NCBI GenBank assembly: GCA_045642705.1
Contig: JAZUJK010000007.1
Location: forward strand, 31,736 to 95,735
Direction: 5' to 3'
Source: Acutalibacteraceae bacterium
Lineage (GTDB): Bacteria; Bacillota; Clostridia; Oscillospirales; Acutalibacteraceae
Length of the DNA: 64,000 bases
Part shown: piece after piece, positions 1 through 64,000 of the stretch
How the letters are laid out: every line of letters starts with the position of its first letter
Numbering within the stretch: position 1 is the first letter of the stretch
Translations under genes and position numbers: made by a program
Notes under the pieces: generated by a model
Told to the model about the DNA's origin: nothing
Databases searched by the model: none
What the model saw: the letters and a program-made list of their open reading frames with translations, nothing else

Positions 1-1264
1 CCTCATATGATGGAGAGCGAACACCTGAGAAATATGCGATAACATCGGATGGTTTGATATTCTCAGCGACCTTCATCTCAGCCTCGAGAATCATATTGAC
101 TATCGCCGCATTGGTGGTAGTGTCCTCCCTATCCGGCGTCTCTGTCGCATCAGGTCCAACAATCATATTCTTATCAACTGTATGGATAACAGCGATACCC
201 TTGCTGGTATTCTCGTGCGACAGTGCGAACTTCACTGACTTTATCTTGTTGATAAGTCCGCCCTTGGCCTCGTCATCGAGGACAGTGATTGGGGACTTAT
301 CCATAGTGCTATTGATATATTTGCCGACCTTCTTATCAAGGATAATATCTGTACCCTTTCTAGGATGGATAGTAAATGTACGGTCACCCGCCATCTCAGC
401 AATTACATCCGAGTAAACACCTGCTGCATTGACAACAAGTTTTGGATATATGCGGCCTCTGTTGGTTAGAACGGAGATAATCTTGCCATTCTCAACCTCC
501 ATTGAGAGAGCCGCTGTATCAAGGCAAATCTTGGCACCATTTGATACAGCATTCTCAGCGAGTGCAATATTGAACTTGTATGGTGATGTAAAACCACCAG
601 TCGGCATATATAGAGCGTTATTGGTCCATGATGGAGCATAAGGCTCGAGTTCCAACAACTGCTTTCTGTTTATAACCTTTACTCCATCGATATGAAGTCT
701 AAACGAATTGAGCCAGAGTGCATATAGAAGGATCTTCTCCCATCTATCCTTGGTGATAAGGAGATGACCTGGTCGCTCAAATGGAAAGTCGAGATCTCTT
801 GAGAGTTCATCGAACATTTCGTTGCCGCGGTGGCAGTACTTGTGCTTGCCGGAATTCGGTGAGTAGTTGATTCCGACATGTACTGCACCGCCGTTACGGG
901 ACGACTGTCCCGATGCGACATCTGCACCCTTCTCAATTAGCATGATATCAAGATTGTACTTGGTGAGTTCACGCGCGGTTGCACAGCCGGTAAGGCCACC
1001 ACCGATGATAAGTACATCTGGTGTCGCGCCGTCATATAGCTCATCGTTTATCGATGGCAGTTTTACCTCCGGGGTAAAACCGCGGAGCTTTATGTCGTTT
1101 ATGACACCAAAGTATTCCTTACCGGCAGCCTTCTTGCCAGCTCTTACAATCTTGTCCCAATCGTCGAGCTCGCCACGCAGCACGATGCAGCCGCGCTCCT
1201 CTGTGACCTCGATAGAGGGATCAATCTCATGTATCTTTTTAACTTTCTTGTCAAAAGAACTCAT
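1..1264 (-). CDS. FAD-dependent oxidoreductase, DAO family (GlpA/LhgO-like); the C-terminus runs off the window
   Basis: The ATG at 1264-1262 abuts the stop of the upstream gene. My hand translation stays open down to nt 2 (421 codons, MSSFDKKVKKIHEID...). It contains a dinucleotide-binding motif DVLIIGGGLTGCATAREL at aa 83-100, and later NAAGVYSD and HPRKG. The N-terminal ~60 aa look BON-like (IEVTEERGCIVLRGELDDWDKIVRAGKKAA). It is absent from the ORF track because no stop lies in the window. The + strand ORFs 54-416, 429-641 and 867-1355 are low-complexity shadows of this gene. Confidence 0.7.
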   Translation of the reverse strand, partial: MSSFDKKVKKIHEIDPSIEVTEERGCIVLRGELDDWDKIVRAGKKAAGKEYFGVINDIKLRGFTPEVKLPSINDELYDGATPDVLIIGGGLTGCATARELTKYNLDIMLIEKGADVASGQSSRNGGAVHVGINYSPNSGKHKYCHRGNEMFDELSRDLDFPFERPGHLLITKDRWEKILLYALWLNSFRLHIDGVKVINRKQLLELEPYAPSWTNNALYMPTGGFTSPYKFNIALAENAVSNGAKICLDTAALSMEVENGKIISVLTNRGRIYPKLVVNAAGVYSDVIAEMAGDRTFTIHPRKGTDIILDKKVGKYINSTMDKSPITVLDDEAKGGLINKIKSVKFALSHENTSKGIAVIHTVDKNMIVGPDATETPDREDTTTNAAIVNMILEAEMKVAENIKPSDVIAYFSGVRSPSYE

Positions 1265-2116
1265 TTACTTAATTTCCTTTACAGCATCAGCGATTTTACC
1301 ACTTAAAAATTCCTTCTCAGACGCAATATTCCAGAGTCCGAGGCGGAGTACATAAGCTACGATATTCCAAGGAGCGCTGTCCTCTTCCTTGATACCTGTA
1401 AGCTTAGTGTAATTCTTCATATATCCGTTATAGATAAATACACGAATTGTACCGAGCAAGAAAATCTTGAGTTTGGAGCTTCCTGGGAAAAGTTCTGCAT
1501 CATGGAACAGGAAGTTCATCATAGCGACCTCTGCAAGTGGTGAACCCTTGCAAGCGGTCATCCAGTCGATAACCTGATTGTTATCGCCATCCACCAAGAT
1601 ATTATCTGTATGGAAGTCGAGATGGATGAGATTATCTGCCTCTGGAAGAGCCATGATATAGTCCTCTGCCTTCTTCTTATCCTCTGCTGAGAGGAATGCG
1701 AAAATCTCAGGGTTCTTCTCTATTGTTTCAACTGCTACTGTGCGAACATCGCGAAGTTCTGGTGCGTGCTTCTCATGAACCATTGCATGGAGTTCTGCAA
1801 TAATTCGTCCGCCCTTGAAAAGGAAAGCTGGTGACAAAGAAGTTGGTGCATCTGTAAGTGCGATGCCCTGAAGTTTCTTGAAAACAAGACCCAATCTACC
1901 ATCGATATTATACTTTCCATAGCACTCCATCGGTGTACATCCGAGTTCAAATGCTGTGCAAGTGTTCTTATACTCTATCTCTAAATTATCAGCGTCTACA
2001 TCATCAAAATAGAGCTTTAAAACCTTGTCATCGCCGATATCATACACTTCTGATGAGCGTGCTTTAAACATAGGCTCTACACCGTCTATTAGGGCCTTTA
2101 GTTCTTCATTTGTCAT
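1265..2116 (-). CDS. Phosphotransferase enzyme family protein (APH/choline-kinase-like small-molecule kinase)
   Basis: 283-aa ORF with the catalytic-loop motif HLDFHTDNILVDGDNNQVIDW (HxDxxxxN...D), typical of aminoglycoside/choline kinase-fold enzymes. The RBS AGGAGG lies upstream of the ATG. Confidence 0.7.
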   Translation of the reverse strand: MTNEELKALIDGVEPMFKARSSEVYDIGDDKVLKLYFDDVDADNLEIEYKNTCTAFELGCTPMECYGKYNIDGRLGLVFKKLQGIALTDAPTSLSPAFLFKGGRIIAELHAMVHEKHAPELRDVRTVAVETIEKNPEIFAFLSAEDKKKAEDYIMALPEADNLIHLDFHTDNILVDGDNNQVIDWMTACKGSPLAEVAMMNFLFHDAELFPGSSKLKIFLLGTIRVFIYNGYMKNYTKLTGIKEEDSAPWNIVAYVLRLGLWNIASEKEFLSGKIADAVKEIK

Positions 2117-2160
2117 ATCAGTTCCTCCTTATAATATTGTATCCGAATATAAGCATTTTT

Positions 2161-2224
2161 ATTATCTCACAAATGCCCCAAACGGTCAACAATTGTTGAC
2201 CTAAAACGCACATTATAGTATAAT
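2161..2224. promoter_or_regulatory. Divergent sigma-A-type promoter pair sharing an 18-bp perfect palindrome
   Basis: The palindrome GGTCAACAATTGTTGACC lies at 2184-2201. Plus strand: TTGACC (2196-2201), 17 nt, TATAAT (2219-2224). Minus strand: TTGACC (2189-2184), 17 nt, GATAAT (2166-2161). Both point at the flanking genes. Confidence 0.5.
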
Positions 2225-2248
2225 TAGGATGTATATTTATACCATATA

Positions 2249-3190
2249 TTGTGTTTGGGAGGTGATAGATTGACCGCTCAGAAACAATCGAATAGGTTCG
2301 TGAACCTCATTGGCATTATCATGATTGCGCTCGCGATATCCCTAACCGTTGTCAGCAGAGCAATCGATGTCGATACTATCACAGCCCCATTTGAATCCAT
2401 GATGGAGGAAACAGTTGGTGGCACATATATTGGTGACAAAGTAATTGACCGCGTTCACGAGTACGAAGCAGAGCGAAGCGCCAAGAAAGAGGATCCTAAT
2501 GCCGCTGGTAAAATAGCGACTAAGATTACAGGCAATCCAACCATCAGCAAGGCGCAAGCCTATTATATCAAGTTCCAAGCCTTCGTTGAGAAGATGGAAA
2601 ACTTGATAGCACAACTCGACAATAAATTCATCATTGTCATATCGCTTCTCCTGCTCTTCTCTATCAAATCCATCATTGCACTGATACCAGTATCGGCGAC
2701 CTGCCTTATCAGCGCCATTATTTTCCCGTTCCCGGTAGCGCTGATAATAAACCTCGCCGGATACTCGCTCATATTTACAGTCAAATATTTCTGGGGCAAG
2801 CATATAGGAGAAGGCAATGTCTCCAAACTTATGAAACATTCAGAGTTCCTCTGGAAGTTCATACAGGATGAAGAGAACGGATATGCCACTGGCAATCCTA
2901 CACTTCTATTCATCCTCCGACTTGTTCCAACAGTTCCAATCAATCCTATCAGTCAAATGTACGGAAAGATGGGATATAGTTTCCCAAAATATCTAATCCT
3001 ATCAGTGCTCGGTGCAGCAATTAAAATCATCTCATTTACCGCAATCGGTAGCAATGTTGGGGATCCATTCTCTAAACAGTTTGTAATTCCACTTATTACA
3101 ATTCTTTTCATATCCGGATTCTCCACACTTGCATTCTCATTCATACTGAAATATCGCAACTCACCAGATCGCAAGAAAATGATGGTATAA
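2249..3190 (+). CDS. TVP38/TMEM64 (DedA-related) family membrane protein
   Basis: Multi-pass membrane ORF. The motif LRLVPTVPINPISQMYGKMGYSFPKYLILSVLG resembles the conserved R-[LF]-x-P-x-x-P...G block of TVP38/TMEM64 proteins. The likely true start is the TTG at 2270, 5 nt after GGAGGTG. Confidence 0.55.
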   Translation: MCLGGDRLTAQKQSNRFVNLIGIIMIALAISLTVVSRAIDVDTITAPFESMMEETVGGTYIGDKVIDRVHEYEAERSAKKEDPNAAGKIATKITGNPTISKAQAYYIKFQAFVEKMENLIAQLDNKFIIVISLLLLFSIKSIIALIPVSATCLISAIIFPFPVALIINLAGYSLIFTVKYFWGKHIGEGNVSKLMKHSEFLWKFIQDEENGYATGNPTLLFILRLVPTVPINPISQMYGKMGYSFPKYLILSVLGAAIKIISFTAIGSNVGDPFSKQFVIPLITILFISGFSTLAFSFILKYRNSPDRKKMMV

Positions 3191-3192
3191 AT

Positions 3193-3229
3193 AAACTCCT
3201 CTTGGAATCCAAGAGGAGTTTACTTTTTA
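3193..3229. terminator. Bidirectional intrinsic terminator between convergent genes
   Basis: A 13-bp stem AAACTCCTCTTGG / CCAAGAGGAGTTT (3193-3205 / 3209-3221) is followed by a T-run on the plus strand and a weaker T-rich tract on the minus strand. Confidence 0.6.
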
Positions 3230-3231
3230 TC

Positions 3232-4446
3232 TTATTTTAAACCAAATGTCTCAATAACATAATCCATATCCTTATCTCCACGTCCTGAGAGATTTACAAG
3301 GATTGAACCATGGCGCTGCTCTCTTGCAAGTTTCATCGCATAAGCAACTGCATGTGAGCTCTCAACTGCAGGGATGATACCCTCTTTTCTTGAGAGTTCA
3401 AAGAATGCATCAATTGCAGCATCGTCATCGATTACATCATAAGTTACTCGATCAATTGATTTCCAGAATGCATGCTCTGGGCCAGATGATGGATAGTCAA
3501 GACCTGATGCGCAAGAATAAACTGGTGCTGGCTCGCCATTCGCATCCTTTAACATGATTGAATTGAAGCCATGCATGATACCCTCTTCACCATATTTGAG
3601 TGAAGCGGCATGGTCGCCGAGTTTCTCACCGCGGCCAAGTGGCTCAATACCATAAATTTTAACTGGATCTGATAGGAAACCTGAGAAGAAGCCGGCAGCA
3701 TTGGAACCGCCACCAACACAGGCAACAACAGAATCAGGAAGTTCGCCTGTCATCTCGAGGAACTGGTCATGTGCCTCAAAGCCAACTACTGACTGGAAGT
3801 CACGAACCATCATTGGGAAAGGATGAGGGCCAAGAACAGAACCGATGCAATAGATGCAATCCTTATACTCCCTTGCATATGCTGCGAAAGCTGCATCAAC
3901 AGCCTCCTTTAGAGTCTGAAGACCATCTGTTACCTCGATAACATTGGCGCCCAAAATCTTCATACGAGCAACATTTGGAGCCTGTTTCTTGATATCAACA
4001 GCGCCCATATAGATGTCGCATTCCAGGCCAAAGTGAGCTGCTGCTGTTGCAAGTGCTACGCCGTGCTGACCTGCGCCGGTCTCGGCAATGATTTTCTTCT
4101 TGCCCATATATTTCGCAAGAAGAGCCTCGCCCATGCAGTGATTAAGTTTATGTGCACCAGAATGATTGAGGTCCTCTCTCTTAACATAGATCTGAACATC
4201 ACCAATAGAGCGAGATAGGTTCTCACAATATGTAATAGGTGTTGGTCTACCCTGGAAGTTCTTACGGATCTCACGGAGCTCAGCTATGAACTTGGATGAC
4301 TTACAGATTGTGAAATAAGCCTCTGTAATCTCCTCCATAGCAGCCTTGAGTTCTGGCTCGATGTAGCAGCCACCGTAAGGGCCAAAGAAGCCCTGCTCAT
4401 CTGGATACTCTTTGAAATAGTTTGTAAAATCGAATTTTTCTGCCAT
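3232..4446 (-). CDS. trpB: Tryptophan synthase beta chain-like PLP enzyme (TrpB1-like but divergent), with no trpA adjacent
   Basis: The translation contains [23 protein letters not shown] (PLP lysine), [29 protein letters not shown] and [13 protein letters not shown] set the start at MAEKF (4446) because AGGAGT lies 8 nt upstream. The longer ORF start (4497) runs into the leader terminator. Confidence 0.85.
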
Positions 4447-4476
4447 ATTATTTGACTCCTTTCTTATGTTGGGAGT

Positions 4477-4729
4477 AAAAAAATCCTGTCCCAACAAAAT
4501 GCTGGGACAGGAATAAATTCCTGCGGTGCCACCCGGCTTGCCACTTATGTGACCACTTTTCGTACTAACATACGCAAGTTTCTATTACGTGAAACTGGTC
4601 CGTCTTCCCTACTACTGTTTCAGGTCGCCCTCAAAAGTCCATTCAGAATTACCTCCACTGCCGCGCTTCCACCGTCCGCGACTCTCTAATAGCTTCGATA
4701 AAACCTACTACTCTTTCTCATCGGTTTAT
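4477..4729 (-). promoter_or_regulatory. T-box leader, specifier UGG (Trp), with terminator expression platform
   Basis: Minus-strand reading shows a K-turn-like UGAUGAG, AGAGAG, a distal GGUGGAAG and a specifier loop GAA-UGG-A (codon at 4641-4639). The conserved T-box sequence AAGCCGGGUGGCACCGCAGG lies at 4539-4520. A terminator hairpin UCCUGUCCCA/UGGGACAGGA (4512-4484) plus U7 follows, directly upstream of the trpB RBS. Confidence 0.8.
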
Positions 4730-4735
4730 GGTGAT

Positions 4736-4764
4736 ATTTTAATTATATATAACTTATTTGTCAA
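4736..4764 (-). promoter_or_regulatory. Promoter of the T-box/trpB unit
   Basis: TTGACA (4764-4759), 17 nt, TAAAAT (4741-4736). The -35 element overlaps the stop codon of the upstream membrane-protein gene. Confidence 0.6.
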
Positions 4765-5282
4765 CCTTTTGTTGCAAAGAAAATACCGAGGAATAACATA
4801 CCCTGTGCAAAGCCATTTACGAACTGTGCAATCCAGTTCTTCTTGGCATCCTTATTAAAGTCATCACGCTTATTAGTTGACTTAACATAGCCCATAACGC
4901 CCATTCCAGCAAAGCCCAAGATAAAGAAGATGAGTGCTGGGATTGAAACAAGTGCCTTGATTATGCCACCCCAGTGAATAACCTTGAGGATTGTGCCAAG
5001 GATTGCGCCAACAATAGCAATCATAAAGCCACTTGCCATAAGTGGTACAAAGAGCTTATTAAGAATCTTGATGTCGCCTACTTTTAGTCCAAGGAGCAAT
5101 TTCCAGAGCACCTTGCATAGGCCTGAGAGTACTATAAGGATTGCTCCGATAAGGAAAATCCAAAATGTAATTCCAGCGCCAGACAATGCTGATGCGATAA
5201 TAATCATGCTAAGTGAAAAGAATATTACCGGTATTGCGTCGACAAGTGCAAGTCCGACTGTGAAGCCTTCATGTTCTTCCAT
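4761..5282 (-). CDS. Small integral membrane protein, family not recognised
   Basis: 173-aa ORF with ~5 hydrophobic spans and the RBS GGAGGA upstream. I recognise no diagnostic motif. Confidence 0.5.
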   Translation of the reverse strand: MEEHEGFTVGLALVDAIPVIFFSLSMIIIASALSGAGITFWIFLIGAILIVLSGLCKVLWKLLLGLKVGDIKILNKLFVPLMASGFMIAIVGAILGTILKVIHWGGIIKALVSIPALIFFILGFAGMGVMGYVKSTNKRDDFNKDAKKNWIAQFVNGFAQGMLFLGIFFATKG

Positions 5283-5439
5283 TACTATATCCTCCGTCTA
5301 TAATGAACAAATTCATAAAAATATTCTACAATATACAATACCACTTTGTAAAGAAAATACTTTGTTTTATTTTATATATTCTGTTATCATTATGTTGAAC
5401 GCATAAAGTTTAATTCATTTACCCATTTTGGAGGTCAAA

Positions 5440-6282
5440 ATGAAAGATTATACCGAGTTCATAGATATAACCTTATCCGACCTATCCGGCGATCCTTCTA
5501 TGAGTGAAGATATCGAAAGGTTCAAACAAAAAAGGAAAGCACAGATGCGTGACCGCGAAGTGACACTTCGCAAGCGTGGGCTTTCCGATTCCAAGGTCAT
5601 CTATGACCTAATTATCAGCGAAAATGCCGATTGTCGCCATGATTTTATCAAGGAACAGCGAGAATCACTTGAGAACAGAATTGAAAAGCGACTTTTCAAT
5701 TTAAAAATATTGCTCTCTGTCTCCTACTACATTTTTGTAGGCATTCTCTTTTTACTCGACACATTCTACAATAGAGATTTCGCTCATTCTTGGCTTATCA
5801 TTATTGCTGGAATTGTTCTCTATACGGACTTTCTTCTTGTAATGCCACCAAATCTGCATTACAAGGGTAAGCGCAGATTGCCTCTCAGTGCAAGCATCTC
5901 AGTTGCGGTACTACTTTCCGCCTTCTTCTTATGGCTTGTTATGGATGTAGTATTTAAAATGCACAACAGCGCAGTAATAATAACAGCAACGTTGCTGATA
6001 CTTACTATTTTCGACTGTTTTGTGCCAGTTCTAGCAAAAGAAAAATTTGGAATATGGCATACAATAATTGCGCCACCCGGCATAGGCACTTGGACTTATA
6101 TTACCCTCGGATTGCTCCATATGATTCATTGGCAATCTGGATGGATGCTAATCGTTGCCGGTATTGCTATATCAATTATTATATTTGTCATTTACTACAA
6201 TCGCACTCATCATCTACTTGAGCGCGCAGAGAAACTGCGTCTCGAGTCCCTAGATAGAACGGAGGTGCATATTGATGGCTAA
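5440..6282 (+). CDS. Membrane protein with a charged N-terminal cytoplasmic domain, family not recognised
   Basis: The ORF track starts it at 5428 (TTG). The ATG at 5440 follows GGAGG with better spacing. The first ~95 residues are charged and helical, followed by ~6 TM spans. Its end overlaps the next gene by 8 nt. Confidence 0.5.
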   Translation: MKDYTEFIDITLSDLSGDPSMSEDIERFKQKRKAQMRDREVTLRKRGLSDSKVIYDLIISENADCRHDFIKEQRESLENRIEKRLFNLKILLSVSYYIFVGILFLLDTFYNRDFAHSWLIIIAGIVLYTDFLLVMPPNLHYKGKRRLPLSASISVAVLLSAFFLWLVMDVVFKMHNSAVIITATLLILTIFDCFVPVLAKEKFGIWHTIIAPPGIGTWTYITLGLLHMIHWQSGWMLIVAGIAISIIIFVIYYNRTHHLLERAEKLRLESLDRTEVHIDG

Positions 6283-7576
6283 AAAAGAGAAATTAAATGC
6301 CGAGCTCTGGGACAAGATGCACTATATGTTCCGCGATTATAACGACCGCATGGTTCATGTCGTTTTAAACTACGACTATCAAATAAACATAGACGCACTA
6401 AAGAGCGTCATCATATGCTTTGTAGAAAAAATCCCTGTTCTTCATTCCAGTTTTCACTTCAGCGCAAATGATCCTTATTGGCAAGCTGAGGAATATACAA
6501 TTGAAGAACTCTTGACTGTAATAGACAATCCAAATGACTTAGATGCTGCAATAGAAGACTTCATTATGCAGTACCTCCCACCTGAGAACAACTTACAGAT
6601 AAAGTTTGCTGTTATTAACAAGGACGGCAAATCCACTCTGTGTCTAGTCGCAAACCACATGTGTATGGACGGTGGAGATCTAAAATCATTCCTTCATTCA
6701 TTCTGTGAAGGATATACCGAACTCGTCGAAAATGAAAAGAGCCCTGTTGATATCGTTCGCCAAGGCTCCCGTTCCTTTGAAGAGGTATATACAGATCTCA
6801 GTTCTACAGAAAAGCGTGCTGCCAAACGGCTATATAAGAATGTATCCAACAAGGACAAGCATGGGTTCCCATTCACAGCCGACAGCAAGAATGACAAATC
6901 ATTTATTGTAAAGCGCAAAATAGATGCCGATAAATTCGCAAAGCTCCGAGCAGCGGGCAAGTCCATCGGTGCGACAGTAAATGATACACTCGTCGGTGCT
7001 TTCCTCTATGCAATGTATGACATTGCAGAGTTCCCAACCGACGAAGAAGTCGTTGTTTCCTGCGCTATCGACTTGCGCCGCTATATGAGCAACCTCGATG
7101 AGGTTGGATATACCAACCATACCGCGTATATGCCATGTTCTACACCTGGCAAGGCACGCGATATAAAAGAGAGTGTTGAATTTGCCAAAATTTCCGCAAG
7201 AAAGAATAAGGATGATAGGTTTATGGGACTCTATGGCCTACCACTTTTGAAACTTGCCTATAATATTATGCCTTATCTCGCATCAGAGAATGTTATCAAG
7301 ATTGGGTATTCCAATCCTCTCCTATCTATGAGTAACATAGGTGTACTGGATACAGCAAAATTATCTCTATGTGGTAACCCTCCTGTTGATGGTTTTATGA
7401 CAGGTGCGGTTAAATATAAGCCATTTGCGCTTATGTCAGCAACATCAATGAATGGTGAAATGACACTCGTTATGTGTGAGCGTGGAAACGAAAAAGATAA
7501 AGAAATAATAGAAAAATTCTTTGACTTGCTCGAGAAAAATTTTGATGATTTCATAAAACTCACAGAAATCGAATAA
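6275..7576 (+). CDS. Stand-alone condensation-domain/acyltransferase superfamily protein (HxxxDG)
   Basis: ~433 aa with LVANHMCMDGGDLKSFL, an HxxxDG catalytic motif as found in NRPS C-domains, PapA5 and WS/DGAT acyltransferases. The ATG at 6275 is preceded by GGAGGTG and is translationally coupled to the upstream membrane protein. Confidence 0.55.
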   Translation: MAKKEKLNAELWDKMHYMFRDYNDRMVHVVLNYDYQINIDALKSVIICFVEKIPVLHSSFHFSANDPYWQAEEYTIEELLTVIDNPNDLDAAIEDFIMQYLPPENNLQIKFAVINKDGKSTLCLVANHMCMDGGDLKSFLHSFCEGYTELVENEKSPVDIVRQGSRSFEEVYTDLSSTEKRAAKRLYKNVSNKDKHGFPFTADSKNDKSFIVKRKIDADKFAKLRAAGKSIGATVNDTLVGAFLYAMYDIAEFPTDEEVVVSCAIDLRRYMSNLDEVGYTNHTAYMPCSTPGKARDIKESVEFAKISARKNKDDRFMGLYGLPLLKLAYNIMPYLASENVIKIGYSNPLLSMSNIGVLDTAKLSLCGNPPVDGFMTGAVKYKPFALMSATSMNGEMTLVMCERGNEKDKEIIEKFFDLLEKNFDDFIKLTEIE

Positions 7577-7584
7577 AAAAATTA

Positions 7585-7617
7585 AGCCCTTCGCAAACGC
7601 GAAGGGCTAAGTTTTTT
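7585..7617. terminator. Bidirectional intrinsic terminator
   Basis: The stem AGCCCTTCGC / GCGAAGGGCT (7585-7594 / 7599-7608) is flanked by an A-run upstream and a T-run downstream. It lies between convergent genes. Confidence 0.7.
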
Positions 7618-7618
7618 A

Positions 7619-8305
7619 TTAGAATGCAAAGCTAATTGCTGCAAGCATAAGGCCTAAGAAATATGTACCACTATTGAGGCGAAGAACTAATTTGCTCTCT
7701 GTAAATTTGAACTTGTGAAGAGAGATAAAATAGTCTGAAATCATATATAGGATAAGGCCTGAGCAGAAGAGCACTGTTTTAACTGAGAATGGTGCAAGTG
7801 CAAGAACTGCAATTGAGAGTGTACCATGAAGTGAAACGGTTCCGATATATGGTGGGAACATAAATTTCATCTCTGGCTTCTTCTCTTTCCAGATGTACCA
7901 GCCCTTGAACCAGAGAATGCAGAAAGTGCTAACGAGTGCTGCATAGATAAGTAGGAACCACCAATACTTACCAAAGCCTATTCCCTGTGCTGACATAAAT
8001 TTAAGCTGTGCTATGAAGAGAATAACATTACTGATACCGAATGAGAAACCGCCCTTGGAGAAACTCCATAGGAGCAATACATCACCGACAAATGCGAAAA
8101 ACAAACCGATTATAAAGCGGATATTCAGTGGATCTCCCCATAGTGAATGATTAAACATTTCAAATATCGCATATCCCATAAACATTGCTGCCATAAGGAT
8201 TTTATTGATTGCACGACGCTTGAAATTGCCAGATGTCTCAGAGAAGAAATATGAGACAAGGACAATGAGATAAAGTACAACGAAAATAATAGTATAAAGC
8301 TGCAT
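7619..8305 (-). CDS. YhhN family membrane protein (lysoplasmalogenase-like)
   Basis: 228 aa with ~8 TM spans. It carries the two half-motifs of the YhhN/TMEM86 family as I remember them: FAFVGDVLLLW in the first half and LYMISDYFISLHKF in the second. Confidence 0.55.
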   Translation of the reverse strand: MQLYTIIFVVLYLIVLVSYFFSETSGNFKRRAINKILMAAMFMGYAIFEMFNHSLWGDPLNIRFIIGLFFAFVGDVLLLWSFSKGGFSFGISNVILFIAQLKFMSAQGIGFGKYWWFLLIYAALVSTFCILWFKGWYIWKEKKPEMKFMFPPYIGTVSLHGTLSIAVLALAPFSVKTVLFCSGLILYMISDYFISLHKFKFTESKLVLRLNSGTYFLGLMLAAISFAF

Positions 8306-8332
8306 GATTTTCCCCCGTAATGTAGTTTTATA

Positions 8333-9229
8333 TTATTTGTTCTTACCAAAAAATGCTACCATCTTGTCAATTGCCTTGACTGAGTCTGGAATATCCGGTT
8401 CAAGAACTTGATATACATGATTAAGCGATGGCTTAAATTTGGTATCAAATTTAACCTTAGTACCATTCGCACGAAGTGCCTTATATGCATTTCTTGACTG
8501 TCCCTTGGCAATTACATCCATAAAACTTGTGAAGATAATTGTAGGTGGATATTCTCCCTTAGTTGATTTTACAACTCTGTCAAAGTCAAGATAGCGAGCA
8601 TATGGCTGCTTCTTCCACTTCTTGCCGACCACGTGGATCATATAAGGTTTCATAAGACCTGCCGGTTTGAGATATGGGCAAGGTGAAACAAGTGAAACTG
8701 CAGAAATATGCAGTTTAGGATCCACGAGGTCAAATACCTCGCGGACACGCTTCGATACTGTTGCAGCCGCAACGTATCCTGCGAGTTGTCCGCCTGCCGA
8801 ATCGCCAGTGAGATAGATTCTAGACTTGTTGCAAGGATAGTCAGAGAGATGCTTTGCAATATATTTAAGGGCAAGCATACAGTCTCTTAACTGATCTGCT
8901 ACAAGTACATCTGGAACAAGTCTGTAACTGATACCAAATACTACGAATCCCCTCTCTGCGAGATGGAGGCAGTAGTTCTTGTTAAGTTCCTTGTCGCCAT
9001 AGAACCATCCACCGCCGTGGATATCGATAATTACTGGGAGTTTCTGGCCCTGCTTCATATCACGTGGATAATAAACGTCCAGTTTGTGATACTTCTCACC
9101 ATCATCAACATAAGGAATATCGAGTACTTCCGTCAATGTATCTGGATATGTCTGCTTCGCAAGACGAGCTGCATCCATCTTCTTGTCAAAGTCCCAAAAT
9201 GCCTTGATAAGAGATATAGGTAGTGCCAT
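8333..9229 (-). CDS. Alpha/beta hydrolase, hormone-sensitive-lipase-type esterase (family IV)
   Basis: It has the oxyanion motif IDIHGGGW and the nucleophile elbow GDSAGG. I prefer the start at MALPIS (9229), which follows GGGAGG; the ORF track start is 9244. Confidence 0.75.
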   Translation of the reverse strand: MALPISLIKAFWDFDKKMDAARLAKQTYPDTLTEVLDIPYVDDGEKYHKLDVYYPRDMKQGQKLPVIIDIHGGGWFYGDKELNKNYCLHLAERGFVVFGISYRLVPDVLVADQLRDCMLALKYIAKHLSDYPCNKSRIYLTGDSAGGQLAGYVAAATVSKRVREVFDLVDPKLHISAVSLVSPCPYLKPAGLMKPYMIHVVGKKWKKQPYARYLDFDRVVKSTKGEYPPTIIFTSFMDVIAKGQSRNAYKALRANGTKVKFDTKFKPSLNHVYQVLEPDIPDSVKAIDKMVAFFGKNK

Positions 9230-9363
9230 AATTCCGCCTCCCATTATAGTCTCAAGTCGGTTGAATGACCGACATAATTACTCCTAAATTATACAATATT
9301 TTGCCTTGATATTCAATCACTATTATTGTATTATTATTCTCATAAATAAAGGAAGTGGAAGCA

Positions 9364-10371
9364 ATGGACGGACTTTTTATTCCAGAAGGCTATGAGTCAA
9401 AATTATCATTAAAAGAGACTCAGAGAGCAATTAAACTTACAAAGGATACTTTCCAGAACAACCTCGCTCGTGCACTCAATCTCGACCGTGTCACCGCCCC
9501 TGTTATCGTACGCAGTGGCTGTGGTATCAACGACGACTTGAATGGCGTTGAGCGCAAGGTTTCTTTTGACATGCAGAGCATCGGTGGAAATGCCGAAGTT
9601 GTACAGTCTCTTGCTAAATGGAAACGTATGGCTCTCAAGAGATATCACTATCAGCCAGGTGAAGGAATTTATACAGATATGTCAGCTATTCGTCGCGACG
9701 ATAGCTGCGATAACACCCATTCAATTTACGTTGACCAGTGGGACTGGGAACGTGTAATCAATGCTTCCAACCGTACAGAAGACTTCCTAAAAGGTATCGT
9801 AAGACTCATTGTAAATGCACTTGTTGACACCAAGGAAAAGGTAAATCTTGTATATCCTCAGCTCACATGCAATATGGAGCGCGACGTCTTCTTCATTACG
9901 TCAGAGGAACTGCTCCAGATGTATCCAGACCTTGATTCCAAGGCACGTGAGAATAAAATTACACAGGAGAAGAAGACTGTTTTCCTTATGAAAATCGGCG
10001 GTAAGCTCTCAAATGGTGAGCGCCACGACGGTCGTGCTCCTGACTATGATGACTGGGAACTCAATGGTGATATTCTCGTATGGGACGAGATACTCGGTTC
10101 CGCACTTGAGTTATCATCTATGGGTATCCGCGTTGATTCCAAATCAATGAAGGCGCAGTTAAAACTCGCCGACGCTGAGGATAGATTGCAATATGCATAT
10201 CATCAGGGCGTTATCGATGGCACTCTCCCACTTACAATCGGCGGAGGCATCGGTCAGTCACGTATGTGTATGTATATGCTCGAGAAGGCTCATATAGGTG
10301 AAGTGCAGGTATCCGTATGGCCTGATGAAATGATTGATCTGTGTACAGAGAACGAAATTAAATTATTATGA
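9364..10371 (+). CDS. asnA: Aspartate--ammonia ligase (asparagine synthetase A)
   Basis: The whole length reads as AsnA (class II aaRS-like): KETQRAIKLTKDTFQNNLARALNLDRVTAPVIV, RRDD..DNTHSIYVDQWDWE and GGGIGQSRMCMYML. The ATG at 9364 is preceded by AAGGAAG. Confidence 0.9.
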   Translation: MDGLFIPEGYESKLSLKETQRAIKLTKDTFQNNLARALNLDRVTAPVIVRSGCGINDDLNGVERKVSFDMQSIGGNAEVVQSLAKWKRMALKRYHYQPGEGIYTDMSAIRRDDSCDNTHSIYVDQWDWERVINASNRTEDFLKGIVRLIVNALVDTKEKVNLVYPQLTCNMERDVFFITSEELLQMYPDLDSKARENKITQEKKTVFLMKIGGKLSNGERHDGRAPDYDDWELNGDILVWDEILGSALELSSMGIRVDSKSMKAQLKLADAEDRLQYAYHQGVIDGTLPLTIGGGIGQSRMCMYMLEKAHIGEVQVSVWPDEMIDLCTENEIKLL

Positions 10372-11315
10372 TTAATAAGAAAATTATATATGGCCTCGGT
10401 TGCGGGGCCATTTCCATTTCACTTGTAGTTGCTGATATATTGCAACAAAAAGTAATTGGAATAGACAAGAACGCGCCACAGTCAAGTGGCAAGGACAAGG
10501 GAATGCTCGTTGAGCGTGACCTCCTCAATCCTATCGAGAAGGAAGGTAAGGACTGGTTCCTATCTCAGAACTATCGCGAAGTTCATATGATGAACAAGCG
10601 CGGTGAAAATCTCTGTGGTTACTTCCTTCCACCAAAAGATGGATGCAATGTTGTAGCATTCCTCATCCATGGTTATAAGTCAAATGCATTCCGCAATCCA
10701 ATGCTCTTCGCAAGGCATTATCATGAGGAATATGGCTATGGCGTATTTACAATGGACCACACAGGTATGGGCAAGAGTGAAGGTCATTATGTAGGATTCT
10801 CTGGCTATGAATCAGATGACTGTCTCCTCTGGCTCCAATATATCAAGGAGAACCTCGGTGATTACCAATTCATCATCCACGGTGTATCCATGGGCGGTGC
10901 AACCGTATGCCAGATGGCCGGCAAGGACTTGCCATCTAGTGTAAAATTTGCCATCGACGATTGCGGTTTCACCGGTGGAAAGCAACAGATCGCATATGAG
11001 TTGCAAGTAAGACATGTACCTGTTCACCCACTGATTGAAGTACTTAGCTTTGTCAACAAGATCAAGGCCGGATATACACTGGGTTATGCCGATGCGCACA
11101 AGAGAATATATGATGCGAAATGCCCTATTCTCTTTATACACGGTGAGGATGACGGATTTGTTCCTGCAAGAATGGGACGCGAGATGTATAGCGCGTGTCC
11201 TACTGAAAAGGAACTTGTCATAATTGACAAGGGCACACATGCTGCCGCTCTCCTATATGATCCAGAACTCTACTGGTCCAAAGTAGATGGATTTATAAAA
11301 AAGTATATTAAATAA
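10368..11315 (+). CDS. Alpha/beta hydrolase (membrane-anchored serine hydrolase)
   Basis: It has an N-terminal TM helix, an HGY oxyanion region, the nucleophile elbow GVSMGG and a late HG.DD block. An ATGA start/stop overlap with asnA indicates translational coupling. Confidence 0.7.
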   Translation: MINKKIIYGLGCGAISISLVVADILQQKVIGIDKNAPQSSGKDKGMLVERDLLNPIEKEGKDWFLSQNYREVHMMNKRGENLCGYFLPPKDGCNVVAFLIHGYKSNAFRNPMLFARHYHEEYGYGVFTMDHTGMGKSEGHYVGFSGYESDDCLLWLQYIKENLGDYQFIIHGVSMGGATVCQMAGKDLPSSVKFAIDDCGFTGGKQQIAYELQVRHVPVHPLIEVLSFVNKIKAGYTLGYADAHKRIYDAKCPILFIHGEDDGFVPARMGREMYSACPTEKELVIIDKGTHAAALLYDPELYWSKVDGFIKKYIK

Positions 11316-11317
11316 TT

Positions 11318-11346
11318 AAAAGGCTCCCATTTTGGGAGCCTTTTTT
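11318..11346. terminator. Bidirectional intrinsic terminator
   Basis: AAAAGGCTCCC-ATTTT-GGGAGCCTTTTTT lies between convergent genes. Confidence 0.7.
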
Positions 11347-12256
11347 ATATCTCTTCTATCGCTAGAAGTACTATTCCGATAAGTAGCAAGAAAATTGAAA
11401 TGTATTGAGCTCTTGCGAGTTTCTCTTTTAGGAATATTCTCGCGAGCATTACAGATATTATGCAATAAGCTGCAATAACTGGTGCTGCAACCTCTGCCCT
11501 GCCTGAGAGCGCATATACATAAGTAAATTGTCCTGCGGTCTCACAAATGGCGGCAAGAGGTCTGCTGCCACCGACACCTGGTGACAGTGGCTCTCTCTTA
11601 ATAAGCACAACATAGATAGCAAGCACAATTGCAACAATGAAGAATGTAAGTTCATATGAGATATTGGCCACATCTTCAAAATTTGCTTCGGTCACAGAGA
11701 GAAGCGGTGTTGTACTAATATCGTCGAGATAATAGCCGTCAAGGAATGTACCGAGCGAATCTATTACCGCATATATAATTGGCATAAAGAAAGCGACAAA
11801 GCCTATCTTATACTTCTTATCGCCATCCTCTGCCTCCTCACGTCTCTCAAATGCGCCGAGCACTATAACACCTAGTGTTACAAGCACTATTGCAACAAGT
11901 GACATCGCATCCGGCAAACGCCTTAGTACTATGCATAGGAGTATGCATGATATTGCGCCTGATGCATTCTGTATCGGGCTCGATATCGAGAGAGCAAGAT
12001 AGCGCAGACCGAAATATCCAACCGTCATAGATAGAATATACATAAGCGATACAGGCAGATAGACATATAAATTTCTAAAATCATAATCTATGCCCCGTAT
12101 AAGCATGGTCGCGATTGCAGTTATGCCCATGACAAATCCGACATATATAGTTGTCTTGATATGTGAAAAACGCTCCTCGCTATTGGCACCACGCTTGTAA
12201 AACAAGTCAGCTATGCCCCAGGCGCCGAGCGTTATCACTGTGTATATAAGCCACAT
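11345..12256 (-). CDS. EamA/DMT superfamily transporter
   Basis: 303 aa with 10 predicted TM spans arranged as two 5-TM halves, which is typical EamA composition. The RBS AGGGA lies 9 nt after the ynbB stop. Confidence 0.65.
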   Translation of the reverse strand: MWLIYTVITLGAWGIADLFYKRGANSEERFSHIKTTIYVGFVMGITAIATMLIRGIDYDFRNLYVYLPVSLMYILSMTVGYFGLRYLALSISSPIQNASGAISCILLCIVLRRLPDAMSLVAIVLVTLGVIVLGAFERREEAEDGDKKYKIGFVAFFMPIIYAVIDSLGTFLDGYYLDDISTTPLLSVTEANFEDVANISYELTFFIVAIVLAIYVVLIKREPLSPGVGGSRPLAAICETAGQFTYVYALSGRAEVAAPVIAAYCIISVMLARIFLKEKLARAQYISIFLLLIGIVLLAIEEI

Positions 12257-12265
12257 ATTATTTCC

Positions 12266-13549
12266 CTAAATTTCAATAAGTCCTGCATCAAGGAGTTTCT
12301 GCATTGACATCATTATGCCGAGCTTGGCATGTGGGAATGTAAGTCCTCCTTGGAAATATACAGCATAAGGTGGACGGATAGGTCCATCTGCTGAGAGTTC
12401 AATTGATGAGCCCTGTACGAAAGCGCCCGCTGCCATAATTACATCATCACTGTAACCAGGGATTGCCTCTGGTACTGGTGTGAAATAACTATCAACAGGA
12501 GCTGCTGCCTGAATTCCTTCACAGAATGCGCACATAGCCTCAGCTGAGCCGAGTTCTACTGACTGAATTATGTCGTGGCGAGGCTCCGTGCCATTTGGCA
12601 ATACGTGGAAGCCGAGCGTCTCATATGCACGCGCTGCAAAGATAGCGCCTTTCAGTGCGCCAGCTGTTACAGTCGGTGCGAGGAAAAGGCCTTGGTAGAG
12701 GCGTGTGTTGAGCTCGAGGCTCGCACCGACGTCCCCACCTATTCCAGGCGCTGTAAGGCGGTTCATGCAGCGCGCGATAAGTTCACGTCTGCCACAGATA
12801 TATCCGCCGATTGGAGCAAGTCCACCACCTGGATTCTTGATAAGAGAACCAACAACGAGATCAGCGCCGACATCAGATGGCTCAATTGTCTCAACAAATT
12901 CACCATAACAGTTATCTACCATCACAATGACATCAGGCTTAATCTGCTTGATAAACATTGTGAGTTCCCCTATCTCCTTAACGGAGAAGGTTGGGCGCAT
13001 TGCATAACCCTTGGAGCGCTGTATCTCAACGAGTTTGGTTTTCTCATTTATTGCGCGTCTGATATTGTCATAATCAAATGAGCCATCAGGAAGTAAATCA
13101 ACCTGTCTATATGACACACCATATTCCTTGAGCGAACCGATTCCATCACGGATACCGATTACTTCCTCCAATGTGTCATATGGCTTGCCAACTGGTGATA
13201 ACATCTCATCACCAGGTAGCAAATTAGCGGATAGAGCAATTGCAAGTGCATGCGTACCGCATGTTATCTGACCGCGCACAAGGGCTGCTTCCGTATGGAA
13301 GATGGAGGCATAAACTGCCTCGAGGGTATCACGACCCAAGTCGTCGTGACCATAGCCCGTTGTGCCCGCAAAACAGCCCGCGTTTACGCGATTGTCCTGC
13401 ATGGCCTTGATAACCTTCATTTGATTGTACTCTGCTACCGCATCGATATCGCGAAAACGCGCATCAAGTTCCCCTAGAATTTTCTCAGAGAAATCATATA
13501 CTTTGTCACCAATACCGAGTGCTCTATACATTTCATTCGAATTATTCAT
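12266..13549 (-). CDS. ynbB: YnbB / methionine gamma-lyase-family PLP protein (the so-called aluminium resistance protein family)
   Basis: 427 aa. The N-terminus ...VAEYNQMKVIKAMQDNRVNAGCFAGTTGYGHDDLGRDTLE... and the block SLIKNPGGGLAPIGGY (PLP lysine region) match the YnbB family as I remember it. Its start overlaps the livF stop (TAATG). Confidence 0.7.
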   Translation of the reverse strand: MNNSNEMYRALGIGDKVYDFSEKILGELDARFRDIDAVAEYNQMKVIKAMQDNRVNAGCFAGTTGYGHDDLGRDTLEAVYASIFHTEAALVRGQITCGTHALAIALSANLLPGDEMLSPVGKPYDTLEEVIGIRDGIGSLKEYGVSYRQVDLLPDGSFDYDNIRRAINEKTKLVEIQRSKGYAMRPTFSVKEIGELTMFIKQIKPDVIVMVDNCYGEFVETIEPSDVGADLVVGSLIKNPGGGLAPIGGYICGRRELIARCMNRLTAPGIGGDVGASLELNTRLYQGLFLAPTVTAGALKGAIFAARAYETLGFHVLPNGTEPRHDIIQSVELGSAEAMCAFCEGIQAAAPVDSYFTPVPEAIPGYSDDVIMAAGAFVQGSSIELSADGPIRPPYAVYFQGGLTFPHAKLGIMMSMQKLLDAGLIEI

Positions 13550-14268
13550 TAGTTCTTTTTCTTTCCAAGATAAGCTTCTTTTATAGTATCGTCCTCGAGA
13601 AGGTCAAGACCAGCACGATTAGTTGTGATATTACCTGTCTCAAGTACATATGCCCAGTCTGCTGTCTCGAGAGCCATAAATGCATTCTGCTCGATAAGAA
13701 GTACTGTGATACCTGCATCGTTGATTGTCTTGATAATCTTGAAAATATCAGCAACAACGAGTGGTGCAAGACCAAGAGAAGGCTCATCCATCATGATGAG
13801 CTCTGGCTTGCTCATAAGTGCACGGGCAACAGCGAGCATCTGCTGCTCACCACCTGAGAGTGTACCAGCAAGCTGCCACTCACGTTCCTTGAGTCGTGGG
13901 AATAATTCATATACGTACTCATAGTCAGCTGTGAGATCATCCTTGCGGAGATAAGCACCCATGCGAAGGTTTTCCTTTACTGTGAGGTTAGGAAAAACTC
14001 GACGTCCCTCCGGTACCAATACGACACCGGCACTTACTATCTTATCTGGTGACAAACCAATAAGTTCCTGGCCCTTGTACTTGATAGAGCCACTCTTTGG
14101 TTTTACAAGACCAGCGATAGTCTTAAGTGTTGTAGACTTTCCGGCACCGTTTGATCCGATAAGGGTTACGATCTGTCCATCATATACATCTAGGGAGATA
14201 CCTTTAACTGCTTCGATACCACCATAAGACACACAGAGGTCTTTTATTTCAAGTATCTTATCACTCAT
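13549..14268 (-). CDS. livF: Branched-chain/hydrophobic amino-acid ABC transporter ATP-binding protein (LivF type)
   Basis: Walker A GSNGAGKST, signature LSGGEQQML and Walker B LIMMDEPS. The size and C-terminus are typical of LivF. Confidence 0.85.
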   Translation of the reverse strand: MSDKILEIKDLCVSYGGIEAVKGISLDVYDGQIVTLIGSNGAGKSTTLKTIAGLVKPKSGSIKYKGQELIGLSPDKIVSAGVVLVPEGRRVFPNLTVKENLRMGAYLRKDDLTADYEYVYELFPRLKEREWQLAGTLSGGEQQMLAVARALMSKPELIMMDEPSLGLAPLVVADIFKIIKTINDAGITVLLIEQNAFMALETADWAYVLETGNITTNRAGLDLLEDDTIKEAYLGKKKN

Positions 14269-15106
14269 CGTCAGCTACCCCCAAATAAGCCTCAATAACA
14301 AGTGGATTCTTCTGAATCTCACTTGGAACACCATCGGCAATCATCTTACCAAAGTCGATAACATAAATATGATCTGAGATATCCATAACGAGGTTCATAT
14401 GGTGCTCAATTAGGAATATTGTCAAATTATACTTGTCACGAATCTCCTTGATAAATGCTGCGAGTTCCTCTGTCTCCTGTGGATTCATACCAGCCGCTGG
14501 CTCGTCGAGGAGGAGAAGCTTTGGCTCGGATGCGAGCGCACGTGCAATCTCCAAGCGACGCTGAATACCATAAGGAAGGCTTGTCGCAATATCGTCCTTG
14601 AACGCATCAAGGCCCTGCTCGCGTAGGAGTTCCATTGTCTCCTCACGCATACGCTTCTCCTCCTTGGCATTGCCACGGAAGGTTGCGCTAAATACGTTTT
14701 GATTTGCACGCATATGCTTAGCAGTCAAAACGTTATCAAATACAGTCATACTCTTCCAGAGTCTGATGTTCTGGAATGTACGGGATATACCCTTTTCTGT
14801 AATCTTATCCGGTGTCAATGCAACAACCTCACCGAGGTACTTGTCGCCATTCTCACCGAGATAGTTCTTCTTCATCTTGCCTGATGGATGGTTGCGAACG
14901 ATAGGCTCGCCCATGAATTCAACAAGACCATTTGTAGGCTCATATACGCCTGTGATGCAGTTGAAGGCTGTTGTCTTGCCGGCACCATTTGGTCCGATAA
15001 GAGCTACAATCTTGCCCTCTGGAATATCGAGGGACAAATTGTTAACGGCAACGACACCGCCGAACTGCATTGTAATATTTTCTACATGGAGGACATTATC
15101 ACTCAT
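14261..15106 (-). CDS. livG: Branched-chain amino-acid ABC transporter ATP-binding protein (LivG type)
   Basis: Walker A GPNGAGKTT, a LivG-specific insertion after Walker A, signature LPYGIQRRLEIARAL and LLLLDEPAAG. Confidence 0.85.
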   Translation of the reverse strand: MSDNVLHVENITMQFGGVVAVNNLSLDIPEGKIVALIGPNGAGKTTAFNCITGVYEPTNGLVEFMGEPIVRNHPSGKMKKNYLGENGDKYLGEVVALTPDKITEKGISRTFQNIRLWKSMTVFDNVLTAKHMRANQNVFSATFRGNAKEEKRMREETMELLREQGLDAFKDDIATSLPYGIQRRLEIARALASEPKLLLLDEPAAGMNPQETEELAAFIKEIRDKYNLTIFLIEHHMNLVMDISDHIYVIDFGKMIADGVPSEIQKNPLVIEAYLGVADDE

Positions 15107-16283
15107 TTGTCTCGCCCTCCTTAATCTCTTTTACTTTTTTCTTACGCCTAAACAGATCCGGCAACTCCTTGTCGCCCATGATACCCTGACGGAAGAAAAG
15201 AACAACAATCATAATGATGATTGAGAAAACTACCATACGGAAACCGTTCTTTAAAAGTGGAACCTGAACGCCACCAATATACATTGGGTTGTCGAGGAAA
15301 CGAAGTAACCACTCTGAGCATGCGATATAGAGGAATGATGCGATGCAGCTACCTGATACAGAACCGATACCACCAATTACAACGATGAGAAGAATCTCAT
15401 AGGTCATAGCAGATGTAAATATTTTAGCCTGAACAGTTGATGCGAACATAGCAAAGAGTGCTCCACCAACGCCTGCGAAGAATGAACTGATGCAGAATGA
15501 AAGCATCTTGTGCTTCGCAAGATTGATACCCATAGCCTCTGCTGCTACCTCATCATCGCGGATTGCCTTGAATGCACGACCGTATGATGAATTGATAAGT
15601 AAAACTATGATTGCGATACAGATACCAGCAATCAAGATTGGTATAAATGAAGAGAGTCTAAATACAACCATCCCGCTATCGTTTCTGATATTAAAATCAG
15701 AAAATGTTGGATATGAACGAAGTGCATTTGCACCATTTGTAACTTTTCCAAGTTTGCCCCATTGGAAAATCGCACGTAGGATTTCAGCAAAACCAAGGGT
15801 AGCAATAGCAAGATAGTCACTCTTGAGTCTCAGTACTGGAAGTCCGATGAGGAATGCGAAGATAGCAGCAACAAGACCTGCTGCGATACATGCAAGAAGT
15901 ACTGTTACAATGAGACCAAATGTCTCACCGAAAATGCCCTTCATCGCATCCGTCAAACTAAATCCAATAGATGAGCCATCAAAGAGATAATAAATCGAAT
16001 CACGAAGGTCACCAGGAATTGTAAGAATAGCGTATGTATAAGCACCGAGAAGCATGAATCCTGCCTGGCCAAGTGAGAAGAGGCCAGTGAAACCATTAAG
16101 TAGGTTCATTGAAACTGCAACAAGTGAATAAACAGCGCCTTTTCGTATTACCGTAAACAAAGGGGATGTAAAACTAATTGTGTTTTCAAGAACAACCGTC
16201 AAAATAATTACTGCAAGTATTACAGATAAAGTAACGAGAGTTCCCACATCGACACGTTTTTTTTCATTCATCATATAGTTCAC
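15099..16283 (-). CDS. livM: Branched-chain amino-acid ABC transporter permease (LivM type)
   Basis: 394-aa polytopic ORF with LNGFTGLFSLGQAGFMLLGAY, typical of LivM. It overlaps the neighbouring liv genes. Confidence 0.8.
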   Translation of the reverse strand: MNYMMNEKKRVDVGTLVTLSVILAVIILTVVLENTISFTSPLFTVIRKGAVYSLVAVSMNLLNGFTGLFSLGQAGFMLLGAYTYAILTIPGDLRDSIYYLFDGSSIGFSLTDAMKGIFGETFGLIVTVLLACIAAGLVAAIFAFLIGLPVLRLKSDYLAIATLGFAEILRAIFQWGKLGKVTNGANALRSYPTFSDFNIRNDSGMVVFRLSSFIPILIAGICIAIIVLLINSSYGRAFKAIRDDEVAAEAMGINLAKHKMLSFCISSFFAGVGGALFAMFASTVQAKIFTSAMTYEILLIVVIGGIGSVSGSCIASFLYIACSEWLLRFLDNPMYIGGVQVPLLKNGFRMVVFSIIIMIVVLFFRQGIMGDKELPDLFRRKKKVKEIKEGETNE

Positions 16284-16288
16284 CCTCC

Positions 16289-17164
16289 TTAAACCTTATC
16301 AGTTACCTTTTCGCCAAAGATACCAGTAGGCTTAACTACAAGGATGATGATAAGAAGTGCAAATGTGAAAGCATCTGAGAATATTGAATAATCGGTACCC
16401 TTAATAAGGGTCTCACAGATACCGATGATAAATGCACCAATTACTGCACCCGGAATAGATCCGATACCGCCAAATACGGCAGCGACGAATGCCTTAAGTC
16501 CTGGCATAGCACCTGACAAAGGGACAACTGTAGGATAGTTTGTGAAATAAAGAAGGCTACCAACTGCTGCAAGGAATGAGCCAATGATGAATGTTACAGA
16601 GATTACTGAGTTAATCTTAACACCCATGAGCTGTGATGTCTCAAAGTCCTTGGATACAGCACGCATAGCAATACCAACCTTGGTATGGTTGATAAGTGTT
16701 GTAAGGAGCGCTACAAGGAGAATAACAAGTATTGGTGTAATAACTGTTACTACGCTTGTTGGCGCGCCAAGAATATGAATTGTATTAGAAATCCATGGTA
16801 TTCTTGTATATGTCTTAGGCTGTCCACCTGTTGCATAGAGTGCAACATTCTGGAGAAGATAGCTGACACCAATTGCTGAAATCATAACAGACATTCTTGG
16901 TGCTGAGCGGAGCGGTCTATATGCTGCACGTTCAATAATGAATCCGAGAAGGACTGTTAAGATGATAGAAATCGGAATGCTGAGATAGATTGGCAGAACA
17001 GTAGACATGTAAACTACGAGAAGTCCGGCAACCATGAATACGTCACCATGGGCGAAGTTGATAAGACGAAGTATGCCATAAACCATCGTATAACCGATAG
17101 CAATCAGAGCATACTGTCCACCAAGTGACACGCCGGAAAGTATCTGAGAAATAATAAATTCCAT
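16289..17164 (-). CDS. livH: Branched-chain amino-acid ABC transporter permease (LivH type)
   Basis: 291 aa, beginning MEFIISQILSGVSLGGQYALIAIGYTMVYGILRLINFAHGD, the canonical LivH N-terminus. Confidence 0.8.
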   Translation of the reverse strand: MEFIISQILSGVSLGGQYALIAIGYTMVYGILRLINFAHGDVFMVAGLLVVYMSTVLPIYLSIPISIILTVLLGFIIERAAYRPLRSAPRMSVMISAIGVSYLLQNVALYATGGQPKTYTRIPWISNTIHILGAPTSVVTVITPILVILLVALLTTLINHTKVGIAMRAVSKDFETSQLMGVKINSVISVTFIIGSFLAAVGSLLYFTNYPTVVPLSGAMPGLKAFVAAVFGGIGSIPGAVIGAFIIGICETLIKGTDYSIFSDAFTFALLIIILVVKPTGIFGEKVTDKV

Positions 17165-17180
17165 AATTTACCTCTATCTG

Positions 17181-17211
17181 TGAAAATCAAGGGGAGCCGA
17201 GTGGGCTCCCC
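17181..17211 (-). terminator. Intercistronic hairpin / partial terminator between the binding-protein and permease genes
   Basis: GGGGAGCC-N5-GGCTCCCC (17211-17191 on the minus strand) is followed by UUGAUUUU. This arrangement is common after ABC binding-protein genes and produces an excess of SBP transcript. Confidence 0.45.
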
Positions 17212-17242
17212 TTGAACTGGTTTATAAGTTTTAACTTAAATC

Positions 17243-18415
17243 TTAGTTAGCTGTCTGCTGTGTCTCAAACACCCAAGAAACATTTGTATTGTCAGAAGTC
17301 TTGATAAATGCTGTATCACGCTTAGCATCACCAGTTTCATCAAATGCGATTGCACCAGATACACCAGTGTATGTAACCTTAGGAAGAGCAGCCTTGATAG
17401 CAGCTGGATCTGCAGAACCTGCAGCCTTGATAGCCTCAAGTGCTACGAAGTAAGCGTCATAACCCATTGCTGTTACAGCAGAGATTGTGTCGTTACCACC
17501 GTTTGTAGCCTTAGCTTCTGCATTGTTGTTGATATATTCCTTGATACCAGCATCGAACTCAGCGTTACCACCCTCAGCATAGAAAGTAGAAACATAGAGT
17601 TTGATATCAGTGTCTTTTACACCATCAAGTACAGTATTATCATCAAGTGTATCAGAACCAATAATTGGGAATTTTGCTTCAAGTTCTGCTGCTTTCTTAA
17701 CAATGTTCTGTGCATAATTGATTGAAACTGGGCAGAAGAAAACATCGCAGCCCTCTGCTTTAGCCTTGTTAATATAAGAACTAAAGTCTCCTGTATCCTT
17801 TATGAAATTATCGGATATTACTGTTCCACCAGCCTTTTCAAAAGCTGAAGTGAAAAATGTAATCAATCCCTGATCATATTCATTTCCAGACTCGCCAAGA
17901 CAATATGCTTTCTTTGCATTAAACTTATCTGCAGCAAAGTTTGCAAGAACTGTGCCCTGGAAAGGATCAAGGAAGCAAATACGGAAGTAGTGATCGTTAC
18001 CAGCTGTTACACCAGGATTAGTACATGTAACACCGAGAGCAGCTATACCAGCATCTTTAAAAATGCTTGATGCTGCCATTGAAACACTTGAGCCATATGA
18101 GCCAAGAACGATAGCAACATTCTTACCAACGAGCTCAGAAGCTGCTGTTGGAGCCTTAGCTACATCTGAAGCATTATCAGCATATACGAGTTCTACTTTG
18201 TATTCCTCGTTGCCGATAGTAACTGTAGGACACTTGGAGTTAGCATACTGCATACCAAGCATTTCCTTCTTTCCGCCTGCGCCTGAGTCGCCTGATGCTG
18301 GCTCAAATACGCCAATACGGATAACCTTTTCACCTGCGCCTGCTGGTGCTGCTGAACATCCAGCGAAGCAGAGAATCATTGCAAGTACCATTACAAGTGC
18401 AATTATTCTTTTCAT
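17243..18415 (-). CDS. Amino-acid ABC transporter substrate-binding lipoprotein (LivJ/K, Peripla_BP_6 type)
   Basis: Signal peptide with the lipobox CFAGC. The mature part reads IRIGVFEPASGD...VLGSYGSS..., the type I PBP pattern of Leu/Ile/Val-binding proteins. Confidence 0.8.
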   Translation of the reverse strand: MKRIIALVMVLAMILCFAGCSAAPAGAGEKVIRIGVFEPASGDSGAGGKKEMLGMQYANSKCPTVTIGNEEYKVELVYADNASDVAKAPTAASELVGKNVAIVLGSYGSSVSMAASSIFKDAGIAALGVTCTNPGVTAGNDHYFRICFLDPFQGTVLANFAADKFNAKKAYCLGESGNEYDQGLITFFTSAFEKAGGTVISDNFIKDTGDFSSYINKAKAEGCDVFFCPVSINYAQNIVKKAAELEAKFPIIGSDTLDDNTVLDGVKDTDIKLYVSTFYAEGGNAEFDAGIKEYINNNAEAKATNGGNDTISAVTAMGYDAYFVALEAIKAAGSADPAAIKAALPKVTYTGVSGAIAFDETGDAKRDTAFIKTSDNTNVSWVFETQQTAN

Positions 18416-18456
18416 AAATAACTCTCCTTTTATATATAAAATATAATACGCAAGAA

Positions 18457-18485
18457 ATTATAATAAAAAATTGCATTTTAGTCAA
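18457..18485 (-). promoter_or_regulatory. Promoter of the liv-ynbB-eamA operon
   Basis: TTGACT (18485-18480), 17 nt, TATAAT (18462-18457), ~40 nt upstream of the RBS AAGGAGAG. Confidence 0.6.
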
Positions 18486-18494
18486 CAATTTGGA

Positions 18495-18968
18495 TTAAAG
18501 TTGCTTTTCAAGGCAGTCCTTATATTGGAGCAGGAATGCCTTGATTTTATTCATTTCTACAATGTATTTATCTATGTCGCGTATGAGCCATGGGTCTGGT
18601 ACAGGGGCATATTTGCCGGTTGCTGCCTCTGAGAGTGTTTTGAATTTTTTATGCCACCAAACTGGCAAAAGCAACTTGTGTCCCTTGGTCATTCCGATGA
18701 TAATATCGGCTTCACGGAAGAGTTTCCAATCATAAGGTCTAAGTATAAAACCAGGTTTATGACTGTTTACATATTCCCTATCAAATCCCTCTCGGATAAG
18801 GGCTTCCGCTGTATTGGGATCTATTGCTGGAACCGGACTCATGACAGCTGATGACTTGACCTCAACCTTGCCACGTAGGATGTCCGACTCCTCCACCATA
18901 CGCCTAAACATGTACTCACAATATGGGCTTCTGCACATATTTTGCGAGCAGACAAATAATACTTTCAT
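18495..18968 (-). CDS. Low-molecular-weight phosphotyrosine-phosphatase-family protein
   Basis: P-loop VCSQNMCRSP (CX5R-S, with Q where G is usual) and a downstream VPDPW (DP acid loop). 157 aa. Confidence 0.7.
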   Translation of the reverse strand: MKVLFVCSQNMCRSPYCEYMFRRMVEESDILRGKVEVKSSAVMSPVPAIDPNTAEALIREGFDREYVNSHKPGFILRPYDWKLFREADIIIGMTKGHKLLLPVWWHKKFKTLSEAATGKYAPVPDPWLIRDIDKYIVEMNKIKAFLLQYKDCLEKQL

Positions 18969-18976
18969 AGTGCTCC

Positions 18977-20596
18977 TTAGCCATTAAGTGCTGCGAATGC
19001 AGCCTTGTTGTTCTTATAAAGTGTCTTGAATACTTCAAAGTTCTTGTCATAGATTGCCTTGTTATCTGGGTTAGGCTTGAAAGTCTTCTCAGCAGGGATG
19101 AAATCCTTAACCTTATCGAGGCTCTCAATTGCACCGATACCAACGCCGATGATTGCTGCAGCACCAACTGCGCCAACATTCTGAGGACTTGCAACTGTCT
19201 CAACTGTCTTGCCAAGTACATCTGCAAGAATCTGGCAAGTTACATCTGAGAGAGCGCCACCACCTACGAAGCGAACTGTATCTGATACATCAACCTTCTT
19301 AGCCTGCTGCTCATACATCCAGCGATTCTGGAAGCATACGCCCTCGATTACGGCACGGATAAGGTCACGTTTGCCTGTATCTATGCTGATATTGAAGAAC
19401 ATACCTGCAGCATTTGGATCCTCAAATGGGCAGCGGTTGCCATGGAGCCAAGGTGTGAAAATAACACCATTTGAGCCAGCTGGAGTCTCACGCATAACTT
19501 TGGATAGATAGTCATAGAGTGATGTATATGCAACCTCAAAAGTCTCAGGAGATTCTGTAACATCCTTCTTCTCGAGATAGATGCCAATCTCATCGAGTGC
19601 CAAATGATTCTTTACCCACTCAAGGCATTTTCCTGATGTCTCATGCTCTGCAAAGTAGTTGTATCTTCCCTCATCAGCACCTACAATTGCGGCGATCATT
19701 GCGCCTGTATCAACTGTCTGTTTTTCAACTACAGTTGATACCCATCCTGATGTGCCGGAATAGATATGTGTGTCACCTGGGAGAACTGCGCCGGCACCTA
19801 CACCGATGAGCGATGCATCGCCGCCACCACCAAATACAGGAGTGCCCTCAAGGAGACCGAGATCATCAGCTGCTGATTTGGTAAGTCCACCTACAACATC
19901 TGTTGATTTTACAATATCTGCGAGGTGTTCTGGGTTTACGTCAACGAGTTTGCAAACCGGCTTACACCAACCCTCATGACCCTTTCTTGTGTCATAGAGA
20001 AGCTGGCCGAAAGCTGAGTCTGGAGTCATTACGATTTTGCCTGTCATACGGGCAATAATCGACTCCTTAACATCGACAATTTTATAGATTTTCTTGAAGA
20101 CTTCTGGCTCGTGAGCCTCAATCCATTTATACTTCCAAATTGGGTCCTTAACAGAGCATGAAACTGCTCCTGTATAGTAGAGATATGGAAGGAGTTTAAA
20201 TACGTTAGCACCTGCAATTTGAATGCCGTTTGCGATGCCCTTCTTGATCTCTTCCTTAGCACGTTGATCCATATAAGACATAGGTCTGCGAAGTACGTTG
20301 CAGTCCTTATCAAGAGCTACAAGACCCTGCATCTGTGAGCAGAAAGAGATACCTTCTATCATCTCTTTTGTAACTCCGAGCGCCTTGACTTCATCGCTCT
20401 CAAAGATCTCTTTTGTGGTTGCTGACATAGCGTTCCACCACTCGTCAAAATCCTGCTCGGCGCCACCATTTTCCACCATGTAAAGTCCGTATCCCATGGA
20501 TGATGCAGCCTTGAGAACAATTGTCTTATCGATCTCGAAAAGGCATGTCTTTACGCCTGTTGTTCCGATATCATAAGCGATTACATACTTTCCCAT
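18977..20596 (-). CDS. FGGY-family carbohydrate kinase (xylulokinase/ribulokinase-like, substrate unknown)
   Basis: 539 aa with the N-terminal YVIAYDIGTTGVKTCLF phosphate-1 motif, GGGDASLIGVGAG, and C-terminal FVGGGALSDVTCQILADVLG. Confidence 0.8.
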   Translation of the reverse strand: MGKYVIAYDIGTTGVKTCLFEIDKTIVLKAASSMGYGLYMVENGGAEQDFDEWWNAMSATTKEIFESDEVKALGVTKEMIEGISFCSQMQGLVALDKDCNVLRRPMSYMDQRAKEEIKKGIANGIQIAGANVFKLLPYLYYTGAVSCSVKDPIWKYKWIEAHEPEVFKKIYKIVDVKESIIARMTGKIVMTPDSAFGQLLYDTRKGHEGWCKPVCKLVDVNPEHLADIVKSTDVVGGLTKSAADDLGLLEGTPVFGGGGDASLIGVGAGAVLPGDTHIYSGTSGWVSTVVEKQTVDTGAMIAAIVGADEGRYNYFAEHETSGKCLEWVKNHLALDEIGIYLEKKDVTESPETFEVAYTSLYDYLSKVMRETPAGSNGVIFTPWLHGNRCPFEDPNAAGMFFNISIDTGKRDLIRAVIEGVCFQNRWMYEQQAKKVDVSDTVRFVGGGALSDVTCQILADVLGKTVETVASPQNVGAVGAAAIIGVGIGAIESLDKVKDFIPAEKTFKPNPDNKAIYDKNFEVFKTLYKNNKAAFAALNG

Positions 20597-20615
20597 ATTT
20601 ATTCTCCTTTATATT

Positions 20616-21299
20616 TTATTTACCAAATTTTTTAACGTCATCGTGAGCGAATGTAAATGCGGCCTCAATGAATTTTAGCAGTTCACTTACCATTCTCTCA
20701 TTGTCATCGAAAATATCCTCACCGCAATAGATTTTTAGCCTCTCACGGTAATAATCACAAGTGTAAGAAAACTGAAGTGACATAAGGAGTGAGTCAAAGA
20801 AGAATGCGAACATAGCCGGGTCGCAGTCGTCTCTTATATCCCCTTTTTCTTTCGCTGCCGCGATGAAATCGCGGTATGTGCGCGCGGAGATATCCTCAAC
20901 GCGTTTCGCAAGGACAGCGGCGCCCTCGTTTTCAGACAACTTGGTAATTTCATTATATAATTTTACATACTTAGAGTCGGCGCCGGATGTCGCCTGGATA
21001 GCGCGTATCAATTTCTCCGCGCGCACCAGAATTTTGTCATCCGAGTTGACGACGCCATCAATTATCTCTTCGAGGGTTGTCATAGCCTCGTCAACGCAGG
21101 TGAGAAAATAGTCCTCTTTCGTATCGAAATACTTGTAGAGAAGTCCTACAGACACCCCTGCCTTTTTAGCGATAATATTGATATTTGCTTTCTCTAGACC
21201 GAGCTCTGAAAACTCATTGATACCAGCGGTTATAACCGCCGATTTATACTTGGGGTCAGCACGGTCAAAAGCCTCTTTATGATGCGGTTTTTCAGCCAT
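20616..21299 (-). CDS. TetR/AcrR-family transcriptional regulator
   Basis: N-terminal HTH (...NINIIAKKAGVSVGLLYKYFDTKEDYF). I prefer the start at MAEKPHH (21299), which follows GAGGAGG; the ORF track TTG start is at 21314. Confidence 0.85.
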   Translation of the reverse strand: MAEKPHHKEAFDRADPKYKSAVITAGINEFSELGLEKANINIIAKKAGVSVGLLYKYFDTKEDYFLTCVDEAMTTLEEIIDGVVNSDDKILVRAEKLIRAIQATSGADSKYVKLYNEITKLSENEGAAVLAKRVEDISARTYRDFIAAAKEKGDIRDDCDPAMFAFFFDSLLMSLQFSYTCDYYRERLKIYCGEDIFDDNERMVSELLKFIEAAFTFAHDDVKKFGK

Positions 21300-21323
21300 T
21301 GTATACCTCCTCAATACGGAGTT

Positions 21324-21339
21324 GTGAGTATTTGCTCAC
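21324..21339. promoter_or_regulatory. Candidate TetR operator 1 (inverted repeat)
   Basis: GTGAGT-ATTT-GCTCAC is a 6-4-6 inverted repeat with one mismatch. It lies in the 5' UTR of the tetR-kinase operon. Confidence 0.45.
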
Positions 21340-21410
21340 TATGGCTAAATTGTATCAATAAATTTGTTAAAATTCAATATAGATTTGTGCTTTTATTTTA
21401 CCATTAATAG

Positions 21411-21419
21411 TGGTATAAT
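21411..21419 (+). promoter_or_regulatory. Extended -10 promoter element for the aminotransferase-aldolase operon
   Basis: TGGTATAAT (TGnTATAAT), ~65 nt upstream of the ATG at 21484. The -35 region is weak. Confidence 0.45.
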
Positions 21420-21433
21420 TTTATTGTAAATAT

Positions 21434-21449
21434 GTGAGCAGCCGCTCAC
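21434..21449. promoter_or_regulatory. Candidate TetR operator 2 (perfect inverted repeat)
   Basis: GTGAGC-AGCC-GCTCAC is a perfect 6-4-6 palindrome with the same half-site as operator 1. It lies 15 nt downstream of the -10, a roadblock position. Confidence 0.5.
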
Positions 21450-21483
21450 GACACTATATTTTTTAAGTTTTGGAGGTATACAA

Positions 21484-22974
21484 ATGGACACAAGATTTGC
21501 TATTTCCGAGTACCCAGATGCGATAGCCATCAACAAGGAACTCGATGAACTTATCAAGAAGCCAATCTATTCTCTCAACAGAACTGCCCTCAAGAATTAT
21601 GAGGAAGAGTATTTTGAGAAGAAGTGCAAGAAGTCTAAAGAGATGATTACAGAGGCTCGCGACTATATACCAGGTGGCGTACAGCACAACCTCGCTTTCA
21701 ACCACCCATTCCCTATCGTTATGACTAAGGCCGAGGGCGCTTATCTCTACGATATCGATGGTAACCGTTACTATGACCTTCTCCAGGCAGGCGGTCCTAC
21801 AATTCTCGGTTCTAACGATCCAGTAGTTCGTGACGCTGTAATCGACCTTCTCAATACATGTGGTCCATCAACAGGTCTTTTCCATGAGTATGAGATGAAA
21901 CTCGCAAAGAAGATTTCTGAATGTGTTCCATCAGTTGAGATGTTCCGTATGCTCGGTTCAGGTACTGAGGCTTGCATGTGCGCAGAGCGTGTAGCACGTC
22001 TTGCAACAGGCCACAAGAACATCTTAAAGATGGGTGGCGCATACCACGGCTGGTCAGATATGATTGCATGGGATATGCGTATTCCAGGCACAATGAATCT
22101 CCAGTCTAAGGGTATTCCTATGTATGCATTCCGTCATACACAGGGCTTCTTCCCAGGCGACCTCGAGGATCTCGAGAAAAAGCTCAAGCTCAACGAACTC
22201 AACGGCGGTACAGCTGGCGTATTCATCGAGCCAATCGGCCCAGAGTCAGCAACTCGTCCTGTTACTCGTGAATTTGTTAAGGGTGTTGAAGCACTCTGTC
22301 ATAAATATGGTGCACTTCTCATCTGTGATGAAGTTGTATCTGGTTTCCGTATCGGTCTTGCTGGTGCTCAGGGTTACTATGGTATCGACCCAGACATCAC
22401 AATCTTCGGTAAAGTAATCGCTGGCGGTTACCCAGGTGCAGGCGGAATCGGCGGTCACAAGGATGTTATGAAACATCTCGGCGCTGGCCTTGACGCATCT
22501 GGCAAGAAGGTTAAGAAGGCAATGTGCGGTGGTACAATGGCAGCTACTCCAATCTCTTGCGTTGCTGGATATACAGCAATCTGCGAGATTGAGAAGCGCA
22601 ACGCTTGCCAGGTAGCAGGCCAGATGGGTGACCGCCTCACTAAGGGCATCCAGGCTTCTATCAAGAAGTACAACCTCCCATTCGTTGCATTCAACGTTGG
22701 TTCAGTTTGTCACCTTGATACAGTTGGTACAATGCAGTTCGCAATCGACCTCAAGAAGGCTTGGGAGATTCCAGGCATCCTTGATCAGACAGGTGTTCGT
22801 CAGGTTGAGATGCAGAACATGGGTGCTGCATACATGGCAGAAGGCCTCGTAACACTTGCAGGCTCACGTCTCTATACATCTGCTGCTTATACAGAGGAAA
22901 TGATCGACGATTGTATCGCTCGTTTCGACAAGGTTCTCTCACAGTGTGAACTTATCCCAACTAAGAAGAAATAA
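21484..22974 (+). CDS. Class III (fold type I) PLP enzyme, glutamate-1-semialdehyde-2,1-aminomutase-like, with a ~60-aa N-terminal extension
   Basis: 496 aa with GGVQHN...AEGAYLYDIDGNRYYDL, GSGTEACMCAERVAR, ICDEVVSGFRIG and the PLP-lysine block IFGKVIAGGYPGAGGIGG (compare HemL LGKIIGGGLP). Confidence 0.8.
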   Translation: MDTRFAISEYPDAIAINKELDELIKKPIYSLNRTALKNYEEEYFEKKCKKSKEMITEARDYIPGGVQHNLAFNHPFPIVMTKAEGAYLYDIDGNRYYDLLQAGGPTILGSNDPVVRDAVIDLLNTCGPSTGLFHEYEMKLAKKISECVPSVEMFRMLGSGTEACMCAERVARLATGHKNILKMGGAYHGWSDMIAWDMRIPGTMNLQSKGIPMYAFRHTQGFFPGDLEDLEKKLKLNELNGGTAGVFIEPIGPESATRPVTREFVKGVEALCHKYGALLICDEVVSGFRIGLAGAQGYYGIDPDITIFGKVIAGGYPGAGGIGGHKDVMKHLGAGLDASGKKVKKAMCGGTMAATPISCVAGYTAICEIEKRNACQVAGQMGDRLTKGIQASIKKYNLPFVAFNVGSVCHLDTVGTMQFAIDLKKAWEIPGILDQTGVRQVEMQNMGAAYMAEGLVTLAGSRLYTSAAYTEEMIDDCIARFDKVLSQCELIPTKKK

Positions 22975-22987
22975 TTGAGGTACAAAT

Positions 22988-24196
22988 ATGGCTTATGAAA
23001 TAAACGAAGCAAAGGCACTGGTTGTTGAGGCTGGTAAAAAGCTCGTTGAATCAGGTCTTATTGCTAGAACTTGGGGTAACGTATCTGCTCGTATCTCAGA
23101 TACTCAGTTCGTTATCACTCCATCAGGCCGTGCCTATGAGACACTTACACCTGATGAAATCGTTGTTGTAAATATTGCTGACTGTGAGTATGAAGGTGAT
23201 ATCAAGCCATCATCTGAAAAAGGTGTTCATGCTGACGCATATAAACTCCGTCCAGATGTTGATTTCATCATTCACACTCATCAGGTCAATGCATCAATAA
23301 TCTCTGCAGCTGGTATCCCAATCAAGGATATCCCTGCCAAGGATGCTAAGGTTCTCGGACCTATCGTTCCAGTTGGTGCTTATGGCATGCCATCAACAGG
23401 CGCTCTTCGCGAAGGCGTTGCGGCTGCTGTTGAAATAAACCCTGAGAGCAAGGCAGTAATCATGAAGCATCACGGCGCACTCTGCATGGGTGCCAGCCTT
23501 GATGAGGCCTTCAAGATTGCTGAGACACTTGAGGCTCTCTGTGCCAAGGAAGTTGGTCGCCTAACAGAATTTGCTTGTGGCAAGAAGTACAAGCCAGACA
23601 ATCTCTATAAGGCTTTCGCTACAGTCTTCCCAGGCAGCGGCGACGCACCTGTTGATCTCGGATCATCCAAGCGCATCAGTGATGAATTATTCGAGCTCTC
23701 TATGGAGAATGGCACACACTATGTCTGCACAATGCAAGGTGTTGGCAAGAATGGTATCGCTCCTCGTGTTGCCCTTATCCACGCTGCTATCTACAGAAAT
23801 TGCAAAGTTAAATTCATCGTTCCTTTCGCATCAGATGATGTTAAGGCACTCTCATATGGAGTAGATAAGCTTACACCTTATCTCGACGACTTCGCTCAGA
23901 TTGCTGGTCGCGATGTCAAGGTATGCAACTGGCTTAGAGCTTCATATCGTACAGATGCAGATGAAATTGGCAAGGCAGCCAAGGGTCGTAGCGCAATCGT
24001 TATCCGTGGCCAAGGAGCTCTATGCACAGGCAACTCAATGTTCGATATCGACGCTGTAAAGCTCGTACTTGAGAAGGAGTGCAAGACTGAGATGTATTCA
24101 CTCATCAAGTCTGGTGTAAAATCACTCTCTCCTATCGACTGCGCAATAATGAGAACAATTTATGTACTCAAATATTCAAAGCAGGCTAGCAAATAA
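22988..24196 (+). CDS. Tandem class II aldolase/adducin-fold protein (intact N-terminal domain plus degenerate C-terminal domain)
   Basis: In aa 1-~200 I read TWGNVSARI, PSSEKGVHADAY, metal ligands IIHTHQ and MKHHGALCMG. Residues ~230-402 repeat the fold (ALIHAAIY..., VIRGQGALCTGNS) but have VPFAS where HTH should be. Confidence 0.75.
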   Translation: MAYEINEAKALVVEAGKKLVESGLIARTWGNVSARISDTQFVITPSGRAYETLTPDEIVVVNIADCEYEGDIKPSSEKGVHADAYKLRPDVDFIIHTHQVNASIISAAGIPIKDIPAKDAKVLGPIVPVGAYGMPSTGALREGVAAAVEINPESKAVIMKHHGALCMGASLDEAFKIAETLEALCAKEVGRLTEFACGKKYKPDNLYKAFATVFPGSGDAPVDLGSSKRISDELFELSMENGTHYVCTMQGVGKNGIAPRVALIHAAIYRNCKVKFIVPFASDDVKALSYGVDKLTPYLDDFAQIAGRDVKVCNWLRASYRTDADEIGKAAKGRSAIVIRGQGALCTGNSMFDIDAVKLVLEKECKTEMYSLIKSGVKSLSPIDCAIMRTIYVLKYSKQASK

Positions 24197-24206
24197 TAAA
24201 TAATAA

Positions 24207-24245
24207 GAAAAGCCCTCAGTTTAAAAAACTGAGGGCTCTTTTTTA
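24207..24245. terminator. Bidirectional intrinsic terminator
   Basis: The stem AGCCCTCAGT / ACTGAGGGCT (24211-24220 / 24228-24237) is flanked by an A-run and a T-run. It lies between convergent operons. Confidence 0.75.
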
Positions 24246-24377
24246 TTCAATTTAATACAAGCAAGGGCCAAAGCCACTCAGCCTAAATATAGTTGTGTCC
24301 AATAATAGGAGATGAAATTAGACAAATGTGGGCTGTGGTGGTAAGCCCTTGACTGAGTGGTTAAAGTCCTGTGGTAA

Positions 24378-27284
24378 TTATTTAATTTCAACAACTACCT
24401 TGCTTGCATGTTTAATTGATGCGCCTTGGTTAGTTTCAGTAATGAAACGAAGTGGACCGTCACTATTCGCTACCAGTCCTGTGTATCCTTCATCATTTTC
24501 ATCAAATACGAGTGGATAACCCTGTATTGCATAGCAGACTATAATTGGTTTTCGTGTACCATCTGCAGCAACAATACCCTTTTCCAATGCATCCATAGAG
24601 AAAATTGATAAGAAATCTTTGGAATAGTTATCAGATGCGACTGCTGAAACCTTAATTGGATTAGAAAGATCTACATCTGGGCCTACAGAAGCCTTAACAA
24701 GTTTCCATAGATTGATACCTTCGCAGACACCAAAGTCACGAACGAAATATTCCGTTCTTTCAACAAGATCCGTCATATTTTCCAGTTCTTCCAGTGTATA
24801 TTCATATGTCTTCTCTCCAGCACCTGTCTTTAATACAACTGAGAAAGTTTCTTTAAGGAATGGTGTATAGAGATCAGATGCGCTATGGTTCCAAGATGCC
24901 ATTTCTACTGCTGTTACTTCTACTTTCGCAACTGACTTCACTTTCTTACTATCAGATACGAACATAAGTGGTCCGTTATCTGTAAGTAGAGGTGAGCCAA
25001 CTTTCTTAGCCTGTGTTGTATCACCAACTCCGAAAGCAAGAAGTGGTGCGGACTTACCCTTTTCACCACGCAAATCACCGAGTTTAAAGGTTTCTTTTGA
25101 ACCATCAATTGATGTGATTATTACTTCACTTGCATTATAACGGAGACCAACATTTAGAAGAAGATCATACATTGGAATACCTCTGTATCTCTCCTTACCA
25201 TAGTCAAATGTCTTGGCCATCTTTTGCATACCTTCAAGGTCAGCAACTGTATATGCCTTCTTGGCATTTACACCCTCACCATAGAACTCTATTGTCTTAC
25301 CAGCAAGTACAGCAGCATCACCCTTTAAATGAGCATACTGGTCTGGTTCCACATTGACAACAATAGATGTGAGATTCTTAACATACTTATTTCCATCTGC
25401 CGTTGGAACAATAACCATAAGTGGTCCGCCAACATTGTCAACTTTGTATTCAGCGGGGTCGTTCTTTCCAAATGGATTTAGCTTATATGATGCAACATAT
25501 CCATCGCTATTCTCGTTTGGTACAAGAGGAGAGCCGTTCTTGGCGAATGCCACAATCGACTTCTGCTCAAAGAGATCCGAGAGTTCTACTTTGAGTTCAT
25601 CCTTACCATTTGAGAAAGTTACAGTACCATTTGTACCCGGGATACCAATTATATCTGAAAGCATAAATTCAAGATTTACGCCCTCATAGATATTGTCATC
25701 ATATACTGCTTTAACCTTAGCAGATTTTATCTGATTACTAGTTACATCCTCACCGTAGATTAGATCTTCAATTTTAGAAACAGTATATGAAGCATCAGAC
25801 AATACAGAACCGTCAACATTATTAACCTTAATCTGTACTTTATCCTGTGTATACTCCTGCTGTGCTTCAACACGAGATCCACTATGTGTTGAGAGTGTAT
25901 AGTTCGCACCAACAACTATATTGGAAAGGAACTGAATCTGATTGGAGCCATTTGCATGATTATAATCAATCTTACCAAAAATGACTCTCATTGGGCCGCC
26001 ATCGTTAGCAAGTCCAGGAACAAATCCTTCATCCTCGCTTGTGATTGTATACGGATAATTATTTACGCCATATGCAAGCATTACTGGATAACCTGTCTTT
26101 ACAAGGTCTGCATTAGTTGATACATATGTGCCATCATCAAGGTCAGCTGAATTCTTTTTATAATAACCAAAATTATTAGGATCAGAAAGCTGAGCCATTG
26201 TAAATTTCTCAGCAGATGTGTATCCATCTGACGCAGAGAAAGTTACTTTTGTCTTTTCAGCGTCAGCTCCAAGAGCCTCAGCACTTGGAACGCCACAATA
26301 CTGAAGGAATTTATAAAGTTCAAGTCCCTCATACTCATTTACATACCAATATGTATTATTTGCGAGTGAGTAGAAGTCCTTATATCCGAGACCGCCTTCC
26401 TTAACGGAACCGTCTCTATTGTGTTCAACAAGGGCCTCAAGCTGTTTTACAGTAAAATCAAGTTCATAACCAAGTGTTTTACCGCCAACAGAGATAATAT
26501 AATTTGTGAGGTTTTCATTTGCATAAGCCTCATTTGTTGCCTCACTGTGCTTAAATCCAGGAGTCTTCTCCTCCTCTACATAGAGGTAAGCACAGTTTGA
26601 GAATGTCTTATAGTTCTTGTTACTACCATACTTTGTATAGTTATATACAAGTTTTAAGCATCCATCCTCATTGTTGAGAACATCAATAAATCCTTGTGTA
26701 TGCTCACCCTTATTGGCACCGCTAAATACGTAAGGTGCCACTGTCTTACAGGCCTCATCGCCGATACCATAAGTAATAAGAACAGGCTGTTTATCATCAT
26801 GAGCCTTCTTAATATCGGCAAGAGTTAGAGTTGCAACATCTTCACGGTTCGCATTCTTAAATACAACTTTATAAGCAGTATCAGTCATAGAAATAGAATT
26901 ATCGCCATCACCCATATTATTAAGCAGGTAATAAACGTCAATTCCTTCATATGCTTTAAGACCTGTCTTATCCTTATAAAGACCACGTACAAGTCCTGCA
27001 TCTGTGTTTTCAAGTTCTTTTGTTGAGAATGGTACAGACGAGTCCATACCAGGTCCTTCTATCGTAAGTGTTGCACCAGTTATCGCATTGATATTGTAAG
27101 GGGTTTCTCCACCCTTACCGCCATTTGTAATATGCTTAAATGGTGAATTTGAAAAATCAACATTAGAAAAAAGTTTTACATCATACTTGCCACAAGCTGT
27201 CAGGCAAAACATGAACATGACAGCAAAGACAACTAATGAAACTATCCTAAACAAATTAGCCTTTTTCATTGATTTTTTCTCCAT
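24378..27284 (-). CDS. Large surface lipoprotein built from five SUOX/YedY-type Moco-domain-like modules (function unknown)
   Basis: 968 aa with a signal peptide and lipobox (MFCLTAC-GK). Five tandem modules share the blocks [FY]-T-x-x-x-[LI]-E, Y-x-G-[IVL]-x-[LVM], DG, [LIV][LV]A[YF], GGP[LM] and K-x-[VL]-x-x-[IV]-x-V. It overlaps the upstream gene by 14-29 nt; an alternative start MKKANLF lies at 27269. Confidence 0.55.
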   Translation of the reverse strand: MEKKSMKKANLFRIVSLVVFAVMFMFCLTACGKYDVKLFSNVDFSNSPFKHITNGGKGGETPYNINAITGATLTIEGPGMDSSVPFSTKELENTDAGLVRGLYKDKTGLKAYEGIDVYYLLNNMGDGDNSISMTDTAYKVVFKNANREDVATLTLADIKKAHDDKQPVLITYGIGDEACKTVAPYVFSGANKGEHTQGFIDVLNNEDGCLKLVYNYTKYGSNKNYKTFSNCAYLYVEEEKTPGFKHSEATNEAYANENLTNYIISVGGKTLGYELDFTVKQLEALVEHNRDGSVKEGGLGYKDFYSLANNTYWYVNEYEGLELYKFLQYCGVPSAEALGADAEKTKVTFSASDGYTSAEKFTMAQLSDPNNFGYYKKNSADLDDGTYVSTNADLVKTGYPVMLAYGVNNYPYTITSEDEGFVPGLANDGGPMRVIFGKIDYNHANGSNQIQFLSNIVVGANYTLSTHSGSRVEAQQEYTQDKVQIKVNNVDGSVLSDASYTVSKIEDLIYGEDVTSNQIKSAKVKAVYDDNIYEGVNLEFMLSDIIGIPGTNGTVTFSNGKDELKVELSDLFEQKSIVAFAKNGSPLVPNENSDGYVASYKLNPFGKNDPAEYKVDNVGGPLMVIVPTADGNKYVKNLTSIVVNVEPDQYAHLKGDAAVLAGKTIEFYGEGVNAKKAYTVADLEGMQKMAKTFDYGKERYRGIPMYDLLLNVGLRYNASEVIITSIDGSKETFKLGDLRGEKGKSAPLLAFGVGDTTQAKKVGSPLLTDNGPLMFVSDSKKVKSVAKVEVTAVEMASWNHSASDLYTPFLKETFSVVLKTGAGEKTYEYTLEELENMTDLVERTEYFVRDFGVCEGINLWKLVKASVGPDVDLSNPIKVSAVASDNYSKDFLSIFSMDALEKGIVAADGTRKPIIVCYAIQGYPLVFDENDEGYTGLVANSDGPLRFITETNQGASIKHASKVVVEIK

Positions 27285-27861
27285 AGTATTTTTTTACATG
27301 ATAATCGAATAGAGACTTAATACATGACGTTATATTGCTTGTAGAAACCGATGCAGAGGTTACTGCATCAACATCTATTCCATCAACTTGTGTTTTATAT
27401 CCCTTCCAGGCATCAAAATCAGCTTTTGTCTTTCCTACCATAGGCTGTATGAAATTCGCGTCGAAATATTCTGGCGTGTAATTTGTTGTTCCATATGTCG
27501 GATTACTATCACCCCACATACCTTTTCCGTCTGAGAAGGTAATAGTTCTGATAGATGCTTTATCTGGAGTCTCCTTAGTATTAAGGATTTCTATATACAT
27601 AACTGAGTAATAGTTAACGCTTACATCCCTACAAGTACAAGAAATGAACGCCACTTGATAAGATGTAAACGTTTCATTTGCATACTCGAAAAGAATTACT
27701 GCAGTCTCATCTTCCTCTGTGCCACCAGAAGCGTAGTGCGTGTAATGGAACATATCATAAGGTTGATTCCCATCACTAGGACTCGCTTCACTTTTGGCAC
27801 ATCCGGTAAGACCTGTGATTGCAAGTATGAAGCATAATACTAAAGCAATACTTCGTCTCAT
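27256..27861 (-). CDS. FMN_bind-domain-like lipoprotein
   Basis: I prefer the start MRRSIALV (27861), which follows GGGAG; the ORF track start is 27873. The lipobox is LTGC-AK. The C-terminal layout ...FIQPMVGKTKADFDAWKG...VDGIDVDAVTSASVSTSNITSCIKSL matches FMN_bind domains ending in D-[AS]-x-[ST]-[GS]-A-[ST]. Confidence 0.5.
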   Translation of the reverse strand: MRRSIALVLCFILAITGLTGCAKSEASPSDGNQPYDMFHYTHYASGGTEEDETAVILFEYANETFTSYQVAFISCTCRDVSVNYYSVMYIEILNTKETPDKASIRTITFSDGKGMWGDSNPTYGTTNYTPEYFDANFIQPMVGKTKADFDAWKGYKTQVDGIDVDAVTSASVSTSNITSCIKSLFDYHVKKYYGEKINEKG

Positions 27862-27873
27862 AAAGTCTCCCAA

Positions 27874-28434
27874 TTATTCAGCAACAATTTCTACTACATA
27901 CTTTGCATAGAATTCAGATGTCTCTTCAAGGCATGGTGCGAACCAAACTGTTCCATCTTCGCCTGTCTCTTTATTCTTCTCAATAGCAACAAGAGTATAA
28001 GGAGCGTTCTCTTCTGTAATTACGAATGGTGCATCACTCTCGTGACCATCACTGCACTTAGCAGTAATCTTAGTTGCATTTTCACAACCAGCTGCCTTCA
28101 AAACGTCCTTGATTGCATATCCGCCATATGTAGCTTCCTTAGTATTGCCTGATGAATTTGTTGTTTCTACTGTAATCTTGTAGAAAGAGCAATCTTTAAG
28201 ATCTGCATTTGTGATAGCTTTACCATTTACTTTGAATGAGAAATCACCAACAGTTACTTTGTCTGTTGCATCTTTGATTTCTGGAGCACCATCATTAGTT
28301 GGCGCCTGGCTAGCTGGCTCTGAAGCTGCTGGCTTAGAAGGCTCTTCTGGAGCAGCTGGAGCCTTAGCGCATGCTGCAAAGCTAAGTACCATAACAAGTG
28401 AAAGTACGAGTGCGAGAATTTTTGAAAGTTTCAT
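27874..28434 (-). CDS. Lipoprotein with one copy of the module repeated in the 968-aa protein
   Basis: The lipobox is SFAAC-AK, followed by a Pro/Ala-rich linker. The domain reads FSFKVNGKAITNADLKD...ATYGGYAIKDVLKAAG...DG...YTLVAIEKN...AKYVVEIV. The RBS AAAGGGG lies upstream. Confidence 0.5.
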   Translation of the reverse strand: MKLSKILALVLSLVMVLSFAACAKAPAAPEEPSKPAASEPASQAPTNDGAPEIKDATDKVTVGDFSFKVNGKAITNADLKDCSFYKITVETTNSSGNTKEATYGGYAIKDVLKAAGCENATKITAKCSDGHESDAPFVITEENAPYTLVAIEKNKETGEDGTVWFAPCLEETSEFYAKYVVEIVAE

Positions 28435-28463
28435 TTAAATTACCCCTTTTTAATTAATATTTA

Positions 28464-29243
28464 TCAAATGTTAGGAGGAATAATAATATCCCTACCAACA
28501 TCATCTACAAATTTTAGTTTTAGTTTAGTTCCATAAACTCTCTTTAAGGTTTCTTCAGTAATTATTTTGTCGCTGTCACCAACCGTTAGGTGGCCATCTC
28601 TATCAAGGATAGCAGTTGTACCGCCAAGCATAATTGCATGATCGGGATTGTGCGTTGTAATAATAATTGCGTAGCCTTTCTCTTTTAATGATTTAATCAT
28701 CTTGAGAGTCTTTAACTGATTTCCAAAATCGAGATGAGACGTTGGCTCATCGAAAAGAATAGCGCGAGGCTCTTGGACAAGTGCTCTTGCAATTGTTGCC
28801 TGCTGACGCTCACCACCAGAAATTTCTGTATATGGCTTATCCGCGAGTCCAGCAATACCAACTTCTTCCAATGCTTTCTCAACCAATTCAAAATCATACG
28901 CATGTGGTCGTTCAAACATGCCAATCTTAGGAGCGCGTCCCATAAGTACAAAGTTGAACACTGTATATGAAAAAGCTGGTGTATGCGTCTGTGGCACGTA
29001 GCTTAAAATGGAAGCCACTTCCTTCGGCTTCATTTTAGTTGTATCCTTGCCACAGAGTTTGATTGTACCGCTATCTGGTTTGTTCAGTGCAGCAAGCAAA
29101 TTAAGTAATGTACTCTTGCCCGCTCCGTTTGGGCCGAGTATCGAAATTACTTGTCCTTCATCAAGTGTAAGTGACACATCGTGAAGTATTTGCCTATCGT
29201 TCTTGTTATACGAAAAGTTTATATTCTCTGCTTCTATAATCAT
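28464..29243 (-). CDS. ABC transporter ATP-binding protein, FecE/FhuC/BtuD type
   Basis: Walker A GPNGAGKST, signature ISGGERQQATIARAL and Walker B ILFDEPTSHLD. 259 aa. Confidence 0.85.
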   Translation of the reverse strand: MIIEAENINFSYNKNDRQILHDVSLTLDEGQVISILGPNGAGKSTLLNLLAALNKPDSGTIKLCGKDTTKMKPKEVASILSYVPQTHTPAFSYTVFNFVLMGRAPKIGMFERPHAYDFELVEKALEEVGIAGLADKPYTEISGGERQQATIARALVQEPRAILFDEPTSHLDFGNQLKTLKMIKSLKEKGYAIIITTHNPDHAIMLGGTTAILDRDGHLTVGDSDKIITEETLKRVYGTKLKLKFVDDVGRDIIIPPNI

Positions 29244-30316
29244 GTCAGTGTCTTCCTTTGCCTATATAGAAGTATTGCATAGAACGGAGCTCCGATAAGA
29301 CCTGTCAAGATGCTTACAGGCATCTCTGCAACACTTATCGTCCTTGTTATCGTATCAACAAGAAGTAAGAATATACCACCCATCAGTCCCGCTGCTGGGA
29401 TAAGTTTTGTATTGTTAGGACCAACTATCATTCGAGCAAAATGTGGAATTACAAGTCCTATCCAACCGATTGTACCTGAAATACAAACCGCACTTGCAGT
29501 CATCAGTGTTGCACAAGCAATAGCAATATTTCTTACAATCACAATGTTGGCACCGAGTGACTTGGCCTCTGACTCACCCATGGATAAGATATCTAGCCAC
29601 CAAGACATAGCAAAGAGAATGATACAAGGAATAATCATTGTCCAGATTACTCCACCTATCTCATCGAGTGTTACATATGAGAAACTACCCATTGTCCAAT
29701 AAGTGATTGCTGCAAGTTCAGTCTCCGGATCAGCAACATATTTAATGAAGCCCAATATTGAACTCATCGCTCCTCCGACAATTACACCGGACAGTACCAA
29801 CATAATATTGGAGTCTGATTTCATAACGGACGGAATCATAACAGTTATTGTTACTGCTAAAATGCCACCAATAAATGCAAAAATTGACAAATATAGTCCC
29901 GAGAGGCCCATAAGGATCGCAATTGCAGCACCTATACATGCACCATTTGACACGCCGAGGAAGTCAGGTGATACAAGTGGGTTTTTGAAAATGCTCTGGT
30001 ATGATACACCTGAAATAGCCAGCATCATTCCACATAGTACGCTTGCCACGATTCGCGGAATTCTAAGACCAATTACAACATTTCTTGTCATCTCGGAGTA
30101 GGAGCCACCCCTACCAAAGAGTTCTCCGAAAAGCACTTCAATACTTTCCTTTGGAGTAATAGGATACTTTCCAGCACAGAGAGCAATCACTATACAAATT
30201 GCAAGAATAGCAAGCAAGAGAATGTCAAAACCTATTGCATAAAAAGTGCTTCTATTTGATTTTTTTGTTACTTTAGAAGCTGTATCCAATCTCATCACCT
30301 GTGAATGTTCTTCCAT
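29240..30316 (-). CDS. FecCD-family ABC permease (iron-chelate/heme/cobalamin type)
   Basis: 358-aa polytopic ORF with RIPRIVASVLCGMMLAISG, GASIGAA-like blocks and the C-terminal GAPFYAILLYRQRK typical of FecCD/BtuC. The true start may lie downstream of 30316. Confidence 0.85.
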   Translation of the reverse strand: MEEHSQVMRLDTASKVTKKSNRSTFYAIGFDILLLAILAICIVIALCAGKYPITPKESIEVLFGELFGRGGSYSEMTRNVVIGLRIPRIVASVLCGMMLAISGVSYQSIFKNPLVSPDFLGVSNGACIGAAIAILMGLSGLYLSIFAFIGGILAVTITVMIPSVMKSDSNIMLVLSGVIVGGAMSSILGFIKYVADPETELAAITYWTMGSFSYVTLDEIGGVIWTMIIPCIILFAMSWWLDILSMGESEAKSLGANIVIVRNIAIACATLMTASAVCISGTIGWIGLVIPHFARMIVGPNNTKLIPAAGLMGGIFLLLVDTITRTISVAEMPVSILTGLIGAPFYAILLYRQRKTLT

Positions 30317-31316
30317 ATAGGAATGAATAATAATTATCTATCTTTTCCTGAAGCATATCATTTGGTACTTTATCAGGATATAAGCGATTCATCATATAGT
30401 ACATAGCTAATATGAAACCTGGGCCTGGCATATCCCAAGAATCAAATTTTGCAGGAATCTGAGAGATGCTATGAGTCTTGACAGCACTTACTGCGCTCCA
30501 AGCAGAATCCTCATAGAAATCTCCCATTTTATAATCAAGTACCGTAGAACTTGTAACGAAAATATATTCTGGGTTGAGTTCAAACACCTTTTCAACACCA
30601 CAGTCAGCCCAATATCTTTCCTCTTTACCTACGACACCATCCACAAGTGTCTTAGCACCAATACGCTTTAGCATTATTGTTTGAATCATATCTTCGCCAG
30701 CAATACGTGAAAAACGAGATCCAAGGCAAATAGCAGTAATCTTATCATCTTCCTTGATAGTTGCTGCAAGAGCATCTATCTCATCGAGTTCGCCTTGAAT
30801 ATAGTCATTAATCTCTTTTGCTCGTGCCTCAACACCAAAGATCTGTCCAAACATTGTATAAGCTTTCATTACTTCCTCTGGAGTCTCAGCAGACAAAGTA
30901 ATTGATGGAATACCAAGTGTGGCTGCTATTTCAATCTTAGGAGTATCTGAAATTCTACATATATAAACGCTAGGATTTATGGTTGCAAGTGCTTCTTGGT
31001 CAAGTGTATTCGTTGTACCAATATTACCTGTACCAACTATCACCTCATCACACAACCTATAGAATGACTTATTCTTAAAATTACATGCAACTACTCTATC
31101 AGAGAGGTTAAGCGTAGATAAGAATGGAGTTGCTACACCATAAGTTGAAGCAATAGTAGTTGACTTTGTATCCTTAGGCACTTGTACTTCCCGTCCCGCC
31201 ATATCTGTGACAGTTATTGTATTATTGTCAGTTTGCGACTCAGTCTGTCTCCCTGCACAAGAAGCTAGAGAGAAACACATAACGATTACGAGCAGTAAAG
31301 AGATATACTTTTTCAA
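30273..31316 (-). CDS. Peripla_BP_2-type substrate-binding lipoprotein (siderophore/heme/cobalamin class)
   Basis: The lipobox is SLASC-AG. It has the two-lobe pattern with the terminal ...SWDMPGPGFILAMYYM. I set the start at the TTG (31316) after GGAGG. The longer ORF (to 31367) would translate through the leader terminator hairpin. Confidence 0.8.
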   Translation of the reverse strand: MKKYISLLLVIVMCFSLASCAGRQTESQTDNNTITVTDMAGREVQVPKDTKSTTIASTYGVATPFLSTLNLSDRVVACNFKNKSFYRLCDEVIVGTGNIGTTNTLDQEALATINPSVYICRISDTPKIEIAATLGIPSITLSAETPEEVMKAYTMFGQIFGVEARAKEINDYIQGELDEIDALAATIKEDDKITAICLGSRFSRIAGEDMIQTIMLKRIGAKTLVDGVVGKEERYWADCGVEKVFELNPEYIFVTSSTVLDYKMGDFYEDSAWSAVSAVKTHSISQIPAKFDSWDMPGPGFILAMYYMMNRLYPDKVPNDMLQEKIDNYYSFLYGRTFTGDEIGYSF

Positions 31317-31328
31317 AATAATTCCTCC

Positions 31329-31365
31329 AAAACAAAAAGTGGACTTCTCAGAGAGAGAAGTCCAC
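31329..31365 (-). terminator. Intrinsic terminator inside the 5' leader (attenuator)
   Basis: The stem GUGGACUUCUC / GAGAAGUCCAC (31365-31355 / 31349-31339) is followed by UUUUUGUUUU. It sits 10 nt upstream of the RBS of the SBP gene. Confidence 0.65.
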
Positions 31366-31494
31366 ATATGTTATCTAGTATACTCTGCCCTCTTTTCAAT
31401 AAGGAAGGTGAATTCGTTTCCAAATCCGCCCCGGTCAAGAACCCATGGCAAAATGCTTTAGGGTAAATGACTCGAAAGCTATTATTTAATTTAC
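31366..31494 (-). promoter_or_regulatory. Unclassified structured leader (candidate riboswitch/attenuator aptamer region)
   Basis: ~130 nt lie between the predicted TSS and the terminator. The 5' AUCUAG can pair with CUAGAU ~130 nt downstream, enclosing the hairpin GGUAAAU...AUUUACC and a GC-rich core (GACCGGGGCGGAUUUGGAAACGAAUUCACC). I see no B12 box and no other riboswitch signature I recognise. Confidence 0.35.
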
Positions 31495-31500
31495 CTAGAT

Positions 31501-31529
31501 ATTATACAACACAATTGTATCAAAAGCAA
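31501..31529 (-). promoter_or_regulatory. Promoter of the ABC/lipoprotein operon
   Basis: TTGCTT (31529-31524), 17 nt, TATAAT (31506-31501). Confidence 0.55.
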
Positions 31530-31542
31530 TTATGTATTTTTC

Positions 31543-32796
31543 TTAATCGAGGCCACGCTCATCAAAGCGGAATGCAGTCTCAAGAAGTGTGTTGATGCCT
31601 GCCTTGATTGTGCGCTCATCGAGATTGTCTGCTGTGTCAAGACGTGTGTGATAATAGCGAGCTGGAGTTGGATCCATTGCTGCGAGGCAGCAAGCTTTCA
31701 TACCACCCTGAGCAAGAGCTGCAGCATCTGATGAACCAAAGAATACATTTGCATAAGGAAGGTCAAGACCAGCAGTCTTAGAACACTCCTTAACAAGTGC
31801 AGCTGTCTTGGCATCAAGCTTTACAGTGCCTGTCATATCCTTGTTATAGATACCCATGAAATCAAAGTCACGAAGTGTATCTGTGCATACTGCGATTGTC
31901 TCGATACCTGAGTCGGCATATTCCTTGGCATGCTTCTTAACGAAAGCCTTGGCACCGCGGAGACCAGCCTCCTCAGATGACATTGAAATAGATACAACCT
32001 CTGTATTTTCGAAACGGATATCATTGTCATTTAAGTACTGCATAACAGCCATAGATGCGAAAACACCTGAGAGGTTATCGTTAGCGCCATCAACACAAAT
32101 GCTCCAGTTCATAAAGAAGAGAACGAGTATCATTGCAGGAACTGAAAGAATTGCGAAAATCTTGGCAACGATAGTAAACCAAGTAGCTGCAACGCCACAT
32201 ACTGTGAGGATTACGATAACAAGATCTGCAACGAGGCATACAATGCCAGTTGCGATAATTGCTGTAAGTAAATGTCCGCCACCGAGATATGTATAGCGCC
32301 ACTCCCAAGCTGAATCAACATGTCCAGAGAAAATGATACGGCGTTTTGTCTCGCCTGCAGCTTTTCTTGTACATACTACATTATATGCATCCTTCTTAGG
32401 GAAAAGTGGATCGAGCAATTCCTTATAGAAAAGAAACTCACCGAGAATACATACTACAGAAATAACTGTTAGGATAAGTGCAACAATGGCAAGAGCTGTT
32501 ATTGGCTTTACGAAGAAGTAGATGATGAGAAGAACTGCTGTAATTAGCATGCATATACCATCTACAAGTACCCATCCCATAAAAGCCTTAGGATGAAGTG
32601 TAAAGTCCTCTTTATCAATCTTATCAGCAACTTTACCCATGTGGTCAATTACATAATCCTGAGCCTTGTGCTCCTCTGGATAACCAGATGCACGACCACC
32701 GCACATATCAATTACTGTCTTAATCTGAGTCTTGACATAATCTGTATACTTATCAAGTTGCTCATCATAGTTTTTTACGCTTTCTTTTGCAAGCAT
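31543..32796 (-). CDS. M28-family metallopeptidase with membrane-spanning insertions (paralog 2)
   Basis: The M28 ligand set is readable: FSGHVDSAW, DGANDNLSG, SSEEAGLRG, GSSDAAA and YYHTRLD. About 6 TM helices are inserted before and between GHVDS and DGANDN. Confidence 0.65.
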   Translation of the reverse strand: MLAKESVKNYDEQLDKYTDYVKTQIKTVIDMCGGRASGYPEEHKAQDYVIDHMGKVADKIDKEDFTLHPKAFMGWVLVDGICMLITAVLLIIYFFVKPITALAIVALILTVISVVCILGEFLFYKELLDPLFPKKDAYNVVCTRKAAGETKRRIIFSGHVDSAWEWRYTYLGGGHLLTAIIATGIVCLVADLVIVILTVCGVAATWFTIVAKIFAILSVPAMILVLFFMNWSICVDGANDNLSGVFASMAVMQYLNDNDIRFENTEVVSISMSSEEAGLRGAKAFVKKHAKEYADSGIETIAVCTDTLRDFDFMGIYNKDMTGTVKLDAKTAALVKECSKTAGLDLPYANVFFGSSDAAALAQGGMKACCLAAMDPTPARYYHTRLDTADNLDERTIKAGINTLLETAFRFDERGLD

Positions 32797-32814
32797 TAAA
32801 AAACATCTCCCTTT

Positions 32815-32848
32815 TATATTATAAGAGGCTAGGCATTCGCCTAGCCTC
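32815..32848 (-). terminator. Hairpin / weak terminator between the two M28 paralogs
   Basis: The stem GAGGCTAGGC / GCCTAGCCTC (32825-32834 / 32839-32848) is followed on the minus strand by UUAUAAUAUAAAA. The U-tract is poor, and the sequence may also carry a TATAAT box. Confidence 0.4.
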
Positions 32849-32860
32849 AGTTAAATCAAA

Positions 32861-34102
32861 TTACTGCTTTGCGCCCTCATCGAACTTATCAAGTACACGA
32901 ACAGATACTGCATAGCAATCTGCAAGTCCCTTGTTATCCATGTTGTCATATGAGTCACGGCGTGTATGATAGTAATTCTCAAGCTTGTGGTTAAGTCCTG
33001 TAATACCTGTTGAACGGAAACCGCCCTGTGCAAATGCTGCATTATCTGTAGCACCGCCAAGTGGTGGAACCATACCCTTCTTGCACTGGATATTAAGTTC
33101 CTGTGCTGCTTCCATGAAGAGGTCAGATACATCCTTATCAGCCTTAACTGTTGCATTGAGGTCACGATAGTTAGTAAGAAGATACTTAGGATCGTGAATT
33201 GTATCATAAGAATAAATGAATGTTGGAACATCCTGGAACTCACCCTTGTGAGCTTCGCACCATGCCTTAGAACCACGGAGACCAGCTTCCTCTGAACCGG
33301 AGAGGATAACGCCTACTTCTGTGTTCTCAAGCTCGATGCCTGCATCCTTCATAGCCTTGAGGATTGCAATACCCATGTAGCAACCAGAAAGGTTGTCGTT
33401 AGCACCATCAACGATGCGATAACGGTTCCACATAAAGAACATATAAATCCAGAAAGGAACGAAGATAAGTCCGATATAAGCCATCTTAGCAATTGTAGAT
33501 GTAAGACCAGCTACAAGAATAGCGATATCAAGACCAAGATAATAAAGTGTACCAATAGCTGAGATAATGATAAGTCCCTCAAAGAGAATACCACCACCGA
33601 GGTAGTTTGCTGGCCACTCCCAAGCTGCGTCCTGGTGACCGTTGAAGAAAATTCTTCTCTTAACTTCACCCTTGCAAGACTTGATAGCTGTAACGTTAGT
33701 ACCAACCTTCTTTGGGAACATAAAGTCTACAACTTTCTTGTAGAGACCGAACTGAAGAAGTGCAAGAATCCAACCGAAAAGAATACAAGCAATACCAACG
33801 ATTGCTGCAACCTTGCTACCTGGGCAAAGTGGGATAAGAATAAGTGCGATGAAGCAAAGTGTGAATGTGATATGAATCCAGCCATAGAATGAACCTGGGT
33901 TCTCATCAAATGACTCGATGTCAACCTTTTCACATCCGCAGTCATTCTTCAATACATCTGCCATGTATTCACTTGCAAGTCTCTCACCCTCTGAACCTGG
34001 ATCTCTCTTAGGCAAATTCTTACAAATGTGAGTAATCTCGTTTACGATATACTCTGCGCTTTTGTCCTTCTCTGCAATTAAAGCGTCAAATTTTTCACTC
34101 AT
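32861..34102 (-). CDS. M28-family metallopeptidase with membrane-spanning insertions (paralog 1)
   Basis: It has the same motif set as its neighbour: FNGHQDAAW, DGANDNLSG, GSEEAGLRG, GATDNAA and YYHTRRD, with the same TM architecture. Confidence 0.65.
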   Translation of the reverse strand: MSEKFDALIAEKDKSAEYIVNEITHICKNLPKRDPGSEGERLASEYMADVLKNDCGCEKVDIESFDENPGSFYGWIHITFTLCFIALILIPLCPGSKVAAIVGIACILFGWILALLQFGLYKKVVDFMFPKKVGTNVTAIKSCKGEVKRRIFFNGHQDAAWEWPANYLGGGILFEGLIIISAIGTLYYLGLDIAILVAGLTSTIAKMAYIGLIFVPFWIYMFFMWNRYRIVDGANDNLSGCYMGIAILKAMKDAGIELENTEVGVILSGSEEAGLRGSKAWCEAHKGEFQDVPTFIYSYDTIHDPKYLLTNYRDLNATVKADKDVSDLFMEAAQELNIQCKKGMVPPLGGATDNAAFAQGGFRSTGITGLNHKLENYYHTRRDSYDNMDNKGLADCYAVSVRVLDKFDEGAKQ

Positions 34103-34154
34103 ATTGCATACCTCCTATATTATATTTCCGAATAAAAGCACTTATATTTTAACA

Positions 34155-34187
34155 TAAAAAGCGCTCGAGTGTAAACCACTCGAGCGC
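34155..34187 (-). terminator. Intrinsic terminator ending the CODH/ACS operon
   Basis: GCGCUCGAGUGG-UUUA-CACUCGAGCGC is followed by UUUUU on the minus strand, 15 nt after the acsC::acsE stop. Confidence 0.75.
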
Positions 34188-34201
34188 AATTTTTAATATT
34201 T

Positions 34202-36487
34202 TTACATATCGAGATAAGAGTCAGAATAGAGCTCGTTATTCTTGAATATGTCACAGGACTTAATTGTCTCCATAAGTCTCTTGTCACATGGGTTTACGAT
34301 AGCAGATGTAAGACCCTGCATCATACACATAGCAACGAGAGCTGAGTCCATAATTGGACGAACTTCCTTAGGAGCGCCGTTTGAGTTGTTAGAAAGACCA
34401 CCTGTTGACTTGAGTCCCTCATCAGCGAACATCTTGATAGCAGCAAGTACATCCATCTGCTTATCCTGCATGCCCTTTACAACGAGGAAGAGTGGGTCAA
34501 ACCAGAGATCATCTGACTCCATGCCGAGTGACATACCGAGGTCGAGCATCTTATGGCAGTGAGCCATGCGCTCCTCGTTGTCCTTAGCAATACCATCAGC
34601 TGAGCAAAGTGCGATACAGATAGCATCATTTGCAGCAGCAAGATTGATGTTATCAATACGTGAGCCAGCATCAGCTGAGTTTACGATTGGCTTACCATTT
34701 GTACGGTTATATACCTTGATACCAGCCTCGATAGCCTTCTTGTTAGCTGTATCGAGAGCAAGTGGCACGTTGTTGAAGTTCTCCTGGAGAAGTTTAACAG
34801 CCCAAGTCATAAGCTCAGGACCATTTGACTCTGCAGGTCCGATATTAACATCAAGATATGTTGCGCCGGCAGCAATCTGCTCAGCAGCTCTCTTGAGGAT
34901 TGGCTCTGGATCCATGTTATCCATAGCAGCCTTGATTGTAGGGCTGATGCAGTGGATACGCTCACCAATTGTTACGAACTTGTTAGAATCAACATTTCTT
35001 GTCTTGTACTGAACGCCCATATCAACAACCTTGATTTCTGGGATGCTTGCAGCGATCTTATCGAAATCAAGTGGTGCGTTCTCGTCTACCACCTTGGCCT
35101 CAGCCGTAGGTGCATCAGCCTTCTGAGCAGCAACTGCCTCTGCAGCCTTCTTATACTCGCCATCCTTGAGATACTTAACGATCTCAACAGCTTCACGAGT
35201 ACCAACTACAACATTCCACTCAGGAAGTTTGTCAGCGATTTCGCCCTTCATAACTGCAACCTTACCAGGGAGGATAAGTGTGCGGCTGTTGATCTTAGAT
35301 GCTACATCGAATTCCTCAAATGTCTTCTTAACAGAAGATGATGAGAACTTACCAGCAGCCCAAGCTGTAAGTACTGACATACCAGATGCATCAGTGATAA
35401 GAAGGTTTACTGGAACCTTAGAACGCTCAAGTTCACCTGTAACAAGGAAATATGTAAGAGCGAAGTCAACTGTGAGCATAACTGGATCATCAGGACCTGC
35501 ACCATTGATAGGATAGATACCTGGCTCAACCTTCATTGGCTTCTGAGGGTCAGTGTAGATATTCTGACGGAGACCATAAAGTGGAAGAGCCTCAGCCATT
35601 GTGATGTTTTCCATAACAATGATTGAACCATATTTAAGTGTGAAGAGTGCAGCATAAGCTGTCTGGAGATGTAAATCACCCTTAGCAAACTTAGGAAGTT
35701 TTACGATTGAAGGATAACCGAGTGACTTATCGCCATCCTTGATAGCGCCACGACGGCAGAATACAGCATTCTTGAGTGTTTCCTTAATATCAGCACCTGT
35801 GATGTTGATGATAAGATTCTTATTGCCTGCATCCTCGAGTGCCTTGATTGTGTCATAGATGTCCTCGATGCTGTCGCCACATACGCCAAGAGCGATGCCA
35901 GCAGCAGTAGCGATTTCGTTCATTGCGGCAAAGTTGTCCTTGTTAGCACCGCAGAGAACTGGCTTAGTATCCTTAATAGCGTCGATAGCAGCTTTTGCAA
36001 CAGCAGCATCTGTTGTCTCAACGATAACAGTACGGCCTGTTGCAGCAGCCTTCTTAGCGAGTTCTACGAGCTTGTCGCCCTCGCCGTGAACAAATACTGT
36101 CTCAACGAATTCGCGCTCGCCGATACGCTCGTAATCAATTTTCTTGAGTCCTTCAAGTTTTTCATCAATTGCAGCATCGTCCATGCATGTGCATACAGGA
36201 ACTGCAAATACGTTCTTGGAAACGAGTGTCTTCTCGTGACGGTAGAGAACTGTCTCACCACCGAGTGTGATTTCAGCATCTCCTGCGCCGATTTTGATTG
36301 TCTTCATTGCTGGAGCTGTAGCCTCAGAAAGAAGAGCCTTAGCCTCGTCAGACATATGTGGGCACTGATCAATTGATACTGCACCCTGAGCAACCTTCAT
36401 GCAGAAAGCCATACATGTTGGGCTTCCGCACTCCTTACAGTTTGTCTTAGGAGATAACTTGAAAATATCTAGTCCTTTAACAGCCAT
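34202..36487 (-). CDS. acsC-acsE: Fusion of the corrinoid iron-sulfur protein large subunit (AcsC) with the methyl-H4folate:corrinoid methyltransferase (AcsE/MeTr, pterin-binding domain)
   Basis: In aa 1-~445 I read the N-terminal 4Fe-4S motif CKECGSPTCMAFC...QCPH followed by the AcsC/CdhE TIM-barrel and Rossmann-type body. Residues ~446-502 are an Ala/Lys-rich linker. Residues ~503-761 read as a pterin-binding barrel (GERIHC..., GATYLDVNIG, ALDT, VNSA, FDPL, GLSNNSNG). It is a single uninterrupted 761-codon ORF. Confidence 0.8.
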   Translation of the reverse strand: MAVKGLDIFKLSPKTNCKECGSPTCMAFCMKVAQGAVSIDQCPHMSDEAKALLSEATAPAMKTIKIGAGDAEITLGGETVLYRHEKTLVSKNVFAVPVCTCMDDAAIDEKLEGLKKIDYERIGEREFVETVFVHGEGDKLVELAKKAAATGRTVIVETTDAAVAKAAIDAIKDTKPVLCGANKDNFAAMNEIATAAGIALGVCGDSIEDIYDTIKALEDAGNKNLIINITGADIKETLKNAVFCRRGAIKDGDKSLGYPSIVKLPKFAKGDLHLQTAYAALFTLKYGSIIVMENITMAEALPLYGLRQNIYTDPQKPMKVEPGIYPINGAGPDDPVMLTVDFALTYFLVTGELERSKVPVNLLITDASGMSVLTAWAAGKFSSSSVKKTFEEFDVASKINSRTLILPGKVAVMKGEIADKLPEWNVVVGTREAVEIVKYLKDGEYKKAAEAVAAQKADAPTAEAKVVDENAPLDFDKIAASIPEIKVVDMGVQYKTRNVDSNKFVTIGERIHCISPTIKAAMDNMDPEPILKRAAEQIAAGATYLDVNIGPAESNGPELMTWAVKLLQENFNNVPLALDTANKKAIEAGIKVYNRTNGKPIVNSADAGSRIDNINLAAANDAICIALCSADGIAKDNEERMAHCHKMLDLGMSLGMESDDLWFDPLFLVVKGMQDKQMDVLAAIKMFADEGLKSTGGLSNNSNGAPKEVRPIMDSALVAMCMMQGLTSAIVNPCDKRLMETIKSCDIFKNNELYSDSYLDM

Positions 36488-36504
36488 TTTCTTCTACCTC
36501 CTTC

Positions 36505-37398
36505 TTAGTTAAGTGCTGCAATCATTGCAGCAATAGTTTTAATAGCTTCTGGATGACGCATAATTACAGCGTCAGCGCCGCCTGTAAGTGCAGCGGCAGC
36601 AGTTGTGATTTCCATCTCGATGATACGCTCATCAAGTGAACCCCACTCTGGCATTTCTTCTTCTGCCATAATTGATTCCTTAACACCCCATGTCTCTGTT
36701 GAAACAGGTGTGATAATTGGCATTGCAAGCTGAGCATCGCCCTGTGTGAGTGCAGCAAGACGAATTCTATCGAGTGTTGATGCAACATACTCATAACCAT
36801 AACCTGCAGCTGCAGAACCAGCGTTCATAACGATTGTCTTCTCATCTACGCCGAGCTGAGAAAGCATTGTATTGAGCTGCTTTGCAAGGTTGATATCAAC
36901 TGCTGATTCAGCGCCAACCTTCTGTCCATAAGCAAGACCAGCACTAGCGCCAACCTGCTTGTAGTTCTCCTCACGTGCTGAGAGAACAAGGATATTCTTG
37001 CCTTCAAGAGCCTCAGAGACCTTATTGAAAATCTCTGCATCCTTCTCTACTGCCTTACAACCCATGATTACAAGTGGAAGTGGAGTTGCGTCTGAAACTG
37101 CCTTTGCAAGGGCTACACAATCCTCAACGCTCTTGTTTTCACCATTAGGATCAGCAGATTGGAGATGTAGGCATACGAATGATACGCCCTCCATTGATTC
37201 TGCCTTCTTGGCATTTTCAACAGCGTTCTCATCGTCCAAAATCTCAAGACCGATTTTCTGTGGGTTTTCGATTGCAGCATCAAATGAGTAGAAAGGCATT
37301 ACGTTCTGGCCACCGATTGTGATAGCCTTGTCGCCTGTACCAATTGTTACTGCGTTAACCTTTGAGTTAAATGCTTGGAGTTTTGCTTCAAAAGCCAT
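36505..37398 (-). CDS. acsD: Corrinoid iron-sulfur protein small subunit (AcsD/CdhD-like)
   Basis: ~297 aa, beginning MAFEAKLQAFNSKVNAVTIGTGDKAITIGGQNVMPFY..., the TIM-barrel subunit pattern of CFeSP delta. It is adjacent to acsC. The ORF track start is 37407. Confidence 0.8.
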   Translation of the reverse strand: MAFEAKLQAFNSKVNAVTIGTGDKAITIGGQNVMPFYSFDAAIENPQKIGLEILDDENAVENAKKAESMEGVSFVCLHLQSADPNGENKSVEDCVALAKAVSDATPLPLVIMGCKAVEKDAEIFNKVSEALEGKNILVLSAREENYKQVGASAGLAYGQKVGAESAVDINLAKQLNTMLSQLGVDEKTIVMNAGSAAAGYGYEYVASTLDRIRLAALTQGDAQLAMPIITPVSTETWGVKESIMAEEEMPEWGSLDERIIEMEITTAAAALTGGADAVIMRHPEAIKTIAAMIAALN

Positions 37399-37442
37399 TT
37401 GTCTCAATCCTTTCTTAATATGACTAATTAATTAATACCAAA

Positions 37443-38210
37443 TTAAATGTCGATCTCACGGAGGAGTTCGAAAAGTTTTGCTTTGACTGGGGTGGTGTCA
37501 GGGACATAAGCCGTAGGCTTACCATCACAGTCATATTCATAAACGAGGTCATCGTGAGGAAGCACTCCGAGAAGCGGTAAATTGAACTTCTCTATCTCCT
37601 CTTTTACTCCTTCACTGAGTTCCCCGTTTGGAGCCCTATTTACAATGAGATGAATCTCACCTGGATTAAGTTTAAGCTCATCAATCATGTCACGAATTCT
37701 AGCAACCGCTTGAATTCCGCGACGTGAGCAGTCTGAGATTAAGAACATTACATCAACTGGTGGAAGTGTTCCACGGCTGATATGTTCAAGTCCAGCCTCA
37801 TTGTCGATTACAGTGTAACTGTAATTCTTAATGTACTTATCTATCTGAGTCTTCAGTAGGCCGTTTACAAAGCAATAGCAGCCTTGGCCCTGTGTGCGAC
37901 CCATAACTATCATATCGAAGTCTTTTTCCTCGATAAGTGCATCTTCAAATTTAAATTCAGCGTAGTCAGCCTTGGACATGCCCTCTGGAATTTTTCCATC
38001 GATTTCAGAATGGGCAATCTCCTCTCGGATAGAACCGAGTGTGATATCCGCCTCTACGCCAAGTACTTCATTGAGGTTAGAATTGGCATCTGCATCAACC
38101 ACGAGTATTGGCTCATTTGACTTGCGAATTAGGTAGTCAATAGCCATGCCACAAGTGGTTGTCTTTCCAACGCCACCTTTTCCTACAACAGCAATAGTTT
38201 TATTTGCCAT
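37443..38210 (-). CDS. cooC: CooC/AcsF-type Ni-insertion ATPase (copy 2)
   Basis: Deviant Walker A VVGKGGVGKTT (MinD/ParA class), a CxC-like metal motif region (GQGCYCF) and 255 aa. Its start overlaps the cooT stop (TAATG). Confidence 0.8.
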   Translation of the reverse strand: MANKTIAVVGKGGVGKTTTCGMAIDYLIRKSNEPILVVDADANSNLNEVLGVEADITLGSIREEIAHSEIDGKIPEGMSKADYAEFKFEDALIEEKDFDMIVMGRTQGQGCYCFVNGLLKTQIDKYIKNYSYTVIDNEAGLEHISRGTLPPVDVMFLISDCSRRGIQAVARIRDMIDELKLNPGEIHLIVNRAPNGELSEGVKEEIEKFNLPLLGVLPHDDLVYEYDCDGKPTAYVPDTTPVKAKLFELLREIDI

Positions 38211-38401
38211 TATGCTCTCTCCTTAACAATTACCTTGCTGGAAAGTAAATCAACTGAAACGAGATCACCGTCTATTTCAAGTTTTCTCTCCATAAGATCT
38301 GTAAGTACTACAAGATTATCTAAAATTTCGATCTTGGCAACATTGCTCATTAGGATGTTTCCAGAATCGATATCATTTCCATAAACAGTTGAAAGACACA
38401 T
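38210..38401 (-). CDS. cooT: CooT-family small nickel-binding protein
   Basis: 63 aa starting MC (Cys2 is the Ni ligand in R. rubrum CooT). The beta-rich sequence has CooT length and sits between Ni-maturation genes. The RBS is AGGAGG. Confidence 0.6.
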   Translation of the reverse strand: MCLSTVYGNDIDSGNILMSNVAKIEILDNLVVLTDLMERKLEIDGDLVSVDLLSSKVIVKERA

Positions 38402-38415
38402 ATTGTACCTCCTAT

Positions 38416-38664
38416 TTATGCGAGTTTGGACAGCGCCTCTGCGAGGATATCATTACCCTTGTGATAATTTTCTACTGCAGCCATAACCTCTGCATAGACT
38501 TCCTCATTACCAGCGTCCTTGATATCAAGTGCCAGATGCTCCAATTCATGTGTATGTTCTGCATTGTGACCAACCATATATTTCATAAGAGCAACGAGTT
38601 CTTCTACTGGTGTTGCCATACTATCGTGGTCGTGGTGTTCATGGTGCATATGCATATCAATCAA
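38416..38664 (-). CDS. Histidine-rich small helical protein (candidate Ni-binding chaperone, family not recognised)
   Basis: ~80 aa. The N-terminus is M(ID)MHMHHEHHDHD, and further His residues follow (GHNAEHTHELEH, NYH). Two long predicted helices are present. Its start overlaps the end of the DUF3786 gene. Confidence 0.5.
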   Translation of the reverse strand: MIDMHMHHEHHDHDSMATPVEELVALMKYMVGHNAEHTHELEHLALDIKDAGNEEVYAEVMAAVENYHKGNDILAEALSKLA

Positions 38665-39283
38665 GCTCCTTCATTTTGATTTTTAACAGTGTTATTAGCA
38701 TCTCTGCCATTACTACTCTGTCCTCAGCCGCAAATGAGCCCTCGAAATTATCAGAGTAGAGAATCTGTGAGTTTGGTGGGAATTCGTCGTCGCCTTCCCA
38801 AACTAAAATTTGGATAAAATAGCCAGGCATAACTTCAAATTCATAGCCCGCGTCACCGTGGTTTATTTTGGTTGCACCGAGTGCCTCTGATGCGGCGCAA
38901 AATTTTGGAACGCAAGTTCCAAAAGTAAATGCTGCGCGTTTAATACAGCGACCGGTGAAAGGTTCTATATACATCTCACCCCAAGACATTTCGCGGAATG
39001 TCTTGAATGTGCCAAGCGACATTCTCCTCTCGAATTCTAGGAGAATTCGCATGAGGAATGTCTTGGCCTTGAGATCAGAGAGGCAAAATGCACTCTCATT
39101 ACTTGAAGTTACAGAAAACTCCGGCCATGTGATTTTATAATCATCGAACAGGAAGTCGAGCGAGAATACACCGTCGCTGTATTTTGCGCCGCTCCTGTCC
39201 ATTGCATCCATTGGATCAAGTTTTTTAAAGAGTTCCTCATAATGTGCAAAAGGAACTTCTTTTATATTGTTTTGTACTTCCAT
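38657..39283 (-). CDS. DUF3786-like protein (commonly found in acs clusters)
   Basis: 208 aa. The C-terminal block ILVWEGDDEFPPNSQILYSDNF...EDRVVMAEML matches the conserved DUF3786 core as I remember it. Confidence 0.55.
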   Translation of the reverse strand: MEVQNNIKEVPFAHYEELFKKLDPMDAMDRSGAKYSDGVFSLDFLFDDYKITWPEFSVTSSNESAFCLSDLKAKTFLMRILLEFERRMSLGTFKTFREMSWGEMYIEPFTGRCIKRAAFTFGTCVPKFCAASEALGATKINHGDAGYEFEVMPGYFIQILVWEGDDEFPPNSQILYSDNFEGSFAAEDRVVMAEMLITLLKIKMKELD

Positions 39284-41221
39284 TTAAAACTCCTGTTTTG
39301 CACTTGGAAATCTGGACAAATCTGTATGTGGCAAGAAACAAGCAGCAATAAAGTTATCCATATATCCTGGATAAGTTGAGAGTTCAATATATGTCATATT
39401 ACGTGATAATTCATTGACTTTCTTCTCTGCATTTCTTGATAGCACACAGGTATAAGAACCTGCGAGTGAAGAGTTTCCGATATATTCATACTTATCAAGT
39501 TCGATATCTGGGAACATACCAATATTAATAGCATTCTTGATATTGATACCGCTTCCAATTCCGCCTGCAACATAGAAATGTTCAATGACAGATGCATCCA
39601 TATCAAGGCTGGATAGAAGTGTATCTATTCCAGAATAAATAGCGCCCTTGGCTCTTACAAAGCTCTCGATATCAACCTCAGTCAGAACAATTTCACGACC
39701 GGTCTCGGAGTCGGATGAATTTACAACAACATAGCTGCCCATTCCGTACTCGTCATACTTTATTCTGTCGCCCTGTCTCACATATCTGCCCTTGGAATTA
39801 ACAATTCCACAACGGTAGAGTTCTGAGATTATATCAATAATTCCTGAGCCACATAGGCCGATTGGCTTTTGACCAGCGTCGCCGATAATCTCATATGTCG
39901 GCTCCATAGTCTCAGCATCAATCTTGATAGACTGAATAGCTCCGTCTGTTGCTCTCATGCCACAACTGATATCTCCACCCTCAAATGCAGGGCCAGCTGA
40001 GCATGCGCAGCTCATCATAAAGTCTCTATTTCCAAATACGATCTCACCATTGGTACCAAGGTCAACGAAGAGGGACAATTCATCCTTATCCCACAGAAGT
40101 GTTGCGAGTGTACCAGCAGTAATATCTCCGCCTACATAAGAGCCAATATTAGGACAAATTATGAGGCGAGCATTAGGATTTACATGAATTCCAATCTCCA
40201 TTGCAAAGATGTCATCTGCAAGGAAGAAAGTTGGAATATATGGTTCCATGCGAACCGGATTCGCATCCACGCCGAGCAAGAGATGATTCATCGTCGTGTT
40301 GGATGCGACGCATACCTTTAATATCTTCTTAGGTGAAATATTTGCAGTCTCACAGAGTCTCGTTACAAGAGGCTCAATTGTCTCGCGTACAACAGCGTCC
40401 TTTAGGCGCTTTACACCACCTGTCTTGCCCTGCTCGATGATACGGTTGATAACGTCCGCACCATATCTTATCTGGCCATTGCCAGATGAAGCCTTGGCAA
40501 GGAGTTCTCCGCCCTTCAAGTTAACAAGAACTGCTGATACTGTTGTTGTACCAATATCGATAGCAAGACCGCAGAGAGGCTCATGATCCTCAAATGATGA
40601 AACTCCATATACGAAGAAGTCTGGACCTCTATGCTCACCTATTACTCTTACTTTAAAATCATTCTCACGGAGAACTCTTGCGAGGTCCCTTGTAACTGAG
40701 AATGGAATTGTTACTTTTGAAACGCCAAAAGCCGCTTTTACAGCATTCACGAAGCGCTCGTTGTCTGGAAGCGTATCATCGAGAGTAGGCTCTGGGAGCT
40801 CGATGCGCTCTGCAGCAAATGTGTTTACAAGATCTATACCAGCGCCCTTGATATCGCTAAGTAGTTTTTCAAAAATAGCAATTTCTGTGCCACTTGAGAG
40901 ATCTGCAGTCTGCATTCTGCTCTGGTATGCAGTGGCAATATCAGGAACCATAACTGTTACGTCAGATATAACTTTTGAACCACATGAGAGAACCCAGCCC
41001 TCGGCCAGTTCCTCATCTGTGATATGACTTGAAGGCCAGCAGTTCAGCTCGCCCTCGATACGTCTTACTTTACATTTACCGCATGCGCCATTGCCACTGC
41101 ATGGTGCATCAATAGCGACATTGGCATGTTGTGCCACCTGGAGCAGATTTGCTCCAGGCGCACAAGATACCGTCACCGGTTGTCTGTCTTCATTTTCAAA
41201 TGTAAAGGTTACATCAAACAT
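39284..41221 (-). CDS. acsV: Reductive activator of corrinoid protein (RACo/AcsV; 2Fe-2S ferredoxin domain plus ASKHA ATPase)
   Basis: An N-terminal plant-type 2Fe-2S motif CSGNGACGKCKV...C is followed by ASKHA phosphate motifs (LAIDIGTTTV, VDLGTNGE) and C-terminal GNSSLAG. 645 aa. Confidence 0.8.
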   Translation of the reverse strand: MFDVTFTFENEDRQPVTVSCAPGANLLQVAQHANVAIDAPCSGNGACGKCKVRRIEGELNCWPSSHITDEELAEGWVLSCGSKVISDVTVMVPDIATAYQSRMQTADLSSGTEIAIFEKLLSDIKGAGIDLVNTFAAERIELPEPTLDDTLPDNERFVNAVKAAFGVSKVTIPFSVTRDLARVLRENDFKVRVIGEHRGPDFFVYGVSSFEDHEPLCGLAIDIGTTTVSAVLVNLKGGELLAKASSGNGQIRYGADVINRIIEQGKTGGVKRLKDAVVRETIEPLVTRLCETANISPKKILKVCVASNTTMNHLLLGVDANPVRMEPYIPTFFLADDIFAMEIGIHVNPNARLIICPNIGSYVGGDITAGTLATLLWDKDELSLFVDLGTNGEIVFGNRDFMMSCACSAGPAFEGGDISCGMRATDGAIQSIKIDAETMEPTYEIIGDAGQKPIGLCGSGIIDIISELYRCGIVNSKGRYVRQGDRIKYDEYGMGSYVVVNSSDSETGREIVLTEVDIESFVRAKGAIYSGIDTLLSSLDMDASVIEHFYVAGGIGSGINIKNAINIGMFPDIELDKYEYIGNSSLAGSYTCVLSRNAEKKVNELSRNMTYIELSTYPGYMDNFIAACFLPHTDLSRFPSAKQEF

Positions 41222-41243
41222 AACAGTCTCCCGTTTTTATGAA

Positions 41244-43382
41244 TTAGATATCCATAGGCTCCATCTCAAGTACTGGATGGCCAACCTCTGAAAGATATGC
41301 AAGAAGTTCCTCTGGATCTCCTGAACCGCATACTGTCTCATCAGCAATCATATCAGCGAAGTTCTCAATACCATATACTTCACTTGCTGTTGCATTGATC
41401 TTGTCGCGAATCTGCTCCTTGAGATCAGATGGCAACCATACGAGACGAGGAAGTCCGCCCTCAGCCTTCAAGAATTTCTTAGAAGCGATATAGTGCTTGC
41501 CGTGTCCCATGAATCCTGGTGTCTGAACACCGCCACCTGTCATTGATGCCATCTCAGAGAATGTCATACCAAGTGGTGTGATACCTGTATGCTCACGTGT
41601 TGTAATAACAACACCCATTGAGCAAGGCTCGATACCGCAGATACACTCAAAGCATCCGCATGATGTCATAGGATCCTCGAGGAGTGAGTAAAGTGTTACA
41701 TGCTCGAGTGCGCCATGTGAGAGGTTGTTTACTACTTCGTCAACATCCTCGTAACGACCAACACGCTCGTCAAGGCACTTCTCCTTGGTTACTACCTGGC
41801 AAGGACCTGTTGGGTCGAGCTCGTTAGTAGCCTTCGCATCAAGCCATGATACAGCACCGCAGAGTCCGAGACGCTCAGGTGTTACAATGCAAACGTGGCT
41901 TGGTGAGAATGCCTGGCACATGATACATGAATAGAATACAGGTACTGATTCATCAGTCATGGACTTGAGTCTTTCATCACGCTTATCGAATATCTTATTA
42001 GCCTCAGCACGAAGAGCCTTATTCTTCTCTTCGTCGATTACGATCTTAACCTGGCACTTATCAACAACAGTGTCAAAGTCAGACATAATCTTGGCATATA
42101 GAACTTCACCTATATGCTTAAACTTGAATCCTGCCTCATAGTCAGCCTTGCTGATACGGATACGAATCATATCACGCTGACCTGTGTGCATAAGACCCTC
42201 TACGCAGTTGAGGTAAGAGTGGAACTTACGCTCAAATACTGACTCGAAGTCTGTCTGCATGTTCTTACCAGCAACTTCTACTGTGTAAGAAGCTGAGAGC
42301 TTAGCACCCTCTGGGAACTCATCAATCTCAGGACCTTCAACTGTGATCTTGTGATCCTCAATCTCTGTAGCGTCCTTAGTCTGAACGAGCTCGAAGCAGT
42401 CAACACGAGAACCATCGATTTCAACCTGCATGTCTGCCTTACGAATGATTTCGCCTTCGAATGCAGTTGAGAATGAAACTGGGATATCAATCTTAGTTAC
42501 CTTAATCTTGATTCCACGTGCTTCAAGAGATGTATCAATCCAGTCCTTAGTATCCTCATTGATAACGAGTGACTTAGGTACTGACCACATATCATCTGTA
42601 TCATTTGTAATTACTGGGAAGCCAAGCTTGATAGCACCAGCGCCGCAGGCAACTGTGATATCAGGAACTGGCTTGTAAGCGTTTACAAATGCATTGATTC
42701 TATCAAATGTGTATCTATGGAAACCATCCCAGTCACCTGGCTGAACATTACCAAAGATCATTGCTGTACGTGTTACAAGAGAAATGATGTGGCCTACGCC
42801 CCAAATTTCATCTGTAACAGGTACAAGACGTACTGGGAATCCCATGTTTACGCCTGCCTCATACATCTGGTCAATAATGCCACCGATGAGGAAGATAAAG
42901 ATACCACGTGACTGGTATCCCTTTACGATTTCAACAGCTTCCTCTGTTGATGGTGCAGGACCAATCATTACAACGAAGCCAGGGATATCGTTTGTTACAA
43001 GTGGAACACCGAGTTCACGTACTTCTGCATCTGAGAAGTGACCATGATACTTTGTTCCCTCATAAGGAGTTGGTGTCTCAACATACTTACATGCTTCAAT
43101 CATTTCTGCTGCGATTGCTGTACCTACGCCAGACCAAAAGATTGACTTTGTTCGTGGTTCGCGAAGCATCATAGCCTTGACATCAGCAAGTGCATCTTGA
43201 AGTTCACCAGTTGTTGTTACTTTTTTACCTATATATGCATAGATGCAAGCGAGATAATATGCTGTATTAGGCATATTAAGTGGCGCATCTCTTCCGACTT
43301 TTTCGACGATAGCGTTTACCTCAGCTTCTGCTTTTGCAAACATCTCGTCTGAACCACGGAATACTCTTTCAAAAAGTGCCAT
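41244..43382 (-). CDS. acsB: Acetyl-CoA synthase (CO-methylating) alpha subunit
   Basis: 712 aa with A-cluster cysteines in CIMCQAFSPSHVC...LCGA and SCGCFECI, and the NMPNTAYYL N-terminal region typical of bacterial AcsB. Confidence 0.9.
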   Translation of the reverse strand: MALFERVFRGSDEMFAKAEAEVNAIVEKVGRDAPLNMPNTAYYLACIYAYIGKKVTTTGELQDALADVKAMMLREPRTKSIFWSGVGTAIAAEMIEACKYVETPTPYEGTKYHGHFSDAEVRELGVPLVTNDIPGFVVMIGPAPSTEEAVEIVKGYQSRGIFIFLIGGIIDQMYEAGVNMGFPVRLVPVTDEIWGVGHIISLVTRTAMIFGNVQPGDWDGFHRYTFDRINAFVNAYKPVPDITVACGAGAIKLGFPVITNDTDDMWSVPKSLVINEDTKDWIDTSLEARGIKIKVTKIDIPVSFSTAFEGEIIRKADMQVEIDGSRVDCFELVQTKDATEIEDHKITVEGPEIDEFPEGAKLSASYTVEVAGKNMQTDFESVFERKFHSYLNCVEGLMHTGQRDMIRIRISKADYEAGFKFKHIGEVLYAKIMSDFDTVVDKCQVKIVIDEEKNKALRAEANKIFDKRDERLKSMTDESVPVFYSCIMCQAFSPSHVCIVTPERLGLCGAVSWLDAKATNELDPTGPCQVVTKEKCLDERVGRYEDVDEVVNNLSHGALEHVTLYSLLEDPMTSCGCFECICGIEPCSMGVVITTREHTGITPLGMTFSEMASMTGGGVQTPGFMGHGKHYIASKKFLKAEGGLPRLVWLPSDLKEQIRDKINATASEVYGIENFADMIADETVCGSGDPEELLAYLSEVGHPVLEMEPMDI

Positions 43383-43399
43383 AATTCATCTATCCTTTC

Positions 43400-44167
43400 T
43401 TATAGTCGATTGTCGAGTTTTTCCTTGATTGCTCTGATTTCATCAAGAGCCTCAGGGCTACAATCGTATGGAGAGAGGCCTCTGCGGTCCGCATCAATTA
43501 CGTCCGCATTATAACTTATGAATCCGAGTAGATCTTCTTCTGGGATTTTAGATTTAATAAACTCCCTATCACTGTCATCGCGAATCTTGTTCGCAACTAC
43601 GTAAACCTTATTTACGCCAATATCTGCTGCAAGTCGTTTTACATTCTCATATGTCTGAATTGAACGAGCGCCTGGCTCGATAACTACGATAAAGAAATCA
43701 ACGAGGCTTGCCGTGCCACGTGCCAGATGTTCAAGTCCTGCTTCCATGTCCATAACGACCACGTCGTCACGGCGGAAAACGAGCGCTGACAGTACGGACT
43801 TTAGCATCACATGCTCAGGACATACACAGCCGGAACCGCCGGTTTCGACTGTTCCCATAACGAGGAGTTTAACCCCGTTTATGTCCTTGCCGTACTTGTC
43901 AGGTATATCTGACACCTCTGGGTTGAGCTTAAAGAATTTGTTGGCATCATTTGCGCCGGTTCTCTCCTCAACCAAGGTACGCATCTTGGATATTGGAACT
44001 ATTTGATTTACTTCTTCAAGTGAAAGGCCAAGTGCAAGTCCGAGATTAGCATCCGGATCAACGTCGGCTGCGAGCACTGTTCTGCCCTCATCGGCGTATA
44101 GCCTTGCAAGTGTTGATGACAATGTTGTCTTGCCAACTCCACCCTTGCCTGTAATCGCAAGTTTCAT
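43400..44167 (-). CDS. cooC: CooC/AcsF-type Ni-insertion ATPase (copy 1)
   Basis: Walker A ITGKGGVGKTT, metal motif GSGCVCPEH and 255 aa. It lies between acsA and acsB. Confidence 0.8.
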   Translation of the reverse strand: MKLAITGKGGVGKTTLSSTLARLYADEGRTVLAADVDPDANLGLALGLSLEEVNQIVPISKMRTLVEERTGANDANKFFKLNPEVSDIPDKYGKDINGVKLLVMGTVETGGSGCVCPEHVMLKSVLSALVFRRDDVVVMDMEAGLEHLARGTASLVDFFIVVIEPGARSIQTYENVKRLAADIGVNKVYVVANKIRDDSDREFIKSKIPEEDLLGFISYNADVIDADRRGLSPYDCSPEALDEIRAIKEKLDNRL

Positions 44168-44189
44168 AAGTCGTCCTCTTTAATGTTTA

Positions 44190-46088
44190 CTAAATGCAGA
44201 GTGCTGCACGTTTATTCTCGATAGCCTCAATCATAAGGTCGCCGAGCTTGTCGATATCTTTCTCAACTGTGAAGTTAGCCTCAACCCACTTCTTGGTTCC
44301 AGACTCTCCACGGAGAAGTTCGATAACTTCCTCGGAACCCTCACAGAAAGGCTCAACGCCGAGATATGTATCGATACCAGTTGCTACTACGTAGTTACCG
44401 ATTGATACAGCCTTCTCGGACATCCACTCAGGTGCACAACCTACAAGTGGAATCTGTGAGATATTAATACCCCAGTCATTTGCTATATCTGTTGCAAGGA
44501 TCATCATACGAGAGATATCTACGCATGAGCCCATGTGAAGAATTGGTGGGATACCAACGAGTTCACATACACGACGGAGACCCTCACCGCAGCAGTCCTT
44601 AGCTTCGAGGTCCATAAGACCAGCCTTGGCAGCTGCTTGAGCAGAACATCCAGATACGACAACAATGATGTCGTTCTCGATAAGTTTCTTCATAAGCTCG
44701 ATATGAGCATAGTCAGCACGAACCTTAGGGTTGTTACAACCTACCATTGCAACTGCGCCGCGGATAACACCTGACTTAACTGCATCAACGAGAGGCATCA
44801 TTGTGCCAGTCTCATCAACGTGGCTGTTTGTTACGCCGTCAAGGCACTTCTTGATAGCCTCAACTGAGTAACCTACACGAGCGTTGGTCTTGATGTCAGG
44901 AATATTTACAAGCTCAGGATTACGATTCTTAAAGTTTTCACAAGCAAGCTTTACGATTTCCTTAGCATTTTCTGCTGCTGTCTTGTCTGTGAACTCAATG
45001 AAATCAGAATCAGGCATACGAGCGATTTTGCTTGTTGTAATGAACTTGGTGTGGAAGCACTTGGAAAGAGGTCCGAGTGCTGGGAAGATACACTGTACGT
45101 CAACAACAATTGCTTCGCATGCACCAGTTAGTACAACGTTCTCCTGCTGGAGGAAGTTACCTGCCATTGGAATACCATGACGCATTGCAACTTCATTAGA
45201 TGTACAACATACACCAGCGATGTTGATGCCAGTCGCGCCGTTTGCCTTAGCGAGGGCGATCATCTCTGGGTCCTGTGCATAGAAAACAATCATCTCTGAG
45301 AGTGATGGGTCATGGCCATGAACGATAATATTAACCATGTCCTTCTCCATAACTCCGAGGTTTGCGTGAGTATCAATAGGCTTAGGTGTACCGAAAAGTA
45401 CATCTGAGAACTCTGTACCCATCATTGAACCGCCCCAGCCGTCTGACAAACCGGCGCGGAGTGAATGCTTGATAAGAGCTTCTGGAAGTGAAGAACATCC
45501 CATATGTGTCATATGGAGAGCCTGTGATACCTCGCGGTCAATTGCGCGTGGTAAAATGTCAGCCTCTTCCCAGAGTTTTCTTGTATGCTCTGGTGCACGC
45601 TCTGTGAAACGAAGATTTCCGAATGGCTTACCATATTCGAGAAGTCCTGTCTCTGCTACTTCATGTGCGATATCATAGATGTCGCGACCTTCTGTAGCGA
45701 TTCCCCACTCACCAGCAATCTTTATTAGCTTGTCTGGATCCTTTACTTGGTAAGCACCATCTTCTGATGTGCTATATAGAGTATGTGCGATTGAGCGGCC
45801 GTGGTCTGAATGAGTTGCAGAACCGCCAGCTGTAAATCTCAAGTAGTTACGAGCAACTATACCGTGAGCATCGCATCCGCATATTCCGCGCGGTGACTTA
45901 GGTGTTATACGGCAAGGTCCCATACTACAGATTCGGCAACAAATACCCTGCTCGCCAAACTTACAATGTGGAGTCTGGTTTTCTACACGTTGTTGCCAAG
46001 AGTCAGCTCCAACTTTCTTGCCTGTATCAAGCAAGGCCTGAGTTGCAGCTTCCATCTCTTCAATTGAAATAAGTTTATCCCAATTCAC
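44190..46088 (-). CDS. acsA: Anaerobic Ni-Fe carbon monoxide dehydrogenase catalytic subunit
   Basis: B/D-cluster motif HCKFGEQGICCRICSMGPCRI and downstream C-cluster Cys/His blocks (HGHD, GVCCT, GCNN, MGSCVD). I set the start at the GTG (46088), 7 nt after AGGAGG. The ORF track TTG (46106) contains that RBS. Confidence 0.9.
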   Translation of the reverse strand: MNWDKLISIEEMEAATQALLDTGKKVGADSWQQRVENQTPHCKFGEQGICCRICSMGPCRITPKSPRGICGCDAHGIVARNYLRFTAGGSATHSDHGRSIAHTLYSTSEDGAYQVKDPDKLIKIAGEWGIATEGRDIYDIAHEVAETGLLEYGKPFGNLRFTERAPEHTRKLWEEADILPRAIDREVSQALHMTHMGCSSLPEALIKHSLRAGLSDGWGGSMMGTEFSDVLFGTPKPIDTHANLGVMEKDMVNIIVHGHDPSLSEMIVFYAQDPEMIALAKANGATGINIAGVCCTSNEVAMRHGIPMAGNFLQQENVVLTGACEAIVVDVQCIFPALGPLSKCFHTKFITTSKIARMPDSDFIEFTDKTAAENAKEIVKLACENFKNRNPELVNIPDIKTNARVGYSVEAIKKCLDGVTNSHVDETGTMMPLVDAVKSGVIRGAVAMVGCNNPKVRADYAHIELMKKLIENDIIVVVSGCSAQAAAKAGLMDLEAKDCCGEGLRRVCELVGIPPILHMGSCVDISRMMILATDIANDWGINISQIPLVGCAPEWMSEKAVSIGNYVVATGIDTYLGVEPFCEGSEEVIELLRGESGTKKWVEANFTVEKDIDKLGDLMIEAIENKRAALCI

Positions 46089-46180
46089 TGATGTAACCTC
46101 CTGCAAAATAATTTTTTAAAATTAACCAATTAATATTTTATCAAATGTAATTAATAAAAGCCTTACCTCGTTTTGTGTAA

Positions 46181-46214
46181 AAATAAGAAAAGCGCGCTAC
46201 AAAGTGTAGCGCGC
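46181..46214 (-). terminator. Intrinsic terminator separating the DUF362 operon from the acs operon
   Basis: The stem GCGCGCTACA / TGTAGCGCGC (46192-46201 / 46205-46214) is followed on the minus strand by UUUUCUUAUUUUU. Confidence 0.7.
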
Positions 46215-46238
46215 TTTTATCAAGAGCAAAATATCAAA

Positions 46239-47942
46239 TTACTTATTCTGTCCGTGCTTGTAATTCATATTGATTGGAAGTGGGAGTGCACAGAGAAGGA
46301 TGTATGCCTGATTAATAATCTGACGGCACTTCTCAATTGGTCCCATCTTAGGAAGTGGATAAGGAACGAAATCCTTCTTCATATCAGCCTTAGAGAGCTT
46401 CTTTGGAATATCAAATACACGGTCATCATGTGAGATACGAGGAGCATCTACATATCTGCCACCAGCGATTGTCTTCATTCTCTTGAGAATCATCTTGATA
46501 AGACCAAAGCCGGTTGGAAGAAGGTTGCTATTGGATGGAGATACGATTGGGATAAGAGCGCCACCTGCCATGCAGATGAGTGATGCGTTCTTAGCTGGGT
46601 CGCAACAACCTGTTGCTTTCCAGAAGCAGATATCGCCAACCTGTGCAAGTGTGCAGTTACCCATACCAAACTTCTTGATAGGAAGAGCTGCGAGATCTTC
46701 CTTAGTATATGGCTTACCATTCTTATCGAACCAGTAACGAACACCATTGATTGGAATACCTGGGCCCTCGATTACACATACTTTAAGCTTCTCGCCCTTC
46801 ATTGACTTCTTGTGATTGAAGAAATCAAGACCGAACTTGATAGATGCAAGGCATCCGCCCATACAAGCCTGCTCAATTTCAAGAGCAAGTTCAGGTGTAA
46901 CAGCATTTGGATCTGTGATCTTAGGTGCACCTGGAAGTGTATGGCCAACTACTGCCATGAGGTTAGGGAATTCACGTGCTGTCTTTTCATCAAGAAGTGA
47001 TGAAATTGCAGGACGGAATTTTGTAACAGTTGTGTCACCAATAATCTCAACTGATGGATCACCAAAGTTACGCTTTGTAGCCTCAATCATGAGCTTATTC
47101 TTCTCTGGATCAAAGCCCATCATATATGTTGTAATTCTGTCTGCTTCAACAGAGTTGTTAGATACAACAATCTTGCCAACCTTAACTGGGTCAACTGGTG
47201 ATGGTGTATTACCCTCACCACCGATGATACCATCGATTACTGTGAGGTCAGGCTTGAAGAGATAGAGAAGGTCAGCGAGTTTCTTATCGATATCGTGTGT
47301 GTGATTACGCTCACGGAGGAAGTATGGAATTGTACCCATAGCATTCTTGAAGCCAAGTGTTACGCCTGTGTAGAGGTTAGTCTTCATCTTAGGTACGGAT
47401 ACATAGAATGCTTCGCCCTGTACAACCATGTCGAGAATCTCTGGAAGATAAACTTCCTTCATAACCTCAGCCTTAGGAAGAATGTAGCGAACAACTGGCT
47501 GTGTCTCGAGAGCTACGAGACCAGTGTTATAGTACTTAGCAATCTTGTCATATCCAGCAACTTTGAAAGCAACCTCTGTAGGATAAGGCTTACCAGCTGA
47601 CTCAACAATTGTGATATTGTCTGTGTACTTCTTGAGCCACGCGATAACTGCCTCAAATACACGTGGGTCAGTATTTTCTGGATAGTCCTTCTTGTCGAGG
47701 CCAGAATTGTGATAAACGAAAACGAGGTTTGGCTTTACAAGAACCTGCTTGTAATTCTTGAGATTCTTGGCAAAATCAGTCTTGGCATTGAGGTCATCGA
47801 GACCTGCCCATACTGTTTCACGAATAGCCTTGATGTCAGGACGATTAAAGTACTTCTTAGTACCATAATTCTTAGGAAGGCTACAGAAGTTATTCATGTA
47901 GTCCATTTTAGGTGCGTCCTTTATAAATACGTAACTTGCCAT
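46239..47942 (-). CDS. Long DUF362-domain protein with a Cys-rich C-terminal extension
   Basis: Residues ~60-330 show the DUF362 pattern: VLVKPNLV...ENTDPRVFEAVIAWL...IVESAG, PKMKTNLYTGVTLGFKNAMG, and VIDGIIGGEGNTPSPVDPV...VVSNNSVEADR. Residues ~330-567 are extra, with CMGGC and NC...C...GCC...C. Confidence 0.6.
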   Translation of the reverse strand: MASYVFIKDAPKMDYMNNFCSLPKNYGTKKYFNRPDIKAIRETVWAGLDDLNAKTDFAKNLKNYKQVLVKPNLVFVYHNSGLDKKDYPENTDPRVFEAVIAWLKKYTDNITIVESAGKPYPTEVAFKVAGYDKIAKYYNTGLVALETQPVVRYILPKAEVMKEVYLPEILDMVVQGEAFYVSVPKMKTNLYTGVTLGFKNAMGTIPYFLRERNHTHDIDKKLADLLYLFKPDLTVIDGIIGGEGNTPSPVDPVKVGKIVVSNNSVEADRITTYMMGFDPEKNKLMIEATKRNFGDPSVEIIGDTTVTKFRPAISSLLDEKTAREFPNLMAVVGHTLPGAPKITDPNAVTPELALEIEQACMGGCLASIKFGLDFFNHKKSMKGEKLKVCVIEGPGIPINGVRYWFDKNGKPYTKEDLAALPIKKFGMGNCTLAQVGDICFWKATGCCDPAKNASLICMAGGALIPIVSPSNSNLLPTGFGLIKMILKRMKTIAGGRYVDAPRISHDDRVFDIPKKLSKADMKKDFVPYPLPKMGPIEKCRQIINQAYILLCALPLPINMNYKHGQNK

Positions 47943-47956
47943 ACTAACTGCTCCTT

Positions 47957-48796
47957 TTATTTTTTTAGTAACTGGATATACTTTGGTATTGCTTGTTCAA
48001 AGTTTACCCCGTACCAATTATAATTTTCTTCTTTCAGTGTGCATCTCATAGACTCGAGAGTATATTCGACTGCAACAACCAGTGCATCAGCAACAGAGAG
48101 GTCGTTCATAAGAGCGCCTGTGAAACTGGATGCAAATATATCGCCAGTGCCATGGAAAGAAACTGGAAGTTTCTCGTTGTAGTACTCAAAGAATTCATCC
48201 TTTTCCTTGTCATAACACATAACGCCGAGTTTGCCGTCCTCAAAGGACATGCCGGTGAGGACAGAGTAGCGAGGGCCAAGCGCGCCAAGCTTCTTCAAAA
48301 TATTTTCTATGTAGTCGCGGCTATATCCCTCGCCTACATACTCCTCACCTAGCATAAAGCAAGCCTCGGTGAGGTTAGGTACAACAACATCCGCCTTGGC
48401 ACATACAGTTCCCATTGCCTTGGCAAATTCTGGTGTAAAGCCCTTGTAGAGACAGCCATTATCGGCCATTGCTGGATCTACAACTATGCATGTCTTATCG
48501 GACTTGAAATCATCAAAGAATTTCTTAACAAGGTCAATCTGCTCAAAAGAACCGAGATAACCTGTATATATTGCATCAAAGTTAAATTTTTCCTTTTTCC
48601 AATGCTCTGAAATAGGCGTAATTTCACCTGTCAAATCATGGAAGGTAAAGCCCTCCTTGAATGCTGTATGAGTTGATAAAACTGCTGTCGGCAAGATAGC
48701 AGCCTCCACGCCTGCTGCGGAAATAATTGGAAGTGCAACAGTTAGAGAACATTTACCAACGCATGATATGTCTTGAATACTAACGATTCTTTTCAT
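47957..48796 (-). CDS. pdxK: Pyridoxal/pyridoxine/pyridoxamine kinase (ribokinase superfamily)
   Basis: VSIQDISCVGKCSLTVALPIISAAGVE..., DAIYTGYLGS, VVDPAMADNG and the anion-hole motif FHGTGDIFAS. The start ATG overlaps the EamA stop (ATGA). The ORF track start is 48808. Confidence 0.8.
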   Translation of the reverse strand: MKRIVSIQDISCVGKCSLTVALPIISAAGVEAAILPTAVLSTHTAFKEGFTFHDLTGEITPISEHWKKEKFNFDAIYTGYLGSFEQIDLVKKFFDDFKSDKTCIVVDPAMADNGCLYKGFTPEFAKAMGTVCAKADVVVPNLTEACFMLGEEYVGEGYSRDYIENILKKLGALGPRYSVLTGMSFEDGKLGVMCYDKEKDEFFEYYNEKLPVSFHGTGDIFASSFTGALMNDLSVADALVVAVEYTLESMRCTLKEENYNWYGVNFEQAIPKYIQLLKK

Positions 48797-49722
48797 TGCT
48801 CGATCCATCTCTCTTCGATTTCTGTTTCTTTATTGTTTCCAGGTATCTGCGACAAAATCACAGCCCCGAACATTATAAGGCAACCGAGATATTCTCTTGG
48901 CTCCATTTTCTCATGTAAAATAATTGCTCCTGACAGTGTGGCAAATACAGACTCGAGACACATAAGCAGTGATACGAGAGTTGTATTTGCTCCCTTCTGG
49001 GCAAATACTTGCAATGTATACGCGACGCCGCTGGACATTATCGCGGTATATAGGAGCGGTCCTATGCTGCTCCTTATCATGTCCCAAGTTGGGACCTGAT
49101 GCGATATCAGCATGAATATCGCCGATACGACCGCCGCCACCGCGAACTGATAGCATGACAGCCGCGTCTCATCAACAGTCTCCACATAGTGTGCAACAAG
49201 AAGCATTTGAATGGTAAACATTATTGCACATCCCAGCAAATAGATGTCTGTTGTCTCAATCTTAAATCCATCCTTGATGCATAGCAGATATAGGCCTATT
49301 ACGGCAATGACGACTGCCGCCCACACACGTGGCGATTGCTTTCTTCCCAGAAAGATTGAGAAAAGTGGGATAAGTACAACATAGAGAGTGGTGATAAATC
49401 CTGACTTTCCTGCGCCAGATGCAATTCCAAGTTGTTGGAGATTCATAGCAAATCCGAGCGATATTCCACAGAGTGTTCCACCTACGAACAAATCGCGATT
49501 GGAATGCTTATAATCTGGCTGAAAATCTGGGTTCTTCTTACGCACTTTATCAAAGACAAGCACAATAATAGCCAGGAACCATATGGCAATAAAATTCCTG
49601 GACGCATTAAAAGCAAAGGCCGGCATTGAATCGGCGCCCATATACTGAGCAACAAATGCCGTACCCCATATTATCGCTGCTACCAGCGGGAAAAGTGTCT
49701 GTCTAAGTGATAAGTTATTCAT
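48793..49722 (-). CDS. EamA/DMT superfamily transporter
   Basis: 309 aa with 10 TM spans in two halves. It is the first gene after the leader terminator. Confidence 0.65.
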   Translation of the reverse strand: MNNLSLRQTLFPLVAAIIWGTAFVAQYMGADSMPAFAFNASRNFIAIWFLAIIVLVFDKVRKKNPDFQPDYKHSNRDLFVGGTLCGISLGFAMNLQQLGIASGAGKSGFITTLYVVLIPLFSIFLGRKQSPRVWAAVVIAVIGLYLLCIKDGFKIETTDIYLLGCAIMFTIQMLLVAHYVETVDETRLSCYQFAVAAVVSAIFMLISHQVPTWDMIRSSIGPLLYTAIMSSGVAYTLQVFAQKGANTTLVSLLMCLESVFATLSGAIILHEKMEPREYLGCLIMFGAVILSQIPGNNKETEIEERWIEQ

Positions 49723-49769
49723 GCATATTATTCTATATCAAAGGTTACATAAAATCAAATATATAATAT

Positions 49770-49801
49770 AAAAAAAATGGCGGTAGCTTTTCGCTACCGC
49801 C
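49770..49801 (-). terminator. Intrinsic terminator at the end of a ~245-nt leader or small transcript
   Basis: GGCGGUAGC-GAAAA-GCUACCGCC is followed by A-U8 on the minus strand, 48 nt upstream of the EamA start. Confidence 0.75.
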
Positions 49802-50014
49802 TCGTAATTACTTCATTGGAGTTTACCTCATCAATGTATTTTGATTAGAAGCTAAACTAGATGTCCTTTTGGACTCACCCTTTCATTATTATTTCAATGA
49901 AACATCTGGTGGATTTTCCTCATTTAAAATCATTTCAATCAACTCCGTATTAGTTAATCAAAACCTCTTTGTGCATTGGACTCAGTCCTTTCTATGAACT
50001 GTCTTTGTCTTTCT
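49802..50014 (-). promoter_or_regulatory. Unclassified leader RNA or sRNA upstream of eamA-pdxK-DUF362
   Basis: It lies between a consensus promoter and the terminator. It contains the small hairpins GGAC-UGA-GUCC, GUCC-AAAA-GGAC and UUUCAUU-N8-AAUGAAA. It also contains a 14-codon mini-ORF (49933-49889, MILNEENPPDVSLK) with GGAG 9 nt upstream. It matches no riboswitch class I can recognise. Confidence 0.3.
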
Positions 50015-50020
50015 GTCTTC

Positions 50021-50049
50021 ACTATATACCATTCAATCTGATATGTCAA
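50021..50049 (-). promoter_or_regulatory. Promoter of the leader/eamA-pdxK-DUF362 unit
   Basis: TTGACA (50049-50044), 17 nt, TATAGT (50026-50021), located 70 nt downstream of the Na/Pi transporter stop. Confidence 0.55.
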
Positions 50050-50118
50050 CAAAATTCACAAAAAATAGTTTGACAACTTTTAAACAATTGTGAAACTTGC
50101 ACAACGGTTTGTTTCACA

Positions 50119-51777
50119 TTATATTGTTTGTTCATTTACAGGAGGTGCATCTAGTCCGTTGTAATGATATCTAACCTTAGCAGCCTGCGCAATATTAAGA
50201 GCGTGGTCTGCTACACGTTCGAGATCGGTCAGTGTCTCAACGAAGATCATACCTGATGATGATTCACAGAGATTTTCATTTAGACGATCAAAGTGAGACT
50301 CCTTCATAACTTCTACAAGGTCATCTATTGCTGCCTCTTGTAGATAGATATTGTTATATGCCTCTTGAGATGGTTCGAAGAGATGTACACAAGCATCATC
50401 AAGGATATGTATAACCATAGTTATGAGCTCTTTCAGTTCAACCATTGCTGCAGGAGAGAACTTTTTATCCTCATCTATCATACGGTTGGCATAATCAATG
50501 AGGTTCTCAGCGTGGTCGCCGATACGCTCAAGGTCAGTCAAAACGTGATAGAGGTGACCAGCGTGCTTCGCATCCTTATCAGTCATCTTCATAGCAGATG
50601 CCTTAATAAGTGCATCTGTAATTGCCTTGTTTAGATAGTCAATCGTAAACTCGGTATCCATAAAGTCATCTTTATCAAATACCTTGTCTGAGAAGAATGT
50701 ATCTGTTGCGATCTTGAGGTTCTGTTTGGTGAGAGATTCCATACGACGAACCTCTGCATCAATTTGCTCAATAAGAATATCTGATGAAGCAAGACCTGCC
50801 TCTGTAATGTACTCAAGCTTTGCCTCATTATTCTCTTCATCATCGCCTCTTATAATCTTGTGTGAGAGCCATGCGATAAATGGAGCAATTGGGAATGTAA
50901 CAAGACACATAACAATACTGAATATAGTATTCGCATTAGCCATCTGACGGCTAGGATTGTCCGATGTCATTTGAAGAACATCAATGATTTGTGGGAAAAG
51001 TAAAACTGCAAGCGTAAATACAATTGCACCAATAACTTCAATTTCTACTACAATTGCTGCTACACGCTTGGCATCTTTACGTCCGCCTATTGATGCAAGA
51101 ATCGGTGCAATAGAAGCACCAATATTCATACCAAGCATTATAAATAGAGCTGGTCTAAAATCCATAGCTCCAGAAAGCAAGAGCATCTGGAGAATACCTA
51201 CTGATGCAGATACAGACTGCATGATTGTTGTGAATACAACTCCAAATAGTATTCCAAGCAATGGGTTAGATAATCCCTTTACCAAATCCAAGAACCACTC
51301 AAGTTCCCTAAGTGGCTCCATCGATGTTTTCATAAGACCGAGGCCCATAAATAATACGCCGAGGCTCGCAATAACATTTCCGAAATACTTAACCTTTTGG
51401 TTTTTAAAAAACATACTACATACAACGCCAAAGAAGATTAAGAGAGGTGCTTGTTCCGAAATGTTAAAAGCAATAAGTTGTCCAGTGATAGTTGTACCTA
51501 TCTTGGCGCCAATAATAATTCCAACGGATCGTTCCAGTTGCATAAGACCCGCGTTTACAAATCCAACTACCATTGCACAGATCGCATTGGAACTCTGGAT
51601 AAGCGCTGTAAGTCCTGCACCTACAAGTACTGCAACAAATCGTTTTTCAGTCAGTTTGGCAAGAATCTTTTTAAGATAGTTTCCTGCCATATCTTTTAGG
51701 TTTTCGCCCATTTCGTTCATACCAAAGATGAACATCGCGATACCGCCAAGAAGAGTTGCTACATTAGTAAAGGTCAT
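50119..51777 (-). CDS. Na+/phosphate cotransporter family protein with C-terminal PhoU-like domains
   Basis: The N-terminal half has the duplicated Na_Pi_cotrans pattern (LLGGIAMFIFGM..., QSSNA, QSVSA). The C-terminal ~220 aa contain two PhoU-like helical repeats (ERIGDHAEN, ERVADHALN). Confidence 0.8.
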   Translation of the reverse strand: MTFTNVATLLGGIAMFIFGMNEMGENLKDMAGNYLKKILAKLTEKRFVAVLVGAGLTALIQSSNAICAMVVGFVNAGLMQLERSVGIIIGAKIGTTITGQLIAFNISEQAPLLIFFGVVCSMFFKNQKVKYFGNVIASLGVLFMGLGLMKTSMEPLRELEWFLDLVKGLSNPLLGILFGVVFTTIMQSVSASVGILQMLLLSGAMDFRPALFIMLGMNIGASIAPILASIGGRKDAKRVAAIVVEIEVIGAIVFTLAVLLFPQIIDVLQMTSDNPSRQMANANTIFSIVMCLVTFPIAPFIAWLSHKIIRGDDEENNEAKLEYITEAGLASSDILIEQIDAEVRRMESLTKQNLKIATDTFFSDKVFDKDDFMDTEFTIDYLNKAITDALIKASAMKMTDKDAKHAGHLYHVLTDLERIGDHAENLIDYANRMIDEDKKFSPAAMVELKELITMVIHILDDACVHLFEPSQEAYNNIYLQEAAIDDLVEVMKESHFDRLNENLCESSSGMIFVETLTDLERVADHALNIAQAAKVRYHYNGLDAPPVNEQTI

Positions 51778-51788
51778 TTATATCCTCC

Positions 51789-52751
51789 TTAAATGGATAT
51801 CTCGTGTGCCATTCTGTATGTATTGGCATCAAGTTCTTTCGTCATAGCAAGTGCTACATCAATCGGATAGTCGACGATAGCGCCGGCGTTCTCTGCAACA
51901 ACACAGCTCTTATCGTCATATTTGAGGAGACGTGTTGCATAGTTGCCCATACGTGATGCAAGAACACGGTCCTTGACTGTTGGGGAACCGCCACGCTGAA
52001 CGTGGCCCAGTATTGTTGCACGTGATTCAACGCCGGTGCGCTCCTCAATAAGCTTAGCCATTTCTGTTGCGTCTCCGCAGCCCTCAGCTACGATTACAAC
52101 GAAATGGCGCTTGCCGGTAGTGATAGTGTGCTTCATTACGTCAACAACATCTTTTTCAAAATCATATTCGAACTCTGGGACAAGGATAATTGTTGCACCG
52201 ACAGCAATACCTGCGTAGAGTGCGATATAACCAGCATCACGGCCCATAACCTCAACTACTGAGCAACGGGAGTGTGACTCTGTTGTATCACGAATTTTAT
52301 CGACCATGTCCATAACAGTGTTCATTGCTGTGTCATAGCCGATAGTATTGTCTGTACATGCGATATCATTATCAATTGTTCCAGGGATTCCAATGCATGT
52401 AATGCCGTGGTGAGCGAGCGCCTGTGCGCCACGGAATGAACCGTCACCGCCGATTACGATGAGGCCCTCTATTCCAAGTGCATGGCACATCTCGGCAGCC
52501 TTAGCCTGTCCCTCAGGTGTCTTGAACGCCTCGGAACGTGCGCTGTGGAGAATAGTACCACCACGGTTGATGATATTGGATACTGAACGCAAATTCATCT
52601 CGACAACATCGCCGGTCATGAGTCCTTCATAACCATTGTTTATGCCGAGAATGTGCATGTCATTTTCAATTGCTGTACGAACTACCGCACGAATCGCAGC
52701 GTTCATTCCTGGCGCATCACCGCCACTTGTCAATACAGCTATAGTTTTCAT
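51789..52751 (-). CDS. pfkA: ATP-dependent 6-phosphofructokinase
   Basis: MKTIAVLTSGGDAPGMNAAIRAVVR, IGGDGS, PGTIDND and MGR are the canonical PfkA motifs. 320 aa. Confidence 0.9.
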   Translation of the reverse strand: MKTIAVLTSGGDAPGMNAAIRAVVRTAIENDMHILGINNGYEGLMTGDVVEMNLRSVSNIINRGGTILHSARSEAFKTPEGQAKAAEMCHALGIEGLIVIGGDGSFRGAQALAHHGITCIGIPGTIDNDIACTDNTIGYDTAMNTVMDMVDKIRDTTESHSRCSVVEVMGRDAGYIALYAGIAVGATIILVPEFEYDFEKDVVDVMKHTITTGKRHFVVIVAEGCGDATEMAKLIEERTGVESRATILGHVQRGGSPTVKDRVLASRMGNYATRLLKYDDKSCVVAENAGAIVDYPIDVALAMTKELDANTYRMAHEISI

Positions 52752-52836
52752 TTATTTTTCCCCCAAAAGGTTAATAAAATTCGAATTTTTTCCATTTTAC
52801 AGTATGGCATTAAATATACTCTAAGTCAATTATAAT

Positions 52837-55800
52837 TTATTGTAGAACTATATTATCTTCTCCTAAGATTGAACATAATTTATTAATAACATCATCATTT
52901 GGATCAATTGTAGACTTAAAAGATTCACTGTCATAACGTTTTTCGTCCAAATAGTAGAGATATACAGGTACTTGTCCATCATCCTTGGCCATTGTCGAGA
53001 GCAGTTTGAGAACAGGAACTACATTCTCATCCCCTGCAGAATTAAAGCGGATAAATAGACCAGCTTTCTTTTTCTTGGTATAAGGTCTCACCTTCATTAC
53101 TTTCAGTGAAGGTTTTTCATCCGCGCTCACCGAGAGGCGTGCGTCGATTATATAGATGCCATTTTCATGAAGCATACCGCCATATTGCTGGTATATCTTC
53201 GGGAAAATGGTCAGCTCAATGCCACCGGTCATATCCTCGGCATAGGCGCTCGCCATAGTGGTCGATGAGCGAGTTAGTCTTACATGGATACCGCTGACAA
53301 GGCATAATAGGACAACAGCATCGTTGTCTTTATACTTGGTTGTACCATCCTCACTCGCTTCAAGAAGTTCACATACCTTGGCAGAGTTCAGTGCCTTGGC
53401 AGCCTCTTGATAATCTTTCATTGGATGGCCAGAAATATAGAGTCCGGTCATCTCCTTTTCATATTGGAGAATCTCTGTCTCTGAAAACTCTGTAAGTTCT
53501 GGAATAGTCGGCGCAGATGACTCAGATGAATAAACATCCATATCAAAGAGACCCAACTGTCCCTCAACATTCCTGCGCCTGTCATTATCGAGTTCGCCAA
53601 GTATGTCTGGCAATGCTGTAAGCATCTGTCTCCTGTTAGCACCAAGGCCATCAAGTGCGCCACATTTAATAAGTGACTCTGCACATTTACGATTGAGTGC
53701 TGGGCCATGCATGCGACGCAAGAAATCATAATATGAAGTGAATTCACCCTCGAGTTCACGGTTACGAACGAGCTCGTTTATGAAATTTCGACCGATTCCC
53801 TTTACGCCAAGTAGGCCAAAAACAACATCACCGTCCATGATTGTAAACTCAGCAAAGCTGTAATTTACATGTGGTGGGAGGACCTTGATACCGAGGTTGT
53901 TGCACTCTGAAATATATTGAACTACCTTCTCATTAAAACCTATGACACTGGTTATCTGAGATGCCATAAACTCTGCTGGGAAGTGACATTTGAGATATGC
54001 TGTCTGGAATGCAAGATTGGCATAGCAAGCTGCATGCGACTTGTTAAAAGCATATGATGCGAAGGATATCATATCATCGAAAATAGAATTTGCAGCATCC
54101 TCTTGTATTCCATTATTCTTGCATCCTGAGACAAAAGTTTCTCTCTCCTGCTGCATAACATCATGCTTTTTCTTGGACATAGCACGACGCACAATATCAG
54201 CATGGCCAAGCGAATATCCAGCAAGTTCACGACATATTTGCATTACTTGCTCCTGATAAACCATACAGCCATAGGTGACATCGAGTATGTTTTTAAGTTC
54301 TGGTGTCTTGTACTTGATATCTGACGGATTATGTCTGTTATGTATATATGTTGGAATAGAATCCATAGGTCCAGGCCTATAGAGAGATGTAAGCGCTATG
54401 AGATCCTCGACCGATGTAGGTCTAAATTGCATAAGGACATTTTTAAGACCTGATGACTCAAATTGGAAGACACCATCTGTCTCGCCCCTACCAAACATTT
54501 CGAATGTTTTCCTGTCTGTAAAGTCAATATCCTTTACAGAGAACTCTGGTATGCGTTCACGCACCAATTTTTCGCAATCCGAAATTACAGTGAGTGTTCT
54601 AAGGCCTAGGAAATCCATCTTGAGAAGTCCCAGCTCATCTAGGGCTGTCATCGTATATTGTGTAACTATAGAATCGTCCTTTTTAGCCATAGGTACGTAG
54701 GTATAGACAGGATCCTTAGTGATTACAACACCCGCCGCATGGGTGGATGTATGACGTGGCATGCCCTCGATTTTTAGAGAATAATCAATGAGCATTTTAA
54801 TCTCTTCATCACTGTCTATCATTTCCTGCAATCCAGGTACAATCTCGATGGCACGTCTGAGGTCATGGCCGAGTCGCCAAGGAATCTTCTTGGTGACGGC
54901 ATCAACCTTGGCATAGGATATGCCAAGTACACGTCCTACATCCTTGATAGCGGCGCGCGCAGCAAGTGTACCAAATGTTACAATTTGAGCAACATGGTCA
55001 GCACCATATTTCGATACGACATAATCGATTACCTCTGGGCGTCTCTCATAACAAAAGTCGATATCAAAGTCAGGCATTGATACACGCTCAGGATTGAGGA
55101 AACGCTCAAAGAGCAAATTATATTTCATAGGATCAATGTCGGTGATTCCAATGCAGTATGCAACAATACTGCCCGCTCCAGAACCACGGCCTGGTCCCAC
55201 TGGAATCCCGCTCTGCTTGGCAAATCTTACAAAGTCATAGACGATGAGATAATAATCTGTATATCCCATCTTATCCACAACAGAGAGCTCGTAGTCCATA
55301 CGCTCTCTGTATTTTTCTATAAGTTCTGCACTAAATCCTCTATATCTCTTATTAAGGCCTGCGCTTGCAAGGGAGCGCAGATATTCCGCATGGTCTCTGC
55401 CATCTGGCACCTCAAAATGCGGAAGTTTTATTTTGCCAAATTCAAATTCTACATTACACCTATCTGCAATAATTCCTGTATTATCTATTGCCTCAGGTGC
55501 CATCATGAAGAGTTTTCTCATCTCCTCCTCACTCTTGACATAAAATTCATCTGTACGGAAATCGAGGCCTGTATCCTCGTCTATTGTATGGTTCGTCTGT
55601 ATACATACGAGTATCTTTTGGATTTTGGAATCCTCAGGCAATAGATAGTGGCAGTCATTGGTAGCCACAAGAGGGATGCCTGTCTCACGTGATAGACGAA
55701 CAAGTTTTGGAAGGACTCTCTCCTCCTCTGGGATTCCGTGATTCTGTATCTCTATATAGAAATTGCCCTCACCCATAATCTCGTTATATTCGCGGGCAAT

Positions 55801-56274
55801 CTCCATTGCACCATCATAGTCACCTGCTGATAGTTTAGCTGGTATCTCACCTTGGAGACATGCGGATAGTGCTATAAGGCCCTCATGATGTTCACGGAGC
55901 AAGGCCTTATCTATACGAGGTTTGGAATAAAATCCATCTGTAAATGAGTCAGATACCATCTTAATTAGATTCTGGTATCCTATATTATTCTCGCACAGGA
56001 GCACCAGATGGTGCCTTATCTTGGCAGCGGCGCTTGTCTTGTCATACATATCGTCGGAGACATATACTTCACAGCCAATAATAGGCTTCACTCCACGGCT
56101 CCGACATGCTTTGTAAAAGTCAATAGCCCCGTACATACATCCGTGGTCCGTCATAGCCACAGCTGTCTGTCCGAGGTTACTAATAACATCCGGCAACTCG
56201 TTTATCTTACAAGCGCCGTCTAGCAAGCTATATTCAGTATGTAAGTGCAAATGAGTAAAACTCACGCCTTCCAC
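52837..56274 (-). CDS. dnaE: DNA polymerase III alpha subunit (DnaE type)
   Basis: 1145 aa with the PHP domain FTHLHLHTEYSLLDG, the palm motif PDFDIDF and a C-terminal OB region. It overlaps the whiA end by 13 nt and has a GTG start. Confidence 0.9.
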   Translation of the reverse strand: MEGVSFTHLHLHTEYSLLDGACKINELPDVISNLGQTAVAMTDHGCMYGAIDFYKACRSRGVKPIIGCEVYVSDDMYDKTSAAAKIRHHLVLLCENNIGYQNLIKMVSDSFTDGFYSKPRIDKALLREHHEGLIALSACLQGEIPAKLSAGDYDGAMEIAREYNEIMGEGNFYIEIQNHGIPEEERVLPKLVRLSRETGIPLVATNDCHYLLPEDSKIQKILVCIQTNHTIDEDTGLDFRTDEFYVKSEEEMRKLFMMAPEAIDNTGIIADRCNVEFEFGKIKLPHFEVPDGRDHAEYLRSLASAGLNKRYRGFSAELIEKYRERMDYELSVVDKMGYTDYYLIVYDFVRFAKQSGIPVGPGRGSGAGSIVAYCIGITDIDPMKYNLLFERFLNPERVSMPDFDIDFCYERRPEVIDYVVSKYGADHVAQIVTFGTLAARAAIKDVGRVLGISYAKVDAVTKKIPWRLGHDLRRAIEIVPGLQEMIDSDEEIKMLIDYSLKIEGMPRHTSTHAAGVVITKDPVYTYVPMAKKDDSIVTQYTMTALDELGLLKMDFLGLRTLTVISDCEKLVRERIPEFSVKDIDFTDRKTFEMFGRGETDGVFQFESSGLKNVLMQFRPTSVEDLIALTSLYRPGPMDSIPTYIHNRHNPSDIKYKTPELKNILDVTYGCMVYQEQVMQICRELAGYSLGHADIVRRAMSKKKHDVMQQERETFVSGCKNNGIQEDAANSIFDDMISFASYAFNKSHAACYANLAFQTAYLKCHFPAEFMASQITSVIGFNEKVVQYISECNNLGIKVLPPHVNYSFAEFTIMDGDVVFGLLGVKGIGRNFINELVRNRELEGEFTSYYDFLRRMHGPALNRKCAESLIKCGALDGLGANRRQMLTALPDILGELDNDRRRNVEGQLGLFDMDVYSSESSAPTIPELTEFSETEILQYEKEMTGLYISGHPMKDYQEAAKALNSAKVCELLEASEDGTTKYKDNDAVVLLCLVSGIHVRLTRSSTTMASAYAEDMTGGIELTIFPKIYQQYGGMLHENGIYIIDARLSVSADEKPSLKVMKVRPYTKKKKAGLFIRFNSAGDENVVPVLKLLSTMAKDDGQVPVYLYYLDEKRYDSESFKSTIDPNDDVINKLCSILGEDNIVLQ

Positions 56275-57218
56275 CCTAGCCCTTCTGCGATTTCTAATAT
56301 CTTAGATAATCTATGATTTACACCTGACTTGGATATTGGCTCCTTCAAATTATCTGCGAGATCCTTTAGCGTATAGTCCTCATTTTCAAGGCGAAGCAAT
56401 GCGAGCTCGCGCAAATCATCTGGTAGATATCCTATGCCCTGTGTCTCTTCTATATATTCAATAGCCTTAATCTGCTTATATGCCGCGTCAAATGCTCTAC
56501 TTGAGTTGGCATTTTCAAAATTCATTTTACGGTTTACTCTATTGCGCATGTCCTTGTACATGCGAGCGCCCATAATCTGGAGCGCAGCATCTGACGCGCC
56601 AATATACGTGAGCAAATTCTCAATTTGCTCACCATCCTTGAAATATACAACATGTACACCACGTCTCTGTACATACTTTGGTGTGAATTCAATTATATTG
56701 CCAGTCGCATCATCAGCGATAGTAATCTCTGAAATAAGTTTTCTAAGGTCATCAGAGAGAACCTTGTGTGACATTACAAATTCGAGATGATAATCCTTCT
56801 CTGGGTCTGTAACAGTGCCGCAGGATAGGAATGCGCCACGCAGTATTGCTGCCATGCAGCACTCATCCTCTACGTTGGCGCGGTTCATGCGGCGGTTCAC
56901 CTCGTCACCGCTGTGGCCAAAGTAATCAAGTATTGCTTTGCGCTCACGAGCATTTCGAATTGTTACTTTATACTTTCCAGAATTTGAAAAATCAACTCGA
57001 GGCTCTGCACCGGTAATGGTCTGTGAATAGTCTGAGAATAACTCTGCTACACCCTCTTGCTCTGTCTTGATACAGATTGTCGCAGGAGTAAGATCACGGC
57101 AAAACAGGAATAAGCCGTACATCTCAGCATGGATGCAGCATGGTCGCATTCCGCCCATAGTTCTGGCAAGAACGCTTTTTTCTATCAATTCATCTTTTAC
57201 CGTTTTAGCAAATGACAC
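56262..57218 (-). CDS. whiA: DNA-binding protein WhiA
   Basis: 318 aa. FAKTVKDEL... is followed by a degenerate LAGLIDADG-like middle region and a C-terminal HTH (LKDLADNL..ISKSGVNHRL). Confidence 0.85.
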   Translation of the reverse strand: MSFAKTVKDELIEKSVLARTMGGMRPCCIHAEMYGLFLFCRDLTPATICIKTEQEGVAELFSDYSQTITGAEPRVDFSNSGKYKVTIRNARERKAILDYFGHSGDEVNRRMNRANVEDECCMAAILRGAFLSCGTVTDPEKDYHLEFVMSHKVLSDDLRKLISEITIADDATGNIIEFTPKYVQRRGVHVVYFKDGEQIENLLTYIGASDAALQIMGARMYKDMRNRVNRKMNFENANSSRAFDAAYKQIKAIEYIEETQGIGYLPDDLRELALLRLENEDYTLKDLADNLKEPISKSGVNHRLSKILEIAEGLGWKA

Positions 57219-57233
57219 TACTTTGTCCTCACT

Positions 57234-58133
57234 TTAGATAATTCTTACTTCTGGCTCGAGCTCTACGCCCTTCTGTTCTCTTACTGTGTCCTCAACAAGT
57301 TTCATAAGGTCGAGAACATCCTTGGATGTCGCATCACCAATGTTGATAACAAATCCAGCATGCTTCTCAGATACCTGAGCGCCACCAACTGTCTTGCCCT
57401 TTAGGCCACATTCGTCAATCAGTGCTGCAGCAAAATAGCCTTCTGGTCTCTTGAATGTGCTGCCTGCTGATGGATAATCAAGTGGCTGCTTTGCGCGACG
57501 TCTATTTAGTACATCAGTCATATTATTCTTAATACCCTCAGCATTGTCAGGCTCCAGGTGGAAGATTACTGATGTGATGATAAGGTCACTGTCAACATAG
57601 GCTGAATGACGATATGAGAAATCAAGCTGCGAGCCCTGGAATGAGCCACGCTCACCATCTAGATTCATATGGTTTACAACCCATATTACATCCTTCATCT
57701 CTCCGCCATATGCGCCGGCATTCATGAATGCTGCGCCACCTACTGTGCCTGGTATACCATAGGCAAATTCCATGCCGCCCAGTGAATATTCAAGAGCAAA
57801 TTTGCATAGATTTACAAGTTTCGCTCCCGCTTCAACACGGACGAGGTCATTACCTGCATATTCAATCTTGGAGAAACTGTCTCCCATTACTATTACGACA
57901 CCATCAATGCCCTCGTCACGGATAAGCACATTGCTACCGTTGCCGAGTACGATTGGCTTAATACCCTCTACCTTGCAAGCCTTCAGTATCTCGGACAATG
58001 CATCAACAGAGTTTGGCTCGACCAAAAGTTTCGCTGGTCCGCCAATCTTGAATGTCGTATATTTTGCCATATTGGCATTTTCAACATAGTTGCAACCGTT
58101 ATCACGGGCAGCCTTAATAATCTTTTCAAACAT
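57234..58133 (-). CDS. murB: UDP-N-acetylenolpyruvoylglucosamine reductase
   Basis: MAKYTTFKIGGPAKLLVEP, GNGSNVL, GAGSTFKRP-like SAGSTFKRP and AGGAQVSEKHAGF. 299 aa. Confidence 0.9.
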   Translation of the reverse strand: MFEKIIKAARDNGCNYVENANMAKYTTFKIGGPAKLLVEPNSVDALSEILKACKVEGIKPIVLGNGSNVLIRDEGIDGVVIVMGDSFSKIEYAGNDLVRVEAGAKLVNLCKFALEYSLGGMEFAYGIPGTVGGAAFMNAGAYGGEMKDVIWVVNHMNLDGERGSFQGSQLDFSYRHSAYVDSDLIITSVIFHLEPDNAEGIKNNMTDVLNRRRAKQPLDYPSAGSTFKRPEGYFAAALIDECGLKGKTVGGAQVSEKHAGFVINIGDATSKDVLDLMKLVEDTVREQKGVELEPEVRII

Positions 58134-59042
58134 TTAAAATTCTCCCATAGCAGCACCGATTATGCCTGCATCGTTTCCAAGTTCTGCAATTTTAATCTCT
58201 GTCTGCTTCTCTGAATTTTTAGTATAACGCTTTTCCTCTATCTTGCGGCAAAGTGGCTCAAGCAAATAGTCACCTTGTCCTGCAACGCCACCGCCAAGAC
58301 AGATAATCTCTGGCTGGAATATATTAATGAGATTGGAAAGTCCTGTGCTTAGATAGTCATAGTATGAATCGAGAACTTCCAGTGCAATTAGATTGTCACT
58401 CTTGGCAAGTTCAAAAATATCGCGAGCGCCGGCAACATCGAGACCCTTCTCTCTAGCATCTCGGATGAGAGCAGTCGCTGATGCATATTGCTCAAAGCAA
58501 CCTATTCTGCCACATTTGCAAGGGATACCCTGGTGGTCAATCACCATATGACCTATCTCACCAGCGGCTCCATTGACACCTGTAAGAAGCTTGCCATCAA
58601 TGATAATTCCGCCACCGATACCGGTGCCGAGTGTTACAGCAATGAAGTTTCGAGCGCCACGTCCTGCACCTGCAATCTGTTCGCCAAGAGCTGCACAATT
58701 TGCATCATTATATACTCTTGTAGGCTTGCCGAGTCGCTCTTCTACGAGAGCGCGAAGTGGCGTATTTTGAAATCCCAAGTTGGCATCGTTTTCTACAACG
58801 CCCTGGGCATTTACTGCCCCAGGTGTTCCGACGCCAACGGATGCGATATCATCCATTGTGACGCCCGCAGCGTCTAGCGCCAGTCGCGCAGCATCTGCTA
58901 TCGCATCTGCAATCTCCCCCGCCGTGCGTGGAAGTGCTGTTGGTACGCTACCGCGCCCAACAATATTGCAGCCGTCGTCCACGACGCCGGCAGCGATATT
59001 TGTGCCACCGAGATCTATTCCAATTCTAAGCAAGGTTTTCAC
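58134..59042 (-). CDS. glcK: ROK-family glucokinase
   Basis: IGIDLGGTNIAAG, the ROK signature with the zinc motif CKCGRIGCFEQYAS, and C-terminal GNDAGIIGAA. It has a GTG start after AGAGG and abuts murB. Confidence 0.8.
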   Translation of the reverse strand: MKTLLRIGIDLGGTNIAAGVVDDGCNIVGRGSVPTALPRTAGEIADAIADAARLALDAAGVTMDDIASVGVGTPGAVNAQGVVENDANLGFQNTPLRALVEERLGKPTRVYNDANCAALGEQIAGAGRGARNFIAVTLGTGIGGGIIIDGKLLTGVNGAAGEIGHMVIDHQGIPCKCGRIGCFEQYASATALIRDAREKGLDVAGARDIFELAKSDNLIALEVLDSYYDYLSTGLSNLINIFQPEIICLGGGVAGQGDYLLEPLCRKIEEKRYTKNSEKQTEIKIAELGNDAGIIGAAMGEF

Positions 59043-59064
59043 CTCTTATATATAGTAATACAGA

Positions 59065-59092
59065 TAATATAATACCATAAATATAGGTCAAA
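59065..59092 (-). promoter_or_regulatory. Promoter of the glcK-murB-whiA-dnaE unit
   Basis: TTGACC (59092-59087), 16 nt, TATTAT (59070-59065), immediately after the upstream terminator. Confidence 0.5.
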
Positions 59093-59122
59093 AAAAAGTG
59101 GGTAAGCAATTGCTTACCCACA
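59091..59122 (-). terminator. Intrinsic terminator ending the aminotransferase-transketolase operon
   Basis: GUGGGUAAGC-AAUU-GCUUACCCAC (59122-59099) is followed by U8 on the minus strand. Confidence 0.8.
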
Positions 59123-59145
59123 ATTTTTAAGCGATATCGCCTATC

Positions 59146-59943
59146 TTATTTAGCAAGTGCGCCAACTGTAGCCATATGGTCACCAAGCTGTACGCCGAAC
59201 TCTGGGCCGCCCTTCATGATGAGCTGACGATTAGCTGTCATCTCAAACATGTCGCCGATCTCCATAAGGATAAGGAGAGCTGACTCTGGGCAGTCAAATG
59301 CCATTGTAAAGAATGGATCTGAACGCTCATAGAGGCCCTTACCTGCCTTAGAGTTACCGTGATCAATTCTAATGTGTGCAGCAATCTCTGGATGGCCGAT
59401 AACTTCCCACTGGTAGCAACGGTCAGGAGATTCCTTAACCCACTTAGAAATTGTTGGATGTCCCATCTTATTAAGAGCTGAGATACCTGTTGAAAGAAGA
59501 GCGAAATAGAGCTTTGTAAGAAGAAGCTGTGTATCAGGATCCTCAGGAACTTCTGTTGCTGTAAGAAGTGAAGACATCTTAAGAAGAACAGCCATGAAGA
59601 GGCCGAACTTTGCAACGTTCTTGATCTTGAAGCCTGGAAGCTTAGTCATATCTCCGCACATAAATGCGTTCATCTTTTCCATTGATGAGAAAGCAAGTTC
59701 ACCATCAATCTGATTCTTACCTGAGTAGAGACCCTGGTATACTTCCCACTTACCATCAGTTACTACGAAATGAACTGCTTCCTTCTTGCCATCAGCCTTA
59801 GCTGATACCTGGTAAACAGCATTGATCTTAGGAATTGTGAAAAGCTTATTAAGTGTTGGATCGTCTGTAGCGATGATTTTCAATAGAGGCAAAGCAGCTG
59901 CCATGAAAACTTTATTCGCATAACGTACTTCATCTGTAGGCAT
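59146..59943 (-). CDS. Unassigned 265-aa protein, possibly a tandem SCP2-like fold; distant paralog of 63201-63965
   Basis: It has a strong RBS (AAGGAGGA) and is soluble, with no catalytic motif I recognise. The C-terminal half (...FTMAFDCPESALLILMEIGDMFEMTANRQLIMKGGPEFGVQLGDHM) resembles the SCP2 pattern ending in G-x-[LI]-x-[IM]-x-G. Confidence 0.35.
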   Translation of the reverse strand: MPTDEVRYANKVFMAAALPLLKIIATDDPTLNKLFTIPKINAVYQVSAKADGKKEAVHFVVTDGKWEVYQGLYSGKNQIDGELAFSSMEKMNAFMCGDMTKLPGFKIKNVAKFGLFMAVLLKMSSLLTATEVPEDPDTQLLLTKLYFALLSTGISALNKMGHPTISKWVKESPDRCYQWEVIGHPEIAAHIRIDHGNSKAGKGLYERSDPFFTMAFDCPESALLILMEIGDMFEMTANRQLIMKGGPEFGVQLGDHMATVGALAK

Positions 59944-59960
59944 AATTCTTTTCCTCCTTA

Positions 59961-60974
59961 TTAATATTCATCTGCCCAATCAGTATTAGCAGCAAGATTC
60001 TTGCCGAGGAGGCTTGCAGCAGCTGCAGCAACGCCATTAGCGTCGATACCAGCGATTGTAAGCAAGTCTTCCTGAAGACCGATTGTTGAGAAGTTGTTGT
60101 CATGACCGAGCATCTTGAGCTTGCATGGCTTGCCATATTCAGCAATTACTTCTGCTACTGCAGAACCAAGACCGCCCTGGATTACGTGGTCCTCTACTGT
60201 TACGATGCAGCCTGTCTCATCAATTGCCTTGATGATAGCTTCCTTGTCGATTGGCTTTAGTGTATGCATGTTAAGAACACGAGCATTAACACCAAGGTCA
60301 GACTTCAAGATATTAGCTGCCTGAAGTGACTGATAAACGCCAGCGCCGATACCGATGATTGTAGCATCGTTACCGTCCTTGAGCTGATCAGCCTTATCCC
60401 ATACGAAGTTAACTGAGTCTGGGCCGCCCTCATATACAACTGCGTCGAAACCACGGTTGATACGAATGTAAACAGGACCAGGAATGTCATATGAAGCCTT
60501 AACGAGCTTGTAAGCCTCAGCACCATCAGCTGGGCACATAACTGTCATATGAGGAAGTGATCTTGCAACTGCGAGGTCGATAATAGCATGGTGTGTTGAA
60601 CCAGCCTGACCGAAAGATGTACCTGCATGTGATGCAAGGATCTTAACAGGAACGTTCTGATAGCAGATATCTGTATGAATCTGATCAAGAGAACGAGCAG
60701 CTGCGAAAATTGAGAATGTAGATGCATAAGGAACGAATCCGTTCTTAGCAAGACCAGCAGCGATACCGAACATGTTCTGCTCAGCAATACCACAGTTGAT
60801 AAGTCTGTCAGGGAAAGCCTTTACGAAAGGAGCAATCTTAGTAGACTTAGCAAGGTCAGCAGTAAGAGCAATAACGTCTGGATGCTCTTCGCCTAGGTCA
60901 TGGAGTGCCTTACCATAGTACTCAGCTGTAGTAAGTCTCTCAGCTTCGATAGAAGTATATACCATACCACCCAT
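59961..60974 (-). CDS. Transketolase, C-terminal (pyrimidine-binding) subunit
   Basis: ...CGIAEQNMFGIAAGLA..., FSIFAAARSLDQI and GAGSTHHAI-like GQAGSTHHAI. The ATG at 60974 follows AAGGAGGG, 2 nt after the stop of the N-terminal subunit. The ORF track start is 61007. Confidence 0.85.
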   Translation of the reverse strand: MGGMVYTSIEAERLTTAEYYGKALHDLGEEHPDVIALTADLAKSTKIAPFVKAFPDRLINCGIAEQNMFGIAAGLAKNGFVPYASTFSIFAAARSLDQIHTDICYQNVPVKILASHAGTSFGQAGSTHHAIIDLAVARSLPHMTVMCPADGAEAYKLVKASYDIPGPVYIRINRGFDAVVYEGGPDSVNFVWDKADQLKDGNDATIIGIGAGVYQSLQAANILKSDLGVNARVLNMHTLKPIDKEAIIKAIDETGCIVTVEDHVIQGGLGSAVAEVIAEYGKPCKLKMLGHDNNFSTIGLQEDLLTIAGIDANGVAAAAASLLGKNLAANTDWADEY

Positions 60975-60976
60975 GA

Positions 60977-61870
60977 TTATTTGCCCTCCTTTTCTGCGCG
61001 AGCACAACGCTCAGCATAATACTTATCAAGTGAATCGAAAGCATCCTTAGCCTTCTTATCATCAAGAGAACCATAGTGCCAGAGATAGTTATCCTTCATG
61101 AAGTCAACGCCTTCACCCTTGAATGTATCAAGGATAATTGCTGTTGGCTTGTCGCCCTTCTTAGCGTTTTCGATAGCTGCCTCAATAGCAATATTGAGCT
61201 GTGAGAAGTCATGACCATCAACACGATATACGTTGAAGTTGAAAGCCTTAAACTTCTTATCGATTGGCTCGATGTTCATTTCATCTGCAACACGACCATC
61301 GATCATGCACTTGTTGTTATCAACCATAACAACAAGATTTGAAAGCTTGAACTGAGCGGCACTCATGATACCTTCCCAGTTTGAACCTTCGTTCATCTCA
61401 CCGTCACCGCAGATTACATATGTCATGTAATCCTTACCCTTGAGCTTAGCTGCGAGAGCAGCACCAACACCAAGAGAAATACCGTGACCAAGAGAACCTG
61501 TTGAGAAATCTACGCCCTTAACCTTATTAGAATCAAGGTGCATACCGATCTTGGCACCTGTGAGGTTGAAGATCTGGAGTTCCTCGATTGGCATAAAGCC
61601 ATAATCAACAAGAACAGGAGCATAACCTACTGCTGCGTGACCCTTTGAAAGTACAAAACGGTCTCTGTCCTCATAATTTGGATTGTGTGGATCAAGCTTC
61701 ATGAATCTATGATAGAGAATTGTCATAGCATCCATAGCAGACATTGCGCCACCAATATGTCCTGAACCGCCCCAAATAGCTGTCTGAAGAGTCAACTTTC
61801 TGAGTTCATGAGCTTTTGCTTCAAGGCGGAGCCATTCAGCCTTATCAAAAGGCTTATAATTTGCTGGCAT
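60977..61870 (-). CDS. Transketolase, N-terminal (TPP-binding) subunit
   Basis: GSGHIGGAMS, SKGHAAVGYAP, the TPP motif GDGEMNEGSNWE and VDNNKCMIDG. I prefer the start MPANYK (61870); the ORF track start is 61888. Confidence 0.85.
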   Translation of the reverse strand: MPANYKPFDKAEWLRLEAKAHELRKLTLQTAIWGGSGHIGGAMSAMDAMTILYHRFMKLDPHNPNYEDRDRFVLSKGHAAVGYAPVLVDYGFMPIEELQIFNLTGAKIGMHLDSNKVKGVDFSTGSLGHGISLGVGAALAAKLKGKDYMTYVICGDGEMNEGSNWEGIMSAAQFKLSNLVVMVDNNKCMIDGRVADEMNIEPIDKKFKAFNFNVYRVDGHDFSQLNIAIEAAIENAKKGDKPTAIILDTFKGEGVDFMKDNYLWHYGSLDDKKAKDAFDSLDKYYAERCARAEKEGK

Positions 61871-61910
61871 GAATATATCCCCTTTCATTCAAAAAATATG
61901 AATAAAAATT

Positions 61911-63185
61911 TTATTTAATTAAACCGAGATCAGGATGACGCTCAGCAACTACTGAGAATGCGTCATTAGCAACATCGATTGTATAATCGATATCCTCATC
62001 TGTAAGAGCTGCATTGATGAAGTGGTTGTGATGTGATGCGAAGAAGATACCACGGCTTACGCACTCAGCAACCCACTCCTGATGAAGCATAAGGTTATCA
62101 TCATTAGCAATTCTGAAATAGAAGAGTGCTGGCTCACCAGATGTAACAAGATTGATGTTGTGCTCTTTACCTGCTGCTACAAGACCATCGAGGAGCTTAG
62201 TACCCTTCTGACGGAACATTGTAGGAGTATCGAGTGCCTTCATCTTGTTGATACAAGCGATACAAGCTGCAAATGGCTCAGCTGAAAGCCAATAAGAACC
62301 TGTATATACAACTGATGAAGCTGTTGACTTCATGTGCTCCTGGCCGCATACGCAAGACATGTTATATCCGTTTGCAAGAGCCTTGCAGAAGCAGATAAGG
62401 TCTGCCTTGAAACCGTAGTAATGGTCAGAACCAGCGAGGTCAAGACGGAAGCCTACGCGAACGTCGTCGATGATAAGAAGCATACCGTGATCATCGCAGA
62501 ACTTACGAACTGCAGCCCACTGCTCCTTAGTAGCGCAAACGTTGTCATAGAAGTTACCATGGTCATATGGCTGAGCGATGATAGCAGCAACGTCGCCGTT
62601 GTTCTCATCATATACTCTCTGAAGTGCTTCCATATCGAACCAAGGAATTACAACGTTGTTAGCAACTTCCTCTGGAAGAATACCAGGATAGTCAGCCTTC
62701 TGAGCCCACTGGAAGTCACCATGATAGTAACCTTTGAAGAATACGATCTTCTTCTTGCCAGTATGTGCACGTGCGCACATTACTGAGAATGTTGTAGCGT
62801 CTGAACCGTTCTTCATGAAGAAAGCCCAGTCAGCGCAGTTAACTGTGTCCTTAAGAAGTTCTGCGCACTCAACCATCTTATAAGATACAGAAGTTGTGCA
62901 GTTACCCTTCTTAAGTTGCTCGATTGCTGCTGCATCAACGTCGTCATCGCAGTAACCGAGTACGTTAGGACCGTATGCGCACATATAGTCGATGTAACGG
63001 TTTCCGTCTACATCCCAGAAATATGTGCCCTTAGCATGGTCGCACATAAGAGGCCACTTTGTGATTGGAAGGAAAAGTCCTTCTGATGGGCCGAGGTGAC
63101 CATAAACGCCTGATGGAACAGCTGCGAGTGCTCTATCAAACCATTTTTTAGATTCAACATGTGAATATTCTGGATATTTACTCAT
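61911..63185 (-). CDS. Class III PLP enzyme, glutamate-1-semialdehyde-aminomutase-like (second copy in the window)
   Basis: 424 aa with AKGTYFWDVDGNRYIDY, NGSDATTFSVMCAR, IIDDVRVGFR and the PLP-lysine block CFCKALANGY. Confidence 0.8.
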   Translation of the reverse strand: MSKYPEYSHVESKKWFDRALAAVPSGVYGHLGPSEGLFLPITKWPLMCDHAKGTYFWDVDGNRYIDYMCAYGPNVLGYCDDDVDAAAIEQLKKGNCTTSVSYKMVECAELLKDTVNCADWAFFMKNGSDATTFSVMCARAHTGKKKIVFFKGYYHGDFQWAQKADYPGILPEEVANNVVIPWFDMEALQRVYDENNGDVAAIIAQPYDHGNFYDNVCATKEQWAAVRKFCDDHGMLLIIDDVRVGFRLDLAGSDHYYGFKADLICFCKALANGYNMSCVCGQEHMKSTASSVVYTGSYWLSAEPFAACIACINKMKALDTPTMFRQKGTKLLDGLVAAGKEHNINLVTSGEPALFYFRIANDDNLMLHQEWVAECVSRGIFFASHHNHFINAALTDEDIDYTIDVANDAFSVVAERHPDLGLIK

Positions 63186-63200
63186 TATCTGTTCCCTCCT

Positions 63201-63965
63201 TTAAGCAAGATAAATTGAAACTCTATCAAGAATACGGTTGATGTTGTCAAGCATGTTGATCATGCCGCTCATGTAGATGTTACCAGCGCAGAGTTCGCCC
63301 ATTGTAGAAGCTGTGCCATTAAAGAGTCCGTTTGCAAGCTCAATTGTCTTGAACTCCATGATTGCACGTGGCTTCTCGCACTTCTCTTTCTTAAGTGTGA
63401 GATGGTGATCCTTAGCTGTTACTGTTACGTAAACCTTATCTGTGATACCCATAGAGATATCACCGTCAACGATGTAAGAAGCTGAAAGCTTAGAAATCTC
63501 ATCGTTGTTACCGAGTGCGCAGATAGCGCCGCCGATTACGTACATTGTAAGGATTGTTGACTTCTCGAAGAAGTCCTTGTTCTTGAGATCCTCATCAGAA
63601 GCTCTAAGATACTTTACGAGAATATTAGTGAGCTTGGTGAAAGGACCGAGCAAGAAAGTGAGTACCTGTACAGGATTCTTTGTTGGAATACCTGGCTTAG
63701 AATTGTCAATGAGGTCATTGAACTTTTCTGGAGATGAGAAAGACATCTTGCAAGTGCATCCGTCTTCGCCCTCTGTAAATTTACAACCTTCAGTTGTGAA
63801 ATTAAGTGTGAAGCAAGGGCCATCTTTTACATCAAAGCAAAATGATACAGGATTCTTAATCTTGCTACATACTTTTTTAGCATCTGCATCCATCTCGCAA
63901 AGATTTTCGAGTGCTGCGAGAACGCCATAAGCATTAGCAAATGCCATTGCTCTTGGATCTTTCAT
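63201..63965 (-). CDS. Unassigned 254-aa protein, distant paralog of 59146-59943; first visible gene of the operon
   Basis: It has a strong RBS (AAAGGAGGAAA). Shared blocks with the 265-aa protein include MSFSSPEKFNDLI versus LAFSSMEKMNAFM, and the C-terminal ...NIYMSGMINMLDNINRIL versus ...LIMKGGPEFGVQLGDHM. The window ends 35 nt upstream. Confidence 0.35.
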   Translation of the reverse strand: MKDPRAMAFANAYGVLAALENLCEMDADAKKVCSKIKNPVSFCFDVKDGPCFTLNFTTEGCKFTEGEDGCTCKMSFSSPEKFNDLIDNSKPGIPTKNPVQVLTFLLGPFTKLTNILVKYLRASDEDLKNKDFFEKSTILTMYVIGGAICALGNNDEISKLSASYIVDGDISMGITDKVYVTVTAKDHHLTLKKEKCEKPRAIMEFKTIELANGLFNGTASTMGELCAGNIYMSGMINMLDNINRILDRVSIYLA

Positions 63966-64000
63966 GTTATTTCCTCCTTTTTAAAAAATACGCGAAAGAT

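Follow-up and report, generated by a model that had tools for sequence, protein, structure and literature searches.

The window (the whole stretch of 64,000 nucleotides that was analysed) carries on its reverse strand a CODH/ACS operon that reads acsA-cooC-acsB-acsV-DUF-(two small ORFs)-cooC-acsD-acsC::acsE and then a terminator (Table 1). It belongs to a MAG-like assembly of 26 contigs and 1.52 Mb. The host is a gut member of the Acutalibacteraceae, in the Oscillospirales, and not one of the Lachnospiraceae, a group that an earlier note on this DNA had proposed to survey. The two cooC-type ATPases match MinD/ParA-type ATPases alone, below the cut-offs, and their naming is contextual. AcsD is the obligatory partner of AcsC, and its gene lies 17 nt upstream of the last ORF of the operon, which begins with ATG, contains no internal stop and joins acsC to acsE. 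The cluster ORFs and a search with family models bear out the earlier remark that the CODH/ACS cluster contains no separate acsE. The genome has just one other pterin-binding methyltransferase, encoded by a 268-aa ORF on a different contig; this ORF adjoins a small MtbC/MtgC-like corrinoid protein, and is also found in congeners that have no CODH/ACS. The methyl branch is represented by fhs and metF, located elsewhere in the genome (contig C24).

Table 1. The CODH/ACS operon and the parts of the fused acsC::acsE gene (positions in the window; residue numbers are those of the fusion protein)
Feature	Position	Strand	Basis or remark
acsA/cooS, Ni-CODH catalytic subunit	44190..46106	-	TIGR01702, 621 bits vs cut-off 478
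First cooC-type ATPase	43400..44167	-	named from context
acsB, acetyl-CoA synthase	41244..43382	-	NF040764, 990 bits vs cut-off 800
acsV / RACo-type reductive corrinoid activator	39284..41221	-	NF040756, 925 bits vs cut-off 800
Second cooC-type ATPase (Ni insertion)	37443..38210	-	named from context
acsD, CFeSP small subunit, 300 aa	36505..37407	-	NF040759 WLP_AcsD, 443 bits vs cut-off 430
acsC::acsE fusion ORF	34202..36487	-	761 aa, 81.9 kDa; stop codon 34202-34204 included
N-terminal [4Fe-4S] domain, aa 1-60	36308..36487	-	Pfam FeS; Cys17/20/25/42 in CKECGSPTC...C
AcsC TIM-barrel domain, aa about 61-312	35552..36307	-	Pfam CdhD; AF2 secondary structure; Foldseek 9fzy_F
AcsC C-terminal corrinoid-binding domain, aa about 318-443	35159..35536	-	NF003195; HgcA models; AF2
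Connector part 1, Ala-rich helix, aa 444-458	35114..35158	-	AF2; prolongs last AcsC helix
Connector part 2, variable A/K/E/P-rich flexible hinge, aa about 459-472	35072..35113	-	low conservation; pLDDT
Connector part 3, strap, aa 473-501	34985..35071	-	ordered N-terminal extension of MeTr domain
MeTr (AcsE) pterin-binding TIM barrel, aa 502-761	34205..34984	-	NF040758; 1f6y/2e7f alignment; Foldseek
Intrinsic-terminator-like hairpin	34161..34187	-	11 bp, 8 GC, T-run; 15 nt past stop; operon end

That one uninterrupted frame of 761 codons comprises AcsC, a connecting segment and AcsE, as the earlier note had read it, is borne out by the ORF and by family models, and the limits it gave for the three parts (1-~445, ~446-502 and ~503-761) are correct within a few residues when set against Pfam, NCBIfam and PDB matches. 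Pfam recognizes FeS at residues 13-44, CdhD at 64-439 and Pterin_bind at 525-732. The first half (residues 1-442) matches the AcsC/CdhE gamma model NF003195 along positions 1-445 of 450, with 506 bits for a cut-off of 306, and the CFeSP large subunit 9fzy_F over the same residues with an E-value of 4e-142. All four cysteines of the proposed 4Fe-4S motif are present within the Pfam match, and align with those of 9fzy_F and 2h9a_A, while models of the corrinoid domain of HgcA match residues 317-449. The second half (residues 502-761) covers positions 2-261 of the 261 of the CODH_ACS_meth model NF040758 (467 bits, cut-off 370), and the MeTr structures 1f6y and 2e7f match residues 506-761 with an E-value of about 1e-38. 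Alignment to these structures equates D579, N603, D664, N700 and R710, invariant in a 63-sequence alignment, with D75, N96, D160, N199 and R207 of Moorella MeTr, its pterin-binding and catalytic residues. By its sequence, the AcsC half is thus a full CFeSP large subunit with intact ligand residues, predicted to bind a corrinoid and to exchange methyl groups, and the AcsE half a full methyl-H4folate:corrinoid methyltransferase with its catalytic residues in place. What makes the protein a variant is that MeTr forms the C-terminal domain in a chain of 761 aa and is not a free-standing polypeptide of ~262 aa.

Structure prediction agrees with this division. The full-length AF2 model has a mean pLDDT of 87 and a pTM of 0.56, a value at which the relative placement of the two halves is not confidently predicted; pLDDT falls below 50 at an interdomain hinge (313-317) after the AcsC TIM barrel. 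Compared by Foldseek, the model aligns with 9fzy_F over 440 columns (TM 0.75, normalised to the target) and with 2h9a_A (TM 0.77); the MeTr half aligns with 1f6y_A (TM 0.90) and 2yci (TM 0.88), with an rmsd of 2.1, which confirms its DHPS-like TIM-barrel fold. These best matches come as separate CFeSP large subunits and MeTr. Foldseek returned no PDB chain that fits both halves credibly, long alignments being obtained only with MetH, at an rmsd of about 24 and TM scores of 0.3-0.4.

The segment that joins the halves deserves closer attention. It had been described as an Ala/Lys/Glu-rich linker of ~55 aa; a connecting segment does exist, but the part that looks flexible is just ~14 residues long, and its last 29 residues are conserved and ordered. 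The helix 444-458 has pLDDT values of 82-91 in the full-length model and of about 55 when AcsC is removed. It is followed by the hinge (about 459-472), where conservation is lowest and indels most numerous among 82 fused homologues, with pLDDT values of 58 and 49. The strap then displays the motif L-x-F-...-P483-x-I485-x-V-V-D-M-G-V-x-Y494-K-..-N-P-E-S, in which F475, P483, I485 and Y494 are conserved at 98-100% in these 82 proteins, for an overall identity of about 70%. It scores a pLDDT of 86-91 when the whole chain is modelled and of 89-94 when only residues 441-761 are, so the predictions suggest that it keeps its order without AcsC and would belong to the MeTr half. It is absent from unfused AcsE, the unfused relatives beginning with M-x-K-F-x-x-I-G-E-R. 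In the same 82 sequences the whole connector is 55-63 aa long, a nearly fixed value. With this constrained length and the near-invariant strap residues, the connector appears to be under selection.

How did such a protein arise? In trees of both AcsC and AcsE the fused sequences form a single clade (support 0.998 and 0.999, respectively), nested among unfused Clostridia in which the two genes are adjacent, which points to one origin of the fusion within Clostridia. The earlier note had opposed the fusion to the separate acsC and acsE of characterised acetogens, and this holds: in a sample of 399 genomes of the class, 12 other genomes have acsC and acsE of this subfamily, all as separate matches, and in six genomes read directly (five of those 12, and one from a sample of the order) the genes are adjacent yet separate. 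The closest relatives are acsD-acsC-acsE clusters in other Oscillospirales and Clostridia (L168, L169, L173-L178), which are unfused and share the gene order, with AcsC 53-63% and AcsE 67-75% identical to the fusion. There, acsC ends with a stop codon, a spacer of 24-36 nt carries a ribosome-binding site, and AcsE starts with M-x-K-F; no stretch homologous to residues 446-501 is present. The ancestor had adjacent acsC and acsE with a spacer of this kind between them, and the fusion event eliminated both the stop codon of acsC and the start codon of acsE while adding about 57 new codons. These codons do not come from read-through of the ancestral spacer, an idea we rejected, as spacers have only 24-36 nt and no similarity to residues 446-501. 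Five further candidate fusions in Clostridia were also discarded: G649, G701, G726 and G520, with open frames of 729-742 aa, and G676, with a match spanning 1-761, all resolve on ORF reading into separate adjacent genes (454 and 265 aa), which in some cases share a frame and have a single stop between them.

A second case is found outside this class. Thermodesulfobacteriaceae encode AcsC-AcsE fusions (L088-L091, L093 and L094, with P0133 as representative) which have the same FeS-CdhD-Pterin_bind architecture and likewise sit inside CODH/ACS clusters. They are only 34% identical to the gut fusion and their Lys/Glu-rich linker, of 35-85 aa, is variable and unrelated. As they are nested among unfused Thermodesulfobacteriaceae their origin is independent, and the same two genes, joined there by an unrelated linker, have thus fused at least twice. 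A much wider distribution in Desulfobacterota and Chloroflexota, which tblastn coverage of '1-718' by relatives of P0133 seemed to indicate, vanished upon checking the ORFs: 69 of 80 loci have separate genes.

Within the gut Oscillospirales the fusion is the rule in a large clade and not a one-off. It is a single ORF in all 80 of the best related loci, which come from genomes of different species, isolates included; Faecousia intestinalis CLA-AA-H192 and Pseudoflavonifractor sp. MSJ-30 are candidate cultured carriers among these records. All nine congeners that have the gene show one open frame with no stop within the match, and the three that were extracted are single fused ORFs. A DNA pattern specific for the junction matches at least 119 genome stretches. 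Metagenome proteins match in their thousands, and the best 120 listed, of 728-764 aa, carry both halves. The fused gene is present in the Faecousia and CAG-170 records examined.

This distribution bears directly on the most trivial explanation, that a lost stop or a frameshift merged two adjacent genes in the assembly. The source genome is indeed a MAG-like assembly in 26 pieces, and adjacent acsC-acsE is the ancestral order. Yet the fused form contains about 57 extra codons wholly missing from the unfused relatives, the junction pattern recurs in the genome stretches just counted, and ORF, connector length and motif are shared by all 80 independent species assemblies; because the same single ORF is found in each of these, mis-assembly is untenable. 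The earlier note had named a stop or frameshift in the junction as the finding that would undo its reading, and none was found in any relative examined. An artefact is effectively refuted, and we leave it practically no chance. Quite improbable, too, is a chain that is single on paper and split in function, the connector being cleaved after translation, or an additional MeTr being made from an internal start such as M490, so that free AcsC and AcsE do the work. M490 is conserved at 78%, 12 residues ahead of the ancestral AcsE start, and a conserved connector could in principle serve as a processing site. However, M490 is not universal, it is preceded by a weak AAGG with no convincing Shine-Dalgarno sequence, nothing that resembles a promoter occurs on the coding strand of the ORF, and S, K or N has replaced the ancestral Met of AcsE. 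Cleavage fits poorly with a conserved segment which, in the predictions, forms an ordered piece of MeTr rather than an exposed loop, and with a wholly different connector in the independent fusion of Thermodesulfobacteriaceae.

A third reading accepts the fusion and denies it any merit: a neutral 'Rosetta-stone' event, bringing no gain in kinetics or stability, would have been fixed by drift in one ancestor, with re-splitting unlikely thereafter. Adjacent genes whose products interact often fuse, close unfused relatives seem to manage with separate genes, and, the fused clade being monophyletic, a single event explains most carriers. Drift alone would hardly hold a connector at 55-63 aa or keep four strap residues at 98-100% where identity is about 70%; the strap is moreover a new ordered element, and the same fusion arose again in Thermodesulfobacteriaceae. 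We regard neutrality as unlikely. What we consider probable, with good confidence, is a genuine and selectively maintained fusion, the product of which is a predicted bifunctional AcsC-AcsE subunit of 82 kDa.

How would such a subunit work? In solved structures free MeTr is a homodimer, and the crystallised Moorella CFeSP/MeTr complex has a 1:1 protomer ratio. The fused subunit would pair with AcsD and, like free MeTr, dimerise by way of the MeTr barrels, giving (AcsC-E)2(AcsD)2, in which the protomer ratio would be the same 1:1. The mobile corrinoid domain would be anchored by the helix, the ~14-residue hinge and the strap lying on the MeTr barrel. From this anchor the domain would move back and forth: at the active site of MeTr, Co(I) would become CH3-Co(III), and at the A-cluster of AcsB the methyl group would be handed over. 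Such a tether would raise the local concentration of MeTr, guarantee equimolar synthesis and probably cut the time during which oxidation-prone Co(I) stays unengaged. The intramolecular methyl transfer that the earlier note expected is an inference; as free MeTr is homodimeric in its solved structures, transfer could occur in cis or in trans within (AcsC-E)2. One may go further and speculate that the fused subunit nucleates a stable all-in-one methyl-transfer particle of this composition, the strap setting the exit of the hinge and thereby programming the geometry of the corrinoid swing, a covalent bacterial counterpart of archaeal ACDS, and that the 'acsE-less' gut Oscillospirales are fully competent, possibly kinetically superior, users of the acetyl-CoA pathway; this is an attractive picture that we hold to be rather doubtful.

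The question of competence has a practical side. Faecousia and CAG-170 are two of the main genera in a survey of gut Oscillospirales, where acsE was 'not detected' in 78% of the CODH/ACS genomes, and transcripts of their CODH/ACS pathway genes occur in human gut metatranscriptomes (PMC11338639). The fusion probably explains this reported absence: annotation with one label per gene would hide the MeTr half, and acsE would be reported as undetected. If this is true, abundant and transcriptionally active gut lineages own a complete carbonyl branch, which would matter when acetogenesis and the turnover of H2 and CO in the gut are estimated. No description of an AcsC-AcsE fusion, in characterised acetogens or elsewhere, was found in the searchable full-text literature; a study of CODH/ACS evolution outside it (Adam et al., 2018, PNAS) may mention one. 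The fusion is a real, apparently undescribed form of the known CFeSP/MeTr system, of moderate interest. With MeTr attached, twice in evolution, to the corrinoid domain on which it acts, it offers a stoichiometric and probably stabler CFeSP/MeTr assembly for cryo-EM and for the kinetics of the 'molecular juggling' step. For engineering, the defined length of its connector and its defined strap make it a ready template for joining AcsC and AcsE in industrial acetogens.

The known systems put these features in perspective. Structures of the bacterial CFeSP and MeTr of the Wood-Ljungdahl pathway come from Moorella thermoacetica (4DJD/4DJE/4DJF, 1F6Y and 2E7F) and Carboxydothermus hydrogenoformans (2H9A, 2YCL and 2YCI), and 9FZY is a CODH/ACS-CFeSP complex. 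These proteins have the same domains as the fusion, in the same order within each half, with the same cofactor ligands and pterin-binding residues, and the same operon partners acsD, acsB, acsA and acsV. In these systems, however, AcsC of about 445 aa and AcsE of about 262 aa exist as two chains and dock without a covalent bond, whereas in the fusion a helix, then a short hinge and, on the MeTr barrel, a new and conserved strap of 29 residues join them into one. MetH offers another likeness, as a single chain that combines a pterin-binding TIM barrel, taking the methyl group from CH3-H4folate, with a mobile corrinoid domain that swings from one active site to another; its folate domain is a homologue of the MeTr half. 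The fusion is nevertheless not a MetH: the model TIGR02082 reaches 81 bits where the cut-off is 1011, and matches in the folate-domain region alone, not in the homocysteine-binding, cap/B12 or AdoMet activation domains. The domain order is reversed, the homocysteine and AdoMet activation domains are absent, and the fusion has a corrinoid domain of the CFeSP kind that passes its methyl group to the Ni-Ni-[4Fe-4S] A-cluster. Finally, the archaeal ACDS gamma-delta CoFeSP (CdhE/CdhD) has pterin-corrinoid methyl transfer built in, without a free methyltransferase (bioRxiv 10.64898/2026.07.07.736967). It has no AcsE-type domain and uses H4MPT or H4SPT, whereas in the fusion a canonical bacterial AcsE barrel is covalently appended.

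The corrinoid iron-sulfur protein (CFeSP) large subunit AcsC and the methyl-H4folate:corrinoid methyltransferase AcsE (MeTr) occupy, as the earlier note had read from the DNA, a single 761-codon ORF, with a product of 81.9 kDa computed from the sequence. That two complete proteins are present follows from the agreement of three kinds of match. Pfam finds FeS at residues 13-44, CdhD at 64-439 and Pterin_bind at 525-732. NCBIfam NF003195 (acetyl-CoA decarbonylase/synthase gamma subunit) covers residues 1-442 (506 bits, cut-off 306) and NF040758 (CODH/ACS methyltransferase) residues 502-761 (467 bits, cut-off 370). Among PDB sequences, residues 1-442 match the CFeSP large subunits 9fzy_F (E 4e-142), 2h9a_A, 4c1n and 4djd_C, and residues 506-761 the methyltransferases 1f6y, 2e7f and 2yci (E about 1e-34 to 1e-38). 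The NCBIfam and PDB match boundaries place the limits proposed for the three parts within a few residues of the right positions. All four [4Fe-4S] cluster cysteines, C17, C20, C25 and C42, are present. Residues D579, N603, D664, N700 and R710, invariant across a 63-sequence alignment, align to D75, N96, D160, N199 and R207 of Moorella MeTr, its residues of pterin binding and activation (2E7F/2OGY work). In the predicted model, Foldseek relates the AcsC half to CFeSP large subunits (TM up to 0.77) and the AcsE half to MeTr (TM 0.88-0.90, rmsd 2.1).

The fusion ORF is the final gene of a co-directional CODH/ACS operon (see table), where, as had been claimed, the gene content includes no separate acsE. 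Of the two small ORFs of the operon, one, of 63 aa, starts MC... and is possibly CooT-like, and the other, of 82 aa, has a His-rich N-terminus (MIDMHMHHEHHDHD...); plausibly, both are nickel-handling accessories. Directly past the terminator lie ORFs of 417 and 413 aa, 31543-32796 (-) and 32861-34102 (-), the latter with no NCBIfam match. The 1.52-Mb, 97%-complete genome has one other pterin-binding methyltransferase ORF, of 268 aa, on a different contig (NF005719, 274 bits, cut-off 259). It looks like part of a substrate demethylase module rather than a spare AcsE, because a gene for an MtbC/MtgC-like corrinoid protein lies directly upstream and because congeners without CODH/ACS have it as well, as weak matches (84-104 bits) in open frames of about 270-290 aa. 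The methyl branch is present elsewhere in the genome: fhs and metF are separated by about 2.3 kb, with ORFs in the interval, on own-genome contig C24:27781-32693 (loci L171 and L172), so that the pathway is divided over at least two loci.

Features of the CODH/ACS operon and of the stand-alone methyltransferase locus (own-genome contig C8, locus L002)
Feature	Coordinates	Strand	Remark
acsA/cooS	44190-46106	-	score above curated cut-off
cooC, first	43400-44167	-	
acsB	41244-43382	-	score above curated cut-off
acsV/RACo	39284-41221	-	score above curated cut-off
208-aa ORF	38657-39283	-	without family match
small ORF	38416-38664	-	between 208-aa ORF and second cooC
small ORF	38210-38401	-	between 208-aa ORF and second cooC
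cooC, second	37443-38210	-	
acsD	36505-37407	-	score above curated cut-off
acsC::acsE fusion ORF	34202-36487	-	761 codons, ATG start, uninterrupted
hairpin, 11 bp, GC-rich, with T-run	34187-34161	-	3' of fusion stop codon
MtbC/MtgC-like corrinoid protein (211 aa) and 268-aa methyltransferase	contig C8, L002:1447-2890	-	

Whether the single frame is an assembly artefact was judged from independent assemblies of relatives, and mis-assembly is excluded. A relative is encoded in at least 582 species-genome stretches, and the best 80 of these loci, once translated, all show one fused ORF. In all nine congeners with the gene the MeTr match, uninterrupted by any stop, falls in a single open frame 763-809 aa long, and the three congener loci extracted are single fused ORFs. 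A DNA pattern spanning the connector/MeTr junction (P483-x-I485 ... Y494-K ... F-V-T-I-G-E-R) matches at least 119 genome stretches, by title almost all gut Oscillospiraceae/Faecousia-type MAGs from human, chicken and ruminant, with a few uninformative or apparently mislabelled titles, and including the isolate Pseudoflavonifractor sp. MSJ-30. In metagenomes, a protein search returned at least 8000 matches, the best 120 of which are 728-764 aa long with both CdhD and Pterin_bind. Separate production of MeTr from the same ORF is unlikely, since its coding strand yielded no promoter-like internal site, the ancestral AcsE start Met is substituted and no convincing ribosome-binding site precedes M490.

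In 82 fused Oscillospirales sequences, about 70% identical overall, the connector between the two homology regions is 55-63 residues long, mostly 56-59. Its first half is variable and Ala/Lys/Glu-rich; in the second half lies a conserved motif, with F475, P483, I485 and Y494 at 98-100%. An AlphaFold2 model of the full-length fusion (built on 102 aligned sequences, both fused and unfused; mean pLDDT 87, pTM 0.56) gives residues 444-458 as a confident helix extending the last AcsC helix, about 459-472 as low-confidence coil and 473-501 as ordered (pLDDT 86-91). To see which half owns the ordered piece, residues 441-761 were folded alone: 471-500 kept a pLDDT of 89-94, while 441-470 dropped to about 50-55. 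Taken together, the two models suggest three parts: a helix on the AcsC side, about 14 residues of hinge and, packed on the MeTr barrel, a new strap of 29 residues. The Ala/Lys/Glu-rich linker of about 55 residues described in the earlier note thus stands for its length and first half, but it is probably not floppy, the strap being conserved and predicted to be ordered; the geometry would be more constrained than such a linker implies.

The nearest record among the related loci listed is an Acutalibacteraceae MAG at 95% identity. The labels of further carriers are Oscillospiraceae, Faecousia, Candidatus Avoscillospira, CAG-170 and CAG-110, and two isolates carry it as well, Faecousia intestinalis CLA-AA-H192 and Pseudoflavonifractor sp. 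MSJ-30; by these labels the host belongs to Oscillospirales, not Lachnospiraceae. In a sample of 401 genomes of the order, AcsE exceeds the cut-off in seven, two fused (our genome included) and five free-standing (263-270 aa). The earlier note had set the fusion against clusters with separate genes, and a survey of Clostridia agrees, the fused clade lying in Oscillospirales and the 12 other genomes with this acsC/acsE subfamily, in a class sample of 399, all having separate matches. Reading the ORFs in five of these 12 and in one genome of the order sample gave adjacent, separate genes in six of six. Open-frame length from a genome search alone is an unsafe criterion for calling these fusions: the frames of 729-744 aa reported in G649, G701, G726, G520 and G676 were rejected once the ORFs were read (loci L173-L177), the true genes being separate, of 454 and 265 aa.

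The acsC of unfused relatives closes with ...KFLKD(L/Y)K and a stop; a spacer of 24-36 nt that contains a Shine-Dalgarno sequence separates it from M-x-K-F-x-x-I-G-E-R. Since nothing at these junctions resembles fusion residues 446-501, the event was more than loss of a stop codon, with about 57 codons new. Maximum-likelihood trees of each half unite the Oscillospirales fusions in a single clade, with support of 0.998 and 0.999, that is nested among unfused Clostridia. Within this clade, conservation is much higher in the MeTr half than in the AcsC half (for example 88% versus 67% identity to Pseudoflavonifractor sp. MSJ-30, 100% versus 92% to the closest MAG). The fusion-bearing island is patchy in the genus (nine of 17 congeners, some genomes being incomplete), which suggests that the whole 12-kb CODH/ACS island is gained or lost there.

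When the fusion protein was scored against 1.84 billion representative proteins, the best 150 included only two full-length fused representatives, P0122 (80% identical), which stands for the Oscillospirales clade, and the distant P0133 (719 aa, 34% identical). Of 80 relatives of P0133, 69 are adjacent separate genes, and a true single ORF is found in six Thermodesulfobacteriaceae loci, from MAGs of Thermodesulfobacterium and Thermodesulfatator, with the domains FeS, CdhD and Pterin_bind (Pfam on three of the six) and within CODH/ACS clusters (context read for two of the six). Their Lys/Glu-rich linker, of a variable 35-85 residues, is unrelated to the Oscillospirales connector. The AcsC tree sets them apart as a distinct clade amid unfused Thermodesulfobacteriaceae; support for their grouping in the AcsE tree is poor. 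The architecture has thus evolved independently at least twice, which argues for a tether that is tolerated and probably useful. In a Dehalococcoidia MAG (JAUXAP010000014.1, L102:8001-10232), acsC and acsE share a 744-aa ORF essentially without linker; a singleton among unfused relatives, it could represent a third fusion of independent origin or else an error of sequencing. Another unusual CFeSP architecture is the AcsC-like P0237 (589 aa), with an apparently duplicated C-terminal corrinoid-binding domain.

We found no description of an AcsC-AcsE fusion in the searchable literature. A 2024 genome survey of human-gut Ni-CODH, using eggNOG-mapper KO annotation, failed to detect acsE in 78% of Oscillospirales CODH/ACS genomes (seven of nine genera), found acsCDE missing from the cooS context in seven of eight Oscillospirales genera, and mapped pathway genes to gut metatranscriptomes, where cooS, acsB, fhs and folD, as well as metF, of Faecousia and CAG-170 are transcribed (PMC11338639). 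Among the records examined, both genera have the fused gene, and the 'missing acsE' would be explained most simply by a fused ORF given the acsC label only.

Complete AcsC and AcsE lie in one chain, the operon also holds acsD, acsB, acsA and acsV, and the methyl-H4folate source is encoded elsewhere in the genome. Going by the solved structures of the CFeSP/MeTr complex (4DJD family) and of dimeric free MeTr, the fusion would pair with the CFeSP small subunit AcsD and dimerise via MeTr into (AcsC-E)2(AcsD)2. The corrinoid domain, preceded by a predicted hinge at 313-317 (pLDDT below 50 in AlphaFold2), would move back and forth between the active site of the tethered MeTr and the A-cluster of ACS, and AcsV would repair oxidised Co(II). 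The tether would fix 1:1 synthesis of AcsC and AcsE and raise the local concentration; within the dimer, methyl transfer could proceed in cis or in trans.

The fusion is real, conserved and twice-evolved, and joins two well-known partners as a variant of a known system. To be sure, fusion of adjacent genes for docking partners would not astonish a specialist; what deserves note is that the strap is conserved, that connector length is nearly fixed, that the fusion recurred independently and that it corrects pathway calls for the gut microbiome. No PDB chain spans both halves with a credible fit in Foldseek, the sole long alignments being MetH chains (rmsd about 24, TM 0.3-0.4). MetH is the nearest conceptual precedent, with folate barrel and corrinoid domain in one chain, and a second is archaeal ACDS, whose CoFeSP requires no free methyltransferase (bioRxiv 10.64898/2026.07.07.736967).

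What the first reader, a model, noticed from the sequence alone, without database searches (positions are those of the whole stretch)
46239..50049. Leader-controlled operon coupling a DMT transporter, pyridoxal kinase and an oversized DUF362 protein
The arrangement on the minus strand is as follows:
- A promoter at 50049-50021, a ~245-nt leader and a terminator at 49801-49770.
- The EamA transporter gene.
- pdxK, with an ATGA overlap at 48793-48796.
- A 14-nt gap, then the DUF362 gene.
- A terminator at 46214-46181.

A salvage kinase for B6 vitamers co-translated with a transporter suggests uptake and trapping of a B6-like compound. The third gene has no assigned biochemistry and is almost twice the usual DUF362 length. 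The grouping hints at a role for DUF362 in vitamer or cofactor processing. It also provides a functional handle on a large uncharacterised family.
Basis: inference. Interest (0 to 1): 0.6.

Follow-up and report, generated by a model that had tools for sequence, protein, structure and literature searches.

The report
Juxtaposed small RNA, B6-salvage pair, DUF362
The sequence features are real, but they are three separate neighbours (an independent ribosome-site-rich small RNA, a transporter/pyridoxal-kinase pair in a vitamin-B6-dependent gut bacterium, and an unrelated DUF362 enzyme gene), so the layout gives no functional handle on DUF362.

Summary

The interpretation mostly fails.
- **The "leader" is an independent RNA.** It belongs to an RNA family not in Rfam, found in 18 of 150 genera of the same bacterial family. 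Each copy has its own promoter and terminator. The downstream gene is convergent in 7 of 16 cases and unrelated in the others. The RNA is built from sites complementary to the 16S rRNA tail, often followed by AUG, 1-3 codons and a stop.
- **eamA has its own promoter-like site.** It lies after the terminator in 12 of 12 genus members tested.
- **The kinase is a true PdxK type.** It has the GTGD motif and scores above the NCBIfam cut-off. The genome lacks PdxS, PdxJ and PdxH, so B6 uptake plus trapping is plausible.
- **The gene pairing is local.** EamA-PdxK adjacency exists only in the genus Candidatus Limimonas (0 of 69 PdxK loci elsewhere).
- **DUF362-long is not linked to B6.** It lies near pdxK or eamA in none of 58 loci beyond the genus and its nearest relatives. 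This 1.5-Mb genome carries four paralogs.

The parts
50088..50104 (-). Palindrome TTGTGCA-AGT-TTCACAA upstream of the RNA promoter; possible operator
   Evidence: Read directly from the sequence. Similar palindromes sit at the same place in genus relatives, e.g. TTGTGCAAAATGCACAA in L005. Function was not tested.
50021..50049 (-). Promoter of the small RNA (TTGACA-17-TATAGT)
   Evidence: Matches 11 of 12 consensus positions. It is conserved across the genus, and equivalent strong promoters precede the RNA in other genera.
49770..50014 (-). ~245-nt independently transcribed RNA made of 16S-tail-complementary sites and mini-ORFs (the 'leader')
   Evidence: No Rfam family matches at E<=1. The fold z-score is -4.55. 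Identity across 16 genus genomes is ~75%. Covariance model R1 finds it in 19 of 151 genomes of the family, where it sits in unrelated and often convergent contexts.
49974..49992 (-). Unit A, GAAAGGACUGAGUCCAAUG: a 16S-tail-complementary site plus AUG
   Evidence: Predicted duplex with GGAUCACCUCCUUUCU is -15.0 kcal/mol, against -8.5 and -11.1 for two genuine ribosome-binding sites of this window.
49950..49976 (-). Mini-ORF 1 (MHKEVLIN*); exactly 8 sense codons in all 11 genus leaders that carry it
49889..49933 (-). Mini-ORF 2 (MILNEENPPDVSLK*); conserved as M-I-x-x-E-[DE]-N-P-P-D-V
   Evidence: Present in 8 of 13 genus leaders (a variant form in L014 brings this to 9), with changes mostly at third codon positions. 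Related E-P-Q / P-P peptides open the RNA in other genera (read by eye).
49866..49884 (-). Unit C, GAAAGGGUGAGUCCAAAAG: a 16S-tail-complementary site without a start codon
   Evidence: Predicted duplex is -15.3 kcal/mol; 0.6% of composition shuffles do as well. It is the most conserved element of the family.
49808..49829 (-). Unit D, GAGGUAAACUCCA + AUG AAG UAA: a two-codon mini-ORF ending 6 nt before the terminator stem
   Evidence: A two-codon ORF ends 6-9 nt before the terminator in 13 of 13 genus leaders.
49770..49801 (-). Intrinsic terminator of the RNA
   Evidence: The stem shows compensatory changes across the genus (pairs 239/251 and 241/249 changed on both sides).
49730..49758 (-). 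Promoter-like site for eamA-pdxK (TTGATT-17-TAGAAT); the -10 hexamer ends 7 nt before the eamA ATG, so the mRNA is probably leaderless
   Evidence: Matches 9 of 12 positions. A site of >=9/12 with a 17-nt spacer exists at the same place in 12 of 12 genus members tested, with per-sequence shuffle P of 0.01-0.24. Members whose -10 lies 7-8 nt from the ATG have no ribosome-binding site; those with a 29-75-nt 5'UTR have one.
48793..49722 (-). eamA: DMT/EamA-family transporter, 309 aa; candidate B6-vitamer transporter (inferred)
   Evidence: Pfam EamA with two stretches. It is always next to pdxK in the genus. Homologs at ~50% identity elsewhere are not next to pdxK.
47957..48796 (-). pdxK: pyridoxal/pyridoxamine kinase, 279 aa counted from the ATG at 48796
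   Evidence: NCBIfam PRK07105 scores 305 bits against a cut-off of 231. The GTGD motif is present. It is the only kinase of this family in the genome. PdxR regulators flank orthologs in 9 of 69 loci.
46239..47942 (-). DUF362-long gene, 567 aa: DUF362 domain (residues 67-271) plus a family-specific Cys-bearing C-terminal half
   Evidence: invariant C360, C364, C430, C446, C447. The C-terminal half has only 46 cluster representatives in 1.84 billion proteins, and those of ~530 aa or more match at about residues 280-550 (the rest look like fragments). It has its own ribosome-binding site, AAAGGAG.
46188..46218 (-). Terminator that ends the eamA-pdxK-DUF362 transcript

Best explanation
The stretch is three neighbours, not one leader-controlled module.

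1. **An independent small RNA (about 50014 to 49770).** It has its own strong promoter and terminator.
   - Shown: it is built from sites with near-complete complementarity to the 3' tail of 16S rRNA.
   - Shown: several sites are followed by AUG and a reading frame of 2 to 14 codons. The last frame ends 6 nt before the terminator.
   - Inferred: it most likely works by loading ribosomes or 30S subunits, not by sensing a B6 compound.

2. **The eamA-pdxK pair.**
   - Inferred: it is transcribed from its own promoter-like site, 7 nt before the eamA ATG, probably as a leaderless mRNA.
   - Shown: the two genes overlap by ATGA, which would couple their translation.
   - Shown: PdxK is the only route to PLP in this genome, which lacks PdxS, PdxJ and PdxH.
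   - Inferred (about 45%): EamA takes up a B6 vitamer, which PdxK then traps by phosphorylation.

3. **The DUF362-long gene.**
   - Inferred: it is co-transcribed here, because only a 14-nt gap precedes it and it has its own ribosome-binding site.
   - Shown by comparison: its position is genus-level gene order, not a functional link.
   - It is one of four paralogs of a patchily distributed enzyme family of unknown reaction. The family is related at Pfam-clan level to the N-terminal domain of lactate racemase LarA.
For: **RNA independence**
- No Rfam family matches.
- Covariance model R1 hits 19 of 151 genomes, representing 18 of 150 genera of the family.
- In 16 loci from other genera the RNA has its own TTGACA-type promoter and its own terminator. 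The next gene is convergent in 7 (L254, L259, L261, L263, L266, L271, L272). In the rest it is functionally unrelated.
- In one genus member a 3.4-kb formate-lyase-like insertion separates the RNA from eamA.
- A metagenome relative (L185) carries five tandem units and is followed by its own terminator and non-coding DNA.

**Ribosome-site character**
- Predicted duplexes with the 16S tail are -15 to -19.5 kcal/mol, against -8.5 and -11.1 for real ribosome-binding sites.
- There are 91 such sites against 23 expected from shuffles.
- Mini-ORF regularities are listed.

**Own promoter for eamA**
- 12 of 12 genus members tested have one.
- Presence of a ribosome-binding site tracks the distance from the -10 hexamer to the ATG.

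**PdxK and auxotrophy:**

**Synteny limits:**

**DUF362-long**
- Four long paralogs lie in the own genome.
- It is present in 1 of 301 sampled genomes of the order.
- Neighbours elsewhere are varied, e.g. ddl, argS, mltG, an aldehyde ferredoxin oxidoreductase and a GGDEF-EAL protein; these labels were assigned by eye from the sequences.
Against: - Both transcription start sites, read-through at 49770 and co-transcription of DUF362 are therefore inferred from sequence only.
- **The eamA promoter is individually weak.** It matches 9 of 12 positions, with a shuffle P of 0.15 in this window.
- **RNA and eamA stay adjacent in the genus.** The RNA sits directly upstream of eamA in nearly all genus members. 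A mini-ORF abutting a terminator is also the geometry expected of a ribosome-dependent attenuator, so some cis effect on eamA-pdxK is not excluded.
- **The EamA substrate is unsupported outside this genus.** EamA-family proteins are more often exporters (from general knowledge).
- **The 16S rRNA gene is missing from this assembly**. The 16S tail sequence used is the standard Firmicutes one, taken from general knowledge.
Confidence: 0.6

Rival explanations
1. One promoter at 50049 drives a B6-responsive leader (riboswitch or attenuator) that gates a three-gene functional module, in which the DUF362 protein processes a B6-like vitamer or cofactor.
For: - The genes are tightly packed on one strand, with an ATGA overlap and a 14-nt gap.
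- The terminator lies 48 nt before eamA.
- The organism is a B6 auxotroph.
- The gene order is kept in most genus members.
Against: - The RNA family occurs away from any B6 gene, often convergent with its neighbour. It is unique to this one locus in the genome and matches no Rfam family.
- A promoter-like site lies between the terminator and eamA.
- DUF362-long never neighbours pdxK or eamA outside the genus, and PdxK never neighbours it.
- A lipoprotein gene is inserted between pdxK and DUF362 in five genus loci.
- The genome holds four paralogs.
Confidence: 0.06
2. Dual role. The RNA is a free-standing family member, but in this genus it also acts in cis. Ribosomes loaded on the last two-codon mini-ORF would mask the 5' arm of the terminator. 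Read-through into eamA-pdxK would then rise with ribosome loading or fall with stalling at the Pro-Pro-Asp mini-ORF.
For: - The stop codon lies 6-9 nt from the terminator stem in 13 of 13 genus leaders. It lies 9 nt or less from the stem in 6 of 11 family members read by eye.
- The N-P-P-D peptide is conserved.
- The RNA sits directly upstream of eamA in nearly all genus members.
Against: - The same geometry is kept where the downstream gene is convergent, so it is not specific to gene control.
- eamA has its own promoter-like site and, in six species, no ribosome-binding site that a read-through transcript could use.
Confidence: 0.2
3. The eamA-pdxK pairing has no B6-transport meaning. EamA would export or import something else (an amino acid, a toxic vitamer, a drug), and it sits next to pdxK through recent gene-order drift in a small genome.
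For: - The pairing is confined to one genus.
- EamA homologs at ~50% identity sit in unrelated contexts.
- The best NCBIfam matches, all far below cut-off, are to exporters such as YedA and RhtA.
- EamA diverges quickly (51-78% identity) while PdxK stays at 68-93%.
Against: - Start/stop overlap or near-abutment is kept in every genus locus that shows both genes.
- The organism is an obligate B6 salvager.
- I did not search for any other B6 transporter in the genome, so this rival remains open.
Confidence: 0.3

Closest known systems
Vitamin salvage pairs of a transporter and a trapping kinase, such as the pdxK-linked PdxU-type ECF substrate components predicted by comparative genomics (recalled from memory, not checked here)
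   Same: A transporter gene is coupled to the B6 salvage kinase in an organism that cannot make PLP de novo. The logic is uptake followed by phosphorylation.
   Different: The transporter here belongs to the DMT/EamA family, which to my knowledge has not been shown to carry B6 in bacteria. The pairing exists in only one genus. In 9 of 69 relatives, pdxK is instead flanked by a PdxR regulator.
Pyridoxal kinases with solved structures: L. plantarum 3h74, PdxK 5zw9 and 2ddm; closest chain 3mbh from Bacteroides thetaiotaomicron
   Same: Ribokinase-superfamily fold family, GTGD motif, and similar length. E-values are 6.9e-57 to 3mbh and 8.3e-28 to 3h74.
   Different: The closest solved chain is deposited as a 'putative phosphomethylpyrimidine kinase'. 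Substrate preference among pyridoxal, pyridoxamine and pyridoxine is untested.
Two-codon minigenes: the axe-txe minigene (PMC8708949), the LEE1 leader minigene (PMC3262186) and the lambda bar minigenes (from memory)
   Same: A strong ribosome-binding site, AUG, one to three sense codons and a stop. Translation of such units affects neighbouring expression or ribosome and tRNA pools.
   Different: Here several units are strung together in one dedicated, separately transcribed and conserved RNA. The ribosome-binding sites extend over the whole 16-nt 16S tail, and some units have AAG in place of AUG.
LarA lactate racemase superfamily (nickel-pincer nucleotide enzymes; PMC11770544)
   Same: DUF362 and the LarA N-terminal domain share Pfam clan CL0471. 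The weak best sensible fold match is the LarA apoprotein 2yjg.
   Different: There is no Lar_N Pfam match and no significant fold hit. The C-terminal half is unique to this family. 17 of 50 DUF362-long genomes lack LarC.
Leader-peptide transcription attenuators (trp, his, and the erm/cat type)
   Same: Short conserved reading frames lie upstream of an intrinsic terminator, including one with a Pro-Pro-Asp stall-prone motif.
   Different: The family is not tied to a downstream gene. No conserved alternative antiterminator pairing was found. A promoter-like site follows the terminator.

Membership tests
Pyridoxal/pyridoxamine kinase (PdxK type, ribokinase superfamily) | Scores above the curated cut-off of a PdxK-type family model | tested here: met
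   NCBIfam PRK07105 'pyridoxamine kinase' scores 305.4 bits against a cut-off of 231.
Pyridoxal/pyridoxamine kinase (PdxK type, ribokinase superfamily) | GTGD motif with the catalytic Asp, instead of the GAGC of ThiD-type kinases | tested here: met
   HGTGDIF aligns with GTGD in 3mbh, 3h74 and 5zw9. The ThiD-like 2i5b and AncC chains have GAGC there. The role of the Asp is taken from general knowledge.
Pyridoxal/pyridoxamine kinase (PdxK type, ribokinase superfamily) | Phosphorylates B6 vitamers | not testable with these tools
   Needs an enzyme assay. Indirect support: PdxR regulators (NF052282, 378 bits against a cut-off of 320) lie next to orthologs in 9 of 69 loci.
HMP/HMP-P kinase ThiD | Scores above the cut-off of the ThiD model | tested here: not met
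   TIGR00097 scores 50.6 bits against a cut-off of 204.95.
DMT / EamA transporter | Two EamA repeats in one ~300-aa polypeptide | tested here: met
   PF00892 matches in two stretches, E 1.3e-28.
B6-vitamer transporter | Conserved linkage to B6 genes across lineages, or measured transport | tested here: not met
   Linkage is seen only within one genus. Transport is not testable here.
DUF362 (PF04015) | Domain match above the gathering score | tested here: met
   119.6 bits against a cut-off of 24, over residues 67-271.
LarA superfamily (nickel-pincer nucleotide enzymes) | Lar_N domain (PF09861) or a clear fold match to LarA | tested here: not met
   Only PF04015 is found. The best LarA fold hit is 2yjg, with E 1.0 and TM 0.17 over 158 columns.
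LarA superfamily (nickel-pincer nucleotide enzymes) | Co-occurrence with the cofactor-maturation gene larC | tested here: inconclusive
   The own genome has LarC but no LarA. LarC is present in 33 of 50 DUF362-long genomes against 77 of 301 in the order background (Fisher P 8e-8, not corrected for phylogeny). 17 of 50 lack it, including a 3.7-Mb record titled 'chromosome: 1'.
Known riboswitch or cis-regulatory RNA (Rfam 15) | Match to a curated covariance model | tested here: not met
   No family matches in the leader at E<=1. The only hit in the region is a terminator-like L20-leader match elsewhere, at 26.7 bits against 58.7.
Cis-acting leader / attenuator of the downstream operon | Consistently upstream of, and co-oriented with, the genes it controls, with no intervening promoter | tested here: not met
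   The downstream gene is convergent in 7 of 16 loci from other genera. A promoter-like site lies between the terminator and eamA in 12 of 12 genus members tested.
Minigene / start-stop elements | Strong ribosome-binding site, then a start codon, at most 3 sense codons, and a stop | tested here: met
   Unit D plus AUG AAG UAA is found in 13 of 13 genus leaders. Two- to three-codon frames recur in the family.
CsrB/RsmZ-type protein-sponge RNA | Repeated A(N)GGA motifs in hairpin loops | tested here: inconclusive
   The conserved core is GGUGAGUCC(A/G)A(A/U)G, not GGA in a loop. Presence of CsrA in the genome was not checked.

The most novel reading that the evidence does not exclude
The 245-nt RNA belongs to an undescribed class of bacterial RNAs that dock several 30S subunits or ribosomes. 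Docking would occur through sites complementary to nearly the whole single-stranded 16S rRNA tail, followed by start-stop mini-frames. The RNA would act as a gauge or buffer of free ribosomes. In this genus its last mini-frame, 6 nt from the terminator, would convert ribosome supply (or Pro-Pro stalling) into read-through that tunes B6 salvage.
Probability: 0.12. Interest if true: 0.8.

Novelty: new member of a known kind. Interest (0 to 1): 0.4.

Why it matters
- **DUF362.** This locus should not be used to annotate DUF362 as a B6-related family, because the adjacency is local gene order. A better, though still weak, lead is the nickel-pincer cofactor. The genome has LarC but no LarA, and LarC is enriched among genomes that carry DUF362-long.
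- **B6 transport.** Bacterial B6 transporters are poorly known. A DMT-family importer, translationally coupled to the only PLP-forming enzyme of an auxotrophic gut genus, is a cheap and testable candidate.
- **The RNA.** The so-called leader adds one more lineage to a recurring, uncatalogued kind of RNA in gut Clostridia: 16S-tail-complementary sites with mini-frames. Earlier notes of this scan reported similar RNAs independently. If these RNAs really hold ribosomes, they would be a new layer of translational control.

Tried and rejected
- **Rfam scan of 45500-52500 at E<=1:** nothing in the leader.
- **RNAalifold on seven genus leaders:** only the terminator showed compensatory changes. Long-range pairs (GGAGUU/AACUCC and GGAC.AUCC/GGGUGAGUCC) were invariant, so they carry no information.
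- **Riboswitch reading:** dropped for three reasons.
  - Module number varies from 2 to 5 among close relatives.
  - Some leaders lack whole modules.
  - The family is not tied to any gene class.
- **Genome-wide motif search in the own genome:** the motif occurs only at this locus, so there is no regulon.
- **Metagenome pattern scan:** 75 of the 80 loci examined looked like chance matches. Four were from the same genus and one (L185) was an informative distant relative.
- **DUF362-long:**
  - No sequence match to any solved structure.
  - The AlphaFold model has mean pLDDT 76.7, with no fold match at E<0.001.
  - The C-terminal half has no Pfam match even at E<=10. It has only 46 cluster representatives, apparently all from this family.
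  - Neighbourhood clustering of 79 loci gave no universal partner.
- **Class-level covariance search:** 2 of 400 genomes hit, using the tool's strict filters and few scored candidates. This is a floor, not a true frequency.

Full report
**Observation**

- The promoter TTGACA-17-TATAGT lies at 50049-50021 and matches 11 of 12 consensus positions.
- A stretch without long ORFs follows, ending at a 9-bp GC-rich hairpin (49801-49779) and a T8 run.
- The EamA ORF is at 49722-48793 and the kinase ORF at 48808-47957.
- The kinase's relatives align from residue 3-5. The probable start is therefore the ATG at 48796, which gives the ATGA overlap.
- After a 14-nt gap comes a 567-aa ORF (47942-46239). PF04015 covers only residues 67-271 of it.
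- A 14-bp terminator lies at 46218-46188.

**Organism and B6 status**

The window lies in a 1.52-Mb, 97%-complete assembly. Record titles of its closest relatives name Candidatus Limimonas, Acutalibacteraceae.
- PdxS (PF01680) and PdxJ (PF03740) are absent from this genome and from 15 genus members. Both searches rang in the expected control genomes.
- PdxH (TIGR00558) is also absent.
- The window's kinase is the only member of its family in the genome.

PLP must therefore come from salvage.

**The kinase**

- It exceeds the curated cut-off of NCBIfam PRK07105, 'pyridoxamine kinase' (305 bits against 231). It is far below the ThiD models.
- Its HGTGDIF segment aligns with the GTGD of solved pyridoxal kinases. 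ThiD-type chains have GAGC at that position.
- Orthologs occur in 262 of 301 sampled genomes of the order.
- In 9 of 69 loci the ortholog lies beside a MocR-type regulator that passes the PdxR model.

**Synteny**

Within the genus:
- The order NaPi-transporter gene, RNA, eamA, pdxK, DUF362-long, cooS is common.
- eamA and pdxK abut or overlap in every locus.
- In five loci a lipoprotein gene sits between pdxK and DUF362-long.
- One member has no DUF362-long within 4 kb downstream (L020).

Outside the genus nothing is kept:
- None of 58 more distant DUF362-long loci has pdxK or eamA within 8 kb.
- None of 29 + 40 PdxK loci from other genera has an EamA-like (E<=1e-3) or DUF362-long neighbour.
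- EamA homologs at ~50% identity sit in unrelated contexts.

Other facts about DUF362-long:
- It has no universal neighbour.
- It occurs in only 1 of 301 sampled genomes of the order.
- It is present four times in this small genome, alongside three short DUF362 genes.
- Two of the paralogs flank small two-helix membrane proteins and lie beside genes that I judged by eye to be aconitase-X-like.

The proposed DUF362-B6 link is therefore unsupported. The eamA-pdxK link is real but genus-specific.

**The 'leader'**

The RNA is about 75% identical across 16 genus genomes. It folds better than shuffles, with z = -4.55, and matches no Rfam family.

Alignment shows a modular build.
- There are 2 to 5 copies of a motif such as GAAAGG(G)UGAGUCC(A/G)A(A/U)G, or GAGGUAAACUCCAAUG.
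- An 8-codon frame is present in all 11 leaders that carry unit A.
- A frame encoding M-I-x-x-E-[DE]-N-P-P-D-V occurs in 8 of 13, with mostly third-position changes.
- A two-codon frame ends 6-9 nt before the terminator in 13 of 13.

The motif is complementary to almost the entire 16-nt 3' tail of 16S rRNA.
- The tail sequence comes from general knowledge, because the assembly has no 16S gene.
- Predicted duplexes are -15 to -19.5 kcal/mol, against -8.5 and -11.1 for two genuine ribosome-binding sites here.
- Such sites are about four times enriched over shuffles: 91 against 23.

**Is it a leader?**

A covariance model of the core finds the RNA in 19 of 151 genomes of the family, covering 18 of 150 genera.
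- In these genomes it has its own near-consensus promoter and its own terminator. Its length ranges from about 150 to 1000 nt.
- The next gene is convergent in 7 of 16 loci.
- Elsewhere the next gene is unrelated. By eye these include a peptidase, NAD synthetase, a phosphoesterase and a lipoprotein.
- A metagenome relative carries five tandem ~80-nt units and is followed by non-coding DNA.
- In one genus member a 3.4-kb insertion separates the RNA from eamA.

Between the terminator and the eamA ATG, 12 of 12 genus members tested have a promoter-like site of >=9/12 with a 17-nt spacer.
- Where the -10 hexamer lies 7-8 nt from the ATG, as in this window, there is no ribosome-binding site. This fits a leaderless mRNA.
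- Where it lies 29-75 nt away, a ribosome-binding site is present.

I conclude that the RNA is a separate gene.

Earlier notes of this scan describe similar 'super-Shine-Dalgarno plus mini-gene' RNAs in other gut Clostridia. I reached the same reading independently, and I treat those notes as leads only.

**DUF362-long**

- The family is very conserved, with 64% mean column identity over 11 diverse members. It has five invariant cysteines in the C-terminal half.
- It has no sequence relative among solved structures.
- The AlphaFold model (mean pLDDT 76.7) has no significant fold match. The only sensible weak one is the LarA apoprotein, which is consistent with the shared Pfam clan.
- The C-terminal half has no Pfam match and appears to occur only in this family.

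A side lead concerns the nickel-pincer cofactor.
- The genome encodes LarC but no LarA.
- LarC is present in 33 of 50 DUF362-long genomes, against 77 of 301 in the order background.
- However, 17 of the 50 lack it, including a 3.7-Mb record titled 'chromosome: 1'. The background is also not phylogenetically matched.

I rate a nickel-pincer role at about 15%.

**Verdict**

- The sequence features are real.
- The 'leader-controlled, three-gene B6 module' reading is mostly wrong.
- What survives is a plausible uptake-and-trap pair (eamA-pdxK) in a B6 auxotroph.
- What emerges is an uncatalogued ribosome-site-rich RNA family.

Noticed in passing
window 50088-50118: The palindrome TTGTGCA-AGT-TTCACAA, nested in TGTGAAAC...GTTTCACA, lies ~40-70 nt upstream of the -35 hexamer of the RNA promoter (TTGACA at 50049-50044). 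Similar palindromes (e.g. TTGTGCAAAATGCACAA) sit at the same place in genus relatives. It may be an operator for a Crp/Fnr- or Rex-like factor that controls the RNA.
   Followed up: partly
own genome C7:15500-23200 (outside the window; the window starts at C7:31736): Two further DUF362-long paralogs flank two small membrane proteins carrying FGFTWW[LV]PL. The same segment is fused to the C-terminus of ~650-aa family members in Christensenellaceae. The paralogs lie next to genes that look, by eye, like aconitase-X (DUF521/DUF126) genes and a peptidase gene.
   Followed up: partly
own genome C7:176518-177333 and C25:5633-6106: LarC, the nickel-insertion step of nickel-pincer cofactor synthesis, is present as two pieces. 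No LarA (Lar_N) homolog exists in the genome. This is an orphan cofactor pathway whose user enzyme is unknown.
   Followed up: partly
L185:620-1225: A metagenome relative of the RNA has five tandem ~80-nt units. Each unit is TTGAAAGGTAAGGTTAACTCCAATG plus a 2-3-codon frame and a small UUCG-type hairpin. The array ends in its own terminator.
   Followed up: partly
L013 / L036 (genus member G013): A ~3.4-kb insertion lies between the RNA's terminator and eamA. It encodes what looks, by eye, like a pyruvate formate-lyase-type enzyme and its activase.
   Followed up: no
L291:3418-4497 and 8 other PdxK loci of the order: A PdxR-type MocR regulator (NF052282, 378 bits) lies next to pdxK in 9 of 69 loci from other genera. 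This indicates how pdxK is probably controlled where the EamA pairing is absent.
   Followed up: partly
window 50050-50119: No terminator-like site lies between the end of the Na/Pi-cotransporter-PhoU gene (stop at 50119) and the RNA promoter. Transcripts of that gene may therefore run into the RNA and end at its terminator.
   Followed up: no
window 49889-49933 and family loci L260, L261, L263, L267, L270, L271: The first longer frame of the RNA encodes related short peptides with an E-P-Q-H, E-P-P or N-P-P-D core, e.g. MGALEPQHLNSFGLIGRSF and MNRLEPPENYQK. The RNA may be dual-function, or may use a stall-prone nascent peptide.
   Followed up: partly

Follow-up and report, generated by a model that had tools for sequence, protein, structure and literature searches.

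The locus raises the question of what a class-III PLP aminotransferase and a split transketolase could do together when placed between two proteins, U1 and U2, for which no family was found in Pfam or NCBIfam. Within the window (the whole 64-kb stretch of DNA analysed), five minus-strand ORFs were found at 59146–63965: U1 (254 aa; 63201–63965), the aminotransferase (424 aa; 61911–63185; catalytic Lys268), the ThDP (PP-domain) subunit of the transketolase, TKN (297 aa; 60977–61870), its Pyr plus C-terminal domain subunit, TKC (337 aa; 59961–60974), and U2 (265 aa; 59146–59943). All five are preceded by a GGAGG-type RBS at 6–8 nt, and the 5′ leader (63966–64000, minus strand), as read from the sequence, holds the RBS AAAGGAGG of the first gene, with the promoter lying outside the window. 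Longer ORFs exist for TKN (60977–61888, minus strand, the alternative start at 61888 giving 303 aa) and TKC (59961–61007, as first listed); the shorter starts are favoured because of ortholog lengths and RBS positions. The TKC start (60974) is two nt past the TKN stop, and the tight gene spacing suggests translational coupling. The operon ends at an intrinsic terminator (59090–59121, minus strand) with a GC-rich 10-bp stem (59098–59121) followed by T8 (ΔG −20.2 kcal/mol; z = −7.0 against shuffles).

The tight operon, strong RBSs and strong terminator of the original prediction were all recovered, while its suggestion that the operon may reach further upstream was not supported. Since the gene 5′ of U1 in relatives is either divergent (pntA or TetR) or set apart from U1 by a terminator and promoter, U1 is taken as the first gene of the operon, which does not reach further upstream. 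The leader in these relatives is 190–270 nt long and gave no match in Rfam.

Conservation of the five-gene unit

Of 84 gut-lineage loci, 63 have the order U1-aminotransferase-TKN-TKC-U2 and the others are truncated contigs or U1-aminotransferase variants; the order is kept in most of approximately 80 gut Acutalibacteraceae and Oscillospiraceae species, including Eubacterium coprostanoligenes. It recurs in at least 21 environmental loci (GC 0.34–0.65), with U1 proteins 25–33% identical to that of the window, and in Desulfoluna spongiiphila, Brassicibacter mesophilus and a Hydrogenedentes MAG, where U1 identity lies in the same low range. The five genes are one conserved unit, real and old, extending from human-gut Clostridia to sulfate reducers, with flanks that vary by lineage. 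The coupling of aminotransferase and transketolase is non-standard, as first remarked, and the conservation of the block across phyla shows that it is not a chance adjacency.

In gut genomes the cassette lies amid housekeeping genes (glucokinase, murB, whiA, dnaE and purF) with no regulator. A dedicated TetR ortholog accompanies it in 14 loci, and the Brassicibacter operon goes on with genes for a split BaiCD/FadH-type ene-reductase, for a VOC protein and for efflux pumps; together, the TetR and these ene-reductase and efflux genes fit a substrate that is hydrophobic and toxic and a product that is an enal. SNF, MFS or EamA transporters are found near a few loci. Among approximately 170 loci, no conserved kinase, isomerase, reductase, dehydrogenase or transporter was detected, and the lack of a conserved transporter, kinase or isomerase fits a membrane-soluble substrate.

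Two variants were also observed. In seven U1-aminotransferase loci the neighbouring gene encodes a PDH-type E1 alpha+beta enzyme with an N-terminal SCP2 domain, which replaces the transketolase and U2, and no E2 or E3 was found near this E1. Because of this natural SCP2-E1 fusion at U1-aminotransferase loci, we infer that the SCP2 module would act directly with the ThDP enzyme and that the coupling of aminotransferase to ThDP enzyme would be the core of the system. In 6 of approximately 170 loci, from two gut lineages, a GDPD-family phosphodiesterase lies directly 3′ of U1 and the aminotransferase, and the transketolase is absent.

Putative carrier proteins and enzymes

The AF2 models of U1 and U2 (pLDDT 92.7 and 92.5) were compared using Foldseek, in which U1 matched SCP2, UbiJ-SCP2 and the alkylsulfatase SCP2 domain and U2 matched SCP2-fold proteins, with Eis and MycE/SpnK auxiliary domains ranked lower. 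According to these models, both halves of each protein are predicted to be SCP2 (lipid-carrier) folds in tandem; the SCP2 likeness had been foreseen, in the C-terminal halves only, and that restriction can be dropped. Sequence matches to PF02036 (SCP2) were found in distant members of the U1 family, which comprises 446 clusters at 50% identity. Direct comparison of U1 with U2 gave weak matches (BLASTP E 0.022; hhalign E 0.038 over 179 collinear columns). Their orders of predicted secondary structure are nearly the same, and a profile built from distant U1 relatives matched the U2 ORFs that share loci with them, at E values of 1e-6 to 5e-21. The two are diverged paralogs, as originally supposed, which is established indirectly by the secondary-structure order, the common fold and these intermediate-profile matches. 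The aminotransferase is always directly 3′ of U1, save in a few environmental loci with a U1-like gene and no aminotransferase, and U2 is always 3′ of TKC. It is proposed that U1 may be a lipid carrier partnering the aminotransferase and U2 one partnering the transketolase. The SCP2 fold is not lipid-binding in every case, which counts against a lipid-carrier reading.

Pfam and NCBIfam agreed with the predicted identities of the three middle genes. The aminotransferase (PF00202, E 2e-38) belongs to the GSA-aminomutase-like branch. The earlier label of HemL-like proved too loose, and an assignment as HemL was rejected, as the protein falls far under every HemL equivalog cut-off in NCBIfam and its closest solved relative is FumI (6hbs, E 1e-80, compared with approximately 1e-42 for HemL; 37% identity over 402 columns). 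FumI converts a C20 2-amino-3-ol lipid to a 3-hydroxy-2-ketone with pyruvate (PMC3136697). Class-III enzymes switch substrates easily, and 37% identity to FumI limits what can be said of the substrate. A second pairing at 18.5–24.2 kb, in which a class-III aminotransferase is accompanied by a class-II aldolase, an FGGY kinase and a TetR, had been pointed out alongside this one; the pairing is real, and since the two aminotransferases share just 27% identity it is an unrelated system.

TKN (PF00456, E 1e-48) and TKC (PF02779 and PF02780) have as best PDB matches the split transketolase of Carboxydothermus hydrogenoformans (6yak chain A, E 6e-62, and 6yaj, E 8e-79, respectively). In E. coli numbering, H26, H66, H100, D155 and N185 are conserved in TKN, and the cassette transketolases retain the catalytic His residues, Glu411 and the ThDP motif. 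The acceptor pocket is altered: in TKC of the window D469 is replaced by Ala, E468 by Gln, L466 by Phe and R358 by Ala. The position of D469 is Ala or Gly in all 89 cassette transketolases examined, with Phe at L466, while R358 is Ala in all gut members and is retained in approximately half of the environmental cassettes. D469 is the otherwise canonical Asp that reads the alpha-hydroxyl of the sugar. Since it is gone across the cassette family, the transketolase is predicted to be no plain housekeeping enzyme, in line with the original prediction. In engineered transketolases these positions set acceptor specificity, and replacement of D469 lets non-polar aldehydes be accepted (PMC7661550; PMC5073344). 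S385, H461 and R520, which bind anions, do not vary among the cassette transketolases, and because of this and the partial retention of R358 one substrate may still carry a phosphate or carboxylate. No second transketolase was detected within the 64-kb window.

Proposed function and rival explanations

It is tentatively proposed, as a reading held to be somewhat short of probable, that the cassette works as a self-contained module on hydrophobic vicinal amino alcohols (sphingoid-base-type 2-amino-1,3-diols), which would be cleaved to a fatty aldehyde and a C2 unit, or made in the reverse direction. U1 would draw the lipid amine from the membrane and hand it to the FumI-like aminotransferase, where pyruvate or another 2-oxo acid of that kind would accept the amino group from C2; the 1,3-dihydroxy-2-ketone so formed would chemically be a transketolase donor. 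U2 would then hand this ketol to the split transketolase for cutting between C2 and C3. The fatty aldehyde set free would lack an alpha-hydroxyl, and the glycolaldehyde unit, bound to ThDP, would be transferred to an acceptor. The chemistry is reversible; a catabolic or detoxifying direction is favoured. Counting against this scheme, natural D-erythro sphingoid bases would give a (3R)-ketol, and canonical transketolases prefer (3S). The genomes with U1, aminotransferase and GDPD and no transketolase have no direct account in it. Cholesterol-reducing Eubacterium strains needed and consumed plasmenylethanolamine (PMC8468837), and by analogy a lipid-dependent lifestyle of the lineage may count for a lipid-amine substrate. 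These strains, since lost, are not known members of the lineage.

The same enzymes could instead close a biosynthetic cycle from an aldehyde and serine to a 2-amino-1,3-diol and CO2, which is considered unlikely. The aminotransferase would take the amino group of serine to give hydroxypyruvate, the transketolase would use this as an irreversible C2 donor to extend an SCP2-bound fatty aldehyde, and the aminotransferase would lastly aminate the ketodiol formed, the alanine/pyruvate pair leading to 1-deoxy-type bases in the E1 variant. If true, sphingoid bases would be made without serine palmitoyltransferase. A closed cycle is the best account of just two enzymes and carriers being conserved, an artificial serine/hydroxypyruvate recycling cascade yields 2-amino-1,3-diols (PMC5813273), FumI-type enzymes use the pyruvate/alanine pair, and the variant E1, with no E2 or E3 nearby, is a pyruvate decarboxylase by family. 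The housekeeping surroundings of the gut cassettes and their lack of a regulator agree with biosynthesis, while the cassette's own TetR and the efflux and ene-reductase genes elsewhere look catabolic or detoxifying, hydroxypyruvate is no established physiological transketolase donor, and a downstream acyltransferase or ceramide-synthase-like gene is absent. To our knowledge, no sphingolipid is known from these lineages, which also tells against it.

The GDPD-family phosphodiesterase directly after U1 and the aminotransferase in two gut lineages points to the head groups of ethanolamine phospholipids or plasmalogens, with SCP2 holding the acyl or alkenyl chains, a role that seems improbable. 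Here the aminotransferase would turn the ethanolamine amine into a phosphoglycolaldehyde diester, with its 2-oxygen esterified and no free alpha-hydroxyl, which would be extended by the transketolase or cut by the GDPD in variant loci. Loss of D469 with S385, H461 and R520 retained would suit such an O2-phosphate aldehyde, and the plasmenylethanolamine need and use of the Eubacterium strains (PMC8468837) agrees with a head-group role; however, those lost strains are not known members of this lineage, the GDPD link is confined to the 6 loci, an aldehyde-only substrate fits poorly with the PDH-type E1, and the amine of the FumI substrate is on a secondary carbon beside a hydroxyl, not terminal as in ethanolamine. 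It is similarly improbable that the aminotransferase, or aminomutase, and transketolase act on amino-ketose phosphates in the style of the aminoshikimate, sulfo-sugar or apiose routes, as first suggested, with U1 and U2 as scaffolds or ligand-binding accessories. The invariant anion-binding residues, R358 in half of the distant cassettes, the GSA-aminomutase-like branch and the few nearby transporters are consistent with a pathway for soluble amino sugars or aminopolyols (or their phosphates). These analogies lose ground as the genes of the aminoshikimate, sulfoquinovose and apiose routes are absent, none of the lineages has a kinase, isomerase, dehydrogenase or transporter that is conserved alongside the cassette, the reader of the sugar hydroxyl is gone in 89 of 89, and two lipid-carrier proteins and an SCP2-E1 fusion are left unexplained. 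An ordinary pentose-phosphate transketolase with unrelated neighbours would agree with the housekeeping genes around gut cassettes and with the window holding no other transketolase; the same gene order across several phyla in changing surroundings, the tight spacing, the loss of D469 and the joint swap of transketolase and U2 for the SCP2-E1 fusion make it extremely improbable.

Comparison with known systems

Like the cassette aminotransferase, FumI, the aminopentol aminotransferase of the fumonisin degradation cluster of Sphingopyxis sp. MTA144, is a class-III PLP enzyme; it uses pyruvate to take the amino group off C2 of a sphinganine-like 2-amino-3-ol lipid, leaving an alpha-hydroxyketone. 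It differs in having a carboxylesterase companion in an aerobic proteobacterial cluster, with no SCP2 partner or adjacent ThDP enzyme described. The alpha2beta2 split architecture and catalytic residues are shared with the C. hydrogenoformans transketolase, which has the canonical Arg (IATREAYG) and Gly-Glu-Asp-Gly, whereas the cassette enzymes have Ala at the Arg (gut clade) and Gly-x-Ala/Gly-Gly throughout and always have an aminotransferase gene on one side and an SCP2-protein gene on the other. Engineered E. coli transketolases (D469T/E/Y, R358, R520, S385) are changed at the same positions and shift to non-phosphorylated, non-polar aldehydes, while R520 and S385 are unchanged in the cassette. 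U1 and U2 share the fold of SCP2/UbiJ-type carriers, UbiJ being a model of an SCP2 domain holding a hydrophobic intermediate for soluble enzymes, and differ in being predicted tandem double domains of approximately 255–265 aa with no Pfam match in the gut clade, and in forming a paralogous pair that flanks two enzymes.

Dedicated, often split, transketolases are also found in the sulfoquinovose sulfo-transketolase and apiose catabolic operons, which carry isomerases, kinases, reductases and soluble-sugar transporters, none of them present at the cassette, and no aminotransferase or SCP2 proteins. Under the proposed sphingoid-base scheme, the net interconversion (a long-chain base formed from, or broken into, a C2/C3 unit and a fatty aldehyde or acyl chain) and the fatty-aldehyde product would be those of serine palmitoyltransferase in synthesis and of sphingosine kinase and sphingosine-1-phosphate lyase in degradation, with no alpha-oxoamine synthase, kinase, PLP lyase, ATP or acyl-CoA being used. 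No natural pathway of this kind, joining transamination to ThDP-dependent ketol transfer, was found in the literature, and if true the scheme would be an undescribed route for making or breaking sphingosine-like lipid amines. Its two-enzyme logic is that of artificial transketolase-transaminase cascades, including serine/hydroxypyruvate recycling; those are laboratory systems with short soluble substrates, whereas the cassette is natural, ancient and provided with predicted lipid carriers.

Organisation and conservation of the five-gene cassette

Five co-directional ORFs were identified on the minus strand of the window at 59146–63965. Searches against Pfam and NCBIfam assigned three of these as a class-III aminotransferase (AT; PF00202), a ThDP-binding transketolase subunit (TKN; PF00456) and a subunit with the Pyr and C-terminal domains (TKC; PF02779/PF02780), and gave no family for the first and last genes, U1 (254 aa) and U2 (265 aa). 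A GGAGG-type ribosome-binding site lies ahead of all five genes. From the positions of these sites and ortholog lengths, the transketolase subunits were assigned starts at 61870 and 60974, the second beginning two nucleotides past the stop of the first. A hairpin at 59098–59121 followed by T8 (dG −20.2 kcal/mol, z −7.0) serves as the operon terminator. The ORFs, ribosome-binding sites and hairpin thus bear out the terminated five-gene block of the original prediction. Directly past the terminator, a promoter-like sequence (TTGACC-16-TATTAT, 59091–59064) precedes a ROK glucokinase gene. This gene is part of a ROK glucokinase, murB, whiA and dnaE (PolIII alpha) series at 52837–59042, the order of which is identical in the nearest relative, locus L001.

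The context upstream of U1 was taken from close relatives, as an exact-sequence look-up gave no record for the U1 of the window. These relatives carry either a divergent gene or a terminator and then a promoter before U1, and therefore the unit consists of exactly five genes and does not extend further upstream, as had been thought possible. No Rfam match to a riboswitch or leader RNA was obtained 5′ of U1 in the relatives.

Conservation of the cassette was examined in two scans. The gut scan, using species-representative genomes, yielded 80 loci with U1 identities of 65–88%, their hosts being essentially all Acutalibacteraceae, Oscillospiraceae or "Eubacterium" MAGs of human, ruminant, horse and chicken guts, with Eubacterium coprostanoligenes ATCC 51222 among them. 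The full U1-AT-TKN-TKC-U2 order was found in 63 of 84 loci, most of the others being truncated contigs, and one ortholog alone occurred on more than 100 contigs. The environmental scan of metagenomes, conducted with a six-sequence alignment of distant U1 relatives, gave a further 80 loci (GC 0.34–0.65) with identities to the window of 25–33% for U1, 41–52% for AT, 43–55% for the transketolase subunits and 29–37% for U2. At least 21 environmental loci of sufficient length kept the five-gene order, and the complete cassette is present in Desulfoluna spongiiphila, Brassicibacter mesophilus, a Hydrogenedentes MAG and a Bacteroidetes-labelled MAG. Within a prevalent gut family the majority of species carry the cassette, which is also found in sediment and bioreactor anaerobes of several phyla. 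Synteny this deep across gut and distant lineages rules out chance adjacency, and the cassette is real, ancient and widespread.

The gut flanks vary by lineage and include pntAB, purF with nitrogen-assimilation genes, PGM or alanine racemase upstream and ROK-murB-whiA-dnaE, fn3 proteins, DinB or SpoIVB downstream. No neighbour that would name a substrate was found, as no flanking family recurred in more than 15 of the 84 gut or 8 of the 80 environmental loci and the flanking genes are mostly housekeeping ones; nor was any transporter, kinase or isomerase conserved with the cassette. It should also be noted that eight loci (L010, L028, L058, L059, L061, L065, L071 and L080) come from MAGs labelled Coriobacteriia, Bacteroides, Muribaculaceae, Bacteroidaceae, Phascolarctobacterium or Paludibacteraceae. 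Their U1 is 66–78% identical to the Clostridia version, with AT alongside and the full cassette in some, and these labels probably reflect mis-binned contigs or mislabelled bins rather than transfer. In D. spongiiphila (L167) an IS200-type Y1 transposase gene (12614–13045) lies between AT and TKN of an otherwise intact cassette.

The aminotransferase and the transketolase

The AT had been labelled HemL-like. It scores 190 against TIGR00713 (cut-off 527) and 209 against NF000818 (cut-off 398), far under both HemL equivalog cut-offs. Its best solved relative is FumI, the aminotransferase of the fumonisin cluster (PDB 6hbs; E 1e-80, 37% identity over 402 columns), with true HemL enzymes matching at about 1e-42 and every non-FumI PDB match at 1e-42 or weaker. 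No hem genes adjoin the cassette at any locus, except for a URO-D family gene upstream in one Hydrogenedentes locus, and the HemL label was accordingly dropped. The catalytic Lys268 lies in the motif FCKALANGY, which aligns with WGKCFANGY of FumI. In the FumI reaction, hydrolysed fumonisin (a C20 2-amino-3-ol) donates its C2 amino group to pyruvate and becomes a 3-hydroxy-2-ketone; the Km is 1.1 µM (PMC3136697). By closest sequence relationship and the conserved catalytic lysine, the AT would fit a FumI-type enzyme.

The characterised split transketolase of Carboxydothermus hydrogenoformans is the nearest match to the cassette enzyme. Known transketolase active-site residues (PMC8016368) were mapped by aligning E. 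coli TktA, the numbering of which is used here, with 89 cassette transketolases (64 gut, 25 environmental). H26, H66, H100, D155, N185, E411, H461, H473, S385 and R520 were invariant (89/89), and the equivalent of H261 is visible as vDGHd in the HMMER alignment. The cassette enzyme has the PP, Pyr and TKC domains of a transketolase, its ThDP/metal motif (GDG...N) and Glu411, which activates the cofactor. At position 469, canonically the Asp of Gly-Glu-Asp-Gly and corresponding to Ala124 of TKC, alanine was found in 87 sequences and glycine in two, while position 468 was never Glu and L466 was always replaced by Phe. In established transketolase enzymology, Asp469 (yeast Asp477) reads the sugar alpha-hydroxyl, forming a hydrogen bond with C2-OH in the acceptor or C4-OH in the donor. 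R358 was replaced by Ala in all 64 gut sequences; the 25 environmental ones kept Arg in 13 cases, with Ala in 11 and Lys in one. The mapped positions govern acceptor specificity, and the E. coli enzyme came to accept non-polar aldehydes, both aliphatic and aromatic, once D469 was replaced (PMC7661550; PMC5073344).

With its catalytic residues kept and its acceptor-pocket residues changed, the cassette transketolase is predicted to be catalytically competent yet not built for ordinary sugar phosphates. A housekeeping pentose-phosphate transketolase was considered and judged improbable, as the canonical Asp469 and Glu468 are absent from all 89 sequences; no second transketolase was found within the 64-kb window. 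Of the phosphate-binding set R358, S385, H461 and R520, only the first is variable, and the invariance of the other three warns that one substrate may carry an anion.

A second pairing of a HemL-like enzyme with a C-C cleaving enzyme had also been noted in the window at 18495–24196. A class-III aminotransferase (496 aa; 21484–22974, plus strand) does lie beside a class-II aldolase (402 aa; 22988–24196, plus strand), but it is just 27% identical to the cassette AT and belongs to a separate locus. A TetR gene (20616–21314, minus strand) is divergent from this aminotransferase and is accompanied by genes for an FGGY sugar kinase (18977–20596, minus strand) and an LMW phosphatase-family protein (18495–18968, minus strand). 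The group appears to serve the catabolism of an amino sugar or aminopolyol, apart from the cassette. Parts of a branched-chain-amino-acid-type ABC transporter, namely a Peripla_BP_6 binding protein and two BPD_transp_2 permeases, were found at 15099–18415.

The U1 and U2 proteins and variant loci

Direct comparison of U1 with U2 gave marginal similarity (BLASTP E 0.022; hhalign E 0.038 over 179 collinear columns). Used as a profile, distant U1 relatives matched the U2 ORFs of their own loci with E values of 1e-6 to 5e-21. In the AlphaFold models of U1 and U2 (pLDDT 92.7 and 92.5, pTM 0.89), helices and strands follow one another in an identical order, which occurs twice within each protein. 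Comparison of the N- and C-terminal halves of a U1-type protein by hhalign gave a probability of 95% (E 2e-8). Nearly all top Foldseek matches of both models in the PDB were of the SCP2 fold (SCP2, SCP2-like domains, UbiJ-SCP2 and the alkylsulfatase SCP2 domain), with TM scores of about 0.55–0.69 normalised to targets of ~110 aa, each match spanning about half of U1 or U2.

The fold, the repeat and the profile matches together identify U1 and U2 as paralogs, each with a predicted tandem double SCP2 fold. The profile bridge and common fold uphold the suggestion that the two are diverged paralogs; the SCP2 resemblance, originally confined to their C-terminal halves, is found in the models of both halves. 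PF02036 did not match the U1 and U2 of the window or their halves even at E = 10, and U1 and U2 profiles searched against PDB sequences returned nothing, or noise only (MD-2, E 0.05). Precomputed PF02036 matches do exist for many distant U1 relatives, one scoring E 0.007, with a few of these relatives already annotated as SCP2 proteins. Based on the models, U1 and U2 are candidate hydrophobic-ligand carriers.

An exhaustive profile search placed the U1 family in 446 clusters at 50% identity, all of them stand-alone proteins of ~250–265 aa. Nine cysteines are invariant or nearly so in U1 of the gut clade (C23, C33, C43, C51, C61, C70, C72, C149 and C226), and no conserved cysteine was found in U2. 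An Fe-S or other metal site was rejected as a family feature since distant U1 homologs do not have these cysteines.

In seven environmental loci (L134, 10121–12724; also L112, L117, L128, L129, L139 and L140), U1-AT is convergent at 6 bp with a gene for an 850–890 aa fusion of an SCP2 domain to the alpha and beta parts of a PDH-type E1. The first ~130 residues of the fusion match Pfam SCP2 across almost the full model as their sole match (E 9e-4 to 0.02, three sequences). No E2 or E3 was found near the fusion, and we know of no description of such an SCP2-PDH-type E1 alpha/beta architecture. As a ThDP-dependent C-C enzyme with its own SCP2 here replaces TKN, TKC and U2, the SCP2 domain is tied to the ThDP enzyme, and the AT-ThDP pair is the core of the system. 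Another variant, found in two gut lineages (L058–L061, L064 and L065, at about 10090–10920), has a GDPD-family glycerophosphodiester phosphodiesterase after U1-AT in place of the transketolase and U2, with TetR right after GDPD in L064.

A TetR ortholog accompanies the cassette in 14 loci, mostly divergent upstream, and is a dedicated ortholog that is 45–64% identical between phyla; in D. spongiiphila (L167) this TetR is encoded at 9027–9725. In B. mesophilus (L168, 14721–19792) the cassette is followed by tightly spaced genes for a VOC protein, a split BaiCD/FadH-type ene-reductase, TetR and a MatE pump, with an EamA transporter upstream; a VOC/glyoxalase-family gene is also present in L160 and L163. 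This ene-reductase is an Fe-S flavoenzyme split into an OYE domain and a separate pyridine-nucleotide reductase. Ene-reductase matches at gut loci were rejected as operon members, as they lie 4–7 kb upstream and represent subclade synteny. It should also be noted that U1-like tandem-SCP2 genes occurring without AT adjoin a thiolase in L105 (6634–12192), L107 and L137, with a sulfatase nearby in L105; this arrangement recalls the thiolase-SCP2 association of eukaryotic SCPx.

Proposed pathway and comparison with known systems

In the scheme proposed here, a hydrophobic vicinal amino alcohol would be transaminated at C2 to an alpha-hydroxyketone, which the ThDP enzyme would cleave (or form) between C2 and C3, giving a fatty aldehyde without an alpha-hydroxyl. 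A sphingoid base (2-amino-1,3-diol) would yield a 1,3-dihydroxy-2-ketone, a transketolase donor, while a base of the 1-deoxy type (2-amino-3-ol) would yield a methyl acyloin suited to an E1-type enzyme; sphingosine would give a 2-enal. This single scheme would account for the relatives of the AT, the putative carriers, the changes in the pocket of the transketolase, the E1 variant and the lack of a conserved transporter, kinase or isomerase.

As to direction, the TetR, pumps and ene-reductase encoded with the cassette tilt the choice toward breakdown or detoxification of a toxic amphiphile. A closed biosynthetic cycle would also fit the conservation of just two enzymes in the cassette. In such a cycle serine (or alanine) would be the source of the amine and also, in the form of hydroxypyruvate (or pyruvate), of the C2 donor; a serine/hydroxypyruvate transketolase-transaminase cascade has already been engineered artificially (PMC5813273). 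A third reading, in which the substrate is a phospholipid head group, is kept alive by the GDPD variant and by the historical requirement of cholesterol-reducing Eubacterium strains for plasmenylethanolamine, as summarised in a review (PMC8468837). HemL, housekeeping transketolase, sulfo-sugar, apiose and aminoshikimate systems were each tested and found not to match. The last three had been offered as analogies in the original prediction, and their required companions were not conserved: no isomerase, kinase, reductase, aminoDAHP synthase or transporter gene was conserved across the ~170 loci. The observation behind that prediction was sound and its interpretation right in part.

Sphingoid bases act at the gut surface as signalling lipids and as antimicrobials, and are plentiful in Bacteroides and in the diet. 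To our knowledge, neither their synthesis nor their breakdown has been described by a route that is anaerobic and independent of ATP. It is tentatively suggested, with doubt outweighing confidence, that the cassette may encode the first natural transaminase and ThDP-enzyme pathway for sphingoid-type long-chain bases, one that would be free of ATP and CoA and assisted by a new family of paired tandem-SCP2 carriers. If true, it would either let anaerobes, among them the abundant E. coprostanoligenes group of the human gut, degrade or detoxify sphingosine and sphinganine, or it would build long-chain bases out of fatty aldehydes and serine with no serine palmitoyltransferase involved, and the PDH-E1 variant would be an equivalent route for 1-deoxy (alanine-derived) bases. 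The gut family carrying the cassette includes the cholesterol-reducing E. coprostanoligenes, and with three cultured hosts the proposal is directly testable.

Literature searches found no natural pathway joining aminotransferase, transketolase and SCP2 parts. Each part belongs to a known superfamily (class-III aminotransferases, transketolase-like ThDP enzymes and the SCP2 fold). Should the chemistry hold, the enzyme-dedicated tandem-SCP2 carriers would constitute two new protein families, and the cassette would add a natural transketolase with a pocket that engineers reached by directed evolution and would represent a natural counterpart of the transketolase-transaminase cascade used for chiral amino-diols.
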